Source: Patescibacteria group bacterium (lineage in GTDB: Bacteria > Patescibacteriota > Minisyncoccia > Phycocordibacterales > PALSA-1337). From it: a stretch of 47,229 nucleotides of DNA. The position numbers were made by a program, and so were the translations under genes. Positions 1 to 47,229 of the stretch are shown one piece after another (position 1 is the stretch's first letter; each line of letters opens with the position of its first letter). The stretch covers positions 79,738 through 126,966 of the forward strand of contig JBBTTD010000001.1 of the NCBI GenBank assembly GCA_038064415.1, read 5' to 3'. The notes under the pieces were generated by a model. It made no database searches. It worked only from the letters and a program-made list of their open reading frames with translations, and was not told where the DNA came from.

Positions 1-81
1 ACGAGTAACGCGTACAAATAGATTGTCAATTTTATATACATTAGCTTGCAGGAATGAACTTTATTCGTTGATTATTTTTTG

Positions 82-110
82 TTGCAAAATACATTTTTTT
101 TATATAGAAT
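82..110 (+). promoter_or_regulatory. Sigma70-type promoter of grpE
   Basis: TTGCAA-17 nt-TAGAAT, 9 nt before the ATG. Confidence 0.55.
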
Positions 111-119
111 GGCAGAATT

Positions 120-725
120 ATGAAGAAAAAAATTGACGACGACATTATCCCTGAAACTAATGCTACAAATACTCAAAGTTTGAGTGGTTTAGGCGATTCT
201 GACACTCTCGATGATTCTGTTGTTGCTGAAGAAAACGCAAAAGAAGCCATCAAGAAACTTCGTGAAAAGCTTAAAAATATAGAATCAGAAAGACAAGAAT
301 ATCTGGTTGGCTGGCAACGCGCTAAAGCTGATCTTATTAATGCTCGAAAGCGCGATGACACAGAACGAGTTGAATTCATCAAATTTTCCAATGAGCGCTT
401 AATTGACGGACTAGTTCCGGTTTTGGAAAGTTTTGATATGGCAATAGGGAATAAGGAGACATGGGAAAAGGTTGATAAAAATTGGCGTATAGGAGTTGAA
501 TACATTTATTCTCAATTAAAAAAGACTTTGAATGATGCTGGTCTAGAAGAAATTGATCCTATAAATAAGAAGTTTGATCACTCTTTACATGAAGCTGTCT
601 CATATGAATCTGTTACTGACGAAAAATTGAATCATATTGTTACGGCCGTGATTCAAAAAGGGTATTCTCTGAATGGAAAGATTTTGAAACCTGCCAGAGT
701 GAAGGTGGGGGAGTGGAAGAAATAG
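120..725 (+). CDS. grpE: Nucleotide exchange factor GrpE
   Basis: RAKADLIN, FDHSLHEAV and QKGYSLNGKILKPARVKV motifs; upstream of dnaK. Confidence 0.96.
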   Translation: MKKKIDDDIIPETNATNTQSLSGLGDSDTLDDSVVAEENAKEAIKKLREKLKNIESERQEYLVGWQRAKADLINARKRDDTERVEFIKFSNERLIDGLVPVLESFDMAIGNKETWEKVDKNWRIGVEYIYSQLKKTLNDAGLEEIDPINKKFDHSLHEAVSYESVTDEKLNHIVTAVIQKGYSLNGKILKPARVKVGEWKK

Positions 726-825
726 TTCAAACACTTTTTCATTATCCGTGAACCTTGCGCAAAGTTTTTTGAGGTGTATAATTTTGGCACACCTGCGGAC
801 TATTAGTCTCCTAATTTTGAAATAT

Positions 826-1053
826 ATGATACATAAACACAATATACAAAATCAACCAGATATCACAATCAATGAGTTAGCTGTAGAAATGAGAGGGGGG
901 TTCAAGAAAGTTAATGAATCCGTTGAGGATTTGGCGAAAATGACTGCGCGTGAATTTAGAATAGTCCATGATGAAATAGGTGAAGTCAAAACTGTAATTC
1001 GTGAGCACGGATCTCGTATTCGTCGAACAGAACACAAACTTCAGCTTGCATAA
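826..1053 (+). CDS. Small coiled-coil hypothetical protein (~75 aa)
   Basis: In-frame ATG at 826 within ORF 748..1053; heptad-like ELAVEMRGGFKKV..EDLAKMTAREF; TATAAT at 777. Confidence 0.6.
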   Translation: MIHKHNIQNQPDITINELAVEMRGGFKKVNESVEDLAKMTAREFRIVHDEIGEVKTVIREHGSRIRRTEHKLQLA

Positions 1054-1107
1054 TTTTGAGAAAATATCGCTTGCCCAGCGATATTTTTCTGCTATAATAG
1101 TATTGTA

Positions 1108-1509
1108 ATGATTAACCCATCTAAGAAACAACCCCTAGGCACTCAGAATTCGGTCTCAAATCAGACAGCCCTTCAACATGGCCAATTTCTTTCTCGTATC
1201 TTCACTGACCAATCAGGACAACAATTCTGTCTGATCTTCTTCGTGACTATTGTTGTCGGAGAAGCGCACGGCCATCTCGTCTCCGCACAACCAATGAAGC
1301 GTGAAGGTCAAACCTTCACATCACTCCGCCTTTCCGGAAGTTGTGCATCTTCAAATAGTTCAAGTGGTCAAATTTTCTGTCTTCCAATTGCATGTCCAAA
1401 GAGAGAGGTTGAAACTATATACATTCCTGCATACACACCAATTATTTCTCCTTTTACTGAACTTTACTTTTTTATGAGCCAACCTACGAGGGCGCCTTCT
1501 GGCATTTAA
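1108..1509 (+). CDS. Hypothetical protein (133 aa), C-terminus QPTRAPSGI
   Basis: ORF preceded by TTGCCC-16-TATAAT with TG extension. Confidence 0.55.
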   Translation: MINPSKKQPLGTQNSVSNQTALQHGQFLSRIFTDQSGQQFCLIFFVTIVVGEAHGHLVSAQPMKREGQTFTSLRLSGSCASSNSSSGQIFCLPIACPKREVETIYIPAYTPIISPFTELYFFMSQPTRAPSGI

Positions 1510-1518
1510 TTTCCGCGC

Positions 1519-1765
1519 ATGCTCATTAAAGTCAGAGTAACTGTCGGTGCGCGCGGAAAAGGTCGTCAAGAAAACTGACGATTTTTATGTTGTGTCTGTC
1601 AGAGAAAAAGCGGAAAGGAATGAAGCAAATAGGAGAGTATTGGAAATCTTGAAAAAAGAATATCCTGGAAATGCAGTGAGACTCATAAAAGGGCATCAAC
1701 CGTCACTGCTATTTGTCAACTATCCTAAAACACCCTATTTACTCATTTTAATTACCAATTACTAG
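1519..1765 (+). pseudogene. Frameshifted DUF167/YggU-family gene
   Basis: MLIKVRVTVGAR from 1519 continues in the +1 frame as AEKVVKK..SVREKAERNEANRRVLEIL; similar to intact paralog at 43148-43366. Confidence 0.7.
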
Positions 1766-1776
1766 TTACTAACTAC
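1749..1776. repeat. 4 x 7-bp tandem repeat (YARYTAC)
   Basis: TAATTAC CAATTAC TAGTTAC TAACTAC just before the dnaK ATG. Confidence 0.7.
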
Positions 1777-1783
1777 TTAAACT

Positions 1784-3712
1784 ATGTCTAAAATCATCGG
1801 AATCGACCTCGGAACGACTTTTTCGGCTGTTGCCGTTATGGAAGCAGGAGTTCCGAGAGTCCTAGAAAACGCGGAAGGTCAGCGTACAACACCTTCGATT
1901 GTCGCTCAATCTAAAACAGGCGAAAGACTTGTTGGACTTTTGGCAAAGCGACAAGCGGTAACGAATCCAAAAAACACCATCTTCCAGATCAAACGATTCA
2001 TGGGTCACACTTTTGACGAACCGAGTGTGCAGAAAGATATCAAGAACGTCTCATTTGAAGTGCGTAAGTCATCAAATGGAGGCATTGAAGTGAACATGGC
2101 GGGGAACTGGCTAAGACCAGAAGAAGTGTCAGCTATGATCCTCCAGAAACTCAAGACTGACGCAGAAGCACGTCTTGGTGAAAAGATTACTGAAGCAGTT
2201 ATTACGGTTCCAGCTTACTTCAACGATTCACAACGTCAAGCAACCAAAGATGCTGGTAAAATTGCCGGACTTGATGTGAAGCGTATCATCAACGAGCCGA
2301 CAGCGGCTGCGCTTGCATACGGATTTAGCAAGAAGAAAAATGAAAAAATAGCCGTCTTTGATTTCGGCGGCGGCACTTTTGACATATCTGTGCTTGAAGT
2401 CGGCGATGATGTTATTGAGGTCAAATCTACTGACGGTGACTCGCATCTCGGTGGACGCGATATTGATGCCAAGATTGTGAATTGGCTCGCCGACACATTC
2501 AACAAAGAAAACGGCATTGATCTCAAGAAGGATCCATTGGCACTACAACGTCTAGATGAAGCTGCGGAAAAAGCCAAGATTGAGCTTTCAACTGCGATGC
2601 AGACTGAAATAAATATCCCATTCGTTACTTCTGGCGCAGATGGACCAAAACATCTGCTTGTCGTTATGACACGCGCAAAGTTGGAAGAGATGACAAAGGA
2701 ATTCATTGACCGTGCTATGGAAATAACTAAACGTGCCGTTTCAGCATCACCATTCAAAGTAGGTGAAATCAATGAGATTGTCCTAGTTGGTGGACAAACT
2801 CGCATGCCAGCTATGCAAGATGCAGTTAAGAAATTCTTCGGAAAAGATCCTCACATGGGTGTGAATCCCGACGAAGTGGTTGCGGTTGGCGCGGCGATCC
2901 AAGGTGGAATTTTAGGTGGTGATGTAAAGGATGTGCTTCTGCTTGATGTTATTCCACTTTCTCTTGGCATTGAAACTATGGGTGGTATTGCCACAAAACT
3001 TATTGAAAAGAATACAACTGTTCCTACCCAGCGTTCGCAAATATTCTCAACTGCCGCTGATAATCAAACATCTGTTGAAATTCACATTACTCAAGGCGAG
3101 CGCGCAATGTCTACAGATAATAAATCGTTGGGTAGATTCATTCTTGATGGTATTCCACCAGCACATCGCGGTGCGCCACAGATTGAAGTAAGTTTTGACA
3201 TTGATGCAAATGGTATATTGAATGTGACTGCAAAAGATAAAACGACGGGTAAGGCCAACTCAATCAAAATCACAGCTTCTTCTGGTCTATCCAAAGAAGA
3301 GGTTGAAAAAATGAAACAAGATGCGGCCAAGCATGAGGCAGAAGACAAGACAAAACACGAAGCTGTTGAAGCCAAGAATATCGCAGAGCAGTTAGTCTAC
3401 ACCGCAGAGAAGGCCCTGAAAGACGCTGGCGAGAAAGTTCCTGCAGAGTTGCGAAAGTTTATTGAAGATAAGATTGCTGATCTGAAAACTGCCAAGGATA
3501 ATGTGAATCATGATAAAGAAGCTATTAAAAAGGCAACTAGTGCGCTGTCGGATGAGATACAGAAGATAGGGCAGTATATGTCTCAAACCCCTCCAGGTGG
3601 TGCGACTGGTACTGATTCTGCTAGTAATTCAACCAGTGGCGCTTCGGAAGGAAAAGGATCAGAAGGAGATGAAGGAAATGTGAAAGACGCGGAATTCAAG
3701 GAGAAGAAATAG
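1784..3712 (+). CDS. dnaK: Chaperone DnaK (Hsp70)
   Basis: [23 protein letters not shown] and NPDEVVA motifs. Confidence 0.99.
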
Positions 3713-3727
3713 GTCAATAAAAAAGAA

Positions 3728-3752
3728 TCCCACCAGCACCTTGCTGGTGGGA
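3728..3752. terminator. GC-rich hairpin after dnaK; U-tract only on the minus strand
   Basis: TCCCACCAGCA-CCT-TGCTGGTGGGA, preceded by an A-rich run. Confidence 0.6.
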
Positions 3753-3928
3753 CTGGAAAAATGGGGAAATTTTATGTGTGCGATATTAATTATCAGTGCA
3801 GAATAGTATTTTCGTCTTATAGCAAGAATATCTATCTTGAATCAACTGGATCTCACGATGATATTCACTAAAAATAATCGGAATTCAACTGTTTCCAAAA
3901 CAGAAACAATCCATGTAATATCAAATAA

Positions 3929-4840
3929 ATGAAAGACTACTACAAAATCCTTGGCCTTGATAAAAACGCCTCAAAAGACGACATAAAAAAGGCGTTTCGT
4001 AAAATGGCACACGAGCATCATCCAGACAAAACAAAAGGCCATGCTGGATCAGAACAGAAATTCAAAGAAGCTAGCGAGGCATATTCAGTATTGTCGGATG
4101 ATAACAAGCGCGCGCAATACGACCGATTCGGTTCGGCTGGACCTAGCGGAGGAGCGGGTTTTAATGCCGGTCAAGGTGGTTTTGGTAGCAAAGGATTCGG
4201 AGGTTTTGATTTCTCTGGTTTTCAAAATGGCGGATTTAATTTCAATCAAGGTGGCGTAGAATTTGACCTCGGAGATATTTTTGGTGAATTTTTTGGGGGT
4301 GGAAGCAGACGCGCGCATAAAGGTAGAAATATTACCATAGATGTTGAAATCTCATTCAAAGATTCTATTTTTGGCATAGAAAAAGAAATATCAGTGAATG
4401 GCTCAAAATTTTCTATAAAAATTCCCGCTGGAATAGAAAGTGGCCAAGGATTGCGCGTGGCAGGGAAGGGTGAAAATGGTCAAGGTGGCAAAGGCGATCT
4501 TATTGTGCGCATTTGGGTCAAAGAACATGGTGTATTTCGTAAAGAAGCATTTAATTTGATCATGGAATTACCAATCAAACTTACTTTGGCTTTGACTGGC
4601 GGTTCTGTAGATATTGAAACTCTAGATGGAAAATTGGAGGTTAAAATTCCTACTGGCACTTCTCATGGAGAAATTTTACGAATCAAAGGAAAAGGAGTGC
4701 CATATGAGACAACTGGTACCATATTTGGCACCGGTGGTAGACGCGGAGATCTTTTAATTGTTACACATGTTGAAATGCCAAAAAAGTTGAGTAGAAAGGC
4801 GAAGGAATTGATTGATGAGTTAAAAAGGGAAGGAATCTAG
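3929..4840 (+). CDS. dnaJ: DnaJ-family co-chaperone lacking the zinc-finger region
   Basis: KDYYKILG, HPD motif, G/F-rich linker and C-terminal domains; no CxxCxGxG. Confidence 0.9.
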   Translation: MKDYYKILGLDKNASKDDIKKAFRKMAHEHHPDKTKGHAGSEQKFKEASEAYSVLSDDNKRAQYDRFGSAGPSGGAGFNAGQGGFGSKGFGGFDFSGFQNGGFNFNQGGVEFDLGDIFGEFFGGGSRRAHKGRNITIDVEISFKDSIFGIEKEISVNGSKFSIKIPAGIESGQGLRVAGKGENGQGGKGDLIVRIWVKEHGVFRKEAFNLIMELPIKLTLALTGGSVDIETLDGKLEVKIPTGTSHGEILRIKGKGVPYETTGTIFGTGGRRGDLLIVTHVEMPKKLSRKAKELIDELKREGI

Positions 4841-4844
4841 TTTC

Positions 4845-4863
4845 AGCGAGGTCCGACCTCGCT
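4845..4863. repeat. AGGT-N3-ACCT hairpin
   Basis: AGCGAGGT-CCG-ACCTCGCT. Confidence 0.75.
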
Positions 4864-4894
4864 AGTTAGCCAAGTAATCTGCTATAATGGTCCC

Positions 4895-5938
4895 ATGAAA
4901 AAAGTATTGCTCTCTGGAGTCAAACCAACTGGCATCGCACATATTGGCAATTATTTTGGCGCAATGAAACAGTTTGTAGGTTTGCAGAACTCTGGTAAAT
5001 ACCAGTGCTATTTTATGATTGCCGACTATCATGGCCTCAATCTTATTCAAGACAAAGAACAGATGAAGAAATTGACACTAGAACTTGCTATTGATTACCT
5101 CGCTATTGGGTTAGATCCAAAAGCATCTGTACTTTTTAGACAGAGCGATGTTTCAGCTCACACAGAATTAACATGGATTTTTGATAGCATAGTCCCTATT
5201 GCCTATCTTGCCCGCGCTCACGCATTTAAAGCTGCTGTAGAAAAATTCAATGACATAGCACCCGCACAAAGATCTCTCGCGTCTAAATTAGAACAATTAG
5301 CCGATGTCAGTGTCGGCACTTTCAATTATCCAGTTTTAATGGCGGCTGACATATTACTCTATGACACAGATGTCGTGCCGGTTGGTCAAGATCAAAAACA
5401 GCATGTGGAATACGCTCGAGATATTGCTTTAAAGTTTAATGATATTTTTGGTGGACCAAAAGACTCCAAGAACAATCCAAGTTCGCCAGTTTTTAAACTA
5501 CCTGAACATCTAATCATAAAAGATGTTGCGGTTGTGGCTGGAATTGACGGTCGAAAGATGTCAAAGAGTTATGGCAACACTATCTCATTATTCGCCGAAC
5601 GAGATGAAATAATTAAATCAGTGATGAGTATTGTCACTGACTCAAACGGACCTGAGAGCGGGGGCATTCCGACAAATGTTTACAATATTCATAAACTTTT
5701 TAGAAGTGAGGGGGACTTGAAAGAATTGTATGAAGCTAATAAAGGAAAATACAAGATACTCAAGGAGGCGCTGATTGAAGATGTTGATACTTTTCTGAAA
5801 CCACTTCGTGAAAGACGCGCGAGATTGGCGCGGAACGAAAAAGCCGTTGTTGAAATTTTAAAAGATGGCGGTCTGCGTGCCAAAGAAATAGCTGATAGAA
5901 AATTAATTGAAATCAAGAAAAGCATTGGAGTATTATAG
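4895..5938 (+). CDS. trpS: Tryptophan--tRNA ligase
   Basis: HIGN, YPVLMAADIL, VPVGQDQKQH and KMSKS motifs. Confidence 0.97.
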   Translation: MKKVLLSGVKPTGIAHIGNYFGAMKQFVGLQNSGKYQCYFMIADYHGLNLIQDKEQMKKLTLELAIDYLAIGLDPKASVLFRQSDVSAHTELTWIFDSIVPIAYLARAHAFKAAVEKFNDIAPAQRSLASKLEQLADVSVGTFNYPVLMAADILLYDTDVVPVGQDQKQHVEYARDIALKFNDIFGGPKDSKNNPSSPVFKLPEHLIIKDVAVVAGIDGRKMSKSYGNTISLFAERDEIIKSVMSIVTDSNGPESGGIPTNVYNIHKLFRSEGDLKELYEANKGKYKILKEALIEDVDTFLKPLRERRARLARNEKAVVEILKDGGLRAKEIADRKLIEIKKSIGVL

Positions 5939-5941
5939 AAA

Positions 5942-6664
5942 ATGTCATTCACAATTAAAACCCAATCTTTTGAAGGTCCACTGGACTTGCTCCTTGACTT
6001 GATTGAACAACGCAAACTTTTTATTAATGATATTTCACTGGCAAAAGTAACTGACGATTTCATAGAACATATCAGACAATTTGAAAACGTACCAATAGGT
6101 GAATCGGCACATTTTATTTTAGTCGCGTCAACTCTTTTACTTATAAAATCTAAATCATTATTACCCGAACTTTCCTTGACCAATGAAGAAGCTGGGGATA
6201 TCCGTGACTTGGAAACGCGTTTGAAAATATATAGACGAATTAAAGACGCCAGCAAACATGTGCAAAAATTGTTTGGCGTTGAAATAATATTCACTCAATC
6301 ACAGTCAAGACCGATTCATGCGGTTTTTGCCCCTGATTCAGAATGTACGCTTGAAAAAGCCCTTTTTTCATTAAAGGATTTAATCAATCGTCTACCAAAG
6401 AAAGAAAATTTACCACAGACGCTCGTCAGAAAAGTCATGAGTTTGGAAAATATGATTGACACACTGACCACTAGGATTACTGGGGCTTTGCGCATGAGTT
6501 TTAAAGAATTTACGAAAGAACATAAGGAAAATCGAGTAAACGTAATTGTTGGTTTTCTGGCCATGCTTGAGTTGGTCAAGCAGGGAGTTTTGCATGTTTC
6601 GCAAGAAAAAATGTTTGATGATATTCACATGGAAACTACAAATGTGGGCGTGCCACGATATTAA
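5942..6664 (+). CDS. scpA: Segregation/condensation protein A
   Basis: FEGPLDLLLDLI N-terminus, FLAMLELVK C-terminus. Confidence 0.95.
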   Translation: MSFTIKTQSFEGPLDLLLDLIEQRKLFINDISLAKVTDDFIEHIRQFENVPIGESAHFILVASTLLLIKSKSLLPELSLTNEEAGDIRDLETRLKIYRRIKDASKHVQKLFGVEIIFTQSQSRPIHAVFAPDSECTLEKALFSLKDLINRLPKKENLPQTLVRKVMSLENMIDTLTTRITGALRMSFKEFTKEHKENRVNVIVGFLAMLELVKQGVLHVSQEKMFDDIHMETTNVGVPRY

Positions 6665-6677
6665 TCAATAATCACCG

Positions 6678-6710
6678 AATTTGTAAAATTCGTGTAATTC
6701 GTTGATTCGT
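6678..6710. repeat. ~9-bp tandem repeat (AATTCGTNN)
   Basis: AATTTGTAA AATTCGTGT AATTCGTTG ATTCGT. Confidence 0.6.
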
Positions 6711-6725
6711 ATTATACTTTTTATC

Positions 6726-7295
6726 ATGAATTTATCCCAACAAATTGAAGCTATACTTTTTTGGAAAGCAGAACCTGTGGCTATAAAAAAATTAGCGGTA
6801 TTTCTGAATGTGGATGTACCGACGATAAAGACTGGGCTAACTGAATTAGAAAATATTTTGAGTGGTAGAGGAATCACTTTGGTCCAGACAAATGATGATG
6901 TAATGCTTGGTACCGCAAAAGAACTATCACCACTAATTGAAAAATTAACGAGAGAAGAATTGACCAAGGATTTAGGAAAAGCCAGTCTGGAGACTATCTC
7001 AATAGTTCTTTATCAAGGACCAATATCGCGATCCGAAATTGATTACATCCGCGGAGTAAACTCACAATTTATTTTGCGAAATCTACTCATTCGTGGATTA
7101 GTTGAACGCATCCCCAATCCAAAAGACGCACGAAGCTATCTTTACAAACCAACTCTGGAATTACTCTCTCATCTAGGCACATCCAAAATTGAAGAGTTGC
7201 CAGAGTATCAGCAAGTTAGAGAAGAGATTGAATCTTTTAAAGTAAATGTAAATCAATCACAAAAACAAGAAGAAGTAATGGGTCAAGAACTATAA
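6726..7295 (+). CDS. scpB: SMC-Scp complex subunit ScpB
   Basis: IEAILF, LETISIVLYQGPISRSEIDYIRGVNS; start moved to ATG 6726. Confidence 0.95.
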   Translation: MNLSQQIEAILFWKAEPVAIKKLAVFLNVDVPTIKTGLTELENILSGRGITLVQTNDDVMLGTAKELSPLIEKLTREELTKDLGKASLETISIVLYQGPISRSEIDYIRGVNSQFILRNLLIRGLVERIPNPKDARSYLYKPTLELLSHLGTSKIEELPEYQQVREEIESFKVNVNQSQKQEEVMGQEL

Positions 7296-7299
7296 TGCC

Positions 7300-8400
7300 A
7301 TGTCCTCAAATACCAAACCAATTGACCGTTTTTTTCTTCTCTCAATAGTTGTCTTGACGATTGCCGGATTCGTAATATTCCTATCCGCTTCACTCGGTCT
7401 TTTAGCACAAACTGGGGTGAATTTTGGCACGATCGCTTTGAAACAAACGATTAGTTTGGTGATTGGTATTATTTTGTTCATTATTTTTTCTAGATTTTCA
7501 TATCACAAAATTAGGAAGTTAGCTTTTTGGGGATTTATTATCGCAATCGGTGTCAATCTACTCTTATTTATTCCTAGTTTGTCACTCTACCATGGCGGGG
7601 CGACTCGCTGGATAGATATCAGCTTTATTTCATTTCAACCATCCGAATTATTAAAAATTACTTTTATTATATATTTAGCGGCTTGGATACATTTTGCTAA
7701 AGATCGAATCAAAACTTTCAAATTTGGTCTTTTACCATATATGATTATTATGGGCATATTGAGTTTGCTTCTGCTTGTTCAATCGGATACCGATACCTTA
7801 TTGGTTATTGGTTTTACAGGTATCATGATGCTCTTTATCGCTGGTTTGCCACTCAAACATACAATTATTAGCGGACTTTTGATGGCTTCAGTCGTCGTTG
7901 GAGTCATTTGGTTTCGCACGGATGCTTTGGAGCGTGTAAAAGTTTTTTTAAATCATTCTACTGACCAACAAGGAGCTGGCTATCAAATCAATCAGTCACT
8001 TATTGCGATTGGTTCTGGACAGATCACTGGACGCGGAGTTGGTCAAAGTATTCAAAAATTCGGTTATCTACCTGAACCAATTGGCGACTCTATTTTTGCC
8101 GTCGCGGCTGAAGAATTCGGCTTTGTTGGTAGTTCAATCTTACTTGTATTGTATATTTTGTTGGCGATCAGTTCTTTTAGAGTCGGTACGCGAGCGCGAG
8201 ATAATTTTGGTGGAATCGTGGCAATAGGCATTGCGATCTTGATAATTATCGAATCCTTCATGAACATTGGCGCAATGCTCGGCGTCATACCGCTATCAGG
8301 TATGCCTTTGTTGTTTGTCTCTCATGGTGGTACGGCCTTGGTGATTATTTTGGCGGCTACTGGAATAGTCGCGAATGTTTCGAGATATCCAAAAGAGTAG
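7300..8400 (+). CDS. ftsW: SEDS peptidoglycan glycosyltransferase FtsW
   Basis: Multi-TM; GATRWI, FQPSELLK, GYQINQS, LPEPIGD; upstream of murG. Confidence 0.88.
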   Translation: MSSNTKPIDRFFLLSIVVLTIAGFVIFLSASLGLLAQTGVNFGTIALKQTISLVIGIILFIIFSRFSYHKIRKLAFWGFIIAIGVNLLLFIPSLSLYHGGATRWIDISFISFQPSELLKITFIIYLAAWIHFAKDRIKTFKFGLLPYMIIMGILSLLLLVQSDTDTLLVIGFTGIMMLFIAGLPLKHTIISGLLMASVVVGVIWFRTDALERVKVFLNHSTDQQGAGYQINQSLIAIGSGQITGRGVGQSIQKFGYLPEPIGDSIFAVAAEEFGFVGSSILLVLYILLAISSFRVGTRARDNFGGIVAIGIAILIIIESFMNIGAMLGVIPLSGMPLLFVSHGGTALVIILAATGIVANVSRYPKE

Positions 8401-8408
8401 TTATCTGC

Positions 8409-8524
8409 AAGCAAGAAGTGGGTGCGCATTTTCATGAGGGACCGTTATAACTGCCTCGCGCTCTGTGCCAAGAGACTGCGGTCCCTCATGAAAATGCGCA
8501 CCCACTTCTTGCTTACTTCCATCA
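8409..8524. repeat. Long-hairpin element E1 (36-bp perfect inverted arms)
   Basis: 8409-8444 is the exact reverse complement of 8479-8514; 34-nt loop. Confidence 0.92.
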
Positions 8525-8551
8525 CTATCAAATTCTGCTATAATAGTAGCC

Positions 8552-9685
8552 ATGAAAATCCTTTTTACTGGCGGAGGCTCGGGTGGACATTTTTACCCAA
8601 TAATTGCGATCGTTGAGGCTTTACATGAGCGGGTCAAGGAGCGTAAAATTATCTCACCTCAACTTTATTACATGGCTCCAAGCCAATACAATGCTCGAGC
8701 TCTTTTTGATAATGAGATTGAGTTTGTCAGCGTGTCAGCGGGAAAGATTCGAAGGTATTTTTCATTATTGAATATTACCGATGCATTCAAGACCGCGTTT
8801 GGATGTCTCTCTGCTTTGTTAAGCTTGTTTCGAATTTACCCCGATGTTGTTTTCGGTAAAGGCGGTTATGCTAGTTTTCCAACTCTTTTTGCGGCAAAAA
8901 TTTTGAGAATACCGGTAGTTATCCATGAATCAGATAGTAAACCGGGCAGAGTAAATGTTTGGGCAGCCAAGTTTGCTCGTAAAATCGCAATATCGTATCC
9001 AGATGCGGCGATATATTTTCCCAAGAAAGATGGCTTGGTAGCCATGACTGGTTGTCCGATTCGCGCGGAACTTGCGCAACCACTTTCCAATGGCGCGCAT
9101 GAATTTTTGAAATTAGAAAAAAATACTCCAGTAGTTTTAATTCTCGGTGGTTCTCAAGGTTCACAAAATATTAATGATGTAATCATTGAGGGATTACCAG
9201 AATTGTTAAATAAATATCAAATTATCCACCAAACTGGTCGCGACAATCTTGAAGAGATTAAATCAACTTTAGGGGTGATATTGAAAGATCATTCTTATTC
9301 ATATCGTTACCATCCTTTTGATTATTTGAACGAATTGGCTTTGCGAATGTCAGCTGGAGTCGCTGATATCATTGTCTCCCGAGCCGGTTCAACAATTTTT
9401 GAAATCGCGGCCTGGGGTGTGCCTTCTATCATAGTGCCATTACCGACTTCAGTCAGCCATGATCAAACCGAAAATGCTTTCGCTTATGCAAAAACAGGCG
9501 CGGCGTCAGTGGTTGAAGAAAACAATTTGAGCGCGCATATCATCATTGAAGAGATAAACAGAATTTATAATTCACCAGCTATCAAAGAGACCATGCAAAA
9601 ACAAGCTAAGGCCTTTGCACGTCTTGATAGCGCGAGCATTATTGCTGATGCTGTCTTAGATATGGCGCTAGAACATGAAAAATAG
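8552..9685 (+). CDS. murG: Lipid I GlcNAc transferase MurG
   Basis: TGGGSGGHFYP, GKGGYAS, GGSQGS and SRAG motifs. Confidence 0.96.
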   Translation: MKILFTGGGSGGHFYPIIAIVEALHERVKERKIISPQLYYMAPSQYNARALFDNEIEFVSVSAGKIRRYFSLLNITDAFKTAFGCLSALLSLFRIYPDVVFGKGGYASFPTLFAAKILRIPVVIHESDSKPGRVNVWAAKFARKIAISYPDAAIYFPKKDGLVAMTGCPIRAELAQPLSNGAHEFLKLEKNTPVVLILGGSQGSQNINDVIIEGLPELLNKYQIIHQTGRDNLEEIKSTLGVILKDHSYSYRYHPFDYLNELALRMSAGVADIIVSRAGSTIFEIAAWGVPSIIVPLPTSVSHDQTENAFAYAKTGAASVVEENNLSAHIIIEEINRIYNSPAIKETMQKQAKAFARLDSASIIADAVLDMALEHEK

Positions 9686-9804
9686 GAAACTATATCAGAT
9701 ATTTGTCAAGCATGTTTAATATTGCGCAATAGTTTCAAATATGTGCTATACTGCTAATCTAAAACTGTCGAATTATTAGCTTTAATAAATAATTTATAAA
9801 GAAT

Positions 9805-10308
9805 ATGGAACCTCAAAGTGGTATCAAAACATGGCAGTGGGTAGTGACCGTCATAGTCATAATTGTCCTTATTATCATAGGTATTATGGTTTTTGGGAAT
9901 AAGAGTACATCAACAATAACAGAAGAGACAGCTACACCAGCTGAAGAAACAACCTCTTCAACAGAAATCAATCGAATCGTTGTCTCAGATCAATTTCCTG
10001 GAAACGTTGTGAATATTTCATCAGTGCTTTTGGCAAACGGCGGTTGGGTTGAAATTCACGCTGACAAGAACGGTCAACCTGGCGACTATATTGGATCGGC
10101 TTATTTTACCAAGGGTATCAATACTGGCAAGATTACTTTGACTAAGTCTACTGTTGAAGGCGGTATTTACTATGCTATGCTTCACTCTGACGATGGCGAC
10201 AAGAAATTTGACACGACCAAGGATCTCCCTATCAAGGATTCCAAAGGCAACATCATTATGAAGTTGTTCCGTGTTTCAGCTACTGTTGACGCTGGAATCA
10301 AGGGATAA
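9805..10308 (+). CDS. Membrane-anchored hypothetical protein with an extracellular beta domain
   Basis: N-terminal TM, Thr/Glu linker, GGWVEIH..YAMLHSDDGD. Confidence 0.8.
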   Translation: MEPQSGIKTWQWVVTVIVIIVLIIIGIMVFGNKSTSTITEETATPAEETTSSTEINRIVVSDQFPGNVVNISSVLLANGGWVEIHADKNGQPGDYIGSAYFTKGINTGKITLTKSTVEGGIYYAMLHSDDGDKKFDTTKDLPIKDSKGNIIMKLFRVSATVDAGIKG

Positions 10309-10340
10309 TAAAATAAAAGTCACAAATCTTAAACTAAAAC

Positions 10341-10372
10341 AAAAGAGGGTCGTCAAGGTGGCGGCTCTTTTT
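10341..10372 (+). terminator. Intrinsic terminator
   Basis: AAAAGAGGGTCGTCA-AGG-TGGCGGCTCTTTTT imperfect stem plus T-run. Confidence 0.6.
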
Positions 10373-10430
10373 GTAATATGATTTGACACAGGTCTATCAC
10401 GCGTCAAAGTTTTTATGGTATAATTTATAT

Positions 10431-11402
10431 ATGTCAAAACAAATCTATATTACTCGCATTATTCCAGAAATCGCGGAGAAAATGCTCCGCGAAAAAGGTT
10501 ACGAAGTAGATATATATCCAGAAGATCGCATTCCCAAAAAACAAGAAATAATTCAGGCATTAAAAAACAAACAATATGACGCGGTAATTTCATTACTCAC
10601 GGATAAAATTGACTCTGAAGTATTTGATTCCGCGCCAACGGTAAAAATCTACGCCAATTATGCCGTTGGTTTTGATAATATTGACGTGGCAGAAGCCAGG
10701 AAACGCAATATCGTCGTGACAAATACCGCCGGAAATTATTCTTTTTGTATTGCTGAGCACGCTATGGCTTTAATACTTGGTTTAGCGACACGAATCGTTG
10801 AAGCTGACGATTTTGTCCGAAAAGGGAAGTACAAGGGCTGGGCGCCGATGAACTTTATTGGCCATGATATCAAGGGTATGAAGATTGGACTTATTGGGGC
10901 GGGAAAAATTGGCGCGGAAATGGCCAGAATTGCTTCGCGCGGTTTTGATATGAAAGTTATATATCATGATGTCAACCGCAATGAAAATATTGAAAGGAAA
11001 TACGGCGCACAATATTTGGAGACAATTGAGGATGTTTTAAAACAAGCTGATGTCGTTACTCTTCATGTTCCTCTACTTGATTCAACCTATCACTTGATTA
11101 ATGAGATTCGTCTAAAAATGATGAAACCCAGTAGTTATCTGATCAACACTTCCCGAGGACCTGTCGTGGATGAGAATGCTTTAGTCAAAGCGCTTCAAGA
11201 TGGAGTAATCAAAGGTGCAGGATTGGATGTCTTTGAGTTTGAACCAAAATTAGCCAAAGGCTTAAGCGATTTACCAAATGTCATTCTCACACCACACATC
11301 GCTTCTGCCAGCGAAGAGACTCGCAATGAAATGGCTAGAATTGTCGCACAAAATGTTATTGACTTCTTAGAGACCGGTAAAGCTACGGCTACAGTTAATT
11401 AA
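10431..11402 (+). CDS. D-2-hydroxyacid dehydrogenase (glyoxylate reductase-like)
   Basis: AVGFDNID, GAGKIG, LINTSRGPVVDE, LDVFEFEP and TPHIAS motifs. Confidence 0.92.
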   Translation: MSKQIYITRIIPEIAEKMLREKGYEVDIYPEDRIPKKQEIIQALKNKQYDAVISLLTDKIDSEVFDSAPTVKIYANYAVGFDNIDVAEARKRNIVVTNTAGNYSFCIAEHAMALILGLATRIVEADDFVRKGKYKGWAPMNFIGHDIKGMKIGLIGAGKIGAEMARIASRGFDMKVIYHDVNRNENIERKYGAQYLETIEDVLKQADVVTLHVPLLDSTYHLINEIRLKMMKPSSYLINTSRGPVVDENALVKALQDGVIKGAGLDVFEFEPKLAKGLSDLPNVILTPHIASASEETRNEMARIVAQNVIDFLETGKATATVN

Positions 11403-11485
11403 ATCGTGTGTCCTGTTATTGTATGGGACTATCTATTCATTAGGCAAATAACTTCACAAGCTCAATTATTTGCTATAATAGGGTC

Positions 11486-12862
11486 ATGAAAGTCGTAACC
11501 CGATTCGCGCCATCGCCCACAGGCTATTTTCACGCCGGTTCATATCGCACCGCGCTTTTTTCGTGCATTTTTGCCAGACAAAATCTGGGCAAATTTATTT
11601 TACGAATAGAAGACACGGATAAAGAAAGATCAAAAAAAGAATATGAAGAAAATATTATTGAGAGCTTAAAATGGCTCGGACTTGATTATGATGAGTTTTA
11701 TAGGCAATCCGACAGAATAGAAGTCTATAAAAAATACATAAAACGATTAATTGAAAGTGGTAATGCTTATGTTTCTTCCGCTGAAGATGAAGAAAAGAGA
11801 TACTTGGGCAAAGAAGGAAAAGAATCACAAAGTGAAAAGTCCACGCCAAAATCAAGTGTCATTCGTTTTAAAAACCCAAACAAAAAAGTTATTTTTGAAG
11901 ACATGATTCGCGGTCGGATAGAATTTGATACCACAGAACTAGGTGATTTTGTGATTGCCAAAAACGAAGATGAGCCAGTTTTTCACTTAGTGGTTGTTGT
12001 AGATGACCATGAAATGGGTATTACTCACATTATTCGTGGTGAGGATCATATTTCCAATACACCTCGCCAGATCCTCATATTTGAGGCCCTAAGCATAAAA
12101 CCACCTCAGTACGCTCATATACCGCTTCTTTTGGCGCCAGATCGTTCAAAGCTCTCTAAACGCAATGGCGCTATACCTATTAGTGACTATCGCAGTAAGG
12201 GCTACTTATCACAAGCAGTGGTCAATTATCTTACTTTGCTCGGCTGGCATCCTTCTGATAATAAAGAAATCTTCGGGATGGAAGATATTTTAAAGGAGTT
12301 CTCACTTAATCGAGTTCAAAAAAGTGGGGCTATCTTTGACGAGGAAAAACTCAAATGGTTCAATCGACAATATATTGCCAAACTTTCCGACGCTGATTTC
12401 TCTGAACACACCAAGGCGTTTCTTCCAGAATGGGTAGCGCCAAAGAGCGACATAATTAAAAAACTAATCCCGATACTCAAAGATAAAATCATGACATTTG
12501 GAGAAGTTTCAGATATGCTCGCGGCAAATGGAGAGCTTGGTTTTATTCATTGTTTATCGGAATACAAGAAAGAATCGTTGCTCTGGAAAAAAAATCCTGA
12601 TGTTGATTCAGCCAAAAAACATCTTACGGAAGTTTCTAGATTGTTTTCAAAAGTCGCTTCAGTCCAGTTTACGATTGTTAACATCAAATCGGAAGTTTGG
12701 TCATACGCTGAAACCAATGGTAAAGGCGATGTATTATGGCCTTTACGAATGGCTCTAACAGGGCAAGACAAATCACCTGATCCATTTGTTTCCGCGGAAC
12801 TGCTTGGTAGGGAAGAGTCTTTGAAGCGCATAGAAATTGCTTTGAGTAAGTTAATAAACTAG
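11486..12862 (+). CDS. gltX: Glutamate--tRNA ligase
   Basis: TRFAPSPTG, LRIEDTD, IIRGEDH and KLSKR motifs. Confidence 0.96.
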   Translation: MKVVTRFAPSPTGYFHAGSYRTALFSCIFARQNLGKFILRIEDTDKERSKKEYEENIIESLKWLGLDYDEFYRQSDRIEVYKKYIKRLIESGNAYVSSAEDEEKRYLGKEGKESQSEKSTPKSSVIRFKNPNKKVIFEDMIRGRIEFDTTELGDFVIAKNEDEPVFHLVVVVDDHEMGITHIIRGEDHISNTPRQILIFEALSIKPPQYAHIPLLLAPDRSKLSKRNGAIPISDYRSKGYLSQAVVNYLTLLGWHPSDNKEIFGMEDILKEFSLNRVQKSGAIFDEEKLKWFNRQYIAKLSDADFSEHTKAFLPEWVAPKSDIIKKLIPILKDKIMTFGEVSDMLAANGELGFIHCLSEYKKESLLWKKNPDVDSAKKHLTEVSRLFSKVASVQFTIVNIKSEVWSYAETNGKGDVLWPLRMALTGQDKSPDPFVSAELLGREESLKRIEIALSKLIN

Positions 12863-12866
12863 GAAA

Positions 12867-14147
12867 ATGAGCATGAAAAGGGCTCAAAACCCAATTACTT
12901 TAGCAATCGTTTTATTGTTTGTGCTTTTTTCTGCAAAAGCATACTCCCAAACTATAACTGAACTCCAATCTAAAATTAATTTACGCAATCAAGATATTAA
13001 GGCTTTAGAGAAAGAAATAGCCGATTATCAGAGTCAAATTGGAGATTTAAGCTTACAAGTCTCATCTTTATCAGCAACAATCAAATCATTGGAATTGACT
13101 CAAAAGAAACTTGAAGCCAACATTAAGATCACGGAAAATAAAATTGTTGAAAAAAATATTGAAATTCAACAACTTGGTTCACAAATTTCAGACAAAAAAG
13201 ACACAATCGCCGAAGATAGACGGATAATTTCACAATCATTTGCCACAATGAACGAATTGGGTACAAAATCACTACCAGAATTGCTTTTATCTGAAAAATC
13301 ACTCTCTAGCGCATGGAACTCAATTGACGAAATCGGAACCGTACAAAAAAGTTTAGCTGATAGAATTACCAGTCTTAGAGCAGTTAAAGCTAATCTGGAA
13401 ACTAATAAAAAAGCCACTGAAAAAGCTAAAAACGACTTACTAGTACTCAACAATCAGTTAAAAGACCAGCGAAGCGTCGTCTTAAGCACGACTGCAGAAA
13501 AAAATAAATTACTGAAAGAGACGAAACAATCTGAAGCAGAGTATCAGAAAATTTTAGCCAACAAAAAGGACCTAAAGGACTCGTTTGAAAGGGAAGTGCT
13601 AGATTATGAATCGCAATTGCGCTTAGCTGTTGACCCGACAAAAATACCTCACTCTGGTTCTGGAGTCTTGGCTTGGCCTTTAGATTCAATAAAAATTACC
13701 CAATATTTTGGCAATACTGATTTTGCCACCGCTAGTCCGCAGATTTATAATGGAAAAGGGCATACCGGAATAGATTTCCGCGCTTCAATTGGAACTCCGG
13801 TCAAAGCAACACTACATGGAGTTGTTGTTGGTGTCGGTAATACAGATCTTGTCTCAGGATGCTATTCTTATGGTAAATGGGTTATGATCAAGCACCCAAA
13901 CGGCCTCTCAACTCTCTACGCGCATTTTTCATTACCAACAGTTACCACTGGTCAAGAAGTTACTACTGGCCAAGTCATTGGTTATAGTGGAAACACTGGT
14001 TATACTACTGGTCCACATCTTCATTTTGGGGTTTATGCTACTCAAGGTGTTCAAATTACTAAGCTTACAAATAGTAAAAACTGCAGGAATGCCGTGATAC
14101 CTCTCGCTGATTTCAGTGCATATCTTAATCCACTTTCTTATCTTTAG
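12867..14147 (+). CDS. Coiled-coil M23 (LytM) peptidoglycan endopeptidase
   Basis: Signal peptide, long coiled coil, HTGID and GPHLHF Zn motifs. Confidence 0.92.
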   Translation: MSMKRAQNPITLAIVLLFVLFSAKAYSQTITELQSKINLRNQDIKALEKEIADYQSQIGDLSLQVSSLSATIKSLELTQKKLEANIKITENKIVEKNIEIQQLGSQISDKKDTIAEDRRIISQSFATMNELGTKSLPELLLSEKSLSSAWNSIDEIGTVQKSLADRITSLRAVKANLETNKKATEKAKNDLLVLNNQLKDQRSVVLSTTAEKNKLLKETKQSEAEYQKILANKKDLKDSFEREVLDYESQLRLAVDPTKIPHSGSGVLAWPLDSIKITQYFGNTDFATASPQIYNGKGHTGIDFRASIGTPVKATLHGVVVGVGNTDLVSGCYSYGKWVMIKHPNGLSTLYAHFSLPTVTTGQEVTTGQVIGYSGNTGYTTGPHLHFGVYATQGVQITKLTNSKNCRNAVIPLADFSAYLNPLSYL

Positions 14148-14170
14148 AAATCAAGGTCCGACCTTGATTT
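14148..14170. repeat. AGGT-N3-ACCT hairpin
   Basis: AAATCAAGGT-CCG-ACCTTGATTT. Confidence 0.75.
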
Positions 14171-14197
14171 ATCTAAATAATGCGCTAAAATTAGATC

Positions 14198-14512
14198 ATG
14201 AATAAAATACCTCAAAATAAGGGATTGGTCAGAGCTGTTATTGTTATTGTTATTGCTTTACTCATCTTAAGCTATTTAGGTATCAATATAAGGTCAATTG
14301 TTAACTCTCCAGCTGGTCAGGAAAACTTCAATTACACCCAGGAGGTCATCCTTAATGTCTGGAATAACTATCTAAAAGGACCCGCGACTTATCTCTATAA
14401 TGATATTTTCATCAAACTTATTTGGGATCCAGCTATTGAGAGTCTGACGAGAATAAAAAATGGTCAACCGACGAACATTGATCAAAGCGCACCTACGATA
14501 AAGATAGAGTGA
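14198..14512 (+). CDS. Small membrane-anchored hypothetical protein
   Basis: NKGLV followed by a hydrophobic TM segment; followed by a terminator-like hairpin. Confidence 0.75.
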   Translation: MNKIPQNKGLVRAVIVIVIALLILSYLGINIRSIVNSPAGQENFNYTQEVILNVWNNYLKGPATYLYNDIFIKLIWDPAIESLTRIKNGQPTNIDQSAPTIKIE

Positions 14513-14680
14513 CATTCATAAAAATAGTAACAAACAGGGGACCCGTCAAGCAGATGAGTCCTTTTTACCTATCTAGATACTGAAGTTAAGATATATTGTG
14601 CGACATCGTATATCTAGAAGGAATTATGGGTCAACTACCAATAATTAACTCTCCTCCCTGTTGGTAAGTCTCTTTCAGTC

Positions 14681-14720
14681 AAACAAAAAGCTCCACAAAT
14701 TGTGTGAAGCTTTTTGTTTT
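14681..14720. terminator. Bidirectional intrinsic terminator
   Basis: AAACAAAAAGCTCCAC..GTGAAGCTTTTTGTTT between convergent genes. Confidence 0.7.
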
Positions 14721-14750
14721 TCTTGTCTCAAAAAAATGAGATCAACTAAA

Positions 14751-15227
14751 TTATTTTCTAGCCAAATCACCCAACTTTGATTTTGACCAACATGAAGCTG
14801 AAGCTGACCATGGACTTGAACCGTATTTACCGTAAAGGTATTTGGCAAAAGCCACATTACCCTCTACAGTATGAATGTCTAGACCCATGTTACGAGCAGT
14901 ATCAGCATGATAGAACTCATTAATTTGCATCAGACCAACATCGGCAGGATTGGCAAGACCGCGAACGACCTTGCCATTCTTATCAAATTGTCGGAATTCT
15001 GATTCACAACGAGCAATTTCCACTAGAATAGGCATTTCTGCGTATTCTTGGTGAAGATATGATTTCATAGTTGAAGTTGAGTTTGTGGTTTCCAATGAGC
15101 GAATTTGAGTTGTAGTTGCCTGTTCTGATTCCTTATTAGCGTTAATCGTCTTGATGTGATTATCGCTTTGTCCAGAACCATAGAGAGACGACACAAGAAA
15201 GATCACACCAGTTGTAAGTTCAAACAT
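14751..15227 (-). CDS. Secreted lysozyme-fold/lytic transglycosylase-like protein
   Basis: Signal-like N-terminus; IARCES (catalytic Glu), GLMQINE, SSPW. Confidence 0.8.
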   Translation of the reverse strand: MFELTTGVIFLVSSLYGSGQSDNHIKTINANKESEQATTTQIRSLETTNSTSTMKSYLHQEYAEMPILVEIARCESEFRQFDKNGKVVRGLANPADVGLMQINEFYHADTARNMGLDIHTVEGNVAFAKYLYGKYGSSPWSASASCWSKSKLGDLARK

Positions 15228-15286
15228 AACACAATTAAAAAACGAAGGTATTAGTCATGAGACTAACGCTTTCGTTTTATGAGACA

Positions 15287-15315
15287 AGTGTAGCACCTCT
15301 GTCTACAAAAGTCAA
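15287..15315 (-). promoter_or_regulatory. Promoter of the transglycosylase gene
   Basis: Minus strand TTGACT-17-TACACT with TG extension. Confidence 0.65.
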
Positions 15316-15327
15316 GTCTTTATTAGC

Positions 15328-15357
15328 TAAAATATGGCTCTGTTGAGCCATATTTTA
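15328..15357. repeat. 13-bp perfect hairpin
   Basis: TAAAATATGGCTC-TGTT-GAGCCATATTTTA. Confidence 0.75.
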
Positions 15358-15403
15358 CACCATAAATAGCTATATTTAGAGCCATTTTATCGGTTTTGAG
15401 ATT

Positions 15404-15428
15404 TTTAGCGAGGTGAGACCTCGCTAAA
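15404..15428. repeat. AGGT-N3-ACCT hairpin
   Basis: TTTAGCGAGGT-GAG-ACCTCGCTAAA. Confidence 0.78.
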
Positions 15429-15484
15429 CTTGCGCTTTTGTAACCTCTATGTTAGACTTTCCGAACTAATTAAGTAATACCAAT

Positions 15485-15757
15485 ATGGCACACAAGAAAG
15501 CGGCGGGTACAACTAAAAACGGTCGTGATTCAAACCCAAAATACTTAGGTGTTAAGGTTAATCATGGTCAAAGTATTGGTATTGGTCAGATTATTCTCCG
15601 TCAGCGCGGTACTACTTGCCTACCAGGTAGGAATGTTGGTGTCGGTAAGGACTATACCCTGTTTGCTCTAAAAAAAGGCACAGTTGAATTTACCTCAAAA
15701 CGAAAAACTGGATTTAACAATGACATTTTGAGAAAGAAAGTTGTGCATGTAAAATAG
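15485..15757 (+). CDS. rpmA: 50S ribosomal protein L27
   Basis: [20 protein letters not shown]. Confidence 0.98.
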
Positions 15758-15779
15758 TCCGCAGGTTTATCCTGTGAAA

Positions 15780-16223
15780 TTATATTTTCTCAATCACCAC
15801 CTTAAACTTCACCGACTTCCCTCCCCCTTTTACTTCAATCGTATGTTCACCAACTTCTTTGAGTGGATGTTCCAACTGAATAAAGTCCGGATCAACTTGG
15901 AGTCTAGTCTGCTTTTCAATTTCTATTGCGATTGCTTCTTTATGAAGACCTGCAAAAAGATGACCCTTATCGTTGGCTTTACTGATAATCGTAAGAATAA
16001 TATCTTTTAGTCCTTCAATATTTTTTACCAGAAGTTCTTGATGAATTTTTCGTTCACCTTCAAGAGCTAACTTCTGCACTTCAATACGCTTCACAGCGTC
16101 TTTAGTCGCGGCAATTGCCAGTCCTTGAGGGATGAGTAAATTGATGGCGTGACCATCACTTACTTCCTTTGTGTCAAACTTTTTTCCCAGTTTCGCAATG
16201 TCTTTAAGTAATATTATTTTCAT
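15780..16223 (-). CDS. rplI: 50S ribosomal protein L9
   Basis: MKIILLKDIAKLGK..VSDGHAINLLIP. Confidence 0.96.
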   Translation of the reverse strand: MKIILLKDIAKLGKKFDTKEVSDGHAINLLIPQGLAIAATKDAVKRIEVQKLALEGERKIHQELLVKNIEGLKDIILTIISKANDKGHLFAGLHKEAIAIEIEKQTRLQVDPDFIQLEHPLKEVGEHTIEVKGGGKSVKFKVVIEKI

Positions 16224-16226
16224 TTT

Positions 16227-17429
16227 TTACTTATTTAATAACTCAATCACTTTATTCATCTGCGCATCATTCTTGGTTTGAATATCTTTGTCTGTCAGCT
16301 CAATTTTGTAATCCGGCTCAAGCCCATCATGAGACAAGTTGTGTCCATTTGGAGTCAACCAGCGAGCGATTGTGACTTTAAGTGAAGTGTCAGATGTAAG
16401 TGAGACTAATTCTTGAACTGATCCTTTACCAAAAGTTTTAGCTCCGACAAGTTTTGCAACGCCATTTTCCTGTAACGCACCCGCCAAAATCTCCGCCGCC
16501 GAAGCTGAACCGCCATCTACTAGTATCAGCATTTTTAGTTTATCCGTAAAGACATCATAGCCTTTACTGCGATATATTTTTGGATCTCCATTCTTGCCGA
16601 AATCTTCAGTGACAACGGTCTTTCCTAATGGTAAGAACCATGAAGACATGTCCCATGCGGCATCTAGATAACCACCTGGATTACCACGTAAATCAAGAAC
16701 TAACTTGTGATTGCCGGAAAGAATAAACTCTCGTAAGGCGTTTCTGAACAAATTGGCTGATTGAGCAGTAAAACTATAAAGACGAATGACGCTAATACCG
16801 CCCGGTTTAGTACTTGTTTCAAGTGTTGGAATATCAATAACATCACGAATAATTGAACGCTCTATTGGCTTTGATGAGTTTTGAGGTAAGAATAATATTT
16901 TTACCATCGTTCCCTTTTTACCTCTGATCAATTTTACAGCCGCATCAACGGGCATATCACTGGTTACTTTGTCGTCTATTTTTAGAATCAAATCACCCGT
17001 CTTTACTCCAGCACGATTAGCGGGACTATTTTTTAAAGGAGAAACAACTTGAAGTTGTTTATTTTTGATTCCAATTTCCATACCGACACCTTCAAAGTTT
17101 CCAGAAATATCATCTTGAAACATCTTTGCTTCTTCAGGCGGGAAAAATACTGTATAAGGATCGCCGTAGGAAGATGCCAGGCCTTGGATAGAACCCCAGA
17201 TTTTATCTTGGGGAGTGGTACTTGCCGCGGCCACGAATTTTTCATCAAGAATATGCCAAGCTTTCCAGAATGGAGCAAATTGATCTGTGGTAACGGCACT
17301 AGTATCATCCAGACTTGAATTTGGCGCATAGGACTTCCCTTCCCCAAAATACATTCCAGCTAAAAAAGCAATAATCACCGCGGGTAGTCCGATAAGAAGT
17401 ATGATCAGTTTGCGATCTTTAATATTCAT
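16227..17429 (-). CDS. ctpA: S41 carboxy-terminal processing protease with PDZ domain
   Basis: DPYT, DLRGNPGG, SASAAEI and TFGKGSVQ motifs. Confidence 0.93.
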   Translation of the reverse strand: MNIKDRKLIILLIGLPAVIIAFLAGMYFGEGKSYAPNSSLDDTSAVTTDQFAPFWKAWHILDEKFVAAASTTPQDKIWGSIQGLASSYGDPYTVFFPPEEAKMFQDDISGNFEGVGMEIGIKNKQLQVVSPLKNSPANRAGVKTGDLILKIDDKVTSDMPVDAAVKLIRGKKGTMVKILFLPQNSSKPIERSIIRDVIDIPTLETSTKPGGISVIRLYSFTAQSANLFRNALREFILSGNHKLVLDLRGNPGGYLDAAWDMSSWFLPLGKTVVTEDFGKNGDPKIYRSKGYDVFTDKLKMLILVDGGSASAAEILAGALQENGVAKLVGAKTFGKGSVQELVSLTSDTSLKVTIARWLTPNGHNLSHDGLEPDYKIELTDKDIQTKNDAQMNKVIELLNK

Positions 17430-17542
17430 AAAAATAATTGTCTGGGTATTATTACATATATTGATAAAAGAACCAACTAGTGCGTCTTACAAGGGTATAA
17501 TTAGGTATTTTCTTTTTCTATATTCCTCGCTATAATACTCCC

Positions 17543-18469
17543 ATGATTACTCATCACGCTTCTCGAGGTCTAGTCTGGCTTGATATTTTGTCACCAAATG
17601 ACGAAGAAATTGCTGGCCTAGTTAAACGCTATTCTCTACATCCACTGGTCGGTGAAGAGCTTAAAAGTTCTTCATCTCTGGCAAAAATTGATTTCTACAA
17701 AGATTACATCTTAGTCGTTCTAACTTTACCGGTTAGGGTGCGTAAAGATGACTCTTACGAAATCGTTGATCGCGAGGTTGATTTTGTTATTGGCAAAAAT
17801 TTTTTGATTACATCCCGCTTTGACACTATTGAACAGTTGGAATATTTCGCAAAAATTTTTGAAGCAAATTCAATTCTTAATAAGGAGGAGAAAATGGAGC
17901 ATGCCGGCCATCTTTTTTACTACATGGTTAAGCGCATATACGCGGGAATGTGCGAGGATTTGGAAAATATCAAAGACTCCTTGGTCACAGCTGAAACTCA
18001 TATCTATAAAGGCGACGAAAGAAAAATGGTTGAGGCGCTTTCAAATTTGAGTCGTGAACTTATTGATTTCAAACAAACCGCTCGCGTTCACGAAGAAATC
18101 TGGGCCGATATGATCGGATATGATGAAACGAGTATATTTGGCAAAGATTTTACCGTATATATGCGTGATATGCGCGATGAGTTCAATCGCATCCGTGAAT
18201 TGATCAGCAACGCCCGCGAGTTGTTGGCTGATTTACGCCAGACAAACGATTCATTATTAAACACAAAACAAAATGAGATCATCAAAGTCTTAGCTATAGT
18301 TTCATTTATTTTCAATCCTTTAATATTCATCACTTCCCTGTTTACTATTCCTGCCGCTTCAGTGCCTATTGTCGGACATAGTTGGGGTTGGACAGCGTTA
18401 TTTATCTTTATGCTTTTGATTTCAGCTGGCATCTGGTGGTATTTCAAGAAGAAAAAGTGGGTAGAGTAA
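17543..18469 (+). CDS. corA: CorA-family cation transporter (GMN motif absent)
   Basis: WLDI, LHPL, helical stalk, QNEIIKVL and two C-terminal TMs. Confidence 0.8.
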   Translation: MITHHASRGLVWLDILSPNDEEIAGLVKRYSLHPLVGEELKSSSSLAKIDFYKDYILVVLTLPVRVRKDDSYEIVDREVDFVIGKNFLITSRFDTIEQLEYFAKIFEANSILNKEEKMEHAGHLFYYMVKRIYAGMCEDLENIKDSLVTAETHIYKGDERKMVEALSNLSRELIDFKQTARVHEEIWADMIGYDETSIFGKDFTVYMRDMRDEFNRIRELISNARELLADLRQTNDSLLNTKQNEIIKVLAIVSFIFNPLIFITSLFTIPAASVPIVGHSWGWTALFIFMLLISAGIWWYFKKKKWVE

Positions 18470-18550
18470 AATGAATAACAAAAAAGCAATAAAATACATG
18501 TGCGCCTTTTGTTGTTTTTTTGTCATATACTTATAATATTCTAGATATTT

Positions 18551-19933
18551 ATGGAAATCAGACTCCACAACACCTTGTCTCAAAAATTGGAAACCTTTAA
18601 GCCCATAAAAAGGGGCTTGGTTTCAATGTACAATTGCGGGCCAACTGTTTACGATTATGCTCACATTGGGAACCTACGCACTTTTATCTTCGCGGATATT
18701 TTACGAAAAACTTTGGAGTACAACTCATACACAGTGCATCAAGTTATGAATATTACGGATGTTGGACATTTAACGACTGACGGCGATGACGGTGATGATA
18801 AAATGACAAGGGCATTAAAACGTGAAAACAAACCGTTTACTCTTGAAGCGATGAGAGAGATAGCGACATTTTATTTTGAAAAATTTGTGGATGACTTAAA
18901 ATCTTTGAATATCAGTTCACCTCAAGAATTTCCTAGAGCCAGTGATAATATTCAAGAAGATATCATTTTTATACAAGAACTAGAAAAAAAGGGGTTAACT
19001 TATAAAATCAGTGGCGGTATTTATTTTGACATATCAAAATTTCCTTCTTATGGAAAATTGGGAAATATTTCTCTTGATTCGCTCAAAGATGGCGCGCGCC
19101 TGACAATCAACCCAGAAAAGAAAAATCCCGCAGACTTCGTACTTTGGAAACTTGATTCAAAAATCGGTTGGAAAAGTCCTTGGGGTGTGGGATTTCCCGG
19201 TTGGCATATTGAATGTTCAGTTATGTCTAGAAAATATCTTGGCCAACCATTTGACATACATACTGGAGGCATAGATCTTATACCTGTCCATCACAACAAT
19301 GAGATTGCCCAATCTGAATCGGCATACAACGAACCACTAGCACATTATTGGATGCATGGTGCCTTTGTTACGGTCAATGACGCTAAAATGGCAAAATCTG
19401 TTGGAGGTTCTATCACTCTCAAAACACTTGAGGATGAAACTATTTCCGCCATCGCCTATCGTTATTGGCTCCTAACCGCCCATTACAGATCACCGATAAA
19501 CTTCAGTTTAGAAGCTGTCCGAGGAGCTCAAAATGCCCTAATACGCCTTATGGTAACCGTAAGTAGTCTTCCTACTGATGGAAAGGTTATTTTGGCCTAT
19601 AAAGACCGTTTTATGGCTTATATCAACGATGATTTGGATACTCCGAAAGCAATAGCGTTGATTTGGGATATTCTCAAGGACAATAATCAATCTGACGCTG
19701 ATAGACGAGCAACTATCATTGATTTTGATAAGGTTTTTGGCTTAAAATTAGATACAATCAAGAAGTCAGAAGATGAGGAAATCCCTGATGAAATAACCGC
19801 TCTTGCTGAAGCGCGCGAAGAAGCTCGCAAAGAAAAAGATTGGGTTAAAGCAGATGCACTCCGAATAGAAATTGAAGCTCGTGGTTTTGTTGTTTCGGAT
19901 ACTCCGAACGGAATAAAGATAACGAATAAATGA
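18551..19933 (+). CDS. cysS: Cysteine--tRNA ligase
   Basis: CGPTVY, HIGN, PGWHIECS and KMAKS motifs. Confidence 0.97.
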   Translation: MEIRLHNTLSQKLETFKPIKRGLVSMYNCGPTVYDYAHIGNLRTFIFADILRKTLEYNSYTVHQVMNITDVGHLTTDGDDGDDKMTRALKRENKPFTLEAMREIATFYFEKFVDDLKSLNISSPQEFPRASDNIQEDIIFIQELEKKGLTYKISGGIYFDISKFPSYGKLGNISLDSLKDGARLTINPEKKNPADFVLWKLDSKIGWKSPWGVGFPGWHIECSVMSRKYLGQPFDIHTGGIDLIPVHHNNEIAQSESAYNEPLAHYWMHGAFVTVNDAKMAKSVGGSITLKTLEDETISAIAYRYWLLTAHYRSPINFSLEAVRGAQNALIRLMVTVSSLPTDGKVILAYKDRFMAYINDDLDTPKAIALIWDILKDNNQSDADRRATIIDFDKVFGLKLDTIKKSEDEEIPDEITALAEAREEARKEKDWVKADALRIEIEARGFVVSDTPNGIKITNK

Positions 19934-20054
19934 TGGAAGCCCAGCGAATGTGTGTATTTTTTTGTCAAAACAAGAGAGTCTTGTCTCGCGAGTCATATAA
20001 CCGCCATCTTTGGATTTGACAAAAAAATACACACATTCGCTGGGCTTCCAATCA
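19931..20054. repeat. Long-hairpin element E2 (36-bp perfect inverted arms)
   Basis: 19934-19969 is the exact reverse complement of 20015-20050; 45-nt loop. Confidence 0.92.
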
Positions 20055-20058
20055 AGCA

Positions 20059-20304
20059 TCATTCTTTTATTCTTACAAAATCTCTGAACTCTTCCCTCAC
20101 CTCTCCTAAAGTATCATCAATATCTTGACGACTACTTTCTATTTTGTCATCTATTTCTGCTAATCGTGAATAGATGCGCGATTCAGACGCGTCTATTCTT
20201 TCTTCTAATCGCTCAAAACTTCTGGCAATTGATATCGCTATATCATCGGCGCTTTTATACATAAGACGCTCAATAAGCTCCAGATCTTTTTGATCTAATG
20301 ACAT
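20059..20304 (-). CDS. Small acidic coiled-coil hypothetical protein
   Basis: 81-aa ORF with a heptad pattern. Confidence 0.7.
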   Translation of the reverse strand: MSLDQKDLELIERLMYKSADDIAISIARSFERLEERIDASESRIYSRLAEIDDKIESSRQDIDDTLGEVREEFRDFVRIKE

Positions 20305-20374
20305 GGTAATAAACTTAAAACTTTCTATATTTGACTGAATATAGATTTAGTAATAAGTTCAACCTATCAGAGTA

Positions 20375-20418
20375 AGATCAAGAAATGATAAAGATCTGAT
20401 CAAGATTTGATCAAGATT
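20375..20418. repeat. 4 x 11-bp direct repeat (TGATCAAGATT)
   Basis: AGATCAAGAAA TGATAAAGATC TGATCAAGATT TGATCAAGATT. Confidence 0.8.
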
Positions 20419-20451
20419 GGAGAATGTGGTGAAATTGTGAAGGTCAGGCCT

Positions 20452-21906
20452 TCACTTTTTCGGCTTCATCAAAGGAAACATTTGAGTTTCGCGAAGCGGT
20501 TTGCCAATCAAGACAGTGAACAAACGATCCCCGAATCCAAAACCACAAGTTGGAGGCATTCCATGCTCTAACATCTCAACAAAATCTAGATCTGACATCA
20601 TTGCCTCTTGATCGCCAGATTCAATAAGTTTTTTTTGCGCTTCAAAACGCTTACGCTGATCTATTGGATCATTGAGCTCAGAGTATCCCTTACCAATTTC
20701 ACTACCGGCAATTATTGGCTGAAACATCTGAACTATTTCTTTACCTTGAATACTTTTCGCAAGTGGCGCTACAAGAATAGGGTGGTTTATCAGAAAAACC
20801 GGTCCGGAAATATTTTTACGACAATATTTCCACAAAGTATCAACTAGACGTTCTCTATTATTACCATCATATTCTATGCCGAGCTCCTTTATTTTCTTCA
20901 TCAGTTGATTGTTATCTGCTTTGTTGATATCAATCTTAGTTTGTTTATTTATTTCTTCCGCATAATCAATACTTGGCCAATCACCAGATAAGTCAAAAGA
21001 GTGTCCTTTAACGGAAAACTTCATTGTCCCAAAGACTTCTTTGGCGATTATTTGATAAAGTTCTTGGACCAACTTCATTCCATCTTGATAATCAGCGTAT
21101 GCCCAATAAAATTCTAAATTGGTAAATTCCTGAGCATGTTCTGGACTGGTACCTTCGTTACGATATACACGTCCAATTTCAAATGTTTTTTGAAATCCTG
21201 AAGCTATCAAATGTTTTTGCCAAAGCTCTCCCACGGAAATCCGTAAATAAACATCCATATCAAAATCATTGTGATGAGTGATAAATGGTCGAGCTTCCGC
21301 GCCTCCAGTTGTCACCTCAAGCGTTGGAGTTTCAACTTCCAAAAATCCATGCCCCTCAAAAAAATTTCGTATAACGTGCCAAAACTTCGCCTTTTTCTTG
21401 AATATCTCACGAGATTCTGGATCCATAATGAAATCTAAGTAGCGTTTACGAAACTTTTCATCCGGATCGGTCAAGCCATGCCACTTTTCTGGTAATGGCA
21501 AAAGAGATTTGGAAGCCATAGTCCAAGAAGCTACTGATATACTCTGCTCTCCTCTATTGGTGGTAAAAAAAGTTCCAGTAACGCTGATAATATCGCCAAT
21601 ATCAACGGCATTGGTGAATAATTCAAAAAGTTTGGAATCTAAAACGTCTTTTTTTATTACAGCTTGAAATGTTGATTTACCGTCATCAAGCACCACAAAT
21701 AAAATCGCGCCTTGGCCGCGAATGGCCATGATTCTGCCAGAAATTGAGACTGGCTTTTTTGAACTTTCGTAATCTTTGAAATTACCTCGAGCGTCAGCTA
21801 GACAAAAATCACGAGGAATTTTAGCTGGATACGCTTCCATACCGGCTTTTTTGAGCAGATCCAATTTGGCAATCCTTATTGTACGAAGTTCTTCAAGTGA
21901 AGCCAT
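20452..21906 (-). CDS. lysS: Lysine--tRNA ligase (class II)
   Basis: LPEKWHGL, GGAEARPF, YRNEG, YSELNDP and GMPP motifs. Confidence 0.97.
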   Translation of the reverse strand: MASLEELRTIRIAKLDLLKKAGMEAYPAKIPRDFCLADARGNFKDYESSKKPVSISGRIMAIRGQGAILFVVLDDGKSTFQAVIKKDVLDSKLFELFTNAVDIGDIISVTGTFFTTNRGEQSISVASWTMASKSLLPLPEKWHGLTDPDEKFRKRYLDFIMDPESREIFKKKAKFWHVIRNFFEGHGFLEVETPTLEVTTGGAEARPFITHHNDFDMDVYLRISVGELWQKHLIASGFQKTFEIGRVYRNEGTSPEHAQEFTNLEFYWAYADYQDGMKLVQELYQIIAKEVFGTMKFSVKGHSFDLSGDWPSIDYAEEINKQTKIDINKADNNQLMKKIKELGIEYDGNNRERLVDTLWKYCRKNISGPVFLINHPILVAPLAKSIQGKEIVQMFQPIIAGSEIGKGYSELNDPIDQRKRFEAQKKLIESGDQEAMMSDLDFVEMLEHGMPPTCGFGFGDRLFTVLIGKPLRETQMFPLMKPKK

Positions 21907-21921
21907 GATGATTAAAAAGAA

Positions 21922-22389
21922 TTATTTTACCGCTCCAATAATATAAGTAATCGAGCCTTTTGGAGTATTAACTTTGATCGTGTCGCCCTTTTTGTGTCCA
22001 AGTAAAGCAGATCCAAGCGGAGACATGTTGGAGACTTTTCCTTGTGACATGTCAGCTTCCTCTGATCCAACAATAGTGTAAAGAAATGATTTGTTCTCGT
22101 CATCTTTTTGTAGACGAACAGTTGAACCTACTATAATGACATCACTCCCACCACTGCTAGATATGACGGCGCTTTTTAAAAGATTTTCCAAACGGTTGAT
22201 TCGATCTTCAACTTCAGCTTGATCTTCTCGGGCCTGGTGATATTCAGCATTTTCGGAAAGATCTCCTAGTCTTTTCGCGTATTCTAAATGATCAGCAATC
22301 TCTTTACGCCGATTGGTTTTCAAGTGTTCAAGTTCCTTCTTGAGTTCGCTAAACTTTTCATTAGTAAGATATTGAGATGCTGTTGACAT
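21922..22389 (-). CDS. greA: Transcription elongation factor GreA
   Basis: GDLSENAEY, SPLGSALLG. Confidence 0.97.
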   Translation of the reverse strand: MSTASQYLTNEKFSELKKELEHLKTNRRKEIADHLEYAKRLGDLSENAEYHQAREDQAEVEDRINRLENLLKSAVISSSGGSDVIIVGSTVRLQKDDENKSFLYTIVGSEEADMSQGKVSNMSPLGSALLGHKKGDTIKVNTPKGSITYIIGAVK

Positions 22390-22469
22390 AATAATAAAAA
22401 CACTTAGATTTATAAGCTTACTTATGATTATAGCATAATAAATACTAAATAGAGGGCGCTTATTTATAA

Positions 22470-24242
22470 CTACTTTTTAAAGTACTCGGGAGTATTAATG
22501 TTCATCCAATCCAACTGCTGCCTCATCGCCGCGGCCGCGCCAATCAAATTGTGGACAGAACCTTGTTCTAACATCACAACAAATGCGTATTTAGGATTCT
22601 CATAAGGCCAAAAACCACTTATCCAAGAATTGACCTTCTCCTTGGTAGTACCAAGTTCAGCCGTACCAGATTTGCCGGCAATATTCACATATGTGACATC
22701 TAAAGCTTTGCTGGTACCGCCGAGTACGGAAAGACGCATACCTTCATGGATGATTTTAAAATCTTTTGGAGCAATCTCACTAATTATACGATCAACTTTT
22801 GTGATCTCACCTTTTATAATCGTTGGAACTAATAAGGTTCCACTATTTGCTAGAGCCGCGATAGCACGGACCATAACAATCGGCGTAACTTGAAAACCGT
22901 ATTGACCAATAGCGGTATGATAAGTATCACCGACATACCAATCTTCATTGAAAGTTTTCTTTTTCCAATCTGGGGTCGGGATTGTCCCAGCTTTACCTTG
23001 AACAAAAGATTCAGGCATCAATGAACCTATTCCAAACAGCTTTAAATATTTATCTATATTTATGATGCCTAAACCTTTCTGATCTTTATATCCGCCGCCG
23101 ATTATATAAAAATAAGCATCCGAAGACATTTGGATAGCGTGGCGAAGATCCATCGGTCCATTATTTTTCCAATCTCTGAAGAGTGTGCTTTTTGTAGAAT
23201 CATATGGATTTGGAAGAGATATTGATCCCATCGTGATTATTACCGTCGCGGGATCTATGATTTTTTCAGTTAGAACTCCAAGCGCGATAAACGGCTTGAC
23301 GATTGAGCCCGGAGTATAAAGCCCGTCAACCGCTCTATTAAGAAATGGGAGACTCTGATCATCAAGTAAATTCTTAACTCTGGCCGTATCTAATCGATCA
23401 GACATTACCTGTGAACTATATTCTGGATAGCTGGTTAAAGTAATTATTTCCCCAGAATTGACATCCATGATAATACCGGCACCGCCGGCAAAACCAACCC
23501 GATCGGCAATATCTTTGATATTCTTATACAAAGCAGACTGGACACGACTATCTATAGACAATGTGAGATTATCCCCTTGCGCGGGCGGTTTCACGATATT
23601 TTCGGAAACGATACTTCCTCGAGCGTCCACTTCTATCAAACGAGAGCCGTTTTCACCCTGTAAATTTTGATTATAATATTTTTCTATTCCAGACACGCCC
23701 TCAAAATCCTCCTGATAGTAAAAGCCGTTTTTATCTTTTGATGGATACTGAACATAACCAAGGACATGCGCCAAGCCCGTTGAGGTGGCGTATTCACGAG
23801 TCGCGACTGTGTCTTCGTTAGCGGCACTCATGGTACTTCTTATTTCTTTGACTTGGTCATCTACTGAAACATCTGAAGTCATTCGCGTGGGCGCGTTCCA
23901 AGACAATAATTTACCGTTACGATCCATGATTATTCCGCGACCAGCAAATATGGGTATTGGTCTCAAGAGATTCTTTTCACTGCGCGTTTTATAATCATCA
24001 CCATGGATGATCTGTAAATTTATGGCTTGAACAAAAAAAATAATAATTACTGACAAAAACACTACCGCGATACCATAGAGAGTCGCTTCTGATATTGGTC
24101 TCTCAAGACGACCTTCAAATTGGGTAGTGTCAAAATCCGGCAGATTACTAGAATCTAACATAATCTCATCAAGAGCTATTTCCATGACTCGTCGGCGCTT
24201 CAATCGTTTCCAGAACACAAATTTTCTCCAAGAAAAAGACAT
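22470..24242 (-). CDS. mrdA: Class B penicillin-binding protein 2
   Basis: TM anchor; SIVK, SSD and KSG motifs; downstream of mreBC. Confidence 0.88.
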   Translation of the reverse strand: MSFSWRKFVFWKRLKRRRVMEIALDEIMLDSSNLPDFDTTQFEGRLERPISEATLYGIAVVFLSVIIIFFVQAINLQIIHGDDYKTRSEKNLLRPIPIFAGRGIIMDRNGKLLSWNAPTRMTSDVSVDDQVKEIRSTMSAANEDTVATREYATSTGLAHVLGYVQYPSKDKNGFYYQEDFEGVSGIEKYYNQNLQGENGSRLIEVDARGSIVSENIVKPPAQGDNLTLSIDSRVQSALYKNIKDIADRVGFAGGAGIIMDVNSGEIITLTSYPEYSSQVMSDRLDTARVKNLLDDQSLPFLNRAVDGLYTPGSIVKPFIALGVLTEKIIDPATVIITMGSISLPNPYDSTKSTLFRDWKNNGPMDLRHAIQMSSDAYFYIIGGGYKDQKGLGIINIDKYLKLFGIGSLMPESFVQGKAGTIPTPDWKKKTFNEDWYVGDTYHTAIGQYGFQVTPIVMVRAIAALANSGTLLVPTIIKGEITKVDRIISEIAPKDFKIIHEGMRLSVLGGTSKALDVTYVNIAGKSGTAELGTTKEKVNSWISGFWPYENPKYAFVVMLEQGSVHNLIGAAAAMRQQLDWMNINTPEYFKK

Positions 24243-24264
24243 GATCTAAATGTTACCATGCTCT

Positions 24265-24531
24265 CTATTTTCTAACTACTCTTTTTAGTATTAGGATTCC
24301 AATATAAACAACTATTGATAAAACTGTTCCTAAAAAACTCAATGTATTTGTTTTCAAATCAAATCCGAATATTGAATCAAAAATAATCCCAGCCGCAAAA
24401 ATTTCTATAAAATACGGATATCGCCATACACCAAGGATAGCAAGTGGTAAGGCGATGAACCACCAGCCGTGGAGGATAGAAATGAGTATTAAGATATCAA
24501 TTAAAATTCTGTAAGTTAATTTTTTGGTCAT
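24265..24531 (-). CDS. Small polytopic membrane protein at the mreD position
   Basis: 88 aa from ATG 24531, about three TMs, between mreC and PBP2. Confidence 0.65.
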   Translation of the reverse strand: MTKKLTYRILIDILILISILHGWWFIALPLAILGVWRYPYFIEIFAAGIIFDSIFGFDLKTNTLSFLGTVLSIVVYIGILILKRVVRK

Positions 24532-24541
24532 AATATCACTT

Positions 24542-24571
24542 TGTGTCATTCCCGCGAAGGCGGCAATGACA
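24542..24571. repeat. GTCATTCCCGC REP-like palindrome
   Basis: TGTCATTCCCGC-GAAG-GCGGCAATGACA. Confidence 0.75.
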
Positions 24572-24575
24572 AATA

Positions 24576-25457
24576 CTATTTTTCTACTAGCACCCATCTC
24601 ATTTGATAAATATTCACGGGCGGAGCAAAAAGAACTGTCTCAAAAGCTTGGGTTGGATCAGAAAGCACCATGAAAACTATGCCGAATGGCTTATCATTCA
24701 AAGCTGAATTAATGACAAAATCTCCTTCTTTTACGCTGGTATCACGAGAAATTTGAGCTTCATATTGTCCTCCACCACGACCAATAGCGGTTGCCGGAAT
24801 ATGTTCCGCGCCAATCAATACCTCATACTTTTCCCCAGGTGAAGAAAATAATTTTACTTTTGCTGTTGACGGCAAGATATCAACGACACGACCAATTAGA
24901 ACATTACCAACCGCGTAGATTAGACTGCTAGTAGAAAGATTGTAATCTCGTCCAATATCAATAATCAATCCGTCATACGGTAAAAATGGCGGTCGTTTGA
25001 GGACGGCGGACAGAATTCGTGATTCCAATTCTTTTGAAGTCATTTTAGAAATGAAAGAATATTTTGGAACCACATAGATAGTGGATGTCCCTGTTGAACT
25101 AGGATTAATAATTGATTCTACAATGAACGATTCTCGTCCCAAGAGACTTTTTAGTTCAGTGTTTTCCAATTCAATGGCCTGAATTGCGTCCAACCTGACT
25201 TGAGCATCAGTTAGTTGACGTTTGAGTCCTTCATTTTGATTGAGTAAAGATTCTGAAGACCGCAAAGACCCACTTAAAACAGAAAACTCCGTTCGCCAAA
25301 ATGGTCTAGCTAAACTTGTAAAAATAGAAGCAAAAAAATGCGGAGTGGATATTTGTAAAAGAACTATAATCACAACCAAAACCGCAATAGTGTAACCTAC
25401 GACACGAGCTCGACTCCGATATGGACGATTATGAGTTTGAAGGTAAGTCATCTTCAC
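24576..25457 (-). CDS. mreC: Rod shape-determining protein MreC
   Basis: TM, coiled coil ENTELKSLLG, IIDIG, LIGRV; follows mreB (ATG at 25451 also possible). Confidence 0.88.
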   Translation of the reverse strand: MKMTYLQTHNRPYRSRARVVGYTIAVLVVIIVLLQISTPHFFASIFTSLARPFWRTEFSVLSGSLRSSESLLNQNEGLKRQLTDAQVRLDAIQAIELENTELKSLLGRESFIVESIINPSSTGTSTIYVVPKYSFISKMTSKELESRILSAVLKRPPFLPYDGLIIDIGRDYNLSTSSLIYAVGNVLIGRVVDILPSTAKVKLFSSPGEKYEVLIGAEHIPATAIGRGGGQYEAQISRDTSVKEGDFVINSALNDKPFGIVFMVLSDPTQAFETVLFAPPVNIYQMRWVLVEK

Positions 25458-26493
25458 TTGCTATGAGCACTGAACGATAACGATCAAGATCTTCCAAAAT
25501 AATACCTGCTCCGCGGGCAATCGCGGTTAATGGATCTTCAGCGATAGTTACGGGAATACTTAAGGTTTCTATCAATAACAAATCTAAACCTTTAATCAAA
25601 GCACCACCACCAACCAAGTGTATTCCTCGTCTCATAATATCAGATAGGATTTCTGGCGGAGTCGTTTCTAAAACTTCCTTAGTCGCCTCAAGTAAAACAC
25701 TGACTGACTGACTAATCGCTTCACGAATATCAGAATCGGTTATTATGACTTCTCTTGGGAGACCCGTAATCAGATCTCTGCCACGAATCGTAGTCTCCAA
25801 TGGCTCGCCAGAGACTACTGTGCCGACCGCTAATTTCACCTGTTCAGCAGTTGTTTCACCAATTAATATTTTGAATTCGTTGCGGATATAAGAAATGATG
25901 TCAATATTGAGTTTGTCGCCGGCGATTTTTAGATTTTTTGAACGGACAATTCCACCTAAAGAGATAACGGCAATATCCGTGGTACCTCCACCAATGTCAA
26001 TAATCATACTCCCAACTGGATCATGAATCGGCAAACGAATTCCGATAGCTCCTGCCATTGGTTGTTCTATTATATAAACTTCCCTGGCACCGGCATTTTT
26101 TGTGGCATCACGCACCGCGCGAACTTCCACATTTGTCACGCCAGAAGGAACGCCGACAACTACTCGCGGTCCTAAAAATTTTTTAGGCATATATTCTCCC
26201 GCGCGCTTCATGAAATACACCAGCATTTCTTCAGTCACTTCAAAATCTGAAATCACTCCACCAACAAGCGGGCGCACGGCAATAATGTGAGCAGGTGTAC
26301 GACCAAGCATGTCTTTTGCGACTTGACCAACAGCTACAACCTGACCAGTCTTTTGATTGACCGCGACGACTGATGGTTCATTAACGACTATACCTTTTCC
26401 ACGAACATAAACCAAAGTATTGGCTGTGCCAAGATCAATACCGATGTCATTAGAAAAACGGCTAAACAGCTTTTCTTTTTGCTCATTAAACAT
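25429..26493 (-). CDS. mreB: Rod shape-determining protein MreB
   Basis: IGIDLGTANT, EPSVVA and DIGGGTTD motifs. Confidence 0.96.
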   Translation of the reverse strand: MFNEQKEKLFSRFSNDIGIDLGTANTLVYVRGKGIVVNEPSVVAVNQKTGQVVAVGQVAKDMLGRTPAHIIAVRPLVGGVISDFEVTEEMLVYFMKRAGEYMPKKFLGPRVVVGVPSGVTNVEVRAVRDATKNAGAREVYIIEQPMAGAIGIRLPIHDPVGSMIIDIGGGTTDIAVISLGGIVRSKNLKIAGDKLNIDIISYIRNEFKILIGETTAEQVKLAVGTVVSGEPLETTIRGRDLITGLPREVIITDSDIREAISQSVSVLLEATKEVLETTPPEILSDIMRRGIHLVGGGALIKGLDLLLIETLSIPVTIAEDPLTAIARGAGIILEDLDRYRSVLIASEDDLPSNS

Positions 26494-26529
26494 AATCTCA
26501 ACATTAACATAAAGAGGAAATTAGAGTAA

Positions 26530-26558
26530 TTGACAAATATATAGTAGTATGCTATCCT
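26530..26558 (+). promoter_or_regulatory. Promoter with no downstream plus-strand gene
   Basis: TTGACA-17-TATCCT with TG extension. Confidence 0.55.
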
Positions 26559-26662
26559 CTGCAAAGACCATTATAGGTCAGTTTTTAAAACGAGCAGAGG
26601 TCCAAATAGACCACTGGGTATGGGATTCAATATAACCACTTTGAGGATATAATGATTCCACC

Positions 26663-26700
26663 AAAAAGCCTTCCCCTCACAAACAAGGGAAGGCTTTTTT
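26663..26700. terminator. Bidirectional intrinsic terminator
   Basis: AAAAAGCCTTCCC..GGGAAGGCTTTTTT. Confidence 0.8.
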
Positions 26701-26719
26701 CTTTTGGTTGAATTTTAAT

Positions 26720-29700
26720 TTACCTCCCCTCTCTCTTTTTATTAGTTATAAGAAAGATAAAGATGGCTAAAATAATGAGAACAGTGAATATAATCACCCA
26801 AGTCCATGGAATATCTGATGCTGATACGAATGGGGTGGCGGCGAGAATTCTGTTGTCTGCTGAATTGATATCTTGTTGTACGATTGGGGCAGTGTATTCG
26901 TAGGCGCCTCTTGACCATGTCGTGCGAGTGCGACCAAGCATGTCAACATTGTAAGGTGCCGGTAACAGAGTGCCAGGATTTGTGTTCGTCTTTAGAGTAA
27001 AATCGTTTCCAGTGTAATTGTTGAATATGGATGTTGGAATGTTTAGTTGCTGATTAGCTTCTCCTAAAGAAGCCGAGCCAGAAAAGCCATTGTAATCATG
27101 AGTGGCTCCGGCAATAGTCGGAGTATTGGTATTTATCCATAAGTTGTTGTAAACATAATTGTTAGAGCCACCATTCAATGGAATGCCTGAAGCACCATAA
27201 GTACTATTGGCGAATGTGTTGTTGTAAATTTTGCAGTTTGAGCAATCATTTCTACCAAAACCAATGACACCATTACCGACTTGGTAGTTATAAACAATGT
27301 TGCCATAAATTTGATGTCCATTTGTCCAAGAAATTGCCATAATAGCCGTGCCACCGCCAGCGGGGGTAGAACCCTGACCCATAAACGAGTTTCTAAATTT
27401 GTTGTAACGAATGACGGAATTGTCGCCGTTGTAATATAGGTTTATGTTCTCACCATGATTGGCAGAATTACCCGTAATACGGTCTGACGCGGAATATTCA
27501 ATAACCGGGGCCTCACTATTTCGGACAAACCAATGTTGGGTACCGCCATCACAAAATACTCGCGAAAACACATGGCCGGTGCTATTTATAGTTTCACCAG
27601 AATTATTATCGGTACTTATACACATGCGGCGCACGCTAGTACCTGGCAAGTTTCCAACAATTGCAAGGATGTAAGTATATTTTAATGTCACATTATCTGT
27701 TCTGGCGCCATATTTCGCGATAGAAACTGATGGCCAATCACCATTGCTTCCTACGCTAAATCCATATGCTGTCTTATCAAACCAATCAGATTCATTACGA
27801 GTCTGTCCATCAAACACCCAGTTACTACTGGTGAACTCTAACGCTGTAAACACCGCCTGTCCATCTCCATAAGTGTTATCCCAACCTGTGGCTATTCCAT
27901 GATTTGCGACGGTTGCTTTCTTGATTGTGATAAGTTGTGTACTACTTTCTGGGTCATCAAAGACATATGATCCATAACTTCCATCAGCAACATAATATGT
28001 CGCTCCTCTTTGTAATGTAGCCGTAGCCGGAAGTGTGCTGTATGCGTTTGTCCAATCAGAACCTGAACCATTTCCTGTCGCTCCAGAACGGATGTAGAAA
28101 GTGGTTCCTGCAGGAATAACACTGAAGGTCGCGCTAATAGTATGATTAGCTGTAACATTTGAGAATGTATATGAGGTAACTGCTCCGACCGATACACCGT
28201 CAACTAGAACTCCAGCTACTTGATACCCAGAGTTTGGAGTGATGGTAAAGGTTTGGTTGCTTCCTGAAGTTACTGTAGCTGATGTTGGAGAGATTGAACC
28301 ATTTGCGCCTGTTGATGCAGTGATGGCGTAGGTAACAACAGAACCAACCGTCACTCCCACCGCACCCGAAGTCGTCACAGCTCCACTGTTGTCAGTGGCT
28401 CTAGCGGTTAGTGAATAGGTTCCAGCGCCGACACCTGTCCATGAATAAGAGTAAGGTGAAGTAGTGTCAGTACCTAGAAGTGTAGCTCCATTGTAGAACG
28501 CTACACTTGATATTGTTCCATCAGAGTCAGATGCTGTGGCGTTAATGGTGATTGAAGCCGGGGCTGTGAAAGTCGCTCCATTTACTGGTGAAGAGATAGA
28601 GACTGTAGGAGGGATGTTAGCGACAACTGCGTCATACTTGAATATTGTCTTGGTTACAGTATTAGCCGTAACTGGAACAGAAACTGAACAGAAACTAGAG
28701 GCGCAGGTTAGACCTACGGTAGTATATGAAGGAAGGCTAGTAACTGTACATTCTGTACCTCCTTCTGGATATGTACAGGTGGCATATGATTCAGTGTAAC
28801 CTATTGCATCTGTAGCAGAGACTGTGTGGTTAGCTACTGTGAGTGATGGGAATGTGGCTGGATTAACTGCTGTAGTTGCACCCGCATCTATTTTACTGAC
28901 TACTCCTGCTGGTGCCATAGCTACCGTCAAATCTGTACCGACTAGTTTAGTCATGATTGAACCAGTGGAGGCAGGAGGAGGGATGATATCAGTGTATTCG
29001 TAGGCACCGATATCCCAAACGCTATCTGCACCATGAATGTTTCCTGCCCTATCCACATTATAAGGACTAGATAAACTTCTCCCTACAACATTTGTGGCTC
29101 TTGCAAGTCTATAATCTCCCGCGGCATAATTAGCAAAAACAGAAGTGGTATCAACTCCATTGTTACCGAAGGTTCCCACTCCATTGTATACCACGGCGGA
29201 ATTCACAACCAAGTTGTTGTATGCCTCGTTGCCTGTCCCAACCGATACAGGGAAATGTACTGTTGGAGTATTTCCAACACCATTCACAAAAGTGTTATGA
29301 TGCACCTTTATGTTATAATTTTCCCAACCTGCGGCGATAGCACCATCTCCCATCTGATAATGTTCAAAGATGTTGCCATAAATTTGCGCGCCTTGCGTCC
29401 AAGCAAGAGCGATAACTCCAGTTCCGCCTACTTGTGCCCCCGTATTCTGGTCTCTAAAATGATTGTAACGAACGATGGCATTGGAACCAGGGGTATCACT
29501 ATAAAATAGATTTACGCTTTCAGAGTGATACAACGCCGAACCAGATGTGTCAGACCCCGCGCTGTACTCAACAATTGGACTAACTGTGTTGCGAACAAAA
29601 TAGGGATTGCTACTGCCTTTAATATACATGCGCGAAAATACATAACCAGTATTTCTGGCGGAACTATACGTATCTGTATCTACACCATGTACCCTTACCC

Positions 29701-32700
29701 CTCCATAAGTTGGCACTCCAATTAGAGCATCAATGAACAAATATTTGACAGTAACATTCGGCATGAGGGTTCCACTATTGGTGATTATCATGTGAGTGCC
29801 CCAGTTCCCATTGTTTGCTATTTTGAAACCATACGCATTTCCATCAAACCAGTCTCCCTCGTTTCTATATGAACCATCAAGGACAAAATAACCTCTATTT
29901 ACATTGATTAGTGTGGCAAAAACCGCTTGATTTGTACCATAACTCGCCTGCCATCCAGTACTAGTGCCATGATCTGTGGGAGATGCTTTCTTCATCGTAA
30001 TAACATTCGTGCCAGATTGGGGAGTATTGAATGTCCAAGTTGGATATGATCCACCTGCAACATAGTAAGTTGAACCACTTGTTCCACGATTTAGTGTTGT
30101 CGGAATAGCAGGATAGGCATTGGTCCAATCAGAGCCATTCATTAATCCGGCTCCGGATTGGGTAATATAGTAAGTAGTTCCGGTAACAACAGGACCAACA
30201 GTCACAGTCACACTCGCGCTGGCAGGTGTCGTTCCGACTGCTCCGGTACAAGTAGCAATAAATGTAGTGTCAGCTGTAAGTGCTCCAGAAGAGACATTGG
30301 TACCTGATATACCAGTCTGCCAAGGAGATCCCGCTCTGGTAATGTCACAGGCGGTAGCATTAGTTGAAGTCCATGAGATATTTGAGCTTCCACCAGATGT
30401 AACCGAGGTTGGGTTGGCGGAGATGTCAACGGTTGGCTTGAATGGTGAGGAGTTAAAGGTAGCAGTTACCGTGGTGTTAGCAGTCGGAGTAAAGGTACAT
30501 GATTGATTTGTGGTACAACTTCCAGCATTGCTCCAAATAACAAATGTTGAACCTGAGGCTGGAGTAGCTGTCAGAATAATTGAAGATCCTGGAGTGACAC
30601 TGCAGTTGGCAGGATTGCAAGTGACTGTACCCGTACCTGTGCCTAACTTGTTTACTGTGACGGTGTAGTTAGGAGGAGTTTCTGTCGGAGTAAAGACTAC
30701 ATCACGGAAGTAGTTGGAAGATATATATGTCTGTGTCGGATACGCGTTGACTGGGCCATAGCGACCGTTGCCCCCAACTATTGAACTAAGATTGCCTGAG
30801 GTAATTTTGGTTGCAAAACCTGTGGTGTTGACCACGTAGTATGTAGAACCTGTGTTAACTGTAACCATATACCCTGTATTGGCATTGATAGCAAGTGGAG
30901 TAGCGAGATTTTGTTGTTGCCAACCAGAAGCTGTTTCACCAGTGAATACTACTGAAGCTAATTGAACTCCAGAAGCATTCCAGATGCGACCTGTATGTGT
31001 CCCAGTTTCATGAGAATCCTTCCAAAATCTAATAGCTAGAATATTTCCAGTAACATCACTTTGAAAACGAGTTCCGAGTTCATAATTCACGCCTGCGCCA
31101 TCGGAAAGACCTAACAGAGTAGGAACTTGGGTAGTTAACAATGTCTGACCAACTACGGGCGGAGGTGAGATAAGATCAAAGGTTGCGTTAACAGGTATGA
31201 TACTGGCAGTTGGTGTGAAAGTGCATATAAGATTGGTGGTACAGTTTCCAGCTTTGGACCAACCAGTAAATGTTGAACTTGCAGCCGGAATAGCTGTCAG
31301 AGTGATTGAAGATCCTGGAGTGACACTGCAGTTGGCAGGATTGCAAGTGACTGTACCCGTACCTGTGCCTAGTTTGAATATAGTAACATTATATACAGAT
31401 GGAGAAATAGTGGTAAAAGTTTGATCAGTTGATTGAGAAATAACCCCGTTGGAAGATTTAATTTTGTAGTGATATATAGTATTAGCCGTTAAGCCAGAGA
31501 TTGTCTGAGAATGTGAAGTGACTAAAAGTGAATTAAGAGGTGTTTGGCTACCATAGGCAGAGGTTAGACCATATACTACTTGAGTATCTGCTGGTAAATC
31601 AGTGGTCCAGGAGATCGTGGCACTTGAAGTGGTGATGTTAGAAGTATTAATATTAGAGATTACTGAAGCATTTACGCTAACAGTAGCTGTCACTGACTTG
31701 GAAACTTGTGTGCCGTCTACTCCCGTACAAGTCAGAGTAAAGGTAGTCGTGGTAGTAAGACGTTGGGTTTCATAGTATTTGGTGGAGATTGGGACTGATT
31801 TGGTCGGTCCATCACCAGAGAGAGTACAGGATGAGACTGCCACAGGTAATGTTGTCCAAGCAAGCTCAACTGCTTGCCCTGAAACAGTTGATGAAGGAGA
31901 AACATTGAAGGAATAGATTTGAGGTGGGATGGGGGGTGGTGTAACTACTCCAGTGTAGTTATATAGATCCTGAATCTCTGAATTGGATAATGATCGGTTG
32001 TAGATTCTTACTTCATCCAATACACCTTGGAGGCGATCGGAATTACCGCCGTATTGTCCGAGATAAAGTGGTGAACTGTTAATTGCTGGCGTGATAGTTT
32101 GAGAGACACTGGTATTCAATGCTCCATTTATGTAAAGTCTGAAAGACGAACCATCCCAAGTACAAGCCACATGCGTTAGTTGATTGGCGGTGATTGTTGC
32201 TGTTGAAGTGACAGTATTACTAATCGTGCCATTACCAAATACACAAACAACATAATTATCATTTTTGACCTCCATGGCATAGTTATATGATCGACCGTCA
32301 TCATTAACATTACCCTTGGCAAATACACCATTCCATCGGCTGATAACTGGCAAATTGATCCATGTCGCAATTGTACCAGCCCCAGTTATATCTAGACTGC
32401 CATTGTCCGGAATGGAGATAAAATCGCTTGTCCCATTGAAGTTAAGTCCTCCTGCAATCTTTCCTGTGGTCCAAGTAGCACCATTAACACTGCCCGTATT
32501 ATTGTTGCCTGAAGTGTCATTGGCAATACTGCCTGTACCTTCATCAAGATTGTAGTATCCAACTAGACCACTGGTACTGGGTACAGATACTTGAGCAATC
32601 TGGGTTTGTGGCGAGATGGTAGTCACCTGTTTGGAAATTGTTTGGTATCCAAGGAAAGCTCCAGCGATTAGTAAAAGAACCACCAGAATGCCTAGTTGTT

Positions 32701-32707
32701 GTTTCAT
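26720..32707 (-). CDS. Giant modular surface protein (LamG-like, FN3, Ig/B-repeats, DUF4082-like, two beta-helix-like modules, C-terminal TM)
   Basis: GLVGYYNLDEG..LDEVRIYNRSLS; GLTANTIYHYKI; YELGTRF..NYFRDVVF; NIPPTVSISSP; two modules ending GAYEY. Confidence 0.88.
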   Translation of the reverse strand: MKQQLGILVVLLLIAGAFLGYQTISKQVTTISPQTQIAQVSVPSTSGLVGYYNLDEGTGSIANDTSGNNNTGSVNGATWTTGKIAGGLNFNGTSDFISIPDNGSLDITGAGTIATWINLPVISRWNGVFAKGNVNDDGRSYNYAMEVKNDNYVVCVFGNGTISNTVTSTATITANQLTHVACTWDGSSFRLYINGALNTSVSQTITPAINSSPLYLGQYGGNSDRLQGVLDEVRIYNRSLSNSEIQDLYNYTGVVTPPPIPPQIYSFNVSPSSTVSGQAVELAWTTLPVAVSSCTLSGDGPTKSVPISTKYYETQRLTTTTTFTLTCTGVDGTQVSKSVTATVSVNASVISNINTSNITTSSATISWTTDLPADTQVVYGLTSAYGSQTPLNSLLVTSHSQTISGLTANTIYHYKIKSSNGVISQSTDQTFTTISPSVYNVTIFKLGTGTGTVTCNPANCSVTPGSSITLTAIPAASSTFTGWSKAGNCTTNLICTFTPTASIIPVNATFDLISPPPVVGQTLLTTQVPTLLGLSDGAGVNYELGTRFQSDVTGNILAIRFWKDSHETGTHTGRIWNASGVQLASVVFTGETASGWQQQNLATPLAINANTGYMVTVNTGSTYYVVNTTGFATKITSGNLSSIVGGNGRYGPVNAYPTQTYISSNYFRDVVFTPTETPPNYTVTVNKLGTGTGTVTCNPANCSVTPGSSIILTATPASGSTFVIWSNAGSCTTNQSCTFTPTANTTVTATFNSSPFKPTVDISANPTSVTSGGSSNISWTSTNATACDITRAGSPWQTGISGTNVSSGALTADTTFIATCTGAVGTTPASASVTVTVGPVVTGTTYYITQSGAGLMNGSDWTNAYPAIPTTLNRGTSGSTYYVAGGSYPTWTFNTPQSGTNVITMKKASPTDHGTSTGWQASYGTNQAVFATLINVNRGYFVLDGSYRNEGDWFDGNAYGFKIANNGNWGTHMIITNSGTLMPNVTVKYLFIDALIGVPTYGGVRVHGVDTDTYSSARNTGYVFSRMYIKGSSNPYFVRNTVSPIVEYSAGSDTSGSALYHSESVNLFYSDTPGSNAIVRYNHFRDQNTGAQVGGTGVIALAWTQGAQIYGNIFEHYQMGDGAIAAGWENYNIKVHHNTFVNGVGNTPTVHFPVSVGTGNEAYNNLVVNSAVVYNGVGTFGNNGVDTTSVFANYAAGDYRLARATNVVGRSLSSPYNVDRAGNIHGADSVWDIGAYEYTDIIPPPASTGSIMTKLVGTDLTVAMAPAGVVSKIDAGATTAVNPATFPSLTVANHTVSATDAIGYTESYATCTYPEGGTECTVTSLPSYTTVGLTCASSFCSVSVPVTANTVTKTIFKYDAVVANIPPTVSISSPVNGATFTAPASITINATASDSDGTISSVAFYNGATLLGTDTTSPYSYSWTGVGAGTYSLTARATDNSGAVTTSGAVGVTVGSVVTYAITASTGANGSISPTSATVTSGSNQTFTITPNSGYQVAGVLVDGVSVGAVTSYTFSNVTANHTISATFSVIPAGTTFYIRSGATGNGSGSDWTNAYSTLPATATLQRGATYYVADGSYGSYVFDDPESSTQLITIKKATVANHGIATGWDNTYGDGQAVFTALEFTSSNWVFDGQTRNESDWFDKTAYGFSVGSNGDWPSVSIAKYGARTDNVTLKYTYILAIVGNLPGTSVRRMCISTDNNSGETINSTGHVFSRVFCDGGTQHWFVRNSEAPVIEYSASDRITGNSANHGENINLYYNGDNSVIRYNKFRNSFMGQGSTPAGGGTAIMAISWTNGHQIYGNIVYNYQVGNGVIGFGRNDCSNCKIYNNTFANSTYGASGIPLNGGSNNYVYNNLWINTNTPTIAGATHDYNGFSGSASLGEANQQLNIPTSIFNNYTGNDFTLKTNTNPGTLLPAPYNVDMLGRTRTTWSRGAYEYTAPIVQQDINSADNRILAATPFVSASDIPWTWVIIFTVLIILAIFIFLITNKKREGR
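30579..31371. repeat. 67-bp exact direct repeat pair inside the giant gene
   Basis: 30579-30645 identical to 31305-31371. Confidence 0.9.
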
Positions 32708-32815
32708 ATATATTTTAATTACAATCTATGTACATTATTAATACCAACCTCTCCACCTTTTTGAGGAGAATTGTTAGGTATATTGTATCATGAAGGGTAG
32801 ATGTAAGTAAGGTAG

Positions 32816-32824
32816 TTATCCACA
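32816..32824 (+). promoter_or_regulatory. Consensus DnaA box
   Basis: TTATCCACA. Confidence 0.5.
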
Positions 32825-32861
32825 CGACAATAGTGGAAATAATTAGTGACAGTAACCGTAA

Positions 32862-34103
32862 CTAGAATCTCAAGTTTTGAATTTTTTCCATCTCTATTTT
32901 CCCAGTCTTTCTGTCTTTGGTTTCAACCGAATTATCTTTCAAGGTTTTGACACTAATCACAATCCGTATTGGTATACCAATCAAATCAGAATCTGAAAAT
33001 TTTTCTCCGACGGTGGCGTCTCTGTCATCATATAAAACCTCAACATTACTTTTTATCATCCTTTCATATAGCTCATCGGTCGCTTTTTTCACATTACCTT
33101 CGGCATCAAAAAGGGCGATCAAATGAACGGCAAACGGCGCGACTGATTCCGGCCAGACCAAGCCTTTGTCATCCGACCAAATTTCCGCGATTGTGCCCAT
33201 GACTCTACTTGGACCAATACCATAACTACCCATTATTACCGGCTTTGACTTCCCTTCCGCATCTTTGAAATTCAAACCTAACGCGGCAGAAAACTTTGTT
33301 CCTAGACTGAAAATATTTCCAACTTCAATGGCTTTTTTTTCCGCCAAATCTGATCTAGTAATTCCTAAATCTTTAAGTACTTCATCATTCAAGACTTCTT
33401 TGTTAACGGCGATCTTTTTTGATTCATGGACAAAAATGGTATCTTCGCCGGCTTCAGAAACAGTTTGAAATTCGTGAGAATATTTTGAAAATGAACCACC
33501 ACTAGCAAATGTGACATAAGTATCTCCTCCGATGCCTAGTCGATCAAAAATTCTACGATATGCCTCTTTGGCTTTTTCATAAAAATCTTGATGAGCTTTT
33601 TCATCGGGATTAAAAGAATACAGGTCTTTCATCAAAAATTCCCTACCGCGCAATATACCTGATTTGGCTCGCTCTTCATTTCTAAACTTTGTCTGAAATT
33701 GATATACAGACACTGGTAAATCGCGAAAAGATCGCACCTGATCTCTCATCAGCGCCGTCAAGGGTTCTTCGTGAGTAAAAGCTAGGCCAATTTCTCCGCC
33801 ATTATTTAATTTAGTCTTAAACCAAATGCCAATTTCCTTATCATCCCAGCGACCCGTCGCTTCCCAATTTTTCTTGTCTTGAAATGCCGTAAGCTGAACT
33901 TCTTGACCGCCAATATTATTCATCTCTTCGCGAATAATATTTACTATTTTATTTAAAGTCCGTAATCCTAAAGGTAAGAATGAATACACTCCGGCTATTT
34001 CTTTACTTATGAACCCAGCGCGAATGAGGAGTTGAGCATTTTTGGCAACTTCATCCTTTGGTGCCTCTCGGCGAGTTTTAGTGAAAAGTTTAGATTGACG
34101 CAT
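32862..34103 (-). CDS. proS: Proline--tRNA ligase, short form without the INS editing domain
   Basis: MRQSKLF, THEE, KFRNE, REFLMKDLYSF and GSYGIG motifs. Confidence 0.95.
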   Translation of the reverse strand: MRQSKLFTKTRREAPKDEVAKNAQLLIRAGFISKEIAGVYSFLPLGLRTLNKIVNIIREEMNNIGGQEVQLTAFQDKKNWEATGRWDDKEIGIWFKTKLNNGGEIGLAFTHEEPLTALMRDQVRSFRDLPVSVYQFQTKFRNEERAKSGILRGREFLMKDLYSFNPDEKAHQDFYEKAKEAYRRIFDRLGIGGDTYVTFASGGSFSKYSHEFQTVSEAGEDTIFVHESKKIAVNKEVLNDEVLKDLGITRSDLAEKKAIEVGNIFSLGTKFSAALGLNFKDAEGKSKPVIMGSYGIGPSRVMGTIAEIWSDDKGLVWPESVAPFAVHLIALFDAEGNVKKATDELYERMIKSNVEVLYDDRDATVGEKFSDSDLIGIPIRIVISVKTLKDNSVETKDRKTGKIEMEKIQNLRF

Positions 34104-34159
34104 TGGTGTTAATAATACAAGAAAACAAAAAAACCTCAACTTCCATGAAGATCAAACCT

Positions 34160-35236
34160 TCACTTTACCGATTTCACAATATCCTTATAAGTCACGACTA
34201 CCATAAGTAACATCAGCAGTATGAATCCAATTGTGTTGACGATATTCGTAAATCTCATGGAAATTCTACGACGAATGACGCCTTCAATCAAAACAAACAA
34301 TGTTCGTCCCCCATCAAGCGCTGGAAATGGAATCAAATTTATCACGCCCAAATTTATTGAAATCAGAGCCGTAATCATAAGTAGATAGGTGAAACCAAGA
34401 TAGGCGGCGCTTCCCACTATTCCCGCGATACCAATCGGACCGGCAACATCGGAAAAATTGGCTGTACCCTGAAAAATATTTACGACAAATGTGTAAAGTC
34501 CGACGACGGTCTCACGAATCATAATCAAAGTGTAGTGTAAACCTTCCCATATCGCGGAAAATAACGACAATCTTAGATCAGCAACTTTTTGCATGGCAAT
34601 CCCAATAGCATATTTATCGTTTACTATTCCTTGAATGGGCACTATCTCAACCGAACGTGATTCTTGTTGATGTTTAATTGATAGTTTGATTGAACTCCCA
34701 TGACTATCATTGATCATTTGCTGAATCGTTTCAACATCATTGGAATTTTCAATTATATCGCCAACGACTAATCCCGCATTTTCAGCCGGTGAATCTGTGG
34801 ACAAATAAGTAATCATTACTCTTGAATTACTGAAATCTTGAGAATATTTCTCAAAGCCATCAGTCGTCGCGGTTACTCCAGAAAGAAACGCGCTAATATA
34901 AAGAAGCCACGCAAAAAGAAAATTAAAAAACACACCCGCGACCAAAACAATCACTTGTTTCCAGCGCGGTTTATTAACAAAACTTCTGGCTAAATCGGGA
35001 CCACTGACAGATTCCTCATCTGGGTTTTCGCCATGAATTTTCACATAACCGCCAAACGGAATCAGGTTAACGCCATATTCAGTCTCTCCTTTTTTCCAAG
35101 AAATAATTTTTGGTCCAAAGCCGAGTTTGAAAGCGTCAACGCGGATACCCGCAAATCGCGCGGTAATAAAATGTCCAAGCTCATGAACAAAGATTAATAT
35201 CGCGAGAACGATTATAAAAATAATTGTGGTAAGCAT
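34160..35236 (-). CDS. rseP: Site-2 (M50) intramembrane protease RseP
   Basis: HELGH, PDZ-like region, NLIPFPALDGG. Confidence 0.93.
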   Translation of the reverse strand: MLTTIIFIIVLAILIFVHELGHFITARFAGIRVDAFKLGFGPKIISWKKGETEYGVNLIPFGGYVKIHGENPDEESVSGPDLARSFVNKPRWKQVIVLVAGVFFNFLFAWLLYISAFLSGVTATTDGFEKYSQDFSNSRVMITYLSTDSPAENAGLVVGDIIENSNDVETIQQMINDSHGSSIKLSIKHQQESRSVEIVPIQGIVNDKYAIGIAMQKVADLRLSLFSAIWEGLHYTLIMIRETVVGLYTFVVNIFQGTANFSDVAGPIGIAGIVGSAAYLGFTYLLMITALISINLGVINLIPFPALDGGRTLFVLIEGVIRRRISMRFTNIVNTIGFILLMLLMVVVTYKDIVKSVK

Positions 35237-35254
35237 TTAGATTTTGATTGACCA

Positions 35255-35806
35255 TTAACTTATTACCTCCTTTTCTTTTTTGTCATACATTTCCTCCATT
35301 TTTTTATTGAACTCATCAACTATCTTCTGGGTTTCATTTTTCAACCTGAAAATTTCATCTTTACCCATACCACCCAACTTTTCTTTCGCGGTTAAATCTT
35401 TGATAATAGAATCACGATAACCACGAATGTCTTTTTTGGCATTTTCAAGCTTATCCTTGGCTAGTTTTGCTATTTGAGTTCTACGATCGGCAGTCAACTC
35501 GGGAAAAATCGCGCGAAGTCCTTGATCATCAACGACAACTGAAAGCCCAAGATTGCTAATTGTCATAGCTTTCTCAATTTCTTTTGTCTGATTCTTATCC
35601 CATGGCGCAATACGCAAAGTTCGTGCGCCTTCTATGGTGACACTAGCCAATTCCTTTAGCCCCATTGGCGCGCCATATACTTCAACCTTAATAACATCAA
35701 GAATAGATGGTGAAGCTTGTCCAGTCCTGATTTGCTGGAACTCTTTTCTAAGCCAATCTTCAGCTGAAGCGAGTTGTTTTCTGAATGGGTTGAAGTCGTA
35801 GGACAT
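35255..35806 (-). CDS. frr: Ribosome recycling factor
   Basis: IRTGQASP, YG, PELTADRR. Confidence 0.96.
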   Translation of the reverse strand: MSYDFNPFRKQLASAEDWLRKEFQQIRTGQASPSILDVIKVEVYGAPMGLKELASVTIEGARTLRIAPWDKNQTKEIEKAMTISNLGLSVVVDDQGLRAIFPELTADRRTQIAKLAKDKLENAKKDIRGYRDSIIKDLTAKEKLGGMGKDEIFRLKNETQKIVDEFNKKMEEMYDKKEKEVIS

Positions 35807-35851
35807 AGTGATTGGGTTTATTTATATAAATGAGTATAGCATAGGATAATA

Positions 35852-36580
35852 TTATATATTCAACGCCACATATTCCAACAACATCTTTACACTTGGCGCG
35901 CGATCGTGGATATATTTTCTGGCAAGTTCAATTGCCTCCAACGATCTCGCCGATTGTTTAACTTCGTTTTTCCTATAAACAACAGCTTGAATAGAATCTA
36001 ACAAATTAATCGCGTCTTGTTTCGTCTTTTTTTCATCTTTTATGTCATCAATCAGTTTTTTAAGAAATTCTAATCGTTTTGAAGTAGACATATTCACGAA
36101 TTTTTCCGCATCCTGAAAAATTGGATCTGTCGTGGAGTTTTCCTGCGAGATACTTTCGTTTTTATCTGACTGTCTCTCACCAGAAATTTCCTCTAAGCCA
36201 ATCATTAAAATTCTTGACTTAACCGTCGGGAGTAACAAATGAGTGGAATGGATGATTAAAAAAAAGTGTGAATCTTTATTCGGTTCTTCCAATAATTTAA
36301 GCAATGCATTTTGGGCTTCAATTGTAATTCCATTCATCTTTAAAATAAAGATTTTTTTACCCAAAGCATTCATTGGCTTTGTAGTATGTAATGATTTTAT
36401 CTCACGAGCATCATCAATCGTAAAAGTTTCGTATTTTCTATTAAAAAAATCGGGATTACCTTGAGCTTTAATGGAATAATTTTTCGCAAGAATTGAGATC
36501 AATTCAAAACGAGTTGAATCAGAACCAATTAAACAATAGGCGTGATGACTAAGCAATTTTGAAATTTCATTTGAAGACAT
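35852..36580 (-). CDS. holB: DNA polymerase III delta-prime-like subunit (reduced)
   Basis: HAY, AQNALLKLLEEP, LLPTVKSR. Confidence 0.8.
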   Translation of the reverse strand: MSSNEISKLLSHHAYCLIGSDSTRFELISILAKNYSIKAQGNPDFFNRKYETFTIDDAREIKSLHTTKPMNALGKKIFILKMNGITIEAQNALLKLLEEPNKDSHFFLIIHSTHLLLPTVKSRILMIGLEEISGERQSDKNESISQENSTTDPIFQDAEKFVNMSTSKRLEFLKKLIDDIKDEKKTKQDAINLLDSIQAVVYRKNEVKQSARSLEAIELARKYIHDRAPSVKMLLEYVALNI

Positions 36581-36597
36581 AACTATATTGTAACCTA

Positions 36598-37611
36598 CTA
36601 CCTCTTACTAATTATCGTCTTTTTATAGACATCCAAATGCTCCAATGCCACGCCCGTTCCCTTCACCACGCATAGATGAGGATCTTCGGCCATTACCGCC
36701 TTCACGCCCGTTCGGCGCAAGACCAATTCTGGAAAATTACGAAGCATGGCTGAACCACCCGTCATCGTGATCCCCTGATCAATAATATCTGCCGCTAATT
36801 CTGGCGGAGTCTCTTGGAGAACATCTTTGATGGCTTTGATCATATCTCGCAACGGAGTGGCAATAGCTTTTACGATCTCATTAGTCTTGATTTCAGCGGA
36901 ACGAGGTAAACCAGAAATATAATCACGGCCCTTCACCGACATAGAAAGTTCTTGGTCAAGCGGAATGGCAGAGCCGATATTGATTTTAATTATTTCGGCC
37001 ATGTGATCGCCAATCGCCAGATTGAAAGTTTTTTTGACATAATCAGTAATAGCCGCGTCAATTTTATTACCCGCGCATTTTACTGAAATAGATGAGACGA
37101 TTCCTCCAAGAGAAATCACGGCAACATCAGTGGTGCCGCCGCCAATATCAACGACCATGTGCCCTCGCGGTTCATGAATCGGTATACCAGCGCCAATTGC
37201 GGCCAAAACCGGCTCCTTGACAACATAAGCGTTCTTGGCGCCAGCACGCAATGTCGCCTCAACGACTGCGCGTCTTTCTGTTGAAGTAACGCTTGCCGGC
37301 ACGGAAACTATCACATCCGGTTTGAAAAGTGACCAGCGGCCGAGAGCTTTGTCTATGAAATATCGAAGCATGGCTTCGGTCACGCGATAGTCGGCAATCA
37401 CGCCATCGCGCATTGGTCTATAGGCAATAATAGTATCTGGAGTACGACCAAGCATTTCCTTGGCTTCATTACCAACTGCTAGAACTTTTTTATCAACCTG
37501 ATTTACGGCAACGACTGAAGGCTCATTTAAGACAATCCCTTTTTCCGGCACAAAGACAAGGGTATTTGCGGTGCCGAGATCAATTCCGAGTTTCGGTGAA
37601 AATATACTCAT
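36598..37611 (-). CDS. mreB: Second MreB/Mbl-family actin homolog
   Basis: LGIDLGTANT, RPMRDGVIADY, DIGGGTTD; start moved to ATG 37611. Confidence 0.92.
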   Translation of the reverse strand: MSIFSPKLGIDLGTANTLVFVPEKGIVLNEPSVVAVNQVDKKVLAVGNEAKEMLGRTPDTIIAYRPMRDGVIADYRVTEAMLRYFIDKALGRWSLFKPDVIVSVPASVTSTERRAVVEATLRAGAKNAYVVKEPVLAAIGAGIPIHEPRGHMVVDIGGGTTDVAVISLGGIVSSISVKCAGNKIDAAITDYVKKTFNLAIGDHMAEIIKINIGSAIPLDQELSMSVKGRDYISGLPRSAEIKTNEIVKAIATPLRDMIKAIKDVLQETPPELAADIIDQGITMTGGSAMLRNFPELVLRRTGVKAVMAEDPHLCVVKGTGVALEHLDVYKKTIISKR

Positions 37612-37648
37612 GAACGAAATGTACCATAAATCAGGAACTAGGCAATGT

Positions 37649-39028
37649 TTACCGAGCTTTATCCGTTCTTTCAATTTCAACTCCTAAAATTTTTAATCGC
37701 TCTTCTATTTTTTCGTATCCCCTATCAATCAAGTGAACGTTGTTAATCGTAAATTTTCCATTCCCAATTAACGCCGCGACAATCAAGGCAAATCCCGCTC
37801 TAATATCATGCGCGGTTAATTCTTCATTTTCCGATAATTCGTGAAGTGGGGTCGGTCCTTTAATTTTTATTTCTCGTGAATTGATAGTGGTAATATTTGC
37901 TCCCATTTTGATTAGATCTCCAACATATTTAAATCGCCCCTCAAATATTGTCTCGCGAATAGAAAATTGACCCTTAATTTGAGTTAAGAACACGACCAGT
38001 GGCGGTTGCAAGTCAGTCGGAAAACCAGGATACTCTAAAGTCTTAATACTTCTCGGAAGTGTACTATTGATAAAATCACTAGCCGAAACAATTATGGAAT
38101 CCTTTTCAATTTTAATATTTACACCCAACTCAACTAATAATTTAACGACCGTATTCATATGTTTTGGCTGACATTTTTCAATTTTTAATTTTTTCGCGCA
38201 CAAAGCTCCTAAAATAAGAAAACTTCCAGCTTCAATCCGATCTGGAATAGTCACGAATGATTCCTTGAATGAAAGTAACTTTCCGTTAGTCCCTTCAACT
38301 TCAATCGTCGGCGTGCCGATACCTTTGATATTTGCTCCGCAGACATTCAACCATTCAGCAACATTGGCGATCTCCGGTTCACGAGCGCAATTATTCAAAA
38401 CTGTTTTACCTTTTGCCAAAACCGCGGCCATCATCAAAGTCTCCGTGGCACCGACAGAAATTTTGCTAAAAGTAATTTCCGCGCCTTTCAAACCATCAAT
38501 CGCGGAAATTTTATGCAAGCAATCATTTTCTTCTTTAACCGTCGCGCCCATTTTTCCATAACCGGACAAAAATAAATCAATTGGTCTCGCGCCAATCACA
38601 CAACCACCGGGTGCCGGAAAACTTACTTTACCGAATCGACCCATTAAAGAACCTGTTAAAACTATTGACGCTCTCATACTTGTCGCTAATTCTGGATCAA
38701 TTTCCGTTGAGTTGATCCCAGTCGCGTCTATTTCTAAAATCAGGCCACCACTATTTTTACTTGCTCTTTGAGGTTCTGGGCTAGCGGGAAACGAGGTGAA
38801 GCTTTTTTCTTTTACATTAATTTTCGCGCCCATTTTTTCCAAAATGCTTATCATCGTCTGGATGTCACTATTATCTGGCACATTCTCAAGTATCACTGGA
38901 CCATCAAAAAGTATTGACGCGGCCATGGCTTTCAGCGCGGAATTTTTAGCGCCATTTATGATCACGGCGCCGTGGAGTTTCTTTTCTCCCGCGAGGCCTT
39001 GTATGATAAATTCGTCATTTTTGTCCAT
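37649..39028 (-). CDS. murA: UDP-GlcNAc 1-carboxyvinyltransferase
   Basis: GAKNS, GGCVIGARP, YPGFPTDLQ, DIRAG and IDRGYE motifs. Confidence 0.96.
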   Translation of the reverse strand: MDKNDEFIIQGLAGEKKLHGAVIINGAKNSALKAMAASILFDGPVILENVPDNSDIQTMISILEKMGAKINVKEKSFTSFPASPEPQRASKNSGGLILEIDATGINSTEIDPELATSMRASIVLTGSLMGRFGKVSFPAPGGCVIGARPIDLFLSGYGKMGATVKEENDCLHKISAIDGLKGAEITFSKISVGATETLMMAAVLAKGKTVLNNCAREPEIANVAEWLNVCGANIKGIGTPTIEVEGTNGKLLSFKESFVTIPDRIEAGSFLILGALCAKKLKIEKCQPKHMNTVVKLLVELGVNIKIEKDSIIVSASDFINSTLPRSIKTLEYPGFPTDLQPPLVVFLTQIKGQFSIRETIFEGRFKYVGDLIKMGANITTINSREIKIKGPTPLHELSENEELTAHDIRAGFALIVAALIGNGKFTINNVHLIDRGYEKIEERLKILGVEIERTDKAR

Positions 39029-39170
39029 GGATTTAATGTTAGTGTATTGTAATGCGTTTGAAAGAAATTAACAAATAAATATCGCCTTTCTTTATGATTT
39101 TAAGAATAGTAATAAACCCATGAAATATCATCTGTCAATCTCTGATAAACCCCCAAAATAAGGTATAAAT

Positions 39171-41186
39171 ATGATTATGAAAACCGCCAAGAAAATCCTC
39201 AACATAATAGATGTCATTCCATTGGTACGATCCAAATTCGCTGATACTCTGACATATTTCACTACTACTGAAGTTCCAGTCGGAGCAATAGTGGCCGTAC
39301 CATTACGATCAAAGAGTATTCACGCCATTGTGGTAAATTCTCGACCAGCCAAAGACTTGAAGACTGAAATAAAGAATGCGCCTTACGAGATTCGCAAACT
39401 TGGCAAAGTCAAGACTACTTCATTTTTCCCCGCCACTTTCATGGATGCCTGTAAAACTCTGGCAGATTACTATGCCACAAACATTGGTTCGGTAATTGAT
39501 TCATTAGTTTCTGATGTCCTTATGGAAAACGCTAATAAAATCCCCGTGCCAATCCATCAAGCTAGATTTTTTCATAATATAGAACCATCAACGATAATAG
39601 ACGAGACATTCGCGGTTCAAGGAGATGATGATGATCGACTGGGTTCTTGGCGTAGTCTGATTCGTCAAGAATTCGCGCGCAAAAGATCATTGGCAATATA
39701 TGTCCCGACAGTAGAAGAATCTAAAAACATTTCAGTCTTATTGACCAAAGGCATAGAAGGTTACATTTTCGTCCTTCACAACAGACTTACCAAAAAAAAT
39801 ATCGTGGACATCTGGACACAAATCGCCGAAATTCCTCATCCAGTCGTGATAATCGCGACACCATCGTTTTCCATTTTGCCACGCAGTGATATAGACACAA
39901 TCATTATTGAACGCGAAAATAGTCGTGGCTGGATCAATCAAAAACAACCATATATGGACATGCGCCACGCATTGGAGACTATTGCCAGAAAACAAAAAAA
40001 GACGCTGTATCGTTCAGACAATATGTTGCGCGTTGAAACCCTTTTTAGACTTGACGAGCATGAGATAGCTCAAGGATCGCCATTTAAATGGAGATCAATC
40101 TCAACGACTAAAGATTTTTTGGTTGACATGAGGAAAAACAATTTTAAAGCGCGAAATTCTAAATCCGAAACAAATACGAATACTGAAATTCAAAATCCAA
40201 AGGAGGAAATCCAAACAATTTTCACTTCAAATTCTTTTCAAACGCTTTCACCCGAACTGGAAGAATTAATTCAAAAGAATCGCGACGAAAACACGCATCT
40301 ATTTATTTTGACTATTCGTCGCGGATTATCGCCGATCACAGTCTGCAGTGATTGTGAGACAATCGTTTCTTGCGAAAATTGTTCAAAACCAGTTGTCCTT
40401 CATACCTCAAAGAATTCGGGCAAAAATTTCTTCATGTGCCATATTTGCGGAGACAGACGAGGCGCTGAGGAGATTTGTATCAACTGCGGCGGTTGGAGAT
40501 TAACTCCTTTGGGTATTGGCATTGAGCGCGTGGCGGAAGAAATTCAAGCAAAATTTCCAAATGTTGATGTCTTCAAGATAGATTCCGACACTACCAAAAC
40601 CGACGGTCAAATCCTATCCGCCATAGAAAAATTCAAAGCAAAACCTGGAAGTATACTGTTAGGCACTGAAATGACAATCGTGCATTTAACGGAAAAAATA
40701 GACCATATCGCCGTAACTTCATTAGACACTTTATTTGCTCTTCCAGATTTTCGAATCCAAGAAAAAATAATGTACACCTTAATTCGTCTGCGCAGTTTAA
40801 CCAACCGCTCTATTTTGGTTCAAACCAGAAAACCAACCGAAAAAATCTTTGAATACGGTCTAAAAGGAAATTTAAGTGATTTCTACCACGCCAACTTAGA
40901 AGAACGCAAACAATTTTCATATCCACCTTATTCAAATTTAATCAAAATCACTATTGAAGGTAAAAAAGATAAAATCGCTAATACCATGGCTAAAGTCCAA
41001 AAAAACCTTGAGCCACGCGAAATTGAGGTTTTTCCAGCATTCACCGCGACCGTTAGAAATAATTCAATAATTCACGGACTTTTGAGACTTCCTAGAGGTG
41101 GCTGGCCAAATTCAGAATTAACAGAAAAACTTCGAGAATTGCCGTTTGGAATCAAGATTAAAGTTGATCCTGAAAGTTTGCTGTAG
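39171..41186 (+). CDS. priA: Replication restart protein PriA-like with degenerate helicase motifs
   Basis: N-terminal LTY..VPL domain, RRG followed by four CxxC, PDFR, YPPY; upstream of def-fmt. Confidence 0.85.
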   Translation: MIMKTAKKILNIIDVIPLVRSKFADTLTYFTTTEVPVGAIVAVPLRSKSIHAIVVNSRPAKDLKTEIKNAPYEIRKLGKVKTTSFFPATFMDACKTLADYYATNIGSVIDSLVSDVLMENANKIPVPIHQARFFHNIEPSTIIDETFAVQGDDDDRLGSWRSLIRQEFARKRSLAIYVPTVEESKNISVLLTKGIEGYIFVLHNRLTKKNIVDIWTQIAEIPHPVVIIATPSFSILPRSDIDTIIIERENSRGWINQKQPYMDMRHALETIARKQKKTLYRSDNMLRVETLFRLDEHEIAQGSPFKWRSISTTKDFLVDMRKNNFKARNSKSETNTNTEIQNPKEEIQTIFTSNSFQTLSPELEELIQKNRDENTHLFILTIRRGLSPITVCSDCETIVSCENCSKPVVLHTSKNSGKNFFMCHICGDRRGAEEICINCGGWRLTPLGIGIERVAEEIQAKFPNVDVFKIDSDTTKTDGQILSAIEKFKAKPGSILLGTEMTIVHLTEKIDHIAVTSLDTLFALPDFRIQEKIMYTLIRLRSLTNRSILVQTRKPTEKIFEYGLKGNLSDFYHANLEERKQFSYPPYSNLIKITIEGKKDKIANTMAKVQKNLEPREIEVFPAFTATVRNNSIIHGLLRLPRGGWPNSELTEKLRELPFGIKIKVDPESLL

Positions 41187-41196
41187 TTATAGCAAG

Positions 41197-41217
41197 TAGC
41201 GAGGTCTCACCTTGCTA
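41197..41217. repeat. AGGT-N3-ACCT hairpin
   Basis: TAGCGAGGT-CTC-ACCTTGCTA. Confidence 0.7.
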
Positions 41218-41253
41218 TCCACGCAATCTATTCTTTATGTTATAGTTTCTTTT

Positions 41254-41808
41254 ATGAAAACCATCCTTCAAAAAGACGAAATAATCCTACATCGGTCGGC
41301 AAAAATGGTACCAGTCAAGGAGATTGGTTCAGAAAAAATCAATCAAATAATTACTGACATGATTGAAGCAATGTCAGAACAAAAAGACGGAGTCGCTATA
41401 GCCGCTCCGCAAATCGGAATATCATTAAGAATTTTTGTAATTTCCGGAGATCTACTCAAAAAAGCTTTGAAACAAGATCATGATGAATCTCAAAAAAAAC
41501 ACAAGAATCAAACCGGCAATCTTGTTTTTATTAATCCAAAAATCATTAAATCTTCCAAGGAAAAAAAGAAGATGGAAGAAGGTTGTCTGTCAGTTCGTTG
41601 GCTTTACGGCAATGTCAATCGGTCAACTCGCGTCACTTTGAGTTTTTATAACCAGAAAGGAGAACAGTTTGAACGAGGCGCCAGTGGCTTATTGGCTCAA
41701 ATATTTCAGCATGAATGCGATCATTTAGAAGGCAAATTGTTCATAGATAAAGCCGAGGAGATTTGGGAAATGAGCGAAGAGGAAATAAGAGAGTTACAAA
41801 AGAAATAA
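41254..41808 (+). CDS. def: Peptide deformylase
   Basis: GVAIAAPQIG, EGCLS and QHECDHL motifs. Confidence 0.97.
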   Translation: MKTILQKDEIILHRSAKMVPVKEIGSEKINQIITDMIEAMSEQKDGVAIAAPQIGISLRIFVISGDLLKKALKQDHDESQKKHKNQTGNLVFINPKIIKSSKEKKKMEEGCLSVRWLYGNVNRSTRVTLSFYNQKGEQFERGASGLLAQIFQHECDHLEGKLFIDKAEEIWEMSEEEIRELQKK

Positions 41809-41817
41809 ACCAAAAAT

Positions 41818-41845
41818 AGATCCCCGCAAAAACGGGAATGACACA
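41818..41845 (-). repeat. GTCATTCCCG REP-like palindrome
   Basis: Minus strand TGTGTCATTCCCGTTTTTGCGGGGATCT. Confidence 0.7.
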
Positions 41846-41846
41846 C

Positions 41847-42716
41847 ATGAAAATAGACCAAACTTCAATCAAATTCGCGTTTTTCGGGTCATCGCGATTT
41901 TCGGTGATTGTTATTGATGAGCTGGAAAAACTTGGTCTAATTCCAACTGTGATAATTACGACTCCAGATAAACCGCAAGGCAGGAAATTGATCACCACTC
42001 CAACTCAAGTAAAAGAATGGGCTGTCAAAAAGAATATAAAAGTTTTTGATCCGGAAAAACTTGACGCTGAATTTATCAAAAAAATAGACGCTGAAAATTG
42101 TTTAGTGTTTATTGTCGCTTCTTACCGCAAAATCATTCCGAACAACATAATCAACTTGCCAAAACATAAAACACTAAACATCCACCCATCTCTTTTGCCA
42201 AAATATCGTGGCCCTTCCCCGATCCAATCTGCTATTATTGCCGATTCAAAGAAAACGGGAGTAACGATTATGAAAATAGATGAAATAATGGATCATGGAC
42301 CAATAGTGGCACAAAAAGAAACCATGATAAACGAGTGGCCTATTTATGAAAAATTAGAAGAATTGATGGCAATTGAGGGGGCGCGACTATTAGCTGAAGT
42401 CTTGCCAAAATGGATTACTGGTCAGATTTCTGAAATTGAACAAGATCATTCTGCCGCGACATTCACCAAAAAAATAAATAAGGGAGACGGGTTAACTGAT
42501 TTGAATGACAATCCCTATAAAAATTTTCGTAAAATTCAAGCTTACCATGAATGGCCACAAGCGTATTTTTTAATTGACTGGAATAGTAAAAAATTGCGAA
42601 TAAAAATCACCTCCGCATCATTTACTGATGGAAAACTAATCTTAGAAAAAGTCATACCCGAGAATGGAAAAGAAATGAGTTATGAAAATTTCAAAAATGG
42701 CTACAAGGCAGGGTAA
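41847..42716 (+). CDS. fmt: Methionyl-tRNA formyltransferase
   Basis: PDKPQGR, NIHPSLLPKYRG, MDHGP. Confidence 0.96.
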   Translation: MKIDQTSIKFAFFGSSRFSVIVIDELEKLGLIPTVIITTPDKPQGRKLITTPTQVKEWAVKKNIKVFDPEKLDAEFIKKIDAENCLVFIVASYRKIIPNNIINLPKHKTLNIHPSLLPKYRGPSPIQSAIIADSKKTGVTIMKIDEIMDHGPIVAQKETMINEWPIYEKLEELMAIEGARLLAEVLPKWITGQISEIEQDHSAATFTKKINKGDGLTDLNDNPYKNFRKIQAYHEWPQAYFLIDWNSKKLRIKITSASFTDGKLILEKVIPENGKEMSYENFKNGYKAG

Positions 42717-42717
42717 A

Positions 42718-43089
42718 TCACTTTCCCCACGGCCATAGTCCCTTCATCATAGCTTTAACGCGAGCACCGCCACGACGGATCCGTGATGTGTCTCTTTTGC
42801 GCTTAGATTTCAATTCACGAAGAACACCATCTCGCATTTCGTCAATAGCGACATACAAATCTTCTTTGTCGGAACTATTATAGATATTCAAACCTGAACC
42901 GACAATATGTATTTCAGCCCTAAAAATTTCTCCTTTATTGTGATGAGTAGTAGTACGCGCAAGCTCCACGTCGCACTGAACCGAAGAATCGTCTCGGGTA
43001 AGTTTTTCAATCTTCTCCAATCTCTTAGAAACATAATCCGAAATAGCTTGAGTTAAAATAATATTGGTTGTTTTGATGTGTGTATTCAT
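42718..43089 (-). CDS. hpf: Ribosome hibernation factor (HPF/RaiA)
   Basis: LTQAISDYVSKRL, DLYVAID; start moved to ATG 43089. Confidence 0.9.
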   Translation of the reverse strand: MNTHIKTTNIILTQAISDYVSKRLEKIEKLTRDDSSVQCDVELARTTTHHNKGEIFRAEIHIVGSGLNIYNSSDKEDLYVAIDEMRDGVLRELKSKRKRDTSRIRRGGARVKAMMKGLWPWGK

Positions 43090-43106
43090 ATGGTCATTAT
43101 ATCTCA

Positions 43107-43132
43107 TGTGTCATTCCCGCGAAAGCGGAAAT
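43107..43132 (+). repeat. GTCATTCCCGC REP-like palindrome
   Basis: TGTGTCATTCCCGCGAAAGCGGAAAT. Confidence 0.72.
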
Positions 43133-43147
43133 ATATAAATTCGTAAA

Positions 43148-43366
43148 TCAACGGGGTTCAATAGAAATAATTTTTGCGGACGCGTGATGTCCACTGATTA
43201 TGCGAACTATCATCTCTGGACACATATGCCGTACAATCTCCAAAATTTTTTCATTGGCTTGATTGTTTTCAGGAGACTCTTTGATGGAAATGTCATAGCG
43301 ATCATCAGCAATCTTTTTGATCTTTTCTTGTTTTGCGTCTGTTTCTACGTGAATCTTTATATACAT
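43148..43366 (-). CDS. DUF167/YggU-family protein
   Basis: MYIKIHV..ISIKESPENNQAN..IISGHHASAK; upstream part of the ORF is antisense to the tRNA. Confidence 0.8.
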   Translation of the reverse strand: MYIKIHVETDAKQEKIKKIADDRYDISIKESPENNQANEKILEIVRHMCPEMIVRIISGHHASAKIISIEPR

Positions 43367-43438
43367 ATTTTTTGATTTACACGACGAGATGTGATACATT
43401 TTGGCATGTTCAAGCATTAAATAATAGCTTGAAATCAT

Positions 43439-43514
43439 TCCGCGGTAGCTCAGCCGGTAGAGCGCCTCCCTGTTAAGGAGGATGTCCCAGGTTCGATCCC
43501 TGGCCGCGGAGCCA
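43439..43514 (+). tRNA. tRNA-Asn(GTT)
   Basis: Acceptor TCCGCGG/CCGCGGA, anticodon arm CCTCC-CTGTTAA-GGAGG, TTCGA T-loop, encoded CCA. Confidence 0.97.
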
Positions 43515-43552
43515 AGAAATCTGAAATGACGCGCTCCGCCACTATTTTTTTG

Positions 43553-43611
43553 GGGTCTGGGGAGGAATCCGCGCAGGCTTCGGCTTTCTTTTTTCAAAAA
43601 ATCGGCGGCTA
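43553..43611 (+). repeat. Left 59-bp inverted repeat of the cassette
   Basis: 54/59 match to the reverse complement of 47132-47190. Confidence 0.92.
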
Positions 43612-43629
43612 AATTCATAAATACATTAT

Positions 43630-43660
43630 ATCCTAATTTGGGATTATTCTGCAATAGGAT
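43630..43660 (+). promoter_or_regulatory. Tandem C-box-like operator pair
   Basis: ATCC-N7-GGAT followed by ATTC-N7-GGAT upstream of the XRE gene. Confidence 0.55.
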
Positions 43661-43677
43661 ATATCATAGAAACATAT

Positions 43678-43896
43678 ATGAGCAAGTCGGTTTACTCAAA
43701 AGACTACAAAGAGATAATAGAACGCCTGAAAACGGCGCGTATTGAGGCTGGGCTTGCACAGCAAGATGTTGCAAAGAAACTCGGGAAACCTCAATCGTAT
43801 ATCTCAAAAATTGAATCTGGCGAGAGGAGACTTGATGTCGCAGAAATGAAAAAATTTGCAGAGATATACAAAAAGCCATCCTCATATTTTTTATAA
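43678..43896 (+). CDS. XRE-family HTH regulator (R-M controller-like)
   Basis: RIEAGLAQQDVAKKLGKPQSYISKIESGERR, 3 nt before the REase. Confidence 0.9.
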   Translation: MSKSVYSKDYKEIIERLKTARIEAGLAQQDVAKKLGKPQSYISKIESGERRLDVAEMKKFAEIYKKPSSYFL

Positions 43897-43899
43897 TAT

Positions 43900-44607
43900 A
43901 TGTTAGTACAAAAATTCGACAAATTTTTACAATCGGTTGATCTCAAGGCATATCGTGAAAAATATATGCCGATTAAAATTGTGGAAATGAATCTTCCTAA
44001 AAGCATCCAAGCGATCGAGCTTTTGTATCGTGTCTACTGGGATGAGAAAAAATTTATTGACTTTGAAGAGTTTTATGGAATTTACGAGAAAGAAAAAGGG
44101 CGAGAGCTTCGCAAGTTTCAGAAGAAAAGTGGTATGTGTCCCAGGTGTTTTGCGAAAGGCATAAAAGCTAGAACATATAGAACTTGGGCAGGGCTCATCA
44201 CACAAATTCATGCAGGGTATGTTGCTGGACAAGTGTTCGGACTTGATACAGTAAAAATGTCCGAGCAACTTGATCACCAAGATGCCGACATTCAAGTGCA
44301 TTATAAGGGAATCGTTATTAACTATGATGTGAAAAAGATAGCGAACGCTGGAGTAATGGGACGCGGCCATGTTCCGAAAAGGCCAATTCCTGGAGAAAAG
44401 ATCTCGATTCGTTATGAAGTGCCCAACCTTGATATTGTTTTACATCCAAAAAAGAAAAGGGGGGTTGGATTTAAAAAAGCTTTTATAGATTTTGCAGATA
44501 AATATTTAAAAACCAACATGCTCCATGTGTTTCCAAATGGTTTTGTAGTTTTTACCCCGTATACTTTTGAGCAAAAGAAAAAAGAGATAGATAACTCCCT
44601 AAAATAA
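43900..44607 (+). CDS. TaqI-family type II restriction endonuclease
   Basis: FDKFLQSVDLKAYREKYMPIKIVEMNLP and ARTYRTW resemble TaqI as recalled; D..D-x-K core (DADI..YDVK). Confidence 0.8.
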   Translation: MLVQKFDKFLQSVDLKAYREKYMPIKIVEMNLPKSIQAIELLYRVYWDEKKFIDFEEFYGIYEKEKGRELRKFQKKSGMCPRCFAKGIKARTYRTWAGLITQIHAGYVAGQVFGLDTVKMSEQLDHQDADIQVHYKGIVINYDVKKIANAGVMGRGHVPKRPIPGEKISIRYEVPNLDIVLHPKKKRGVGFKKAFIDFADKYLKTNMLHVFPNGFVVFTPYTFEQKKKEIDNSLK

Positions 44608-46122
44608 TTTAGCAACTGACTTTTTATCGCCCACCATTTTTTCTGCCAGTCTCACATAATCTGGATTAATCTCAAAACCGATATAAGATTGACCTAATTC
44701 TTTTGCCGCCGCACACTCCGAGCCAGTACCAACAAAGGGTACTAATACAACGCCATCTTTTTTTGGCATAGCAGATTTTATCAATTTTTTAGATAGTTCG
44801 AATGGTTTTTGTGTTGGGTGCTTCATTATTTCATGCCCATCATGATTTTTCAGTTGTCGTGGTTCGCAAACAGAATCGCAAGTTTTACACAAAAACCATC
44901 TCTCAATCATTCCGGCTCCACCGGCAAGAGCAGGGATTTTGATAACATCTCTTGGTAAAGCTCCGCCGTCGTGGGCTTTATAAACTGTTTCTAAACCGCT
45001 ACTACTAAATCTCCCTAGCGTTCCTTTTCTTACCTTTCCGGCGGCTCCGTTTAAGAATCCTTCCGTGTATGGCTCCCTAACTTCATCTCTGTTGAAAATC
45101 GGCTTATCTTTCCATGCGCAAATTATAGCTTCGTGGCTTCTTTGCCAGAAATTGAGCGAAGCGACATTTTTGTTTGTATAGTGCCAAATCAACCACCGTT
45201 TTTGTATAGGAATTTCGATTGAAAGATATGCCAAAATTTCACTGAAACCATAAATAAACATTGTCCCATTCGGCTTTAGAATTCTTATACTTTCATTTAT
45301 CCAACTTTTGCACCATTCTACATATTCTCCGAGTTCTCGTTTGTCTGTATTGTTGCCAAAATCTTTTCCGATATTATAGGGCGGATCAATTATGACGACA
45401 TCACAACTTTCGTCAGGAAGTTTCCTTAGTTCTTGAACAGCATCCCCTAAAATTATTTGATTAAGTGGTAGTTTCTTTTCTTTTTTTACTTCTTTTGTTG
45501 TTGTAATTTTTTCTGCCTGCAATTCTTCCTCGTTTTTTATAACATCAATGACAACACCTTGAATTTTAATATCGCGATCTTTTCTAATGATAATTGGCTC
45601 AAAAGTTTTATTTGCGGGTTGCAATCTAATATGTCCTCGTTCTTGATAAAATTTCTTTAGTGTTGCTTCTTGGTTATCTATCAAAGCAACGACGCGCTCT
45701 CCATTCTCCGCCGTGTCTTGTTGCTTTACTAAGACAACATCTCCATCTTGAATATTCTCATCAATCATACTATTTCCACTTACACGCAGAGCATAAAGAT
45801 TGCCAGTACTAGGTAGAATATTTTTGGGAACAGCAATAAATTCGTCTTGGCGAATTACTTCTATTGGTTCACCGGCGGCGATAGTTCCTAAAAACGGAAT
45901 TTTGATCATTGGCTCCTTGGAAGCAACGCTAATAGCACGAGCCTTGTTTTCTGTTTTTCCTAAATAGCCACCCTCTTTGAGTTTTGAAATATGAAAATGA
46001 ATAGTTGAAACAGAAGCGAGCTTAAGTCGTTTTCTAATTTCCTCAAAAGAAGGAGAGTACCCCTTCTTTTGCGAATAGTTTTCTACGAAGTCGAGGACTT
46101 CTTTTTGGCGTTTTGTTAACAT
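44599..46122 (-). CDS. lexA: LexA repressor fused to a beta-class N4/N6 DNA methyltransferase
   Basis: wHTH, AAG cleavage site, GNSM, TLKK; then DPPY..HPTQKP..PFVGTGS. Confidence 0.92.
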   Translation of the reverse strand: MLTKRQKEVLDFVENYSQKKGYSPSFEEIRKRLKLASVSTIHFHISKLKEGGYLGKTENKARAISVASKEPMIKIPFLGTIAAGEPIEVIRQDEFIAVPKNILPSTGNLYALRVSGNSMIDENIQDGDVVLVKQQDTAENGERVVALIDNQEATLKKFYQERGHIRLQPANKTFEPIIIRKDRDIKIQGVVIDVIKNEEELQAEKITTTKEVKKEKKLPLNQIILGDAVQELRKLPDESCDVVIIDPPYNIGKDFGNNTDKRELGEYVEWCKSWINESIRILKPNGTMFIYGFSEILAYLSIEIPIQKRWLIWHYTNKNVASLNFWQRSHEAIICAWKDKPIFNRDEVREPYTEGFLNGAAGKVRKGTLGRFSSSGLETVYKAHDGGALPRDVIKIPALAGGAGMIERWFLCKTCDSVCEPRQLKNHDGHEIMKHPTQKPFELSKKLIKSAMPKKDGVVLVPFVGTGSECAAAKELGQSYIGFEINPDYVRLAEKMVGDKKSVAKLF

Positions 46123-46128
46123 ATAGAC

Positions 46129-46179
46129 TTGACTTGTTTACTACACATCAATTATAATAGAACAAAAGTAGAAAATCAA
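46129..46179. promoter_or_regulatory. Overlapping divergent promoters with an SOS-box-like site
   Basis: Minus: TTGATT-17-TATAAT; plus: TTGACT-18-TATAAT; GAAC-AAAA-GTAG at 46160-46171. Confidence 0.6.
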
Positions 46180-46186
46180 AGTCGAG

Positions 46187-46195
46187 TTATCCACA
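46187..46195 (+). promoter_or_regulatory. Consensus DnaA box
   Basis: TTATCCACA. Confidence 0.45.
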
Positions 46196-46219
46196 TAAGA
46201 GAAGTAGTAAAAATATAAT

Positions 46220-47134
46220 ATGGCATTAATACCCCCAGCATACTTAAATTCAGTTTTATCGATTGGAGTAAGTATAAAAAATGAAAAAAATGAATCAACT
46301 TTTAAATCGCTAGCAACCGGTTTTTTGGTAGGTAAGCCCGTTGGAGAAAAGAATGAGAAAGGACAGCGGTCTTATCGACTATTTGTTGTTACGAATAGAC
46401 ACGTTTTTTACAACGATAAAACTAAGCAGTATGTAAAAGAAGTGCTATTCCGCTTCAATACAACCGAAGGGAAAAGTCATCATTTTAAAGTCAAGTTGCT
46501 TAATTCAGAAAATAAGCCAATTTGGTCAATGCATAGTGATGAAAAAGTTGATTTGGCTGTTCTTCCCATTAACGCCAACGCTATTAGTGAAGCTGGTGTA
46601 GACTTCTATTTCTTCAGAGAAAACGATCTTTTTTATGCCAATAATTTTAAAACCAAGAACATCTCTACGGGAGATGGACTTTTTGTCTTAGGATTTCCAA
46701 TGAGTATAAGCGGTAAGTCAAAAAATTTTGTTATTGTTAGGCAGGGTATCATTGCTCGCGTTGACGAGGAGGTGCTTGAAGATAAGTTTTATTTCATTGA
46801 TGCCTCTGCGTACCCTGGAAATAGTGGTGGACCGGTTATTGTAAAACCAGAAATTGTATCAATACAAGGAATTAACAGTAATAATTCGGCGGGCCTGATT
46901 GGAGTTATTAGCTCCGGGGTAACATATTCTGATGTAGCTGTTAGTCAGCAAACTGGTGAAGCTAAAGTCATATTTACAGAACAAACAGGGTTAGTAAAAG
47001 TTGTGCCAGTTGAACTGATTTACGAAATAATCGACGAAATAACCAAACCGTCCGTAACAAAAGAAGAAGCAGAGGTTAAGGAGGCTGGTTCTGAAGTCAA
47101 AACAGAAGAAACTGTTGAGAATAATAAAACATAG
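46220..47134 (+). CDS. Cytoplasmic trypsin-like serine protease
   Basis: VTNRHV (His), VDLAVL (Asp), PGNSGGP (Ser); no signal peptide; acidic tail. Confidence 0.88.
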   Translation: MALIPPAYLNSVLSIGVSIKNEKNESTFKSLATGFLVGKPVGEKNEKGQRSYRLFVVTNRHVFYNDKTKQYVKEVLFRFNTTEGKSHHFKVKLLNSENKPIWSMHSDEKVDLAVLPINANAISEAGVDFYFFRENDLFYANNFKTKNISTGDGLFVLGFPMSISGKSKNFVIVRQGIIARVDEEVLEDKFYFIDASAYPGNSGGPVIVKPEIVSIQGINSNNSAGLIGVISSGVTYSDVAVSQQTGEAKVIFTEQTGLVKVVPVELIYEIIDEITKPSVTKEEAEVKEAGSEVKTEETVENNKT

Positions 47135-47190
47135 CCGCCGATTTTTTCAAAAAAGAAAGCCAGAGCCCGCACGGATTCCTCCCCAGACCC
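47132..47190 (-). repeat. Right 59-bp inverted repeat of the cassette
   Basis: Begins with the protease TAG stop codon. Confidence 0.92.
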
Positions 47191-47216
47191 AGTATGAGAG
47201 AATCTACTGGGTTTTT
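47187..47216 (+). terminator. Intrinsic terminator overlapping the IR end
   Basis: ACCCAGTA-10 nt-TACTGGGT-TTTT. Confidence 0.6.
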
Positions 47217-47229
47217 GTATTTAGAATCG

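Follow-up and report, generated by a model that had tools for sequence, protein, structure and literature searches.

Two long hairpin elements, E1 and E2, each follow a stop codon in a region of housekeeping genes of a Patescibacteria (Paceibacteria/Parcubacteria-type) genome, and in both of them 36 bp arms pair without a single exception. The window, as used here, is the whole 47 229 nt stretch of DNA that was analysed. Our leading, tentative reading is that E1 and E2 represent a genome-specific palindromic element of the REPIN/MITE kind whose arms would be homogenised by replication template switching, and which sits in the terminator slot and probably serves, or is tolerated, as a 3′-end hairpin. 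On this view, a small palindromic insertion, non-coding and approximately 115–125 bp long, is present in two copies that have since diverged, and each would have entered a gap just behind a stop codon that had until then been minimal. The nascent strand would fold back during replication and use one arm as the template for the other, a template switch within a quasipalindrome. Any change confined to a single arm would then be either erased or copied across, leaving the arms to drift between copies while staying perfect within each copy, and the stem could also lengthen outwards into flanking DNA. On transcription, the element would form a 3′-UTR hairpin of −70 to −80 kcal/mol where the genome normally has a short terminator, and such a hairpin would probably block read-through or 3′ exonucleases.

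Genes in the window are ordered grpE-dnaK-dnaJ-trpS-scpA-scpB-ftsW-E1-murG-DUF7282-dehydrogenase-gltX-M23, then, further on, corA-cysS-E2 followed by the minus-strand genes x81 (encoding 81 aa), lysS and greA. Pfam confirmed the identities of ftsW and murG on either side of E1, and GltX is 71–74% identical to its best public relatives. For the 2-hydroxyacid dehydrogenase ORF, the true start probably lies downstream of the listed TTG (10383-10430): the alignment with relatives begins only at Met 17 (MSKQIYITR), which would make the gap between the DUF7282 gene and the dehydrogenase approximately 122 nt. Several other loci in the window merit a mention in their own right. A restriction-modification island (43678-46122) comprises a short helix-turn-helix-like ORF upstream (43678-43896), a TaqI-like endonuclease (43900-44607) and, on the minus strand (44599-46122), an unusual 507-aa fusion of a LexA DNA-binding domain with an S24 peptidase and an N6/N4 DNA methyltransferase. 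A 1995-aa protein with LamG-like, DUF4082, InlB B-repeat-like and Big_7 domains (26720-32707, minus strand) is probably a surface protein. Two MreB paralogues are encoded on the minus strand (25429-26493 and 36598-37680), one within an mreB-mreC-PBP2 cluster and the other adjoining murA.

The features of E1 and its surroundings are as follows.

8398-8400, plus strand: stop codon TAG of ftsW, 8 nt before E1
8404-8408, plus strand: TCTGC, possible left copy of a 5 bp target-site duplication of E1 (weak; read from the sequence)
8409-8444, no strand assigned: E1 left arm, 36 nt, 36/36 Watson–Crick with 8479-8514
8445-8478, plus strand: E1 loop, 34 nt, 53% GC, containing GTTATAAC, CTCGCG and CAAGAGA
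8479-8514, no strand assigned: E1 right arm, 36 nt, 100% complementary to the left arm
8515-8533, plus strand: possible 3′ tail of the E1 insertion, judged against empty sites in relatives
8516-8524, plus strand: E1 foot motif CTTCCATCA (reverse complement of TGATGGAAG), unpaired in E1
8536-8544, plus strand: murG extended −10 promoter TGCTATAAT, 7 nt before the ATG at 8552, in leaderless layout

The foot motif of E1 is found on one side only. A second TCTGC stands at 8534-8538, adjoining the murG −10 box, and we calculate the chance of such a match as approximately 0.03–0.06. Deleting 8409-8533 together with one TCTGC copy would restore the TCTGCTATAAT promoter context that is usual in this genome, and the pair may be a 5 bp target duplication.

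E2 is laid out in the following way.

19931-19939, plus strand: TGATGGAAG, made up of the cysS stop codon TGA (19931-19933) and the first 6 nt of the E2 left arm
19934-19969, no strand assigned: E2 left arm, 36 nt, perfect, with an imperfect inner extension to 19977
19970-20014, minus strand: E2 loop, 45 nt (29 nt counting imperfect inner pairs), whose minus-strand reading is colinear with the E1 loop
20015-20050, no strand assigned: E2 right arm, 36 nt, perfect, with the extension running from 20007
20045-20054, plus strand: x81-side foot CTTCCAATCA, which pairs with TGATGGAAG except for one bulged A
20059-20061, minus strand: stop codon TGA of the conserved 81-aa gene convergent on cysS

E2 follows the cysS TGA without a gap and stops 8 nt short of the TGA of the 81-aa gene; as the original prediction had noted, each element comes right after a stop codon. 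Its feet read TGATGGAAG on one side and CTTCCA(A)TCA on the other, and beyond the bulge it pairs only the 3 nt cysS stop codon. The extended arms (19934-19977 and 20007-20050) measure 44 nt, of which 41/44 are paired with one further G.T wobble, enclosing the 29 nt loop. No target-site duplication was seen at E2 on inspection of the sequence.

Throughout the cores of E1 and E2 every pair (72/72) is Watson–Crick, with no G.T or G.U, and the original observation of 36 bp perfect inverted arms in both elements is confirmed at 36/36 in each. The longest perfect inverted repeat with a loop of up to 110 nt reached 10–13 bp in 50 shuffles of the window, against the 36 bp observed. As RNA, the elements fold with −71 to −82.5 kcal/mol (z −11.8 to −13.3; 0/200 shuffles as stable), and with DNA parameters at approximately −48 kcal/mol (z −12.9 and −13.9). 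Each whole element is one long hairpin, with paired changes between the copies. The possibility that the loop is a decayed central palindrome was rejected, as approximately 4 of 17 axis positions pair in E1 (by eye).

E1 and E2 are related. A global alignment of the loop, right arm and foot of E1 (plus strand) with E2 (minus strand) gave 49 identities (approx. 61%; z 5.3, p ≈ 0.001 from 2000 shuffles, in tests run after the similarity had been noticed), while the opposite relative orientation gave p 0.99. This upholds the original observation that the E1 minus strand and the E2 plus strand are colinear. Single parts are weak when taken alone (loop local alignment p 0.056, arm global alignment p 0.10, half-element local alignment p ≈ 0.04). 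Among 156 half-element comparisons of 13 hairpins, E1–E2 ranks as the top pair. Both loops contain GTTATA..TG.CTCGCG and also CAAGA. The 9-mer TGATGGAAG stands at the stem foot of both elements (8516-8524, minus strand; 19931-19939, plus strand) and occurs three times in the window against 0.42 expected. Across 1.22 Mb it was found 13 times against approximately 9 expected, and only two of its window copies adjoin a strong hairpin. We take E1 and E2 to be copies of a single element that have diverged to approximately 61% identity, a modest similarity. Since these related copies occupy unlinked sites 11.5 kb apart, copying or transposition must have happened at least once.

The loops had been expected to be conserved while the arms diverged, and this was not borne out: loops and arms are each approximately 55–65% identical, and the loops are not clearly better conserved. 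Several more specific interpretations of the shared sequence were tried and rejected. A loop pattern with fixed spacing recovered neither element, owing to a 2 nt indel; an uptake-signal pair is at odds with the background frequency of the 9-mer in relatives (13 against approximately 9 expected); a promoter in the loop (TTGGCA-16 nt-TATAAC on the E1 minus strand) does not keep its spacing, which is 9 nt in E2 and approximately 18–21 nt in the loop of the L013 hairpin described below; and the GC element of a putative sigma-54 box is out of register. A MAFFT alignment of E1 and E2 placed the arms out of pairing register, and covariation statistics are meaningless with only two sequences.

The relatives comprised 80 loci (1.18 Mb in total, given L numbers here) from one GltX scan of public genome contigs, in which synteny is well preserved. 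The genes ftsW and murG are adjacent in 55 loci, with gaps of 5–189 nt in 53 of these; the remaining two gaps are larger and contain extra genes. In L001, L005, L008 and L011, the ftsW stop codon is followed directly by a TG.TATAAT box and ATG, and a MurG and GltX tree (FastTree, 17 taxa, rooted on L002) places L011 as sister to the window genome. At the E2 junction, the cysS/x81 gaps are 15–54 nt in five of six loci. The short gaps of the relatives at both junctions identify E1 and E2 as insertions of roughly 117–133 nt. The presence of a counterpart to E1 between ftsW and murG in relatives, for which the original prediction had proposed a check, came down to a single strong inverted repeat in 55 loci (L018), an ATTCG-rich hairpin unlike E1. 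The sixth cysS/x81 locus, L013, has a long hairpin of 32 bp (two mismatches) whose orientation to the genes matches that of E2. L013 is nested among hairpin-less genomes in the tree, which makes an independent gain as likely as inheritance.

The ftsW-murG junction has other occupants. Whole genes have been gained there in L004 (6443-7027, a serine hydrolase) and L005 (3105-3770, an ORF with no Pfam match), which marks it as a recurrent insertion point. Hairpins or repeats rich in ATTCG(T/C) are seen in or near the gap in L018 (791-915), L013 (approx. 5700-5757, directly upstream of the murG −10 box) and L057 (1261-1336 and 3673-3693), and these perhaps constitute a repeat family or arrayed binding sites.

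A census of 1.22 Mb yielded 155 strong inverted repeats, 126 of which have loops below 20 nt and are of the ordinary terminator type. Approximately eleven hairpins have at least 18 pairs and a loop of at least 30 nt, and the three longest in the census are that of L014 (43/43), E1 and E2. A strict scan (stem at least 18, loop 15–110 nt) returned 20 hairpins, 18 in the 80 loci plus E1 and E2. No third copy of the element was found within the 47 kb window, blastn-short with eight hairpins as queries found no cross-matching hairpin copies in the 80 loci and window, an nhmmer profile of the two loops gave no further match in either, and blastn against phage and plasmid collections matched neither E1 nor E2. 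The best hint across genomes is the resemblance of the E1 loop to that of L013, with a 10-mer in common (p 0.003 before correction, one of 153 pairs), a similarity that the half-element test did not confirm and that does not survive correction for the 153 pairs. The supposition that the loop motifs recur was therefore only partly sustained, in that the two window copies have them in common while the 1.18 Mb of the 80 loci hold no further convincing copy, the best case being the E1 and L013 loops. The hairpins of L014, L025, L004 and L052 were rejected as homologues of E1 and E2, with pairwise p values of 0.02–0.13 among 153–156 comparisons, which is background. The element seems to be confined to this one Paceibacteria genome.

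That the hairpins are products of assembly or amplification, for example fold-back chimeras, seems scarcely credible. The source is probably a metagenome-assembled genome, which is what lends the idea some weight; both hairpins, however, lie well inside the contig between intact syntenic genes whose stop codons are correct, each loop is asymmetric, the two hairpins are related to one another at separate sites, and comparable hairpins occur in independent assemblies (L014, L013, L025 and L004).

The perfection of the arms calls for an explanation of its own. The arms differ between the copies at approximately 40% of positions, yet are flawless in both, and by our own arithmetic this needs homogenisation, since perfection would require less than approximately 1% divergence since the arms were last made perfect. 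With no wobble pairs in the cores, the same divergence points to homogenisation at the level of DNA. The hairpin of L014, from another genome and not shown to be homologous to E1 and E2, is instructive here. Its perfect arms pair over 43/43 bp, and the left arm (4245-4287) includes the last 14 nt of murG, covering part of a Ser codon, then His-Glu-Arg and the stop. Among the 17 sequences compared, 14 keep the C-terminal HE[KR]-stop of MurG, with minor variants in L015, L025 and L026/L002. Given the conservation of these murG 3′ codons, the right arm of L014 carries host coding sequence copied in inverted orientation. Such an arm cannot, on this sequence, be explained by a fixed transposon end, whereas templated copying of one arm from the other can account for it. 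Among inverted repeats of at least 14 pairs outside ORFs, 9 of 72 include at least 6 nt of a gene 3′ end, and L014 is the only one of the nine in which the captured codons are demonstrably conserved; L035 was rejected as a second clean capture because the GltX tail there is not conserved, leaving the case ambiguous.

Replication template switching is reported, in an excerpt of PMC8794818, both to create perfect hairpins and to maintain or repair existing ones, and excerpts of PMC8604942 and PMC13100816 describe homogenisation and expansion of arms by the same route. Hairpins of this quasipalindrome type resemble E1 and E2 in their perfect, exclusively Watson–Crick stems, and L014 in the extension of an arm over host coding DNA. 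Of the alternatives put forward originally, arm-to-arm copying at the DNA level is the one that fits best, given 0/72 G.U pairs and the 43 bp arm of L014 with its murG 3′ end. What template switching does not explain is the source of approximately 120 nt of new, GC-richer DNA at two unlinked sites. A genome lacking the nucleases SbcCD and ExoI/ExoVII would be able to tolerate long palindromes.

A rival account is one in which each hairpin was born in place, with no mobility, when a template switch or fold-back repair made an inverted duplication, and in which the similarity of E1 and E2 is due to chance or composition. The arm of L014 copied from host DNA is in keeping with such an origin, as are the long hairpins of other Paceibacteria loci (18 in the strict scan), which are unrelated and have no cross-similarity, and the lack of any transposase among the ORFs scanned in the window and close loci; template switching can, according to the excerpt of PMC8794818, make a perfect stem in one event. 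Birth in place would nevertheless need a pre-existing arm and loop (70–80 nt) where relatives have gaps of 5–54 nt, and blastn-short found no source sequence for the E1 or E2 arms elsewhere in the window. The elements are also GC-richer than the local intergenic DNA (53% for E1 and 42% for E2, with 47% in the E2 loop, against 32%; the whole window is 39%), and they are colinear at p ≈ 0.001 with an exact 9-mer foot in common. We therefore consider this account unlikely and prefer an inserted element with homogenised arms.

Among known systems, the architecture of E1 and E2 is, by analogy, closest to that of REPINs. These are described in an excerpt of PMC3116915 as long hairpins of approximately 110 bp with frequent compensatory changes, conserved outer ends and a variable paired inner stem. 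The likeness lies in a non-coding, extragenic unit of approximately 100–120 bp that forms one long hairpin and is conserved in its outermost part, here the 9 nt foot. REPINs differ in that each end carries an invariant 16-mer, copies number from tens to hundreds and a RAYT gene accompanies them, whereas E1 and E2 amount to two copies in 47 kb, have 9 nt in common at one or both feet with arms otherwise approximately 55% identical, and come with no RAYT in the DNA examined. The high conservation of inverted REPs among many copies has no counterpart in the window, the arms aligning at p 0.10 with only the 9 nt foot in common. Short REP-like palindromes of a different sequence, TGTCATTCCCGCGAA(A/G)GCGG.AAT, are present as two copies in the window (24545-24572 and 43110-43133) and also in L045 (approx. 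16883); L035 (5856-5931) holds an inverted doublet 26 nt apart that is REPIN-like, and L062 (11396-11492) a similar doublet with the unit GTCATTGCGAG.

Bacterial MITEs such as the Correia and ERIC elements are small intergenic insertions that are transcribed into long hairpins; cleavage by RNase III or a change in mRNA stability can follow. E1 and E2 are likewise small intergenic insertions; in MITEs, however, the terminal inverted repeats are conserved from copy to copy, the target-site duplication has a fixed length and there is a parent IS, and no parent IS was seen in the window or loci. The repetitive hairpin-forming elements of sponge mitochondria, as an excerpt of PMC2800124 presents them, offer a parallel for intergenic invasion of a compact genome, although they belong to another genetic system and are likened by description.

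A recombinase encoded elsewhere might act on the hairpins as single-stranded DNA, either as attC-like sites or as IS200/IS605-type ends (PATE/REP) moved by a Y1 transposase. Their stability under DNA parameters would suit this, as would insertion without a clear target duplication at E2 and a conserved unpaired foot at one end, a feature of tagged REPs in an excerpt of PMC3733652. No linked HUH/Y1 transposase, other transposase or integrase emerged from a domain search of the 43 window ORFs, nor was a transposase, Y1 enzyme or integrase found among 71 non-syntenic ORFs from 14 close loci. These 71 were scanned out of 100 listed non-syntenic ORFs of at least 110 aa from the close loci; the other 29 were omitted for overlap with a longer opposite-strand candidate, contact with a locus edge or colinearity with scanned genes. 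The only recombinase seen was a phage-type integrase in the defence island of L010. The foot is neither GTAG nor CGTC, and the arms are not conserved between copies, unlike the REP sequences in the excerpt of PMC3116915. As for attC sites, their outer ends are marked by the boxes R″ (RYYYAAC) and R′ (GTTRRRY), and they have extrahelical bases and an integrase or cassette array close by. E1 and E2 end instead in AAGCAAG/CTTGCTT and TGGAAGC/GCTTCCA, respectively, and their perfect stems have no extrahelical bases, so the proposed attC likeness does not hold. A role as recombinase substrate is, in our judgement, decidedly improbable.

Two further alternatives place the elements at the RNA level. 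An extended −10 box lies approximately 6–8 nt 5′ of the ATG of x133, trpS, murG, gltX and corA, reading TGCTATAAT at murG and three of the other genes and as the one-base variant CGCTATAAT at corA, often with TC before it.

1090-1107, 4877-4894, 8534-8551, 11466-11485 and 17525-17542: extended −10 boxes of the window

The position of these boxes suggests that leaderless mRNAs are the usual layout. A short-loop hairpin often stands between the preceding stop codon and the box, and elsewhere in the window the layout is stop codon, short hairpin, TGCTATAAT and ATG; the interval between the ftsW stop and the murG promoter, where E1 lies, is thus the usual terminator slot of this genome. E1 and E2 might accordingly be oversized terminators or insulators, ordinary cis elements that evolved under selection on RNA and do not form a repeat family. 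Like Rho-independent terminators, they come directly after stop codons, E1 before the next promoter and E2 between convergent genes; their RNA hairpins are very stable, and some further 3′ hairpins of the window are likewise without a clear U-tract. They differ from such terminators in stem length (36 bp against 5–15) and in loops of 34–45 nt, and, as originally suggested, are much longer than a terminator requires, ordinary terminators of this genome having 11–13 bp stems and 1–15 nt loops. A terminator consensus scan (7000-21000) called neither element, and no T-run follows either stem on either strand on inspection of the sequence. Given no U-tract, no short loop and no call by the scan, a terminator role for E1 and E2 is a guess. 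A 36 bp stem under selection on RNA would, moreover, tolerate G.U pairs and mismatches, and E1 and E2 have none; nearly all relatives lack the elements at these junctions, and the foot and loop motifs common to the two would be left unexplained. We regard the terminator account as quite unlikely.

The second alternative, a structured non-coding or cis-regulatory RNA with the loop as its functional part, had been raised in the original prediction as an unrecognised structured RNA. The GTTATA, CTCGCG and CAAGA motifs of the two loops would fit, the E1 loop resembles that of the L013 hairpin at the E2 site (p 0.003, uncorrected), and E1, E2 and the L013 hairpin are all read in the direction of the upstream gene. 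The cross-genome similarity fails correction for 153 pairs, though, and the loops are no better conserved than the arms. A search of the whole window against Rfam 15 at the gathering threshold returned only a tRNA and no family for E1 or E2. With E values up to 10, the elements drew only models of the microRNA-precursor type, far below threshold, and these generic matches indicate that any covariance model of a long hairpin would match generic hairpins. Together with the lack of wobble pairs and of anything conserved at orthologous sites in relatives, these results do not support a structured RNA, which we consider very unlikely.

The reading of E1 and E2 as inserted palindromic elements, perfected at the DNA level, would make them a modest variation on known bacterial repeats. 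A bolder proposal, which we think improbable, is that Paceibacteria carry self-perfecting palindromic elements without fixed terminal repeats. A half-element of arm and loop would be propagated and its second arm regenerated by fold-back synthesis, such that copies are born perfect, and the stem would grow outwards, even over host codons as in L014. In these minimal genomes, elements of this sort would create terminators and transcription-unit boundaries from nothing.

The practical reach of these findings is limited pending more copies and expression data. The paired changes seen here would mimic a conserved RNA structure, which is a caution for covariation-based RNA discovery, and the elements offer a natural case for studying how template switching may build 3′-end hairpins beside leaderless genes. 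If our preferred reading is right, copying of arms at the DNA level, rather than selection on RNA, can keep stems of 36–43 bp flawless despite drift, and even the compact, transposase-poor genomes of Patescibacteria acquire and keep small hairpin repeats.

What the first reader, a model, noticed from the sequence alone, without database searches (positions are those of the whole stretch)
43553..47190. Recombinase-free defence cassette bounded by 59-bp inverted repeats next to tRNA-Asn
Seen: GGGTCTGGGGAGGAATCCGCGCAGGCTTCGGCTTTCTTTTTTCAAAAAATCGGCGGCTA, 38 nt after the tRNA CCA, recurs inverted at 47132-47190 (54/59 identity). The pair tightly encloses four accessory genes. The protease stop codon is the first three bases of the right repeat, and each repeat has an internal T6-N-A6 dyad. 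I see no transposase, integrase, target-site duplication or tRNA 3-prime duplication in the window. Inference: the repeats are recombination or boundary sites of a cassette-exchange system mobilised in trans, or ends of a non-autonomous element. I cannot match them to attC, dif or IS ends that I know.
Basis: partly seen in the sequence, partly recalled or inferred. Interest (0 to 1): 0.85.

Follow-up and report, generated by a model that had tools for sequence, protein, structure and literature searches.

The report
Decayed tRNA-linked mobile defence cassette
The 59-base inverted repeats are the worn-down ends of a small mobile gene cassette carrying a restriction-modification system, one copy of a widespread family in ultra-small (CPR) bacteria that I could not find described, which inserts beside tRNA genes and is linked to serine recombinases.

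Summary
A 59-nt inverted repeat (54/59) encloses four intact genes beside tRNA-Asn: an HTH regulator, a TaqI-like endonuclease, a LexA-fused methyltransferase and a trypsin-like protease.

It is not an isolated oddity. It is the inner part of two about 210-nt "arms" of a cassette family found across Patescibacteria. Intact arms are usually identical inverted copies. Each has an outer end that mimics a tRNA 3' end, two GC hairpins, and a sharp inner edge. The second hairpin has a co-varying stem and an invariant 20-nt loop.

- **Cargo:** it usually starts with a small HTH gene and then varies.
- **Recombinase:** a large serine recombinase often sits just outside one arm.
- **Mobility:** one filled/empty pair of congeners shows a whole element inserted at a tRNA 3' end with a 6-bp direct repeat.
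- **Same cassette elsewhere:** another family of the order carries it with intact arms and a different fourth gene.

The window's copy is decayed. Its left arm has two deletions. Its right arm is cut in the loop by an IS110-family element, whose first 39 nt end the contig.

"Recombinase-free, moved in trans" is plausible for the family. This copy is probably a fossil. Action of the recombinase on the arms is inferred, not shown.

The parts
43439..43514 (+). tRNA-Asn (GTT). This is the attachment-side flank. The same tRNA flanks related cassettes in two other genera (L056, L057).
   Evidence: ARAGORN; alignment
43516..43552 (+). About 75 nt of the outer side A is missing, and a 42-nt deletion follows at about 43552/43553.
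   Evidence: MAFFT alignment with intact arms of L056, L057, L059, L063 and L070
43553..43611 (+). Left arm, inner part: 3' half of the conserved loop, 3' stem half and side B, ending in GGCGGCTA. The 5' stem half is lost, so no hairpin can form.
43638..43667 (+). Promoter-like site (TTGGGA-18-TATCAT) ahead of the HTH gene. The region between arm and HTH gene is conserved in L056, L063 and L070.
   Evidence: consensus match only
43678..43896 (+). 72-aa XRE-type HTH (HTH_3), the conserved first gene of the cassette family. It is C-protein-like here and 94% identical to the L070 homologue.
43900..44607 (+). TaqI-family restriction endonuclease, 235 aa (56% identical to the L070 homologue).
   Evidence: Pfam RE_TaqI 3.1e-29
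44599..46122 (-). 507-aa fusion of a LexA DNA-binding domain, an S24 peptidase and an N4/N6 DNA methyltransferase (93% identical to the L070 homologue).
46220..47134 (+). 304-aa trypsin-like serine protease, the variable fourth gene (L070 has a Schlafen/AlbA_2 gene here). Its TAG stop is the arm's first three bases.
47132..47190 (-). Right arm, inner part: side B, 3' stem half and 3' half-loop, cut in the loop.
47191..47229 (+). First 39 nt of the left end of an IS110-family insertion sequence (about 1.4 kb). It runs off the contig.
   Evidence: Metagenome contig L213 continues into a 355-aa ORF with DEDD_Tnp_IS110 3.5e-25 and Transposase_20 2.9e-22

Best explanation
The repeats are what is left of the two terminal inverted arms of a small integrative cassette. 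It belongs to a family spread through Patescibacteria. An intact member has three parts in order. (1) An arm of 130-430 nt: its outer end copies the 3' end of the target tRNA in reverse complement; it has two GC-rich hairpins, the second with a variable co-varying stem and an invariant loop GGAGGGGTNTGGGGAGGAAT; and it has a T/A-rich side B with a sharp inner edge. (2) A 66-73-aa HTH gene followed by variable cargo. (3) The same arm inverted. Such units sit at tRNA 3' ends. Many lie directly beside a large serine recombinase gene that diverges from the HTH-proximal arm. Inferred mechanism: the recombinase integrates the unit at a tRNA 3' end, and copies without a recombinase are moved in trans or are left behind by decay and tandem accretion. 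In this window the cassette, a C-protein/TaqI-like/LexA-methylase R-M system plus a protease, keeps intact ORFs for all four genes, but its ends are broken. The left arm has lost its outer 75 nt and a 42-nt piece holding the 5' halves of the hairpins. The right arm was split in the loop by an IS110-family element. This copy is therefore most likely immobile. SHOWN: family membership, arm anatomy, stem co-variation, variable cargo, physical linkage to the recombinase, one insertion with an empty site, and the IS insertion. INFERRED: that the serine recombinase acts on the arms or tRNA ends, the role of the conserved loop, and that contig C12 carries the outer half of the right arm.
For: - Family: the outer part of the repeat recurs in relatives as oppositely oriented pairs 1.5-10 kb apart and at contig ends. 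The exact loop (up to 1 mismatch) is in 56 of 301 sampled genomes of the order, 47 of 190 genera. It is in at least 120 stretches of GTDB genomes, almost all Patescibacteria of several classes.
- Arms: of 25 relatives' pairs, 16 have 0 mismatches, 6 have 1-2 and 3 have 4 or more. Side A measures 1-364 nt.
- Hairpin: over 32 distinct arms, the inner 5 pairs are 93.8% paired against 64.5% in shuffles (0/500). All 12 pairs are 86.5% paired against 38-53% when slid and 55% when halves are shuffled (0/1000).
- Our arms against intact arms of the same subfamily: alignment shows the two deletions. Intact arms fold into two hairpins and ours do not.
- Cargo: HTH_3 is the first gene in 19 of 26 pairs, the window included.
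- Recombinase: a serine recombinase gene lies within about 1 kb of an arm in 9 of 26 pairs, in 3 of 3 'recombinase between arms' loci, and beside the single arm in L074. Recombinase and HTH diverge from the same arm in 5 of 5 loci that have both. The 3' end of the recombinase gene overlaps an opposite-strand tRNA in 4 of 6 complete genes.
- Same cassette in G244 (L070): intact identical arms, 80% DNA identity over 2663 nt, fourth gene swapped.
- Empty site: G168 has tRNA-Tyr...GCACCA, then a terminator hairpin, TGGTGC, arm, cargo, arm and GCACCA, then alr. G249 has tRNA...GCACCA directly followed by alr.
- IS: 4 of 4 distinct left-end junctions lie at the same point of an arm loop. One of 3 right-end flanks is the complementary half of an arm.
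- G000 itself: a recombinase on C7 (cut by the contig end) beside a second, also decayed, cassette.
Against: - No experiment or read evidence shows that the serine recombinase acts on the arms.
- Only one clean filled/empty pair was found. Two further tries gave none.
- Serine-integrase att sites are normally 50 bp or less and leave hybrid attL/attR, not 130-430-nt perfect inverted repeats. No tRNA-derived direct repeat of 13 nt or more was found at the far ends of four recombinase-bearing loci.
- 17 of 26 pairs have no recombinase within the flanks fetched. Some genomes with arms gave no recombinase hit: G275, G292 and G302 (only 150 of 359 rows were listed).
- In two loci a tRNA's 5' end, not its 3' end, abuts the arm (L071, G000:C7).
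- The window copy has no direct repeat of the tRNA-Asn end.
- The function of the invariant loop is unexplained. A test for IS guide complementarity was uninformative.
Confidence: 0.7

Rival explanations
1. Homology-arm or insulator model. The arms are mainly bidirectional transcription insulators (GC hairpins followed by T tracts in both directions). They also serve as portable homology regions. Cargo is swapped by RecA-dependent recombination after DNA uptake. The neighbouring serine recombinase only integrates a larger island and does not act on the arms.
For: Arms of 130-430 nt with 0 mismatches are long enough for homologous exchange. Each hairpin is followed by a T-rich tract in one direction. 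The last cargo gene's stop codon abuts the far arm in 4 of 4 cassettes of our subfamily. Arms are kept where no recombinase is near (17 of 26 pairs).
Against: The simple terminator scan finds none in the arms, although its loop limit of 8 nt excludes these hairpins. An insulator does not explain an invariant 20-nt loop across phyla. It also does not explain tRNA-like outer ends, the 6-bp direct repeat at the G168 insertion, or the tight and oriented linkage to a recombinase (5 of 5).
Confidence: 0.17
2. Invertible (phase-variable) segment. A serine recombinase flips the cassette between the inverted arms, switching expression of the R-M system.
For: The geometry is inverted repeats plus a serine recombinase. 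A contig joint '43555 to 47191, opposite strands' appears in 2 of 4 runs laid (X2, X8).
Against: Orientation is fixed wherever it can be scored. The HTH end is next to the recombinase in 5 of 5 loci and next to tRNA-Asn in 3 of 3. The cassette carries its own promoters. The joint is equally well explained by an IS left end abutting a left-type arm in another copy or strain, as seen at both arms of L212. Its short side is capped at 39 nt by the window end. Only contigs, not raw reads, were available.
Confidence: 0.07
3. Non-autonomous DDE transposon (MITE, MIC or Tn3-derived TIME). Its TIRs would be recognised by a transposase elsewhere.
For: Inverted terminal repeats surround passenger genes with no transposase between them. 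The repeat begins GGGGTCTG, which I recalled as the start of Tn3-family TIRs (recall only).
Against: In intact arms GGGGTCTG is internal, in a hairpin loop, not terminal. The only duplication seen equals the tRNA 3' end. No DDE transposase appeared beside any of the 26 pairs, apart from the IS110 element, which is an insertion into the arms, and one IS200-type gene inside L034. Arms are 3-10 times longer than typical TIRs.
Confidence: 0.03
4. Assembly artefact. The inverted repeat would arise from a chimeric or fold-back join near a contig end.
For: The right arm lies 39 nt from a contig end. The genome is a 15-contig assembly from a metagenome.
Against: The two arms differ at 5 positions. Independent contigs of 4 runs from 2 studies cover the cassette. 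A separate metagenome contig (L213) reproduces the protease, arm and IS junction at 99.7%. The same architecture recurs in dozens of genomes, single-contig ones included.
Confidence: 0.01

Closest known systems
R-M units flanked by long imperfect inverted repeats (Furuta, Abe and Kobayashi 2010, PMC2853133; abstract and passages read)
   Same: A compact Type II R-M gene set lies between tens-of-bp imperfect inverted repeats (for example 60/65 in X. oryzae), with no mobility gene inside. The authors suggest a non-autonomous element moved in trans.
   Different: Those units carry 8-bp target duplications unrelated to tRNAs, and their repeats are unique to each unit. Here the repeats belong to a phylum-wide family with a conserved hairpin, tRNA-like outer ends, non-R-M cargo in many copies, and linkage to serine recombinases. 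Their supplementary tables could not be seen.
CIMEs and tandem accretion of integrative elements (Guedon et al. 2017 review, PMC5704250; passages read)
   Same: Elements that have lost, or never had, integration genes but keep their att ends. They lie at the 3' end of a target gene. [quoted passage not shown] The tandem arrangement in the 'recombinase between arms' loci fits this.
   Different: CIMEs are bounded by direct attL/attR repeats and derive from conjugative elements. These cassettes have long inverted arms, no conjugation genes, and sizes of 1.5-10 kb.
Tycheposons of Prochlorococcus (bioRxiv 10.1101/2020.12.28.424599; abstract and passages read)
   Same: Cargo-carrying elements that integrate at a few tRNA genes in streamlined genomes and remodel small islands. 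A minority carry large serine recombinases.
   Different: 910 of 937 use tyrosine recombinases and many carry replication modules. No long inverted arms or conserved hairpin are mentioned in the passages read.
IS110/IS1111-family elements that target repeats of other mobile elements (IS4321/IS5075 into Tn21-family TIRs; IS1383 into IS1384 repeats; REP targets). These are titles in the reference list of PMC11208160, which I read as passages only.
   Same: The IS at the right arm has the two IS110 domains. It sits at one fixed point and orientation in the conserved loop of four different arms.
   Different: The target here is a hairpin loop of a CPR cassette arm. Bridge-RNA guide matching could not be shown.
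Integron gene cassettes (attC). This comparison rests on my own knowledge, not on a call.
   Same: Promoter-poor variable cargo is bounded by sites whose structure (a hairpin) is conserved while the stem sequence varies. A dedicated recombinase sits next to the array.
   Different: Integrons have one attC per cassette in direct orientation, a tyrosine integrase (IntI) and an attI site. Here there are two inverted arms per cassette, the loop sequence is invariant, and the neighbouring enzyme is a serine recombinase.

Membership tests
CPR arm-bounded cassette family (defined here) | Arm homologous to intact arms, including the loop GGAGGGGTNTGGGGAGGAAT and a side B ending in GGCGGCTA | tested here: met
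   Both window arms align with L056, L057, L059, L063 and L070 from the half-loop to the inner edge. The left arm also keeps 37 nt of side A.
CPR arm-bounded cassette family (defined here) | Complete hairpin: both stem halves flanking the loop | tested here: not met
   The 5' stem half is absent from both window arms, through a deletion on the left and an IS insertion on the right. This is a decayed member.
CPR arm-bounded cassette family (defined here) | Small HTH_3 gene as the first gene inside one arm | tested here: met
   43678-43896, HTH_3 1.4e-15. The same holds in 19 of 26 pairs.
Serine-recombinase integrative element at a tRNA gene | Insertion at a tRNA 3' end, shown against an empty site, with a short direct repeat | tested here: met
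   Met for the family only: G168 against G249, with GCACCA repeated. For the window, tRNA adjacency is met but no direct repeat or empty site was found.
Serine-recombinase integrative element at a tRNA gene | Recombinase gene within or beside the element | tested here: inconclusive
   There is none in the window. G000's only serine recombinase is on C7, beside another cassette. In the family, 9 of 26 pairs have one within about 1 kb.
Serine-recombinase integrative element at a tRNA gene | Excision to a circle, or recombinase-dependent attP x attB recombination | not testable with these tools
   Only assembled contigs of public runs could be laid. No biochemical data exist.
Integron cassette (attC / IntI) | Tyrosine integrase IntI with attI next to an array of directly oriented attC sites | tested here: not met
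   G000's single Phage_integrase-family gene is on contig C6. The arms come as inverted pairs. The neighbouring enzymes are Resolvase/Recombinase-domain proteins.
Tn3-family TIR element / TIME | About 38-bp terminal repeats at the very ends, a 5-bp target duplication and a Tn3-type DDE transposase in an autonomous relative (features recalled) | tested here: not met
   The GGGGTCTG stretch is internal to the intact arms. No such transposase appears in 26 loci. The only duplication seen is 6 bp and equals the tRNA end.
Serine-invertase switch (Hin/Gin type) | Both orientations of the segment present in a population | tested here: inconclusive
   One ambiguous contig joint in 2 of 4 runs. Orientation is fixed in 5 of 5 and 3 of 3 comparisons across genomes.
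IS110 family (element at 47191 onward) | Transposase with DEDD (RuvC-like) and Transposase_20 domains, and site- and orientation-specific insertion | tested here: met
   Pfam 3.5e-25 and 2.9e-22 on the 355-aa ORF of L213. 4 of 4 left-end junctions lie at the same loop position.
Type II R-M system with controller protein | Endonuclease, cognate-type methyltransferase and a small HTH regulator in one cluster | tested here: met
   RE_TaqI 3.1e-29, N6_N4_Mtase 1.1e-37 and HTH_3 1.4e-15. Recognition sequence and activity were not tested.

The most novel reading that the evidence does not exclude
The arms are the recombination modules of a Patescibacteria-wide cassette-exchange system. In function it would be an integron analogue run by large serine recombinases. 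The invariant 20-nt hairpin loop would be a crossover or synapsis site at which HTH-led cargo units bounded by side B are swapped between side-A 'docks' anchored at tRNA genes. The same loop has been adopted as the landing site of an IS110-family element. Three observations point this way: hybrid arms (L066 right arm, L073), pairs that share only hairpin plus side B (side A of 1 and 16 nt), and the sharp inner edge shared by five cargoes.
Probability: 0.2. Interest if true: 0.85.

Novelty: new variant of a known kind. Interest (0 to 1): 0.6.

Why it matters
Patescibacteria have tiny genomes and few recognised mobile elements, and how they acquire and turn over defence genes is poorly understood. 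This locus leads to a compact, sequence-defined cassette family present in about one in five sampled genomes of one order and in several CPR classes. The family carries R-M systems, Mrr/GmrSD-type nucleases, Abi-like genes, transporters and cell-wall genes. Its invariant 20-nt loop is a simple search handle for mapping accessory-gene hot spots in CPR metagenome bins, where these repeats also break assemblies. If the linked serine recombinases act on the arms, the arm/recombinase pairs would be a new set of natural site-specific recombination systems with long, structured sites. The IS110-family element that lands in the loop adds a natural target/IS pair for work on RNA-guided recombinases. 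For this genome, the practical result is a corrected local map: the tRNA-Asn island is a single decayed cassette interrupted by a multi-copy IS that fragments the assembly.

Tried and rejected
- **Rfam.** No family matched the hairpin in 9 loci at E up to 0.1; only tRNAs and sub-threshold noise appeared.
- **Viral donors.** The exact loop occurs on 11 IMG/VR contigs. All belong to one high-GC phage lineage, with the motif inside a 142-aa ORF and no flanking stem, so they are unrelated.
- **Non-CPR hits** in genome contigs (Alistipes/Tidjanibacter, Bdellovibrionales and others) are singles. I estimate roughly four chance hits for 19 fixed bases in this collection, and did not follow them up.
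- **Tn3-like TIR idea.** Dropped once intact arms showed the motif to be internal.
- **tRNA-derived direct repeats** at the far ends of four recombinase-bearing loci: none of 13 nt or more.
- **IS guide-to-target complementarity.** The longest shared word is 7 nt, and 155 of 500 shuffles did as well.
- **Canonical terminators in the arms.** None found by the simple scan, which cannot see loops over 8 nt.
- **Second and third empty sites** (G163 against G046/G244/G309; G129 against G288): synteny breaks, so there is no clean comparison.
- **Run depths.** The 3-10-fold higher depth over the methylase gene and the arms sums contigs of other organisms and is not a copy number.
- **L213 beyond the IS.** The flank beyond the IS right end (CCAGAATCACC...) is absent from G000. 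It may be a mis-join across a multi-copy IS, so I did not use it for linkage.
- **Literature.** Searches found no description of this arm family. That covers only the held library.

Full report
**1.

The two arms lie at 43553-43611 and 47132-47190. They are 59 nt long, 54/59 complementary and 3520 nt apart. The outer 19-mer, with up to 3 mismatches, occurs exactly twice in the window, and no shuffle out of 100 gave two hits. The whole 643-kb genome G000 holds no third full copy.

tRNA-Asn(GTT) ends 38 nt before the left arm. The interval holds four intact ORFs:
- a 72-aa HTH_3 protein;
- a 235-aa RE_TaqI endonuclease;
- on the other strand, a 507-aa fusion of a LexA DNA-binding domain, an S24 peptidase and an N4/N6 methyltransferase;
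- a 304-aa Trypsin_2 protease, whose TAG is the first triplet of the right arm.

I did not scan the window's other ORFs. Genome-wide searches with the Resolvase, Recombinase and Phage_integrase families place no hit in the window. No DDE-transposase family was searched.

**2. The repeat belongs to a large family**

A search of 60 relatives with the left arm found its outer 20-35 nt again and again. It appeared typically as two oppositely oriented copies 1.7-10 kb apart, or at contig ends. In those copies the conserved stretch is the loop of a hairpin whose stem differs between elements but stays complementary.

- **Stem co-variation.** Across 32 distinct arms, the five inner stem pairs are 93.8% paired against 64.5% in shuffles (0 of 500), with double changes at 4 of 5 pairs. 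All 12 pairs are 86.5% paired, against 38-53% when the partner is slid and 55% when 3' halves are shuffled (0 of 1000).
- **Spread.** The loop GGAGGGGTNTGGGGAGGAAT (up to 1 mismatch) is in 56 of 301 sampled genomes of the order, 47 of 190 genera, mostly as (+)...(-) pairs. Nearly all were Patescibacteria of several classes.
- **Arm length and identity.** Arms in relatives are much longer than 59 nt. Side A, outside the hairpin, measures 1-364 nt. The hairpin plus side B, inside, measures 30-82 nt. Of 25 pairs, 16 have no mismatch between their two arms, 6 have 1-2, and 3 have 4 or more.

**3. What an intact arm looks like, and what is missing here**

Five elements have arms of our subfamily: L056, L057, L059, L063 and L070. 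Aligned with them, an intact arm of about 210 nt has these parts, from outside to inside:
- an outer end, TTGGCTCC, which is the reverse complement of the tRNA-Asn 3' end GGAGCCAA;
- a first GC hairpin (CGCCCCGCC ... GGCGGGGCG);
- the second hairpin with the invariant loop;
- a T-rich stretch with a small dyad;
- the edge ...GGCGGCTA, after which every element differs.

The same inner edge, to the base, is shared by five different cargoes.

A further 42 nt are deleted between two CTGGGG repeats, one in each hairpin loop. That deletion removes the 5' halves of the structure. Intact arms fold into the two hairpins and the window's arms do not.

**4. Cargo, regulator and recombinase**

- **HTH first.** A 66-73-aa HTH_3 gene is the first gene inside one arm in 19 of 26 pairs, the window included. 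The arm-to-HTH spacer is conserved within our subfamily.
- **Variable cargo.** The rest varies: R-M systems (DpnII/Dam, TdeIII, AlwI, a C5-methylase with a separate S24 protein, EcoRI-type methylase), Mrr and GmrSD/HNH nucleases, AbiE-like and AAA proteins, GDSL lipases, NUDIX, ABC transporters, a D-Ala-D-Ala ligase and many unknowns.
- **Recombinase linkage.** A large serine recombinase (Resolvase + Recombinase + Zn_ribbon_recom) lies within about 1 kb of an arm in 8 of 26 pairs, and another Resolvase-domain ORF in a ninth. In three loci (L033-L035) it lies between two outward-facing arms. In L074 it lies beside a single arm.
- **Fixed geometry.** Where both are present, recombinase and HTH gene diverge from the same arm in 5 of 5 loci. 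The recombinase start is 120-720 nt from the arm.
- **tRNA overlap.** In 4 of 6 loci with a complete gene, its 3' end overlaps a tRNA gene on the opposite strand.
- **How common the recombinase is.** This type is in 181 of 301 genomes of the order. By my hand count from the tables, about 45 of the 56 loop-bearing genomes have it, against about 136 of 245 others. Related genomes are not independent, so I give this no test.

**5. The same cassette elsewhere**

L070, from G244 in a different family of the order, carries the HTH, the TaqI-like enzyme and the LexA-methylase fusion in the same order. Its arms are intact and identical to each other. DNA identity with the window is 80% over 2663 nt. 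Protein identity is 94%, 56% and 93% respectively. The fourth gene is a Schlafen/AlbA_2 protein instead of the protease. In both cassettes, and in L057 and L059, the last gene's TAG is supplied by the arm edge (4 of 4).

**6. Proof of insertion for the family**

In G168 (L062) the order is: gyrB; tRNA-Tyr ending ...GCACCA; a terminator hairpin; TGGTGC; an arm with 309 nt of side A; HTH, Mrr and three more genes; the inverted arm ending ...GCACCA; then the alr start codon. In its congener G249 the tRNA's ...GCACCA is followed directly by alr. The whole arm-bounded unit of about 4.8 kb, with no recombinase in its flanks, is therefore an insertion at a tRNA 3' end. Six tRNA bases are repeated directly at the far end and inverted at the near end. 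The tRNA-Asn type arms show the same logic. Two further attempts to find empty sites failed because synteny broke.

**7. The right edge is an IS insertion**

Contig C9 of G000 starts with the reverse complement of C1's last 42 nt and then diverges at the arm edge. G004, the only other genome of 41 in the genus with this sequence, has 20-22 nt of it between two inverted half-loops.

A public metagenome contig (L213) matches C1's last 359 nt at 99.7% and runs on through about 270 nt of non-coding DNA into a 355-aa ORF. That ORF has DEDD_Tnp_IS110 (3.5e-25) and Transposase_20 (2.9e-22) domains. The contig's far end equals the last 55 nt of contigs C3 and C10.

Four distinct left-end junctions all lie at the same point of an arm loop and in the same orientation: C1, C9, and both arms of the 2.7-kb contig L212. 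The flank beyond the IS right end in C10 is the complementary half (5' stem plus side A) of an arm of another class. The right-end flanks in C3 and L213 are not arm-like. So an IS110-family element about 1.4 kb long, present in at least two copies and unassembled in G000, targets the invariant loop. The 'tail' after our right arm is its left end.

**8. Where the rest of the right arm probably is (inferred)**

The start of contig C12, read backwards, is the outer part of side A of our subfamily and overlaps window 43516-43526. Contigs of two runs join that sequence to the window at 43516. In G009, the C12 homologue lies collinear about 9 kb downstream of tRNA-Asn. The simplest layout is tRNA-Asn, decayed left arm, cassette, inner right arm, IS, outer right arm, C12. 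The short unique piece next to the IS would have been lost from the assembly. This is not shown.

**9. The genome's own recombinase**

G000 has one serine recombinase, at C7:9977 onward. It is 53% identical to the L035 enzyme and is cut at residue 299 by the contig end. Upstream lies a second cassette: a full arm with hairpin at C7:7668 next to tRNA-Thr, an EamA-type transporter gene, then an inverted copy of side A only, 310 nt before the recombinase. Both cassettes of this genome are therefore partly decayed.

**10. The tRNA-Asn locus in congeners**

In 8 of 8 loci, fmt, hpf and tRNA-Asn are syntenic upstream, and everything downstream differs. None of the eight has the loop there. Two (G004, G009) carry a direct repeat of the tRNA 3' end 150-185 nt downstream. 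In G020 a homologue of the C7 recombinase lies 0.7 kb after the tRNA. The site is an integration hot spot.

**11. Public runs**

Only assembled contigs were available. They confirm the cassette in two studies of groundwater metagenomes. They show other cargoes joined exactly at the arm's inner edge: loose ends at 47132 in 2 of 4 runs, and at 43591-43594 in 4 of 4. They also show a joint '43555 to 47191, opposite strands' in 2 of 4 runs. That joint would fit an inverted cassette. It fits equally well an IS left end next to a left-type arm in another copy or strain, as in L212. I do not count it as evidence for inversion.

**12. Mechanism**

*Shown:* arm anatomy, stem co-variation, variable cargo at a fixed edge, oriented linkage to serine recombinase and tRNA genes, one insertion event, tandem arrangement of elements at arm ends, and IS110 targeting of the loop.

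*Inferred:*
- The serine recombinase integrates these units at tRNA 3' ends through the tRNA-like outer ends. In a circular form the two arms would make one long palindromic attachment region.
- Recombinase-less units are moved in trans or are relics.
- The loop is a recombination or breakage hot spot. The evidence is the hybrid arms L066-right (3 of 12 pairs) and L073 (6 of 12), pairs that share only hairpin plus side B, and the IS insertions. Homologous exchange between IS copies sitting in different loops, followed by precise IS loss, would also produce hybrid arms.

Why a 20-nt G-rich mirror-like loop with two GGAGG motifs is invariant across CPR classes remains unexplained.

**13. Comparison and verdict**

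The closest published pattern for the window is the R-M unit between imperfect long inverted repeats described by Furuta et al.. The closest concepts for the family are recombinase-less att-bounded elements with accretion and tRNA-targeting cargo elements of streamlined genomes. The IS behaviour parallels IS110/IS1111 members that land in repeats of other elements. Four searches of the held library found no account of this arm family. Supplements were closed.

I rate the family a new variant of a known kind. The window's copy is a decayed, IS-interrupted member whose R-M genes look intact.

Noticed in passing
window 44599-46122 (-); L070:3714-5237; L063:1206-3010: A LexA DNA-binding domain and S24 self-cleaving peptidase are fused to an N4/N6 DNA methyltransferase. 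The fusion is 93% identical between two families of the order. In L063 a separate 210-aa S24 protein sits next to a C5-methylase. This suggests R-M control tied to a LexA-like cleavage signal.
   Followed up: partly
window 43900-44607 vs L070:5229-5924: The TaqI-like endonuclease is only 56% identical between the two cassettes, while the flanking HTH (94%) and methylase (93%) are nearly the same. This is a mosaic or fast-evolving endonuclease module.
   Followed up: no
G000 contig ends: C2 start, C4 end, C6 end, C7 start, C15 start; and C3 start, C8 start, C12 end, C15 end: Two further families of shared contig-end sequence (19-35 shared 21-mers) mark at least one more unassembled multi-copy repeat. 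It is distinct from the IS110 element, whose right end closes C3 and C10.
   Followed up: no
L212 (2676-nt metagenome contig): A class-1 cassette has the IS110 left end inserted in the loops of BOTH arms, in inverted orientation. This is a composite-transposon-like arrangement.
   Followed up: partly
L047 (G004:C37) and L050 (G009:C5), 150-185 nt after tRNA-Asn; L217 (G288:C12): Short insertions are followed by a direct repeat of the tRNA 3' end. They are probably scars of earlier integrations at these tRNAs.
   Followed up: no
L034:3659-4189: An IS200-type (Y1_Tnp) transposase gene lies next to the serine recombinase between two outward-facing arms in G017.
   Followed up: no
G000:C7:7433-9666 (L054:934-3167): This is the second cassette of the genome. 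It has a full arm beside tRNA-Thr(CGT), an EamA-family transporter gene, and an inverted copy of side A only, 310 nt upstream of the recombinase gene.
   Followed up: partly
window 46129-46179: Overlapping divergent promoter-like sites (11/12 and 10/12 matches) lie between the methylase fusion and the fourth gene. They are conserved in L070 although the fourth gene differs. This is a possible operator for the LexA domain.
   Followed up: no
G000 contig C11, last 40 nt: The contig ends in a run of 40 or more G, most likely a sequencing or assembly artefact.
   Followed up: no
window 26720-32707 (-): A 1995-aa ORF lies in the window. It was not examined.
   Followed up: no

Follow-up and report, generated by a model that had tools for sequence, protein, structure and literature searches.

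A LexA repressor is encoded at the front of a DNA methyltransferase, beside a REase gene, in the window (the whole stretch of DNA analyzed, 47,229 nucleotides), and this raises the question of what a cleavable SOS repressor could be doing in a modification enzyme. How Type II restriction-modification (R-M) systems spare their host at unmodified sites is only partly understood, and damage-responsive relief is known only from Type I systems. The reading that we favor, at a probability of roughly 0.55 and from sequence comparison, is that the protein would be a self-repressing, RecA-cleavable regulatory methyltransferase in a mobile TaqI-family Type II module, and that methylation would thus be SOS-inducible.

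LexA and a beta-class methyltransferase in one R-M module

The earlier note had described a single open reading frame (ORF) holding a complete LexA and a beta-order methyltransferase, and had proposed a domain-architecture search in which all three domains, LexA_DNA_bind, Peptidase_S24, and N6_N4_Mtase, were indeed found (Table 1). Residues 2 to 197 scored 191.5 bits against the NCBIfam lexA equivalog TIGR00498 (cutoff, 110.95). The top match among solved structures was LexA 3k2z (2.3e-37, residues 2 to 196), followed by the beta-class methyltransferases 9c3u and 8urk (~5e-28), with M.RsrI, M.MboIIA, and CcrM as further matches of the methyltransferase domain. The beta class of N6/N4 methyltransferases is defined by motif order, with motif IV (D/S-PPY) before the AdoMet motif I (FxGxG), and since motif IV (DPPY at 246) precedes motif I (FVGTGS at 463) in the fusion, its methyltransferase has the beta order. 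In the LexA part, the motifs AAGE, GNSM, and TLKK were located at 82, 116, and 154, and A83-G84, S118, and K156 are presumably the counterparts of Ala84-Gly85, Ser119, and Lys156 of E. coli LexA. The three Pfam domains, the TIGR00498 score above the cutoff, and the motif order together bear out the description in the note.

Table 1. Positions in the window of the fusion gene, its parts, and the surrounding features
Feature	Position	Strand	Details
tRNA-Asn (GTT) adjoining the cassette	43439..43514	+	ARAGORN
59-nt inverted repeat, left arm	43553..43611	.	
C-box-like conserved inverted repeat ATATCCTA ... TAGGATAT	43628..43662	+	Upstream of C gene
C protein-like Xre HTH gene	43678..43896	+	72 aa; Pfam HTH_3 1.4e-15
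TaqI-family REase gene	43900..44607	+	235 aa; Pfam RE_TaqI (PF09573) 3.1e-29, 102.4 bits, cutoff 26.1
LexA-methyltransferase fusion gene	44599..46122	-	507 aa, ATG start, one ORF
Beta-class N6_N4 DNA methyltransferase domain	44638..45402	-	Residues 241-495; Pfam PF01555 N6_N4_Mtase 1.1e-37
Lys/Glu-rich linker, LexA to methyltransferase	45448..45531	-	Residues 198-225
S24 autopeptidase/dimerisation domain	45547..45897	-	Residues 76-192; Pfam PF00717 Peptidase_S24 9.5e-32
Lys156	45655-45657	-	S24 domain of fusion
Ser118	45769-45771	-	S24 domain of fusion
Cleavage site Ala83-Gly84	45871-45876	-	In S24 domain
LexA winged-HTH (wHTH) DNA-binding domain	45934..46119	-	Residues 2-63; Pfam PF01726 LexA_DNA_bind 1.5e-15
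Recognition-helix region of wHTH, SVSTIHFHISKL	within 45934..46119	-	
Outward promoter-like site, TTGACT, 18 nt, TATAAT	46129..46158	+	Consensus scan 11/12
Promoter-like site of fusion, TTGATT, 17 nt, TATAAT	46151..46179	-	Consensus scan 10/12
Putative LexA operator, direct repeat TTCTAC-TTTTG-TTCTA	46158..46173	-	11-bp period
DnaA-box-like 9-mer TGTGGATAA	46187..46195	-	Upstream border of conserved module
Trypsin-like serine protease gene	46220..47134	+	Pfam Trypsin_2 6.5e-13; in cassette, divergent from fusion
59-nt inverted repeat, right arm	47132..47190	.	

The REase and fusion ORFs converge and share nucleotides 44599 to 44607, confirming the 9-nt overlap that had been reported, and in 23 of the 28 assessable loci a relative of the REase likewise faced the fusion in convergent orientation. 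TCGA was depleted in the window (0.34 of expectation), and this depletion, together with the RE_TaqI partner, hints that TCGA, methylated at N6 of the adenine, may be the expected target of the methyltransferase.

The C-like ORF lies upstream of the REase gene in the same orientation, stops 3 nt short of the REase start, and encodes a protein with weak matches to the solved structures of C.BclI (2.2e-4), C.Esp1396I (3.2e-3), and C.AhdI (3.5e-3). The inverted repeat in front of it formed a block of invariant columns in the aligned C-gene upstream regions (13/13). A C-like gene with putative C-boxes, the arrangement expected of C-protein-controlled R-M systems, therefore appears to precede the REase, and the separate controller that the earlier note had postulated for the REase has a likely candidate. 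By tblastn, the C gene was found in only 12 related loci and was absent from many. The fusion module resembles the C.BclI, C.AhdI, and C.Esp1396I systems in that a small Xre-type C gene, itself preceded by a conserved inverted repeat, leads directly into the REase gene, but differs from them in that LexA would add a second controller, independent of C, for the methyltransferase.

The 59-nt inverted repeats, the arms of which are 92% complementary, enclose a 3.6-kb cassette that contains the fusion; no other copies of the repeat were found within the window. The same repeat also flanks the module in two related loci (L007 and L030), and L029 and L030 have a tRNA-like match next to the module. 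The position of the trypsin-like gene is occupied by a trypsin-like gene in L030 and by a Schlafen AlbA_2 gene in L007, and the genes beyond the module vary among related loci. Since the fusions are 75 to 96% identical across MAGs labelled as many different candidate phyla and the outer genes vary, we regard the locus as a mobile module rather than a vertically inherited regulator, and C protein, REase, and methyltransferase would together make up this TaqI-family Type II R-M module.

The fusion promoter, its putative operator, and the host SOS response

The putative LexA operator exactly fills the spacer between the -35 and -10 elements of the promoter-like site of the fusion, so that, as in autoregulated LexA, a candidate operator lies in the gene's own promoter. 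A forward promoter-like site scoring at least 9/12 was found in 26 of 32 upstream regions. Of 31 related loci, 28 have the operator repeat; in the remaining three, another repeat with an 11-bp period (GCTCGGGT twice in L012 and L022, and TTCGGT twice in L028) takes its position, and the wHTH recognition helix differs as well. Because the repeat changes along with the LexA recognition helix, a co-variation seen in three loci with two variant types of operator, autorepression is supported as a probable mode of control. The anatomy behind the earlier proposal that the methyltransferase represses its own gene is upheld by a putative direct-repeat operator that co-varies with the helix. Within the 47-kb window, the repeat had one exact match and five matches with up to one mismatch (2.98 expected), i.e., no extra operator copies beyond chance.

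A direct-repeat LexA motif, GTTC-N7-GTTC, is documented for Alphaproteobacteria, and a direct repeat is reported for Patescibacteria in a study cited for it (relevant passages of PMC8565304 and PMC7739468). The half-sites of the fusion operator are likewise tandem, with 11-bp spacing and the pattern (T/G)TTC-N7-(T/G)TTC, but the half-site is TTTCTA/GTTCTA, unlike that of GTTC-N7-GTTC. In a control set, the direct-repeat pattern was also present upstream of 16 of 40 stand-alone Acidobacteriota lexA genes (L040 to L079), regions in which another conserved element dominates.

Other elements of the region were considered as well. A role for TCGA in the operator as a general methylation-sensitive switch was rejected, since L008 and L010 are the only loci with TCGA inside the repeat; TCGA occurs between the 9-mer and the -35 element in some loci, the window included. 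The DnaA-box-like 9-mer was exact in 23 of 31 related loci and had one mismatch in six, and blastn alignments between 20 of the loci and the window stop at 46195 to 46200. It is not a genome-wide promoter element, with two exact copies in 47 kb and eight copies with up to one mismatch against 13.5 expected, and it is unlikely to be a C-protein site, as exact copies occur in L022 and L028, which have the REase but no C gene by tblastn. The outward promoter-like site, whose -10 region is also that of the fusion promoter, is directed toward the trypsin-like gene; a reverse promoter-like site of at least 10/12 was found in 22 of 32 upstream regions.

Stand-alone LexA proteins of 206 to 218 aa, 62 to 70% identical, were found on Patescibacteria contigs of up to 222 kb, and the recognition helix SVSTAHFHV.KL is common to the fusion and to these proteins. 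Cross-talk of the fusion with the host SOS regulon is therefore likely: the module promoter would probably also answer to host LexA, and the fusion could probably occupy host SOS boxes. In a cell with a resident LexA of that specificity, repression of the gene by the fusion itself may account for only a small part of the control. The identical helix can also be read in another way, with the fusion as the cell's own, possibly only, LexA and global SOS repressor, and with the methyltransferase as a passenger adding an epigenetic output; its chief task would then be to regulate the SOS genes of the host rather than to serve the R-M system. Consistent with this are the TIGR00498 score above the equivalog cutoff, the source annotation of fusions as "transcriptional repressor LexA", and a LexA-domain tree (FastTree; support values not inspected) in which fusions and Patescibacteria stand-alone LexA fall in one clade. 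A Pfam scan of the examined ORFs of the 47-kb window, moreover, found no second lexA and no other S24 or LexA domain, and also no recA. However, the gene lies in an inverted-repeat cassette beside a tRNA gene, its identity across candidate phyla with varying outer genes is the pattern of a mobile module, a second operator copy is absent from the 47 kb, and stand-alone LexA genes exist in the phylum. We therefore consider it unlikely that the fusion is the resident LexA, and favor the reading of a self-repressing methyltransferase in a mobile module.

Conserved cleavage residues and the proposed switch

Ala83, Gly84, Ser118, and Lys156 were unchanged in all 121 aligned members of the fusion family. 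Likewise, Ala-Gly, Ser, and Lys were retained in 42 of 42 distant proteins that start with LexA, 41 of which are joined to four methyltransferase classes, and this set includes LexA parts only ~40 to 50% identical to that of the fusion. The invariance of the cleavage residues across both sets argues for selection on cleavage, beyond DNA binding alone. The linker, in contrast to these sites, was the least conserved part of the fusion (column identity, 0.58 to 0.64), and pLDDT was <50 at its residues 199 to 211; being poorly conserved and predicted to be disordered, it could allow the LexA and methyltransferase halves to act separately after cleavage.

In the self-repressing reading, the whole LexA repressor would serve as the regulatory N-terminal domain of the modification enzyme. 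The fusion would dimerise via its S24 domain, dimerisation being textbook behavior for LexA, and the dimer would bind (T/G)TTC-N7-(T/G)TTC between -35 and -10 and repress its own gene, so that the amount of methyltransferase would be held constant in the manner of SsoII-type regulatory methyltransferases. RecA filaments on single-stranded DNA, possibly arising from DNA damage, from cuts that the REase of the module makes in unmodified sites, or from incoming single-stranded DNA, would then cause the Ala83-Gly84 bond to be cut and the wHTH to leave. With the promoter open, more methyltransferase would be made, either full-length or as the S24-methyltransferase fragment, which would give Type II systems a counterpart of restriction alleviation. 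If that fragment were degraded, the opposite outcome would follow. The overall interpretation in the earlier note, in which SOS is coupled to R-M, is thus partly supported: its anatomy (LexA, putative operator, C protein) stands, and RecA cleavage and the net effect are what we infer from it.

A cut followed by loss of the enzyme could also act as a suicide or addiction trigger, whereby cleavage would expose degradation signals, the methyltransferase would be lost, and the stable REase would kill the damaged or phage-infected cell, much as in abortive infection. The conserved cleavage residues fit this as well. The E. coli LexA fragment is marked for ClpXP by its Val-Ala-Ala end, and the N-terminal product of the fusion would end similarly, in Ile-Ala-Ala (family alignment: I81, 121/121; A82, 115/121; A83, 121/121). 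However, the degradation tag of E. coli LexA is on the wHTH fragment and not on a methyltransferase fragment, the same cut frees the promoter of its repressor, so that synthesis should rise, and orphan fusions without a REase (L034) would gain nothing. We find such a trigger improbable, even though loss of methylation is described as making R-M systems kill in the section of PMC3874152 that bears on it.

We also doubt that the LexA part is a DNA-binding and dimerising module for autorepression only, of the SsoII kind, receiving no SOS input and keeping its cleavage competence as an unselected leftover. Regulatory methyltransferases with an N-terminal HTH are an established class, going by the relevant sections of PMC12707154 and PMC3978073, and one relative of the same R-M system (L035) has a wHTH-only methyltransferase; an unselected active site, however, should have decayed somewhere, and Ala-Gly, Ser, and Lys are intact throughout both protein sets.

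The nearest known parallel to the self-repressing reading is the class of regulatory methyltransferases whose N-terminal DNA-binding domain binds an operator in the methyltransferase promoter, giving autorepression (passages on control in PMC3978073, PMC6100179, and PMC12707154). Like M.SsoII and M.Ecl18kI, the fusion has an N-terminal DNA-binding domain, a flexible linker, and a putative operator at the methyltransferase promoter. Unlike them, it carries a complete LexA with an S24 autopeptidase, and a DNA-damage signal could therefore remove the repressor. Its methyltransferase is beta-class N6_N4 rather than C5 as in the SsoII type, and a C protein is also present in its module. The operator, moreover, is not placed between divergent methyltransferase and REase promoters as in SsoII, the divergent neighbor being the trypsin-like protease gene, and since the REase gene meets the methyltransferase gene tail to tail, the fusion operator cannot directly activate it. 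Compared to LexA itself (TIGR00498; 3k2z, 1jhh), the fusion has the same wHTH and S24 domains, Ala-Gly site, Ser/Lys dyad, and putative operator in its own promoter, but it is longer by ~300 residues of DNA methyltransferase, and its gene belongs to a mobile R-M cassette. In Type I restriction alleviation, which follows DNA damage, the chromosome is spared when unmodified sites arise in repair or upon entry into a new host (as treated in parts of PMC4231737, PMC11109961, and PMC12707154). Whereas ClpXP-dependent proteolysis of HsdR lowers restriction there, the fusion would raise modification by derepression, making it a functional analogue with different components and enzyme type.

A family of LexA-methyltransferase fusions

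Database relatives of the fusion numbered 6,342 proteins at E ≤ 0.001, and architecture was read from the best 120; these are 485 to 515 aa long, 75 to 96% identical, and from several sources, and all 120 have the LexA wHTH, S24, and N6_N4 Pfam domains. A LexA-plus-methyltransferase match was encoded at 32 genome loci, and fusion relatives occur in MAGs labelled as many candidate phyla. In the ESM Atlas, clusters of 50 to 515 members have the three-domain architecture; two of the fusion clusters are mostly viral, as far as the Atlas hints. Among cultured phage and plasmid records (171 phage and 443 plasmid), no match spanned 80% or more of the query. An artefactual origin, in which a chimeric assembly or an overlooked stop or frameshift had joined separate lexA and methyltransferase genes, is suggested by L026, where a frame change splits the gene and the halves lie in different frames, but it can be dismissed, since the best 120 relatives, from independent sources, have the three domains in a single ORF, L026 alone among the 32 loci has two frames, and the Atlas clusters repeat the architecture.

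LexA fusions were found with four methyltransferase classes (N6_N4, D12, gamma, and C5), and where named they are mostly from Patescibacteria. Since L035 has the wHTH only and the relatives of the same R-M system in L032 and L033 have a plain methyltransferase without LexA, the LexA part appears to be accessory and dispensable. The link to restriction is not obligatory either, as no recognizable REase lies alongside the fusion in L034, nor in L006 and L008, where unknown ORFs are found instead. The earlier note had contained neither this large family with its four classes, nor the helix common to stand-alone Patescibacteria LexA, nor the accessory nature of the LexA part.

We tentatively raise a broader possibility, which we hold with much less assurance, namely that Patescibacteria throughout the phylum, and possibly their phages, use LexA-methyltransferase fusions to make modification an SOS output. 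Activated RecA would then sense self-restriction, repair synthesis, or incoming single-stranded DNA, sever the repressor from the enzyme, and set off a methylation burst; the promoter and LexA would form a portable cassette that has become attached to four or more unrelated classes of methyltransferase. Host-LexA specificity would let mobile R-M modules plug into, and possibly perturb, the host SOS regulon. Replication status would be a further input, through the conserved DnaA-box-like site.

The Patescibacteria SOS paper of Sanchez-Osuna et al. (2017, Environ Microbiol) is the likeliest place for a mention of such a fusion. We found no published description of a LexA-methyltransferase fusion, that paper (pmid 28618189) being known to us via citations, and the word LexA is absent from a 2025 review of R-M biology that covers the known modes of control (PMC12707154). 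In their sources, fusions are named plainly "LexA" or plainly "methyltransferase", and both SOS-regulon reconstructions and R-M censuses in Patescibacteria can be misled by these names.

A RecA-cleavable repressor methyltransferase would, if true, be a direct and easily tested link between SOS and modification. The recurrence of the fusion with four methyltransferase classes suggests selection for this link in very small genomes. Patescibacteria have few other known defences. The wide occurrence of the fusion in these tiny uncultured bacteria suggests that their self-protective methylation is tied to the DNA-damage alarm.

Domain architecture and control region of the fusion

The LexA-methyltransferase fusion had been described in an earlier note, from the sequence alone, as one ORF in which a complete LexA (wHTH, Ala-Gly site and Ser/Lys dyad) is followed by a beta-order methyltransferase. 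This was borne out by Pfam, with LexA_DNA_bind (residues 2-63), Peptidase_S24 (76-192) and N6_N4_Mtase (241-495) each far over its cutoff, by a score of 191.5 bits with the NCBIfam lexA equivalog model (cutoff 110.95), and by the motif order, DPPY at 246 preceding FVGTGS at 463. Residues 2-196 had LexA 3k2z as nearest solved structure (2.3e-37), and the rest of the protein had beta-class methyltransferases (9c3u, 8urk, M.RsrI, M.MboIIA, and CcrM). By every sequence test applied, the fusion qualifies both as a LexA and as a beta-class methyltransferase. In an AlphaFold2 model (mean pLDDT 72.6, pTM 0.52), the LexA and methyltransferase cores were confident and pLDDT fell below 50 at residues 85-91 (cleavage loop), at 199-211 (linker) and in a large part of the target-recognition region; conservation was lowest in the Lys/Glu-rich linker (198-225). 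Read from the ORF, this linker contains no Met and so offers no obvious internal start for a separate methyltransferase.

Features of the fusion gene, its control region and the surrounding cassette
Feature	Position in window	Strand	Remark
tRNA-Asn	43439-43514		cassette comes after it
59-nt inverted repeat, left arm	43553-43611		brackets cassette
Inverted repeat upstream of C gene	43628-43662		
Xre-type (C-protein-like) ORF, 72 aa	43678..43896	+	3 nt upstream of REase
TaqI-family REase ORF	43900..44607	+	overlaps 3' end of fusion by 9 nt
Fusion ORF	44599..46122	-	507 aa
Outward promoter-like site TTGACT-18-TATAAT	46129-46158	+	consensus scan, 11/12 matches
-10-like TATAAT	46156-46151	-	consensus scan
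Direct repeat TTCTAC-TTTTG-TTCTA (putative operator)	46173-46158	-	between TTGATT and TATAAT
-35-like TTGATT	46179-46174	-	consensus scan
DnaA-box-like 9-mer TGTGGATAA	46195-46187	-	upstream of fusion start codon
Trypsin-like gene	46220-47134		
59-nt inverted repeat, right arm	47132-47190		brackets cassette

The promoter-like TTGATT-17-TATAAT upstream of the fusion gene matched the consensus at 10/12 positions. The direct repeat within it has an 11-bp period, (T/G)TTC-N7-(T/G)TTC, the same geometry as the direct-repeat LexA boxes (GTTC-N7-GTTC) documented in PMC8565304; a study of the SOS response in Patescibacteria is cited for a direct repeat in PMC7739468. Among 31 related genome loci with an intact 5' end, 28 carried TTC[TG]A-N6-TTC[TG]A 25-60 nt ahead of the start. 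The exceptions had TGCTCGGGT-TT-TGCTCGGGT (L012 and L022) or TTTCGGT-TAAT-GTTCGGT (L028), with position and period unchanged. The recognition helices of these three read SPSTTHEHLTTL and SISNIHQHIQAL, compared to SVST.HFH..KL elsewhere, and their methyltransferase halves were still ~70-77% identical to that of the window. Mainly from this co-variation of repeat and helix, we infer binding of the repeat by the wHTH and autoregulation of the fusion gene.

The outward promoter-like site was directed at the trypsin-like gene, and 22 of 32 upstream regions had a reverse site of this kind (at least 10/12 matches). As the two promoter-like sites have a common -10 region and the operator sits at the predicted start of the outward one, the operator may control both directions, and the divergent trypsin-like gene may then share it with the fusion gene.

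The 9-mer is the complement of TTATCCACA, which we take to be the consensus DnaA box. Of 31 loci, 23 had it exactly, 6 with a single mismatch (once inverted) and 2 not at all. It was retained under every operator type beside a variable spacer and marks the upstream edge of the conserved module: the blastn match to the window ended there (46195-46200) in 20 loci. It is also rare, with two exact copies in the window, this one and one at 32816-32824 (-). Through it, DnaA may pass replication status to the promoter; alternatively, the 9-mer may be an edge at which the module recombines. The second copy lies ~110 nt upstream of the gene for a 1995-aa protein (26720-32707, -) with Laminin_G_3, DUF4082, Flg_new_2 and Big_7 matches, probably a surface protein.

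The restriction-modification module and its cassette

The convergence of the fusion gene on a REase gene with a short overlap, as noted earlier, was confirmed, and a TaqI-family REase lay convergent to the fusion in 23 of the 28 loci whose contig runs past the fusion. The separate REase controller that had been postulated is matched by a candidate, the Xre-type ORF, which weakly resembles C.BclI, C.Esp1396I and C.AhdI. A relative of this C gene was found in 12 loci, and an inverted repeat, ATATCCTA...TAGGATAT, of a form typical of C-boxes, lay upstream of the C gene in 13/13 loci. The earlier description of the locus was correct on all checkable points.

The module varied between loci: L035 had a wHTH-only methyltransferase, L032 and L033 a plain one, and no REase was recognisable in L034 or in L006 and L008, which carried unknown ORFs. 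A distant LexA-N6_N4 fusion (L039, 34% identity, 5911-8209) converges on a BsaWI-family REase, so that the LexA head also serves R-M systems of other REase families. The window REase was 50-58% identical to most relatives, compared to up to 95% for the fusion, and blastn identity fell near 44530, which makes the module a mosaic. Signs of decay were seen in relatives, with the fusion of L026 (6001-7525) broken into 170-aa LexA and 274-aa methyltransferase pieces and the TaqI-family REase of L021 (4681-5357) matched as two pieces in different frames.

The 59-nt arms are 92% complementary and bracket a 3.6-kb cassette (C, R, LexA-M, and trypsin-like protease genes); no further copy of the repeat was found in the window. 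In L007 (4821-4880, 8500-8558) and L030 (4979-5039, 8500-8558) the module lies between these repeats too; the extra gene is Schlafen AlbA_2 in L007 but a trypsin-like protease in L030, as in the window. This arrangement suggests a small mobile cassette for defence, with inverted repeats at its ends. A 168-aa ORF at 43148-43654 (-) matched DUF167 (YggU) only at residues 97-166 and is probably over-extended; its N-terminal part lies antisense over tRNA-Asn and the left arm, and because of this overlap its tblastn search matched the repeat in L007, L029, and L030.

TCGA occurred 45 times in the window against 131 expected (ratio 0.34, second lowest of 16 palindromic 4-mers), with 2.75 per kb in the cassette versus 0.80 per kb elsewhere. 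Such a pattern would fit a chromosome long exposed to restriction at TCGA, a specificity taken solely from the REase family. ACGT was depleted further (25 against 83.5, ratio 0.30), a possible trace of a second restriction activity, specific for ACGT and not encoded within the window.

Proposed regulation and alternatives

The best-supported reading combines autorepression, RecA-induced cleavage and raised methyltransferase. A fusion dimer would repress its own promoter, activated RecA would trigger self-cleavage at Ala83-Gly84, and the freed promoter would yield more methyltransferase. The extra enzyme would protect the chromosome if unmodified sites appear in repair, recombination or DNA uptake, after the module's REase has nicked or cut it, or on entry of the module into a new cell. 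The sequences themselves show which domains are present, which residues are conserved, where the putative operator lies and how it co-varies with the helix, and that C and REase form a unit of their own; that the protein binds and is cleaved, that the overall effect is more methylation, and that there is cross-talk with host LexA are predictions. SsoII-type regulatory methyltransferases, described in PMC3978073, PMC6100179 and PMC12707154, are also autorepressing, with a DNA-binding domain joined N-terminally through a flexible linker; unlike the fusion, they have the operator between divergent promoters for M and R.

We consider it unlikely that the fusion is the cell's only LexA. In favour of that reading, no second lexA lay within the 47-kb window, which also had no further S24 gene and no recA and is otherwise housekeeping chromosome (grpE-dnaK-dnaJ, scpAB, ftsW, murG, mreBC, several aminoacyl-tRNA synthetases, priA, def, and fmt; two MreB paralogues lie at 25429-26493 (-) and 36598-37680 (-)). 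Against it, a search with residues 1-200 returned many stand-alone LexA proteins (~206-218 aa, 62-70% identity), some on 40-222 kb contigs named Uhrbacteria, Pacebacteria or Patescibacteria. Seven stand-alone Patescibacteria LexAs (P0294, P0303, P0320, P0323, P0331, P0287, and P0302) ended in a shared short tail, ~F.KKL.WMK, after S24.

A suicide switch, in which cleavage would destabilise the methyltransferase and unleash the REase, seems improbable. Equally improbable in our view is a LexA part serving binding and dimerisation alone: Ala83-Gly84, Ser118 and Lys156 were invariant in 121/121 aligned family members, and were kept in 42/42 distant proteins starting with LexA (41 with a methyltransferase) as in a comparison set of 24/24 stand-alone LexA proteins.

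Spread across methyltransferase classes

The fusion is neither an artefact, an explanation we give almost no weight, nor a one-off. From a 5.8-billion-protein set, 8000 scored candidates included 6342 proteins with E<=0.001; the best 120 of these (485-515 aa, 75-96% identity) all combined the three domains. They were named 'transcriptional repressor LexA' or 'site-specific DNA-methyltransferase' and came from Falkow-, Jorgensen-, Yonath-, Taylor- and Gribaldobacteria, Minisyncoccales and other Patescibacteria. When species-representative genomes were scanned, 79 loci were returned, and tblastn on the first 39 found a LexA-plus-methyltransferase match in 32 (that of L026 in two frames). No fusion (no place covering at least 80% of the query) was found in 171 cultured phage and 443 plasmid records.

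From 150 matches listed in a 50%-identity library, we took 43 proteins of at least 378 aa matching the LexA part. LexA_DNA_bind, S24 and a DNA methyltransferase domain were present in 41: 29 N6_N4, 4 D12 (Dam-like), 6 gamma-class N6_Mtase/Eco57I (two with TaqI_C), and 2 C5. Of the other two, P0124 lacked a wHTH and P0207 a recognised methyltransferase. The C5 fusions form a large family: the best 120 matches of P0252 were each three-domain and, where named, came from Parcubacteria, Patescibacteria or Paceibacterota. In the ESM Atlas, where the fusions are already clustered and auto-named, clusters with this architecture had 50-515 members, most labelled Minisyncoccota; two were labelled mostly viral, a label based on few records.

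A LexA-domain tree (FastTree, midpoint-rooted, read without branch support) placed all fusions in one clade with the stand-alone LexAs found with residues 1-200, other stand-alone LexAs falling outside, and the four methyltransferase classes were interleaved within it. Most stand-alone examples inspected had a SVSTAHFHV.KL-type helix, also found in some fusions, among them L008, L010, and L015. Shuffling is directly visible in relatives of the window. In L036, the promoter and LexA part are 88.8% identical to the window in DNA and are followed by a different N6_N4 methyltransferase (51% amino acid identity overall), after which comes a D12 methyltransferase; L012 and L022 carry a window-type methyltransferase under another LexA head. 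We infer that the promoter and LexA part form a portable cassette that arose in Patescibacteria.

No description of a LexA-methyltransferase fusion was found in the literature covered, which left outside its scope a 2017 Patescibacteria SOS paper possibly touching such proteins; in a 270,000-character 2025 review of R-M biology (PMC12707154), the word LexA is absent. What is new, as read from sequence, is a predicted damage-cleavable repressor inside a modification enzyme, recurring on four methyltransferase classes.
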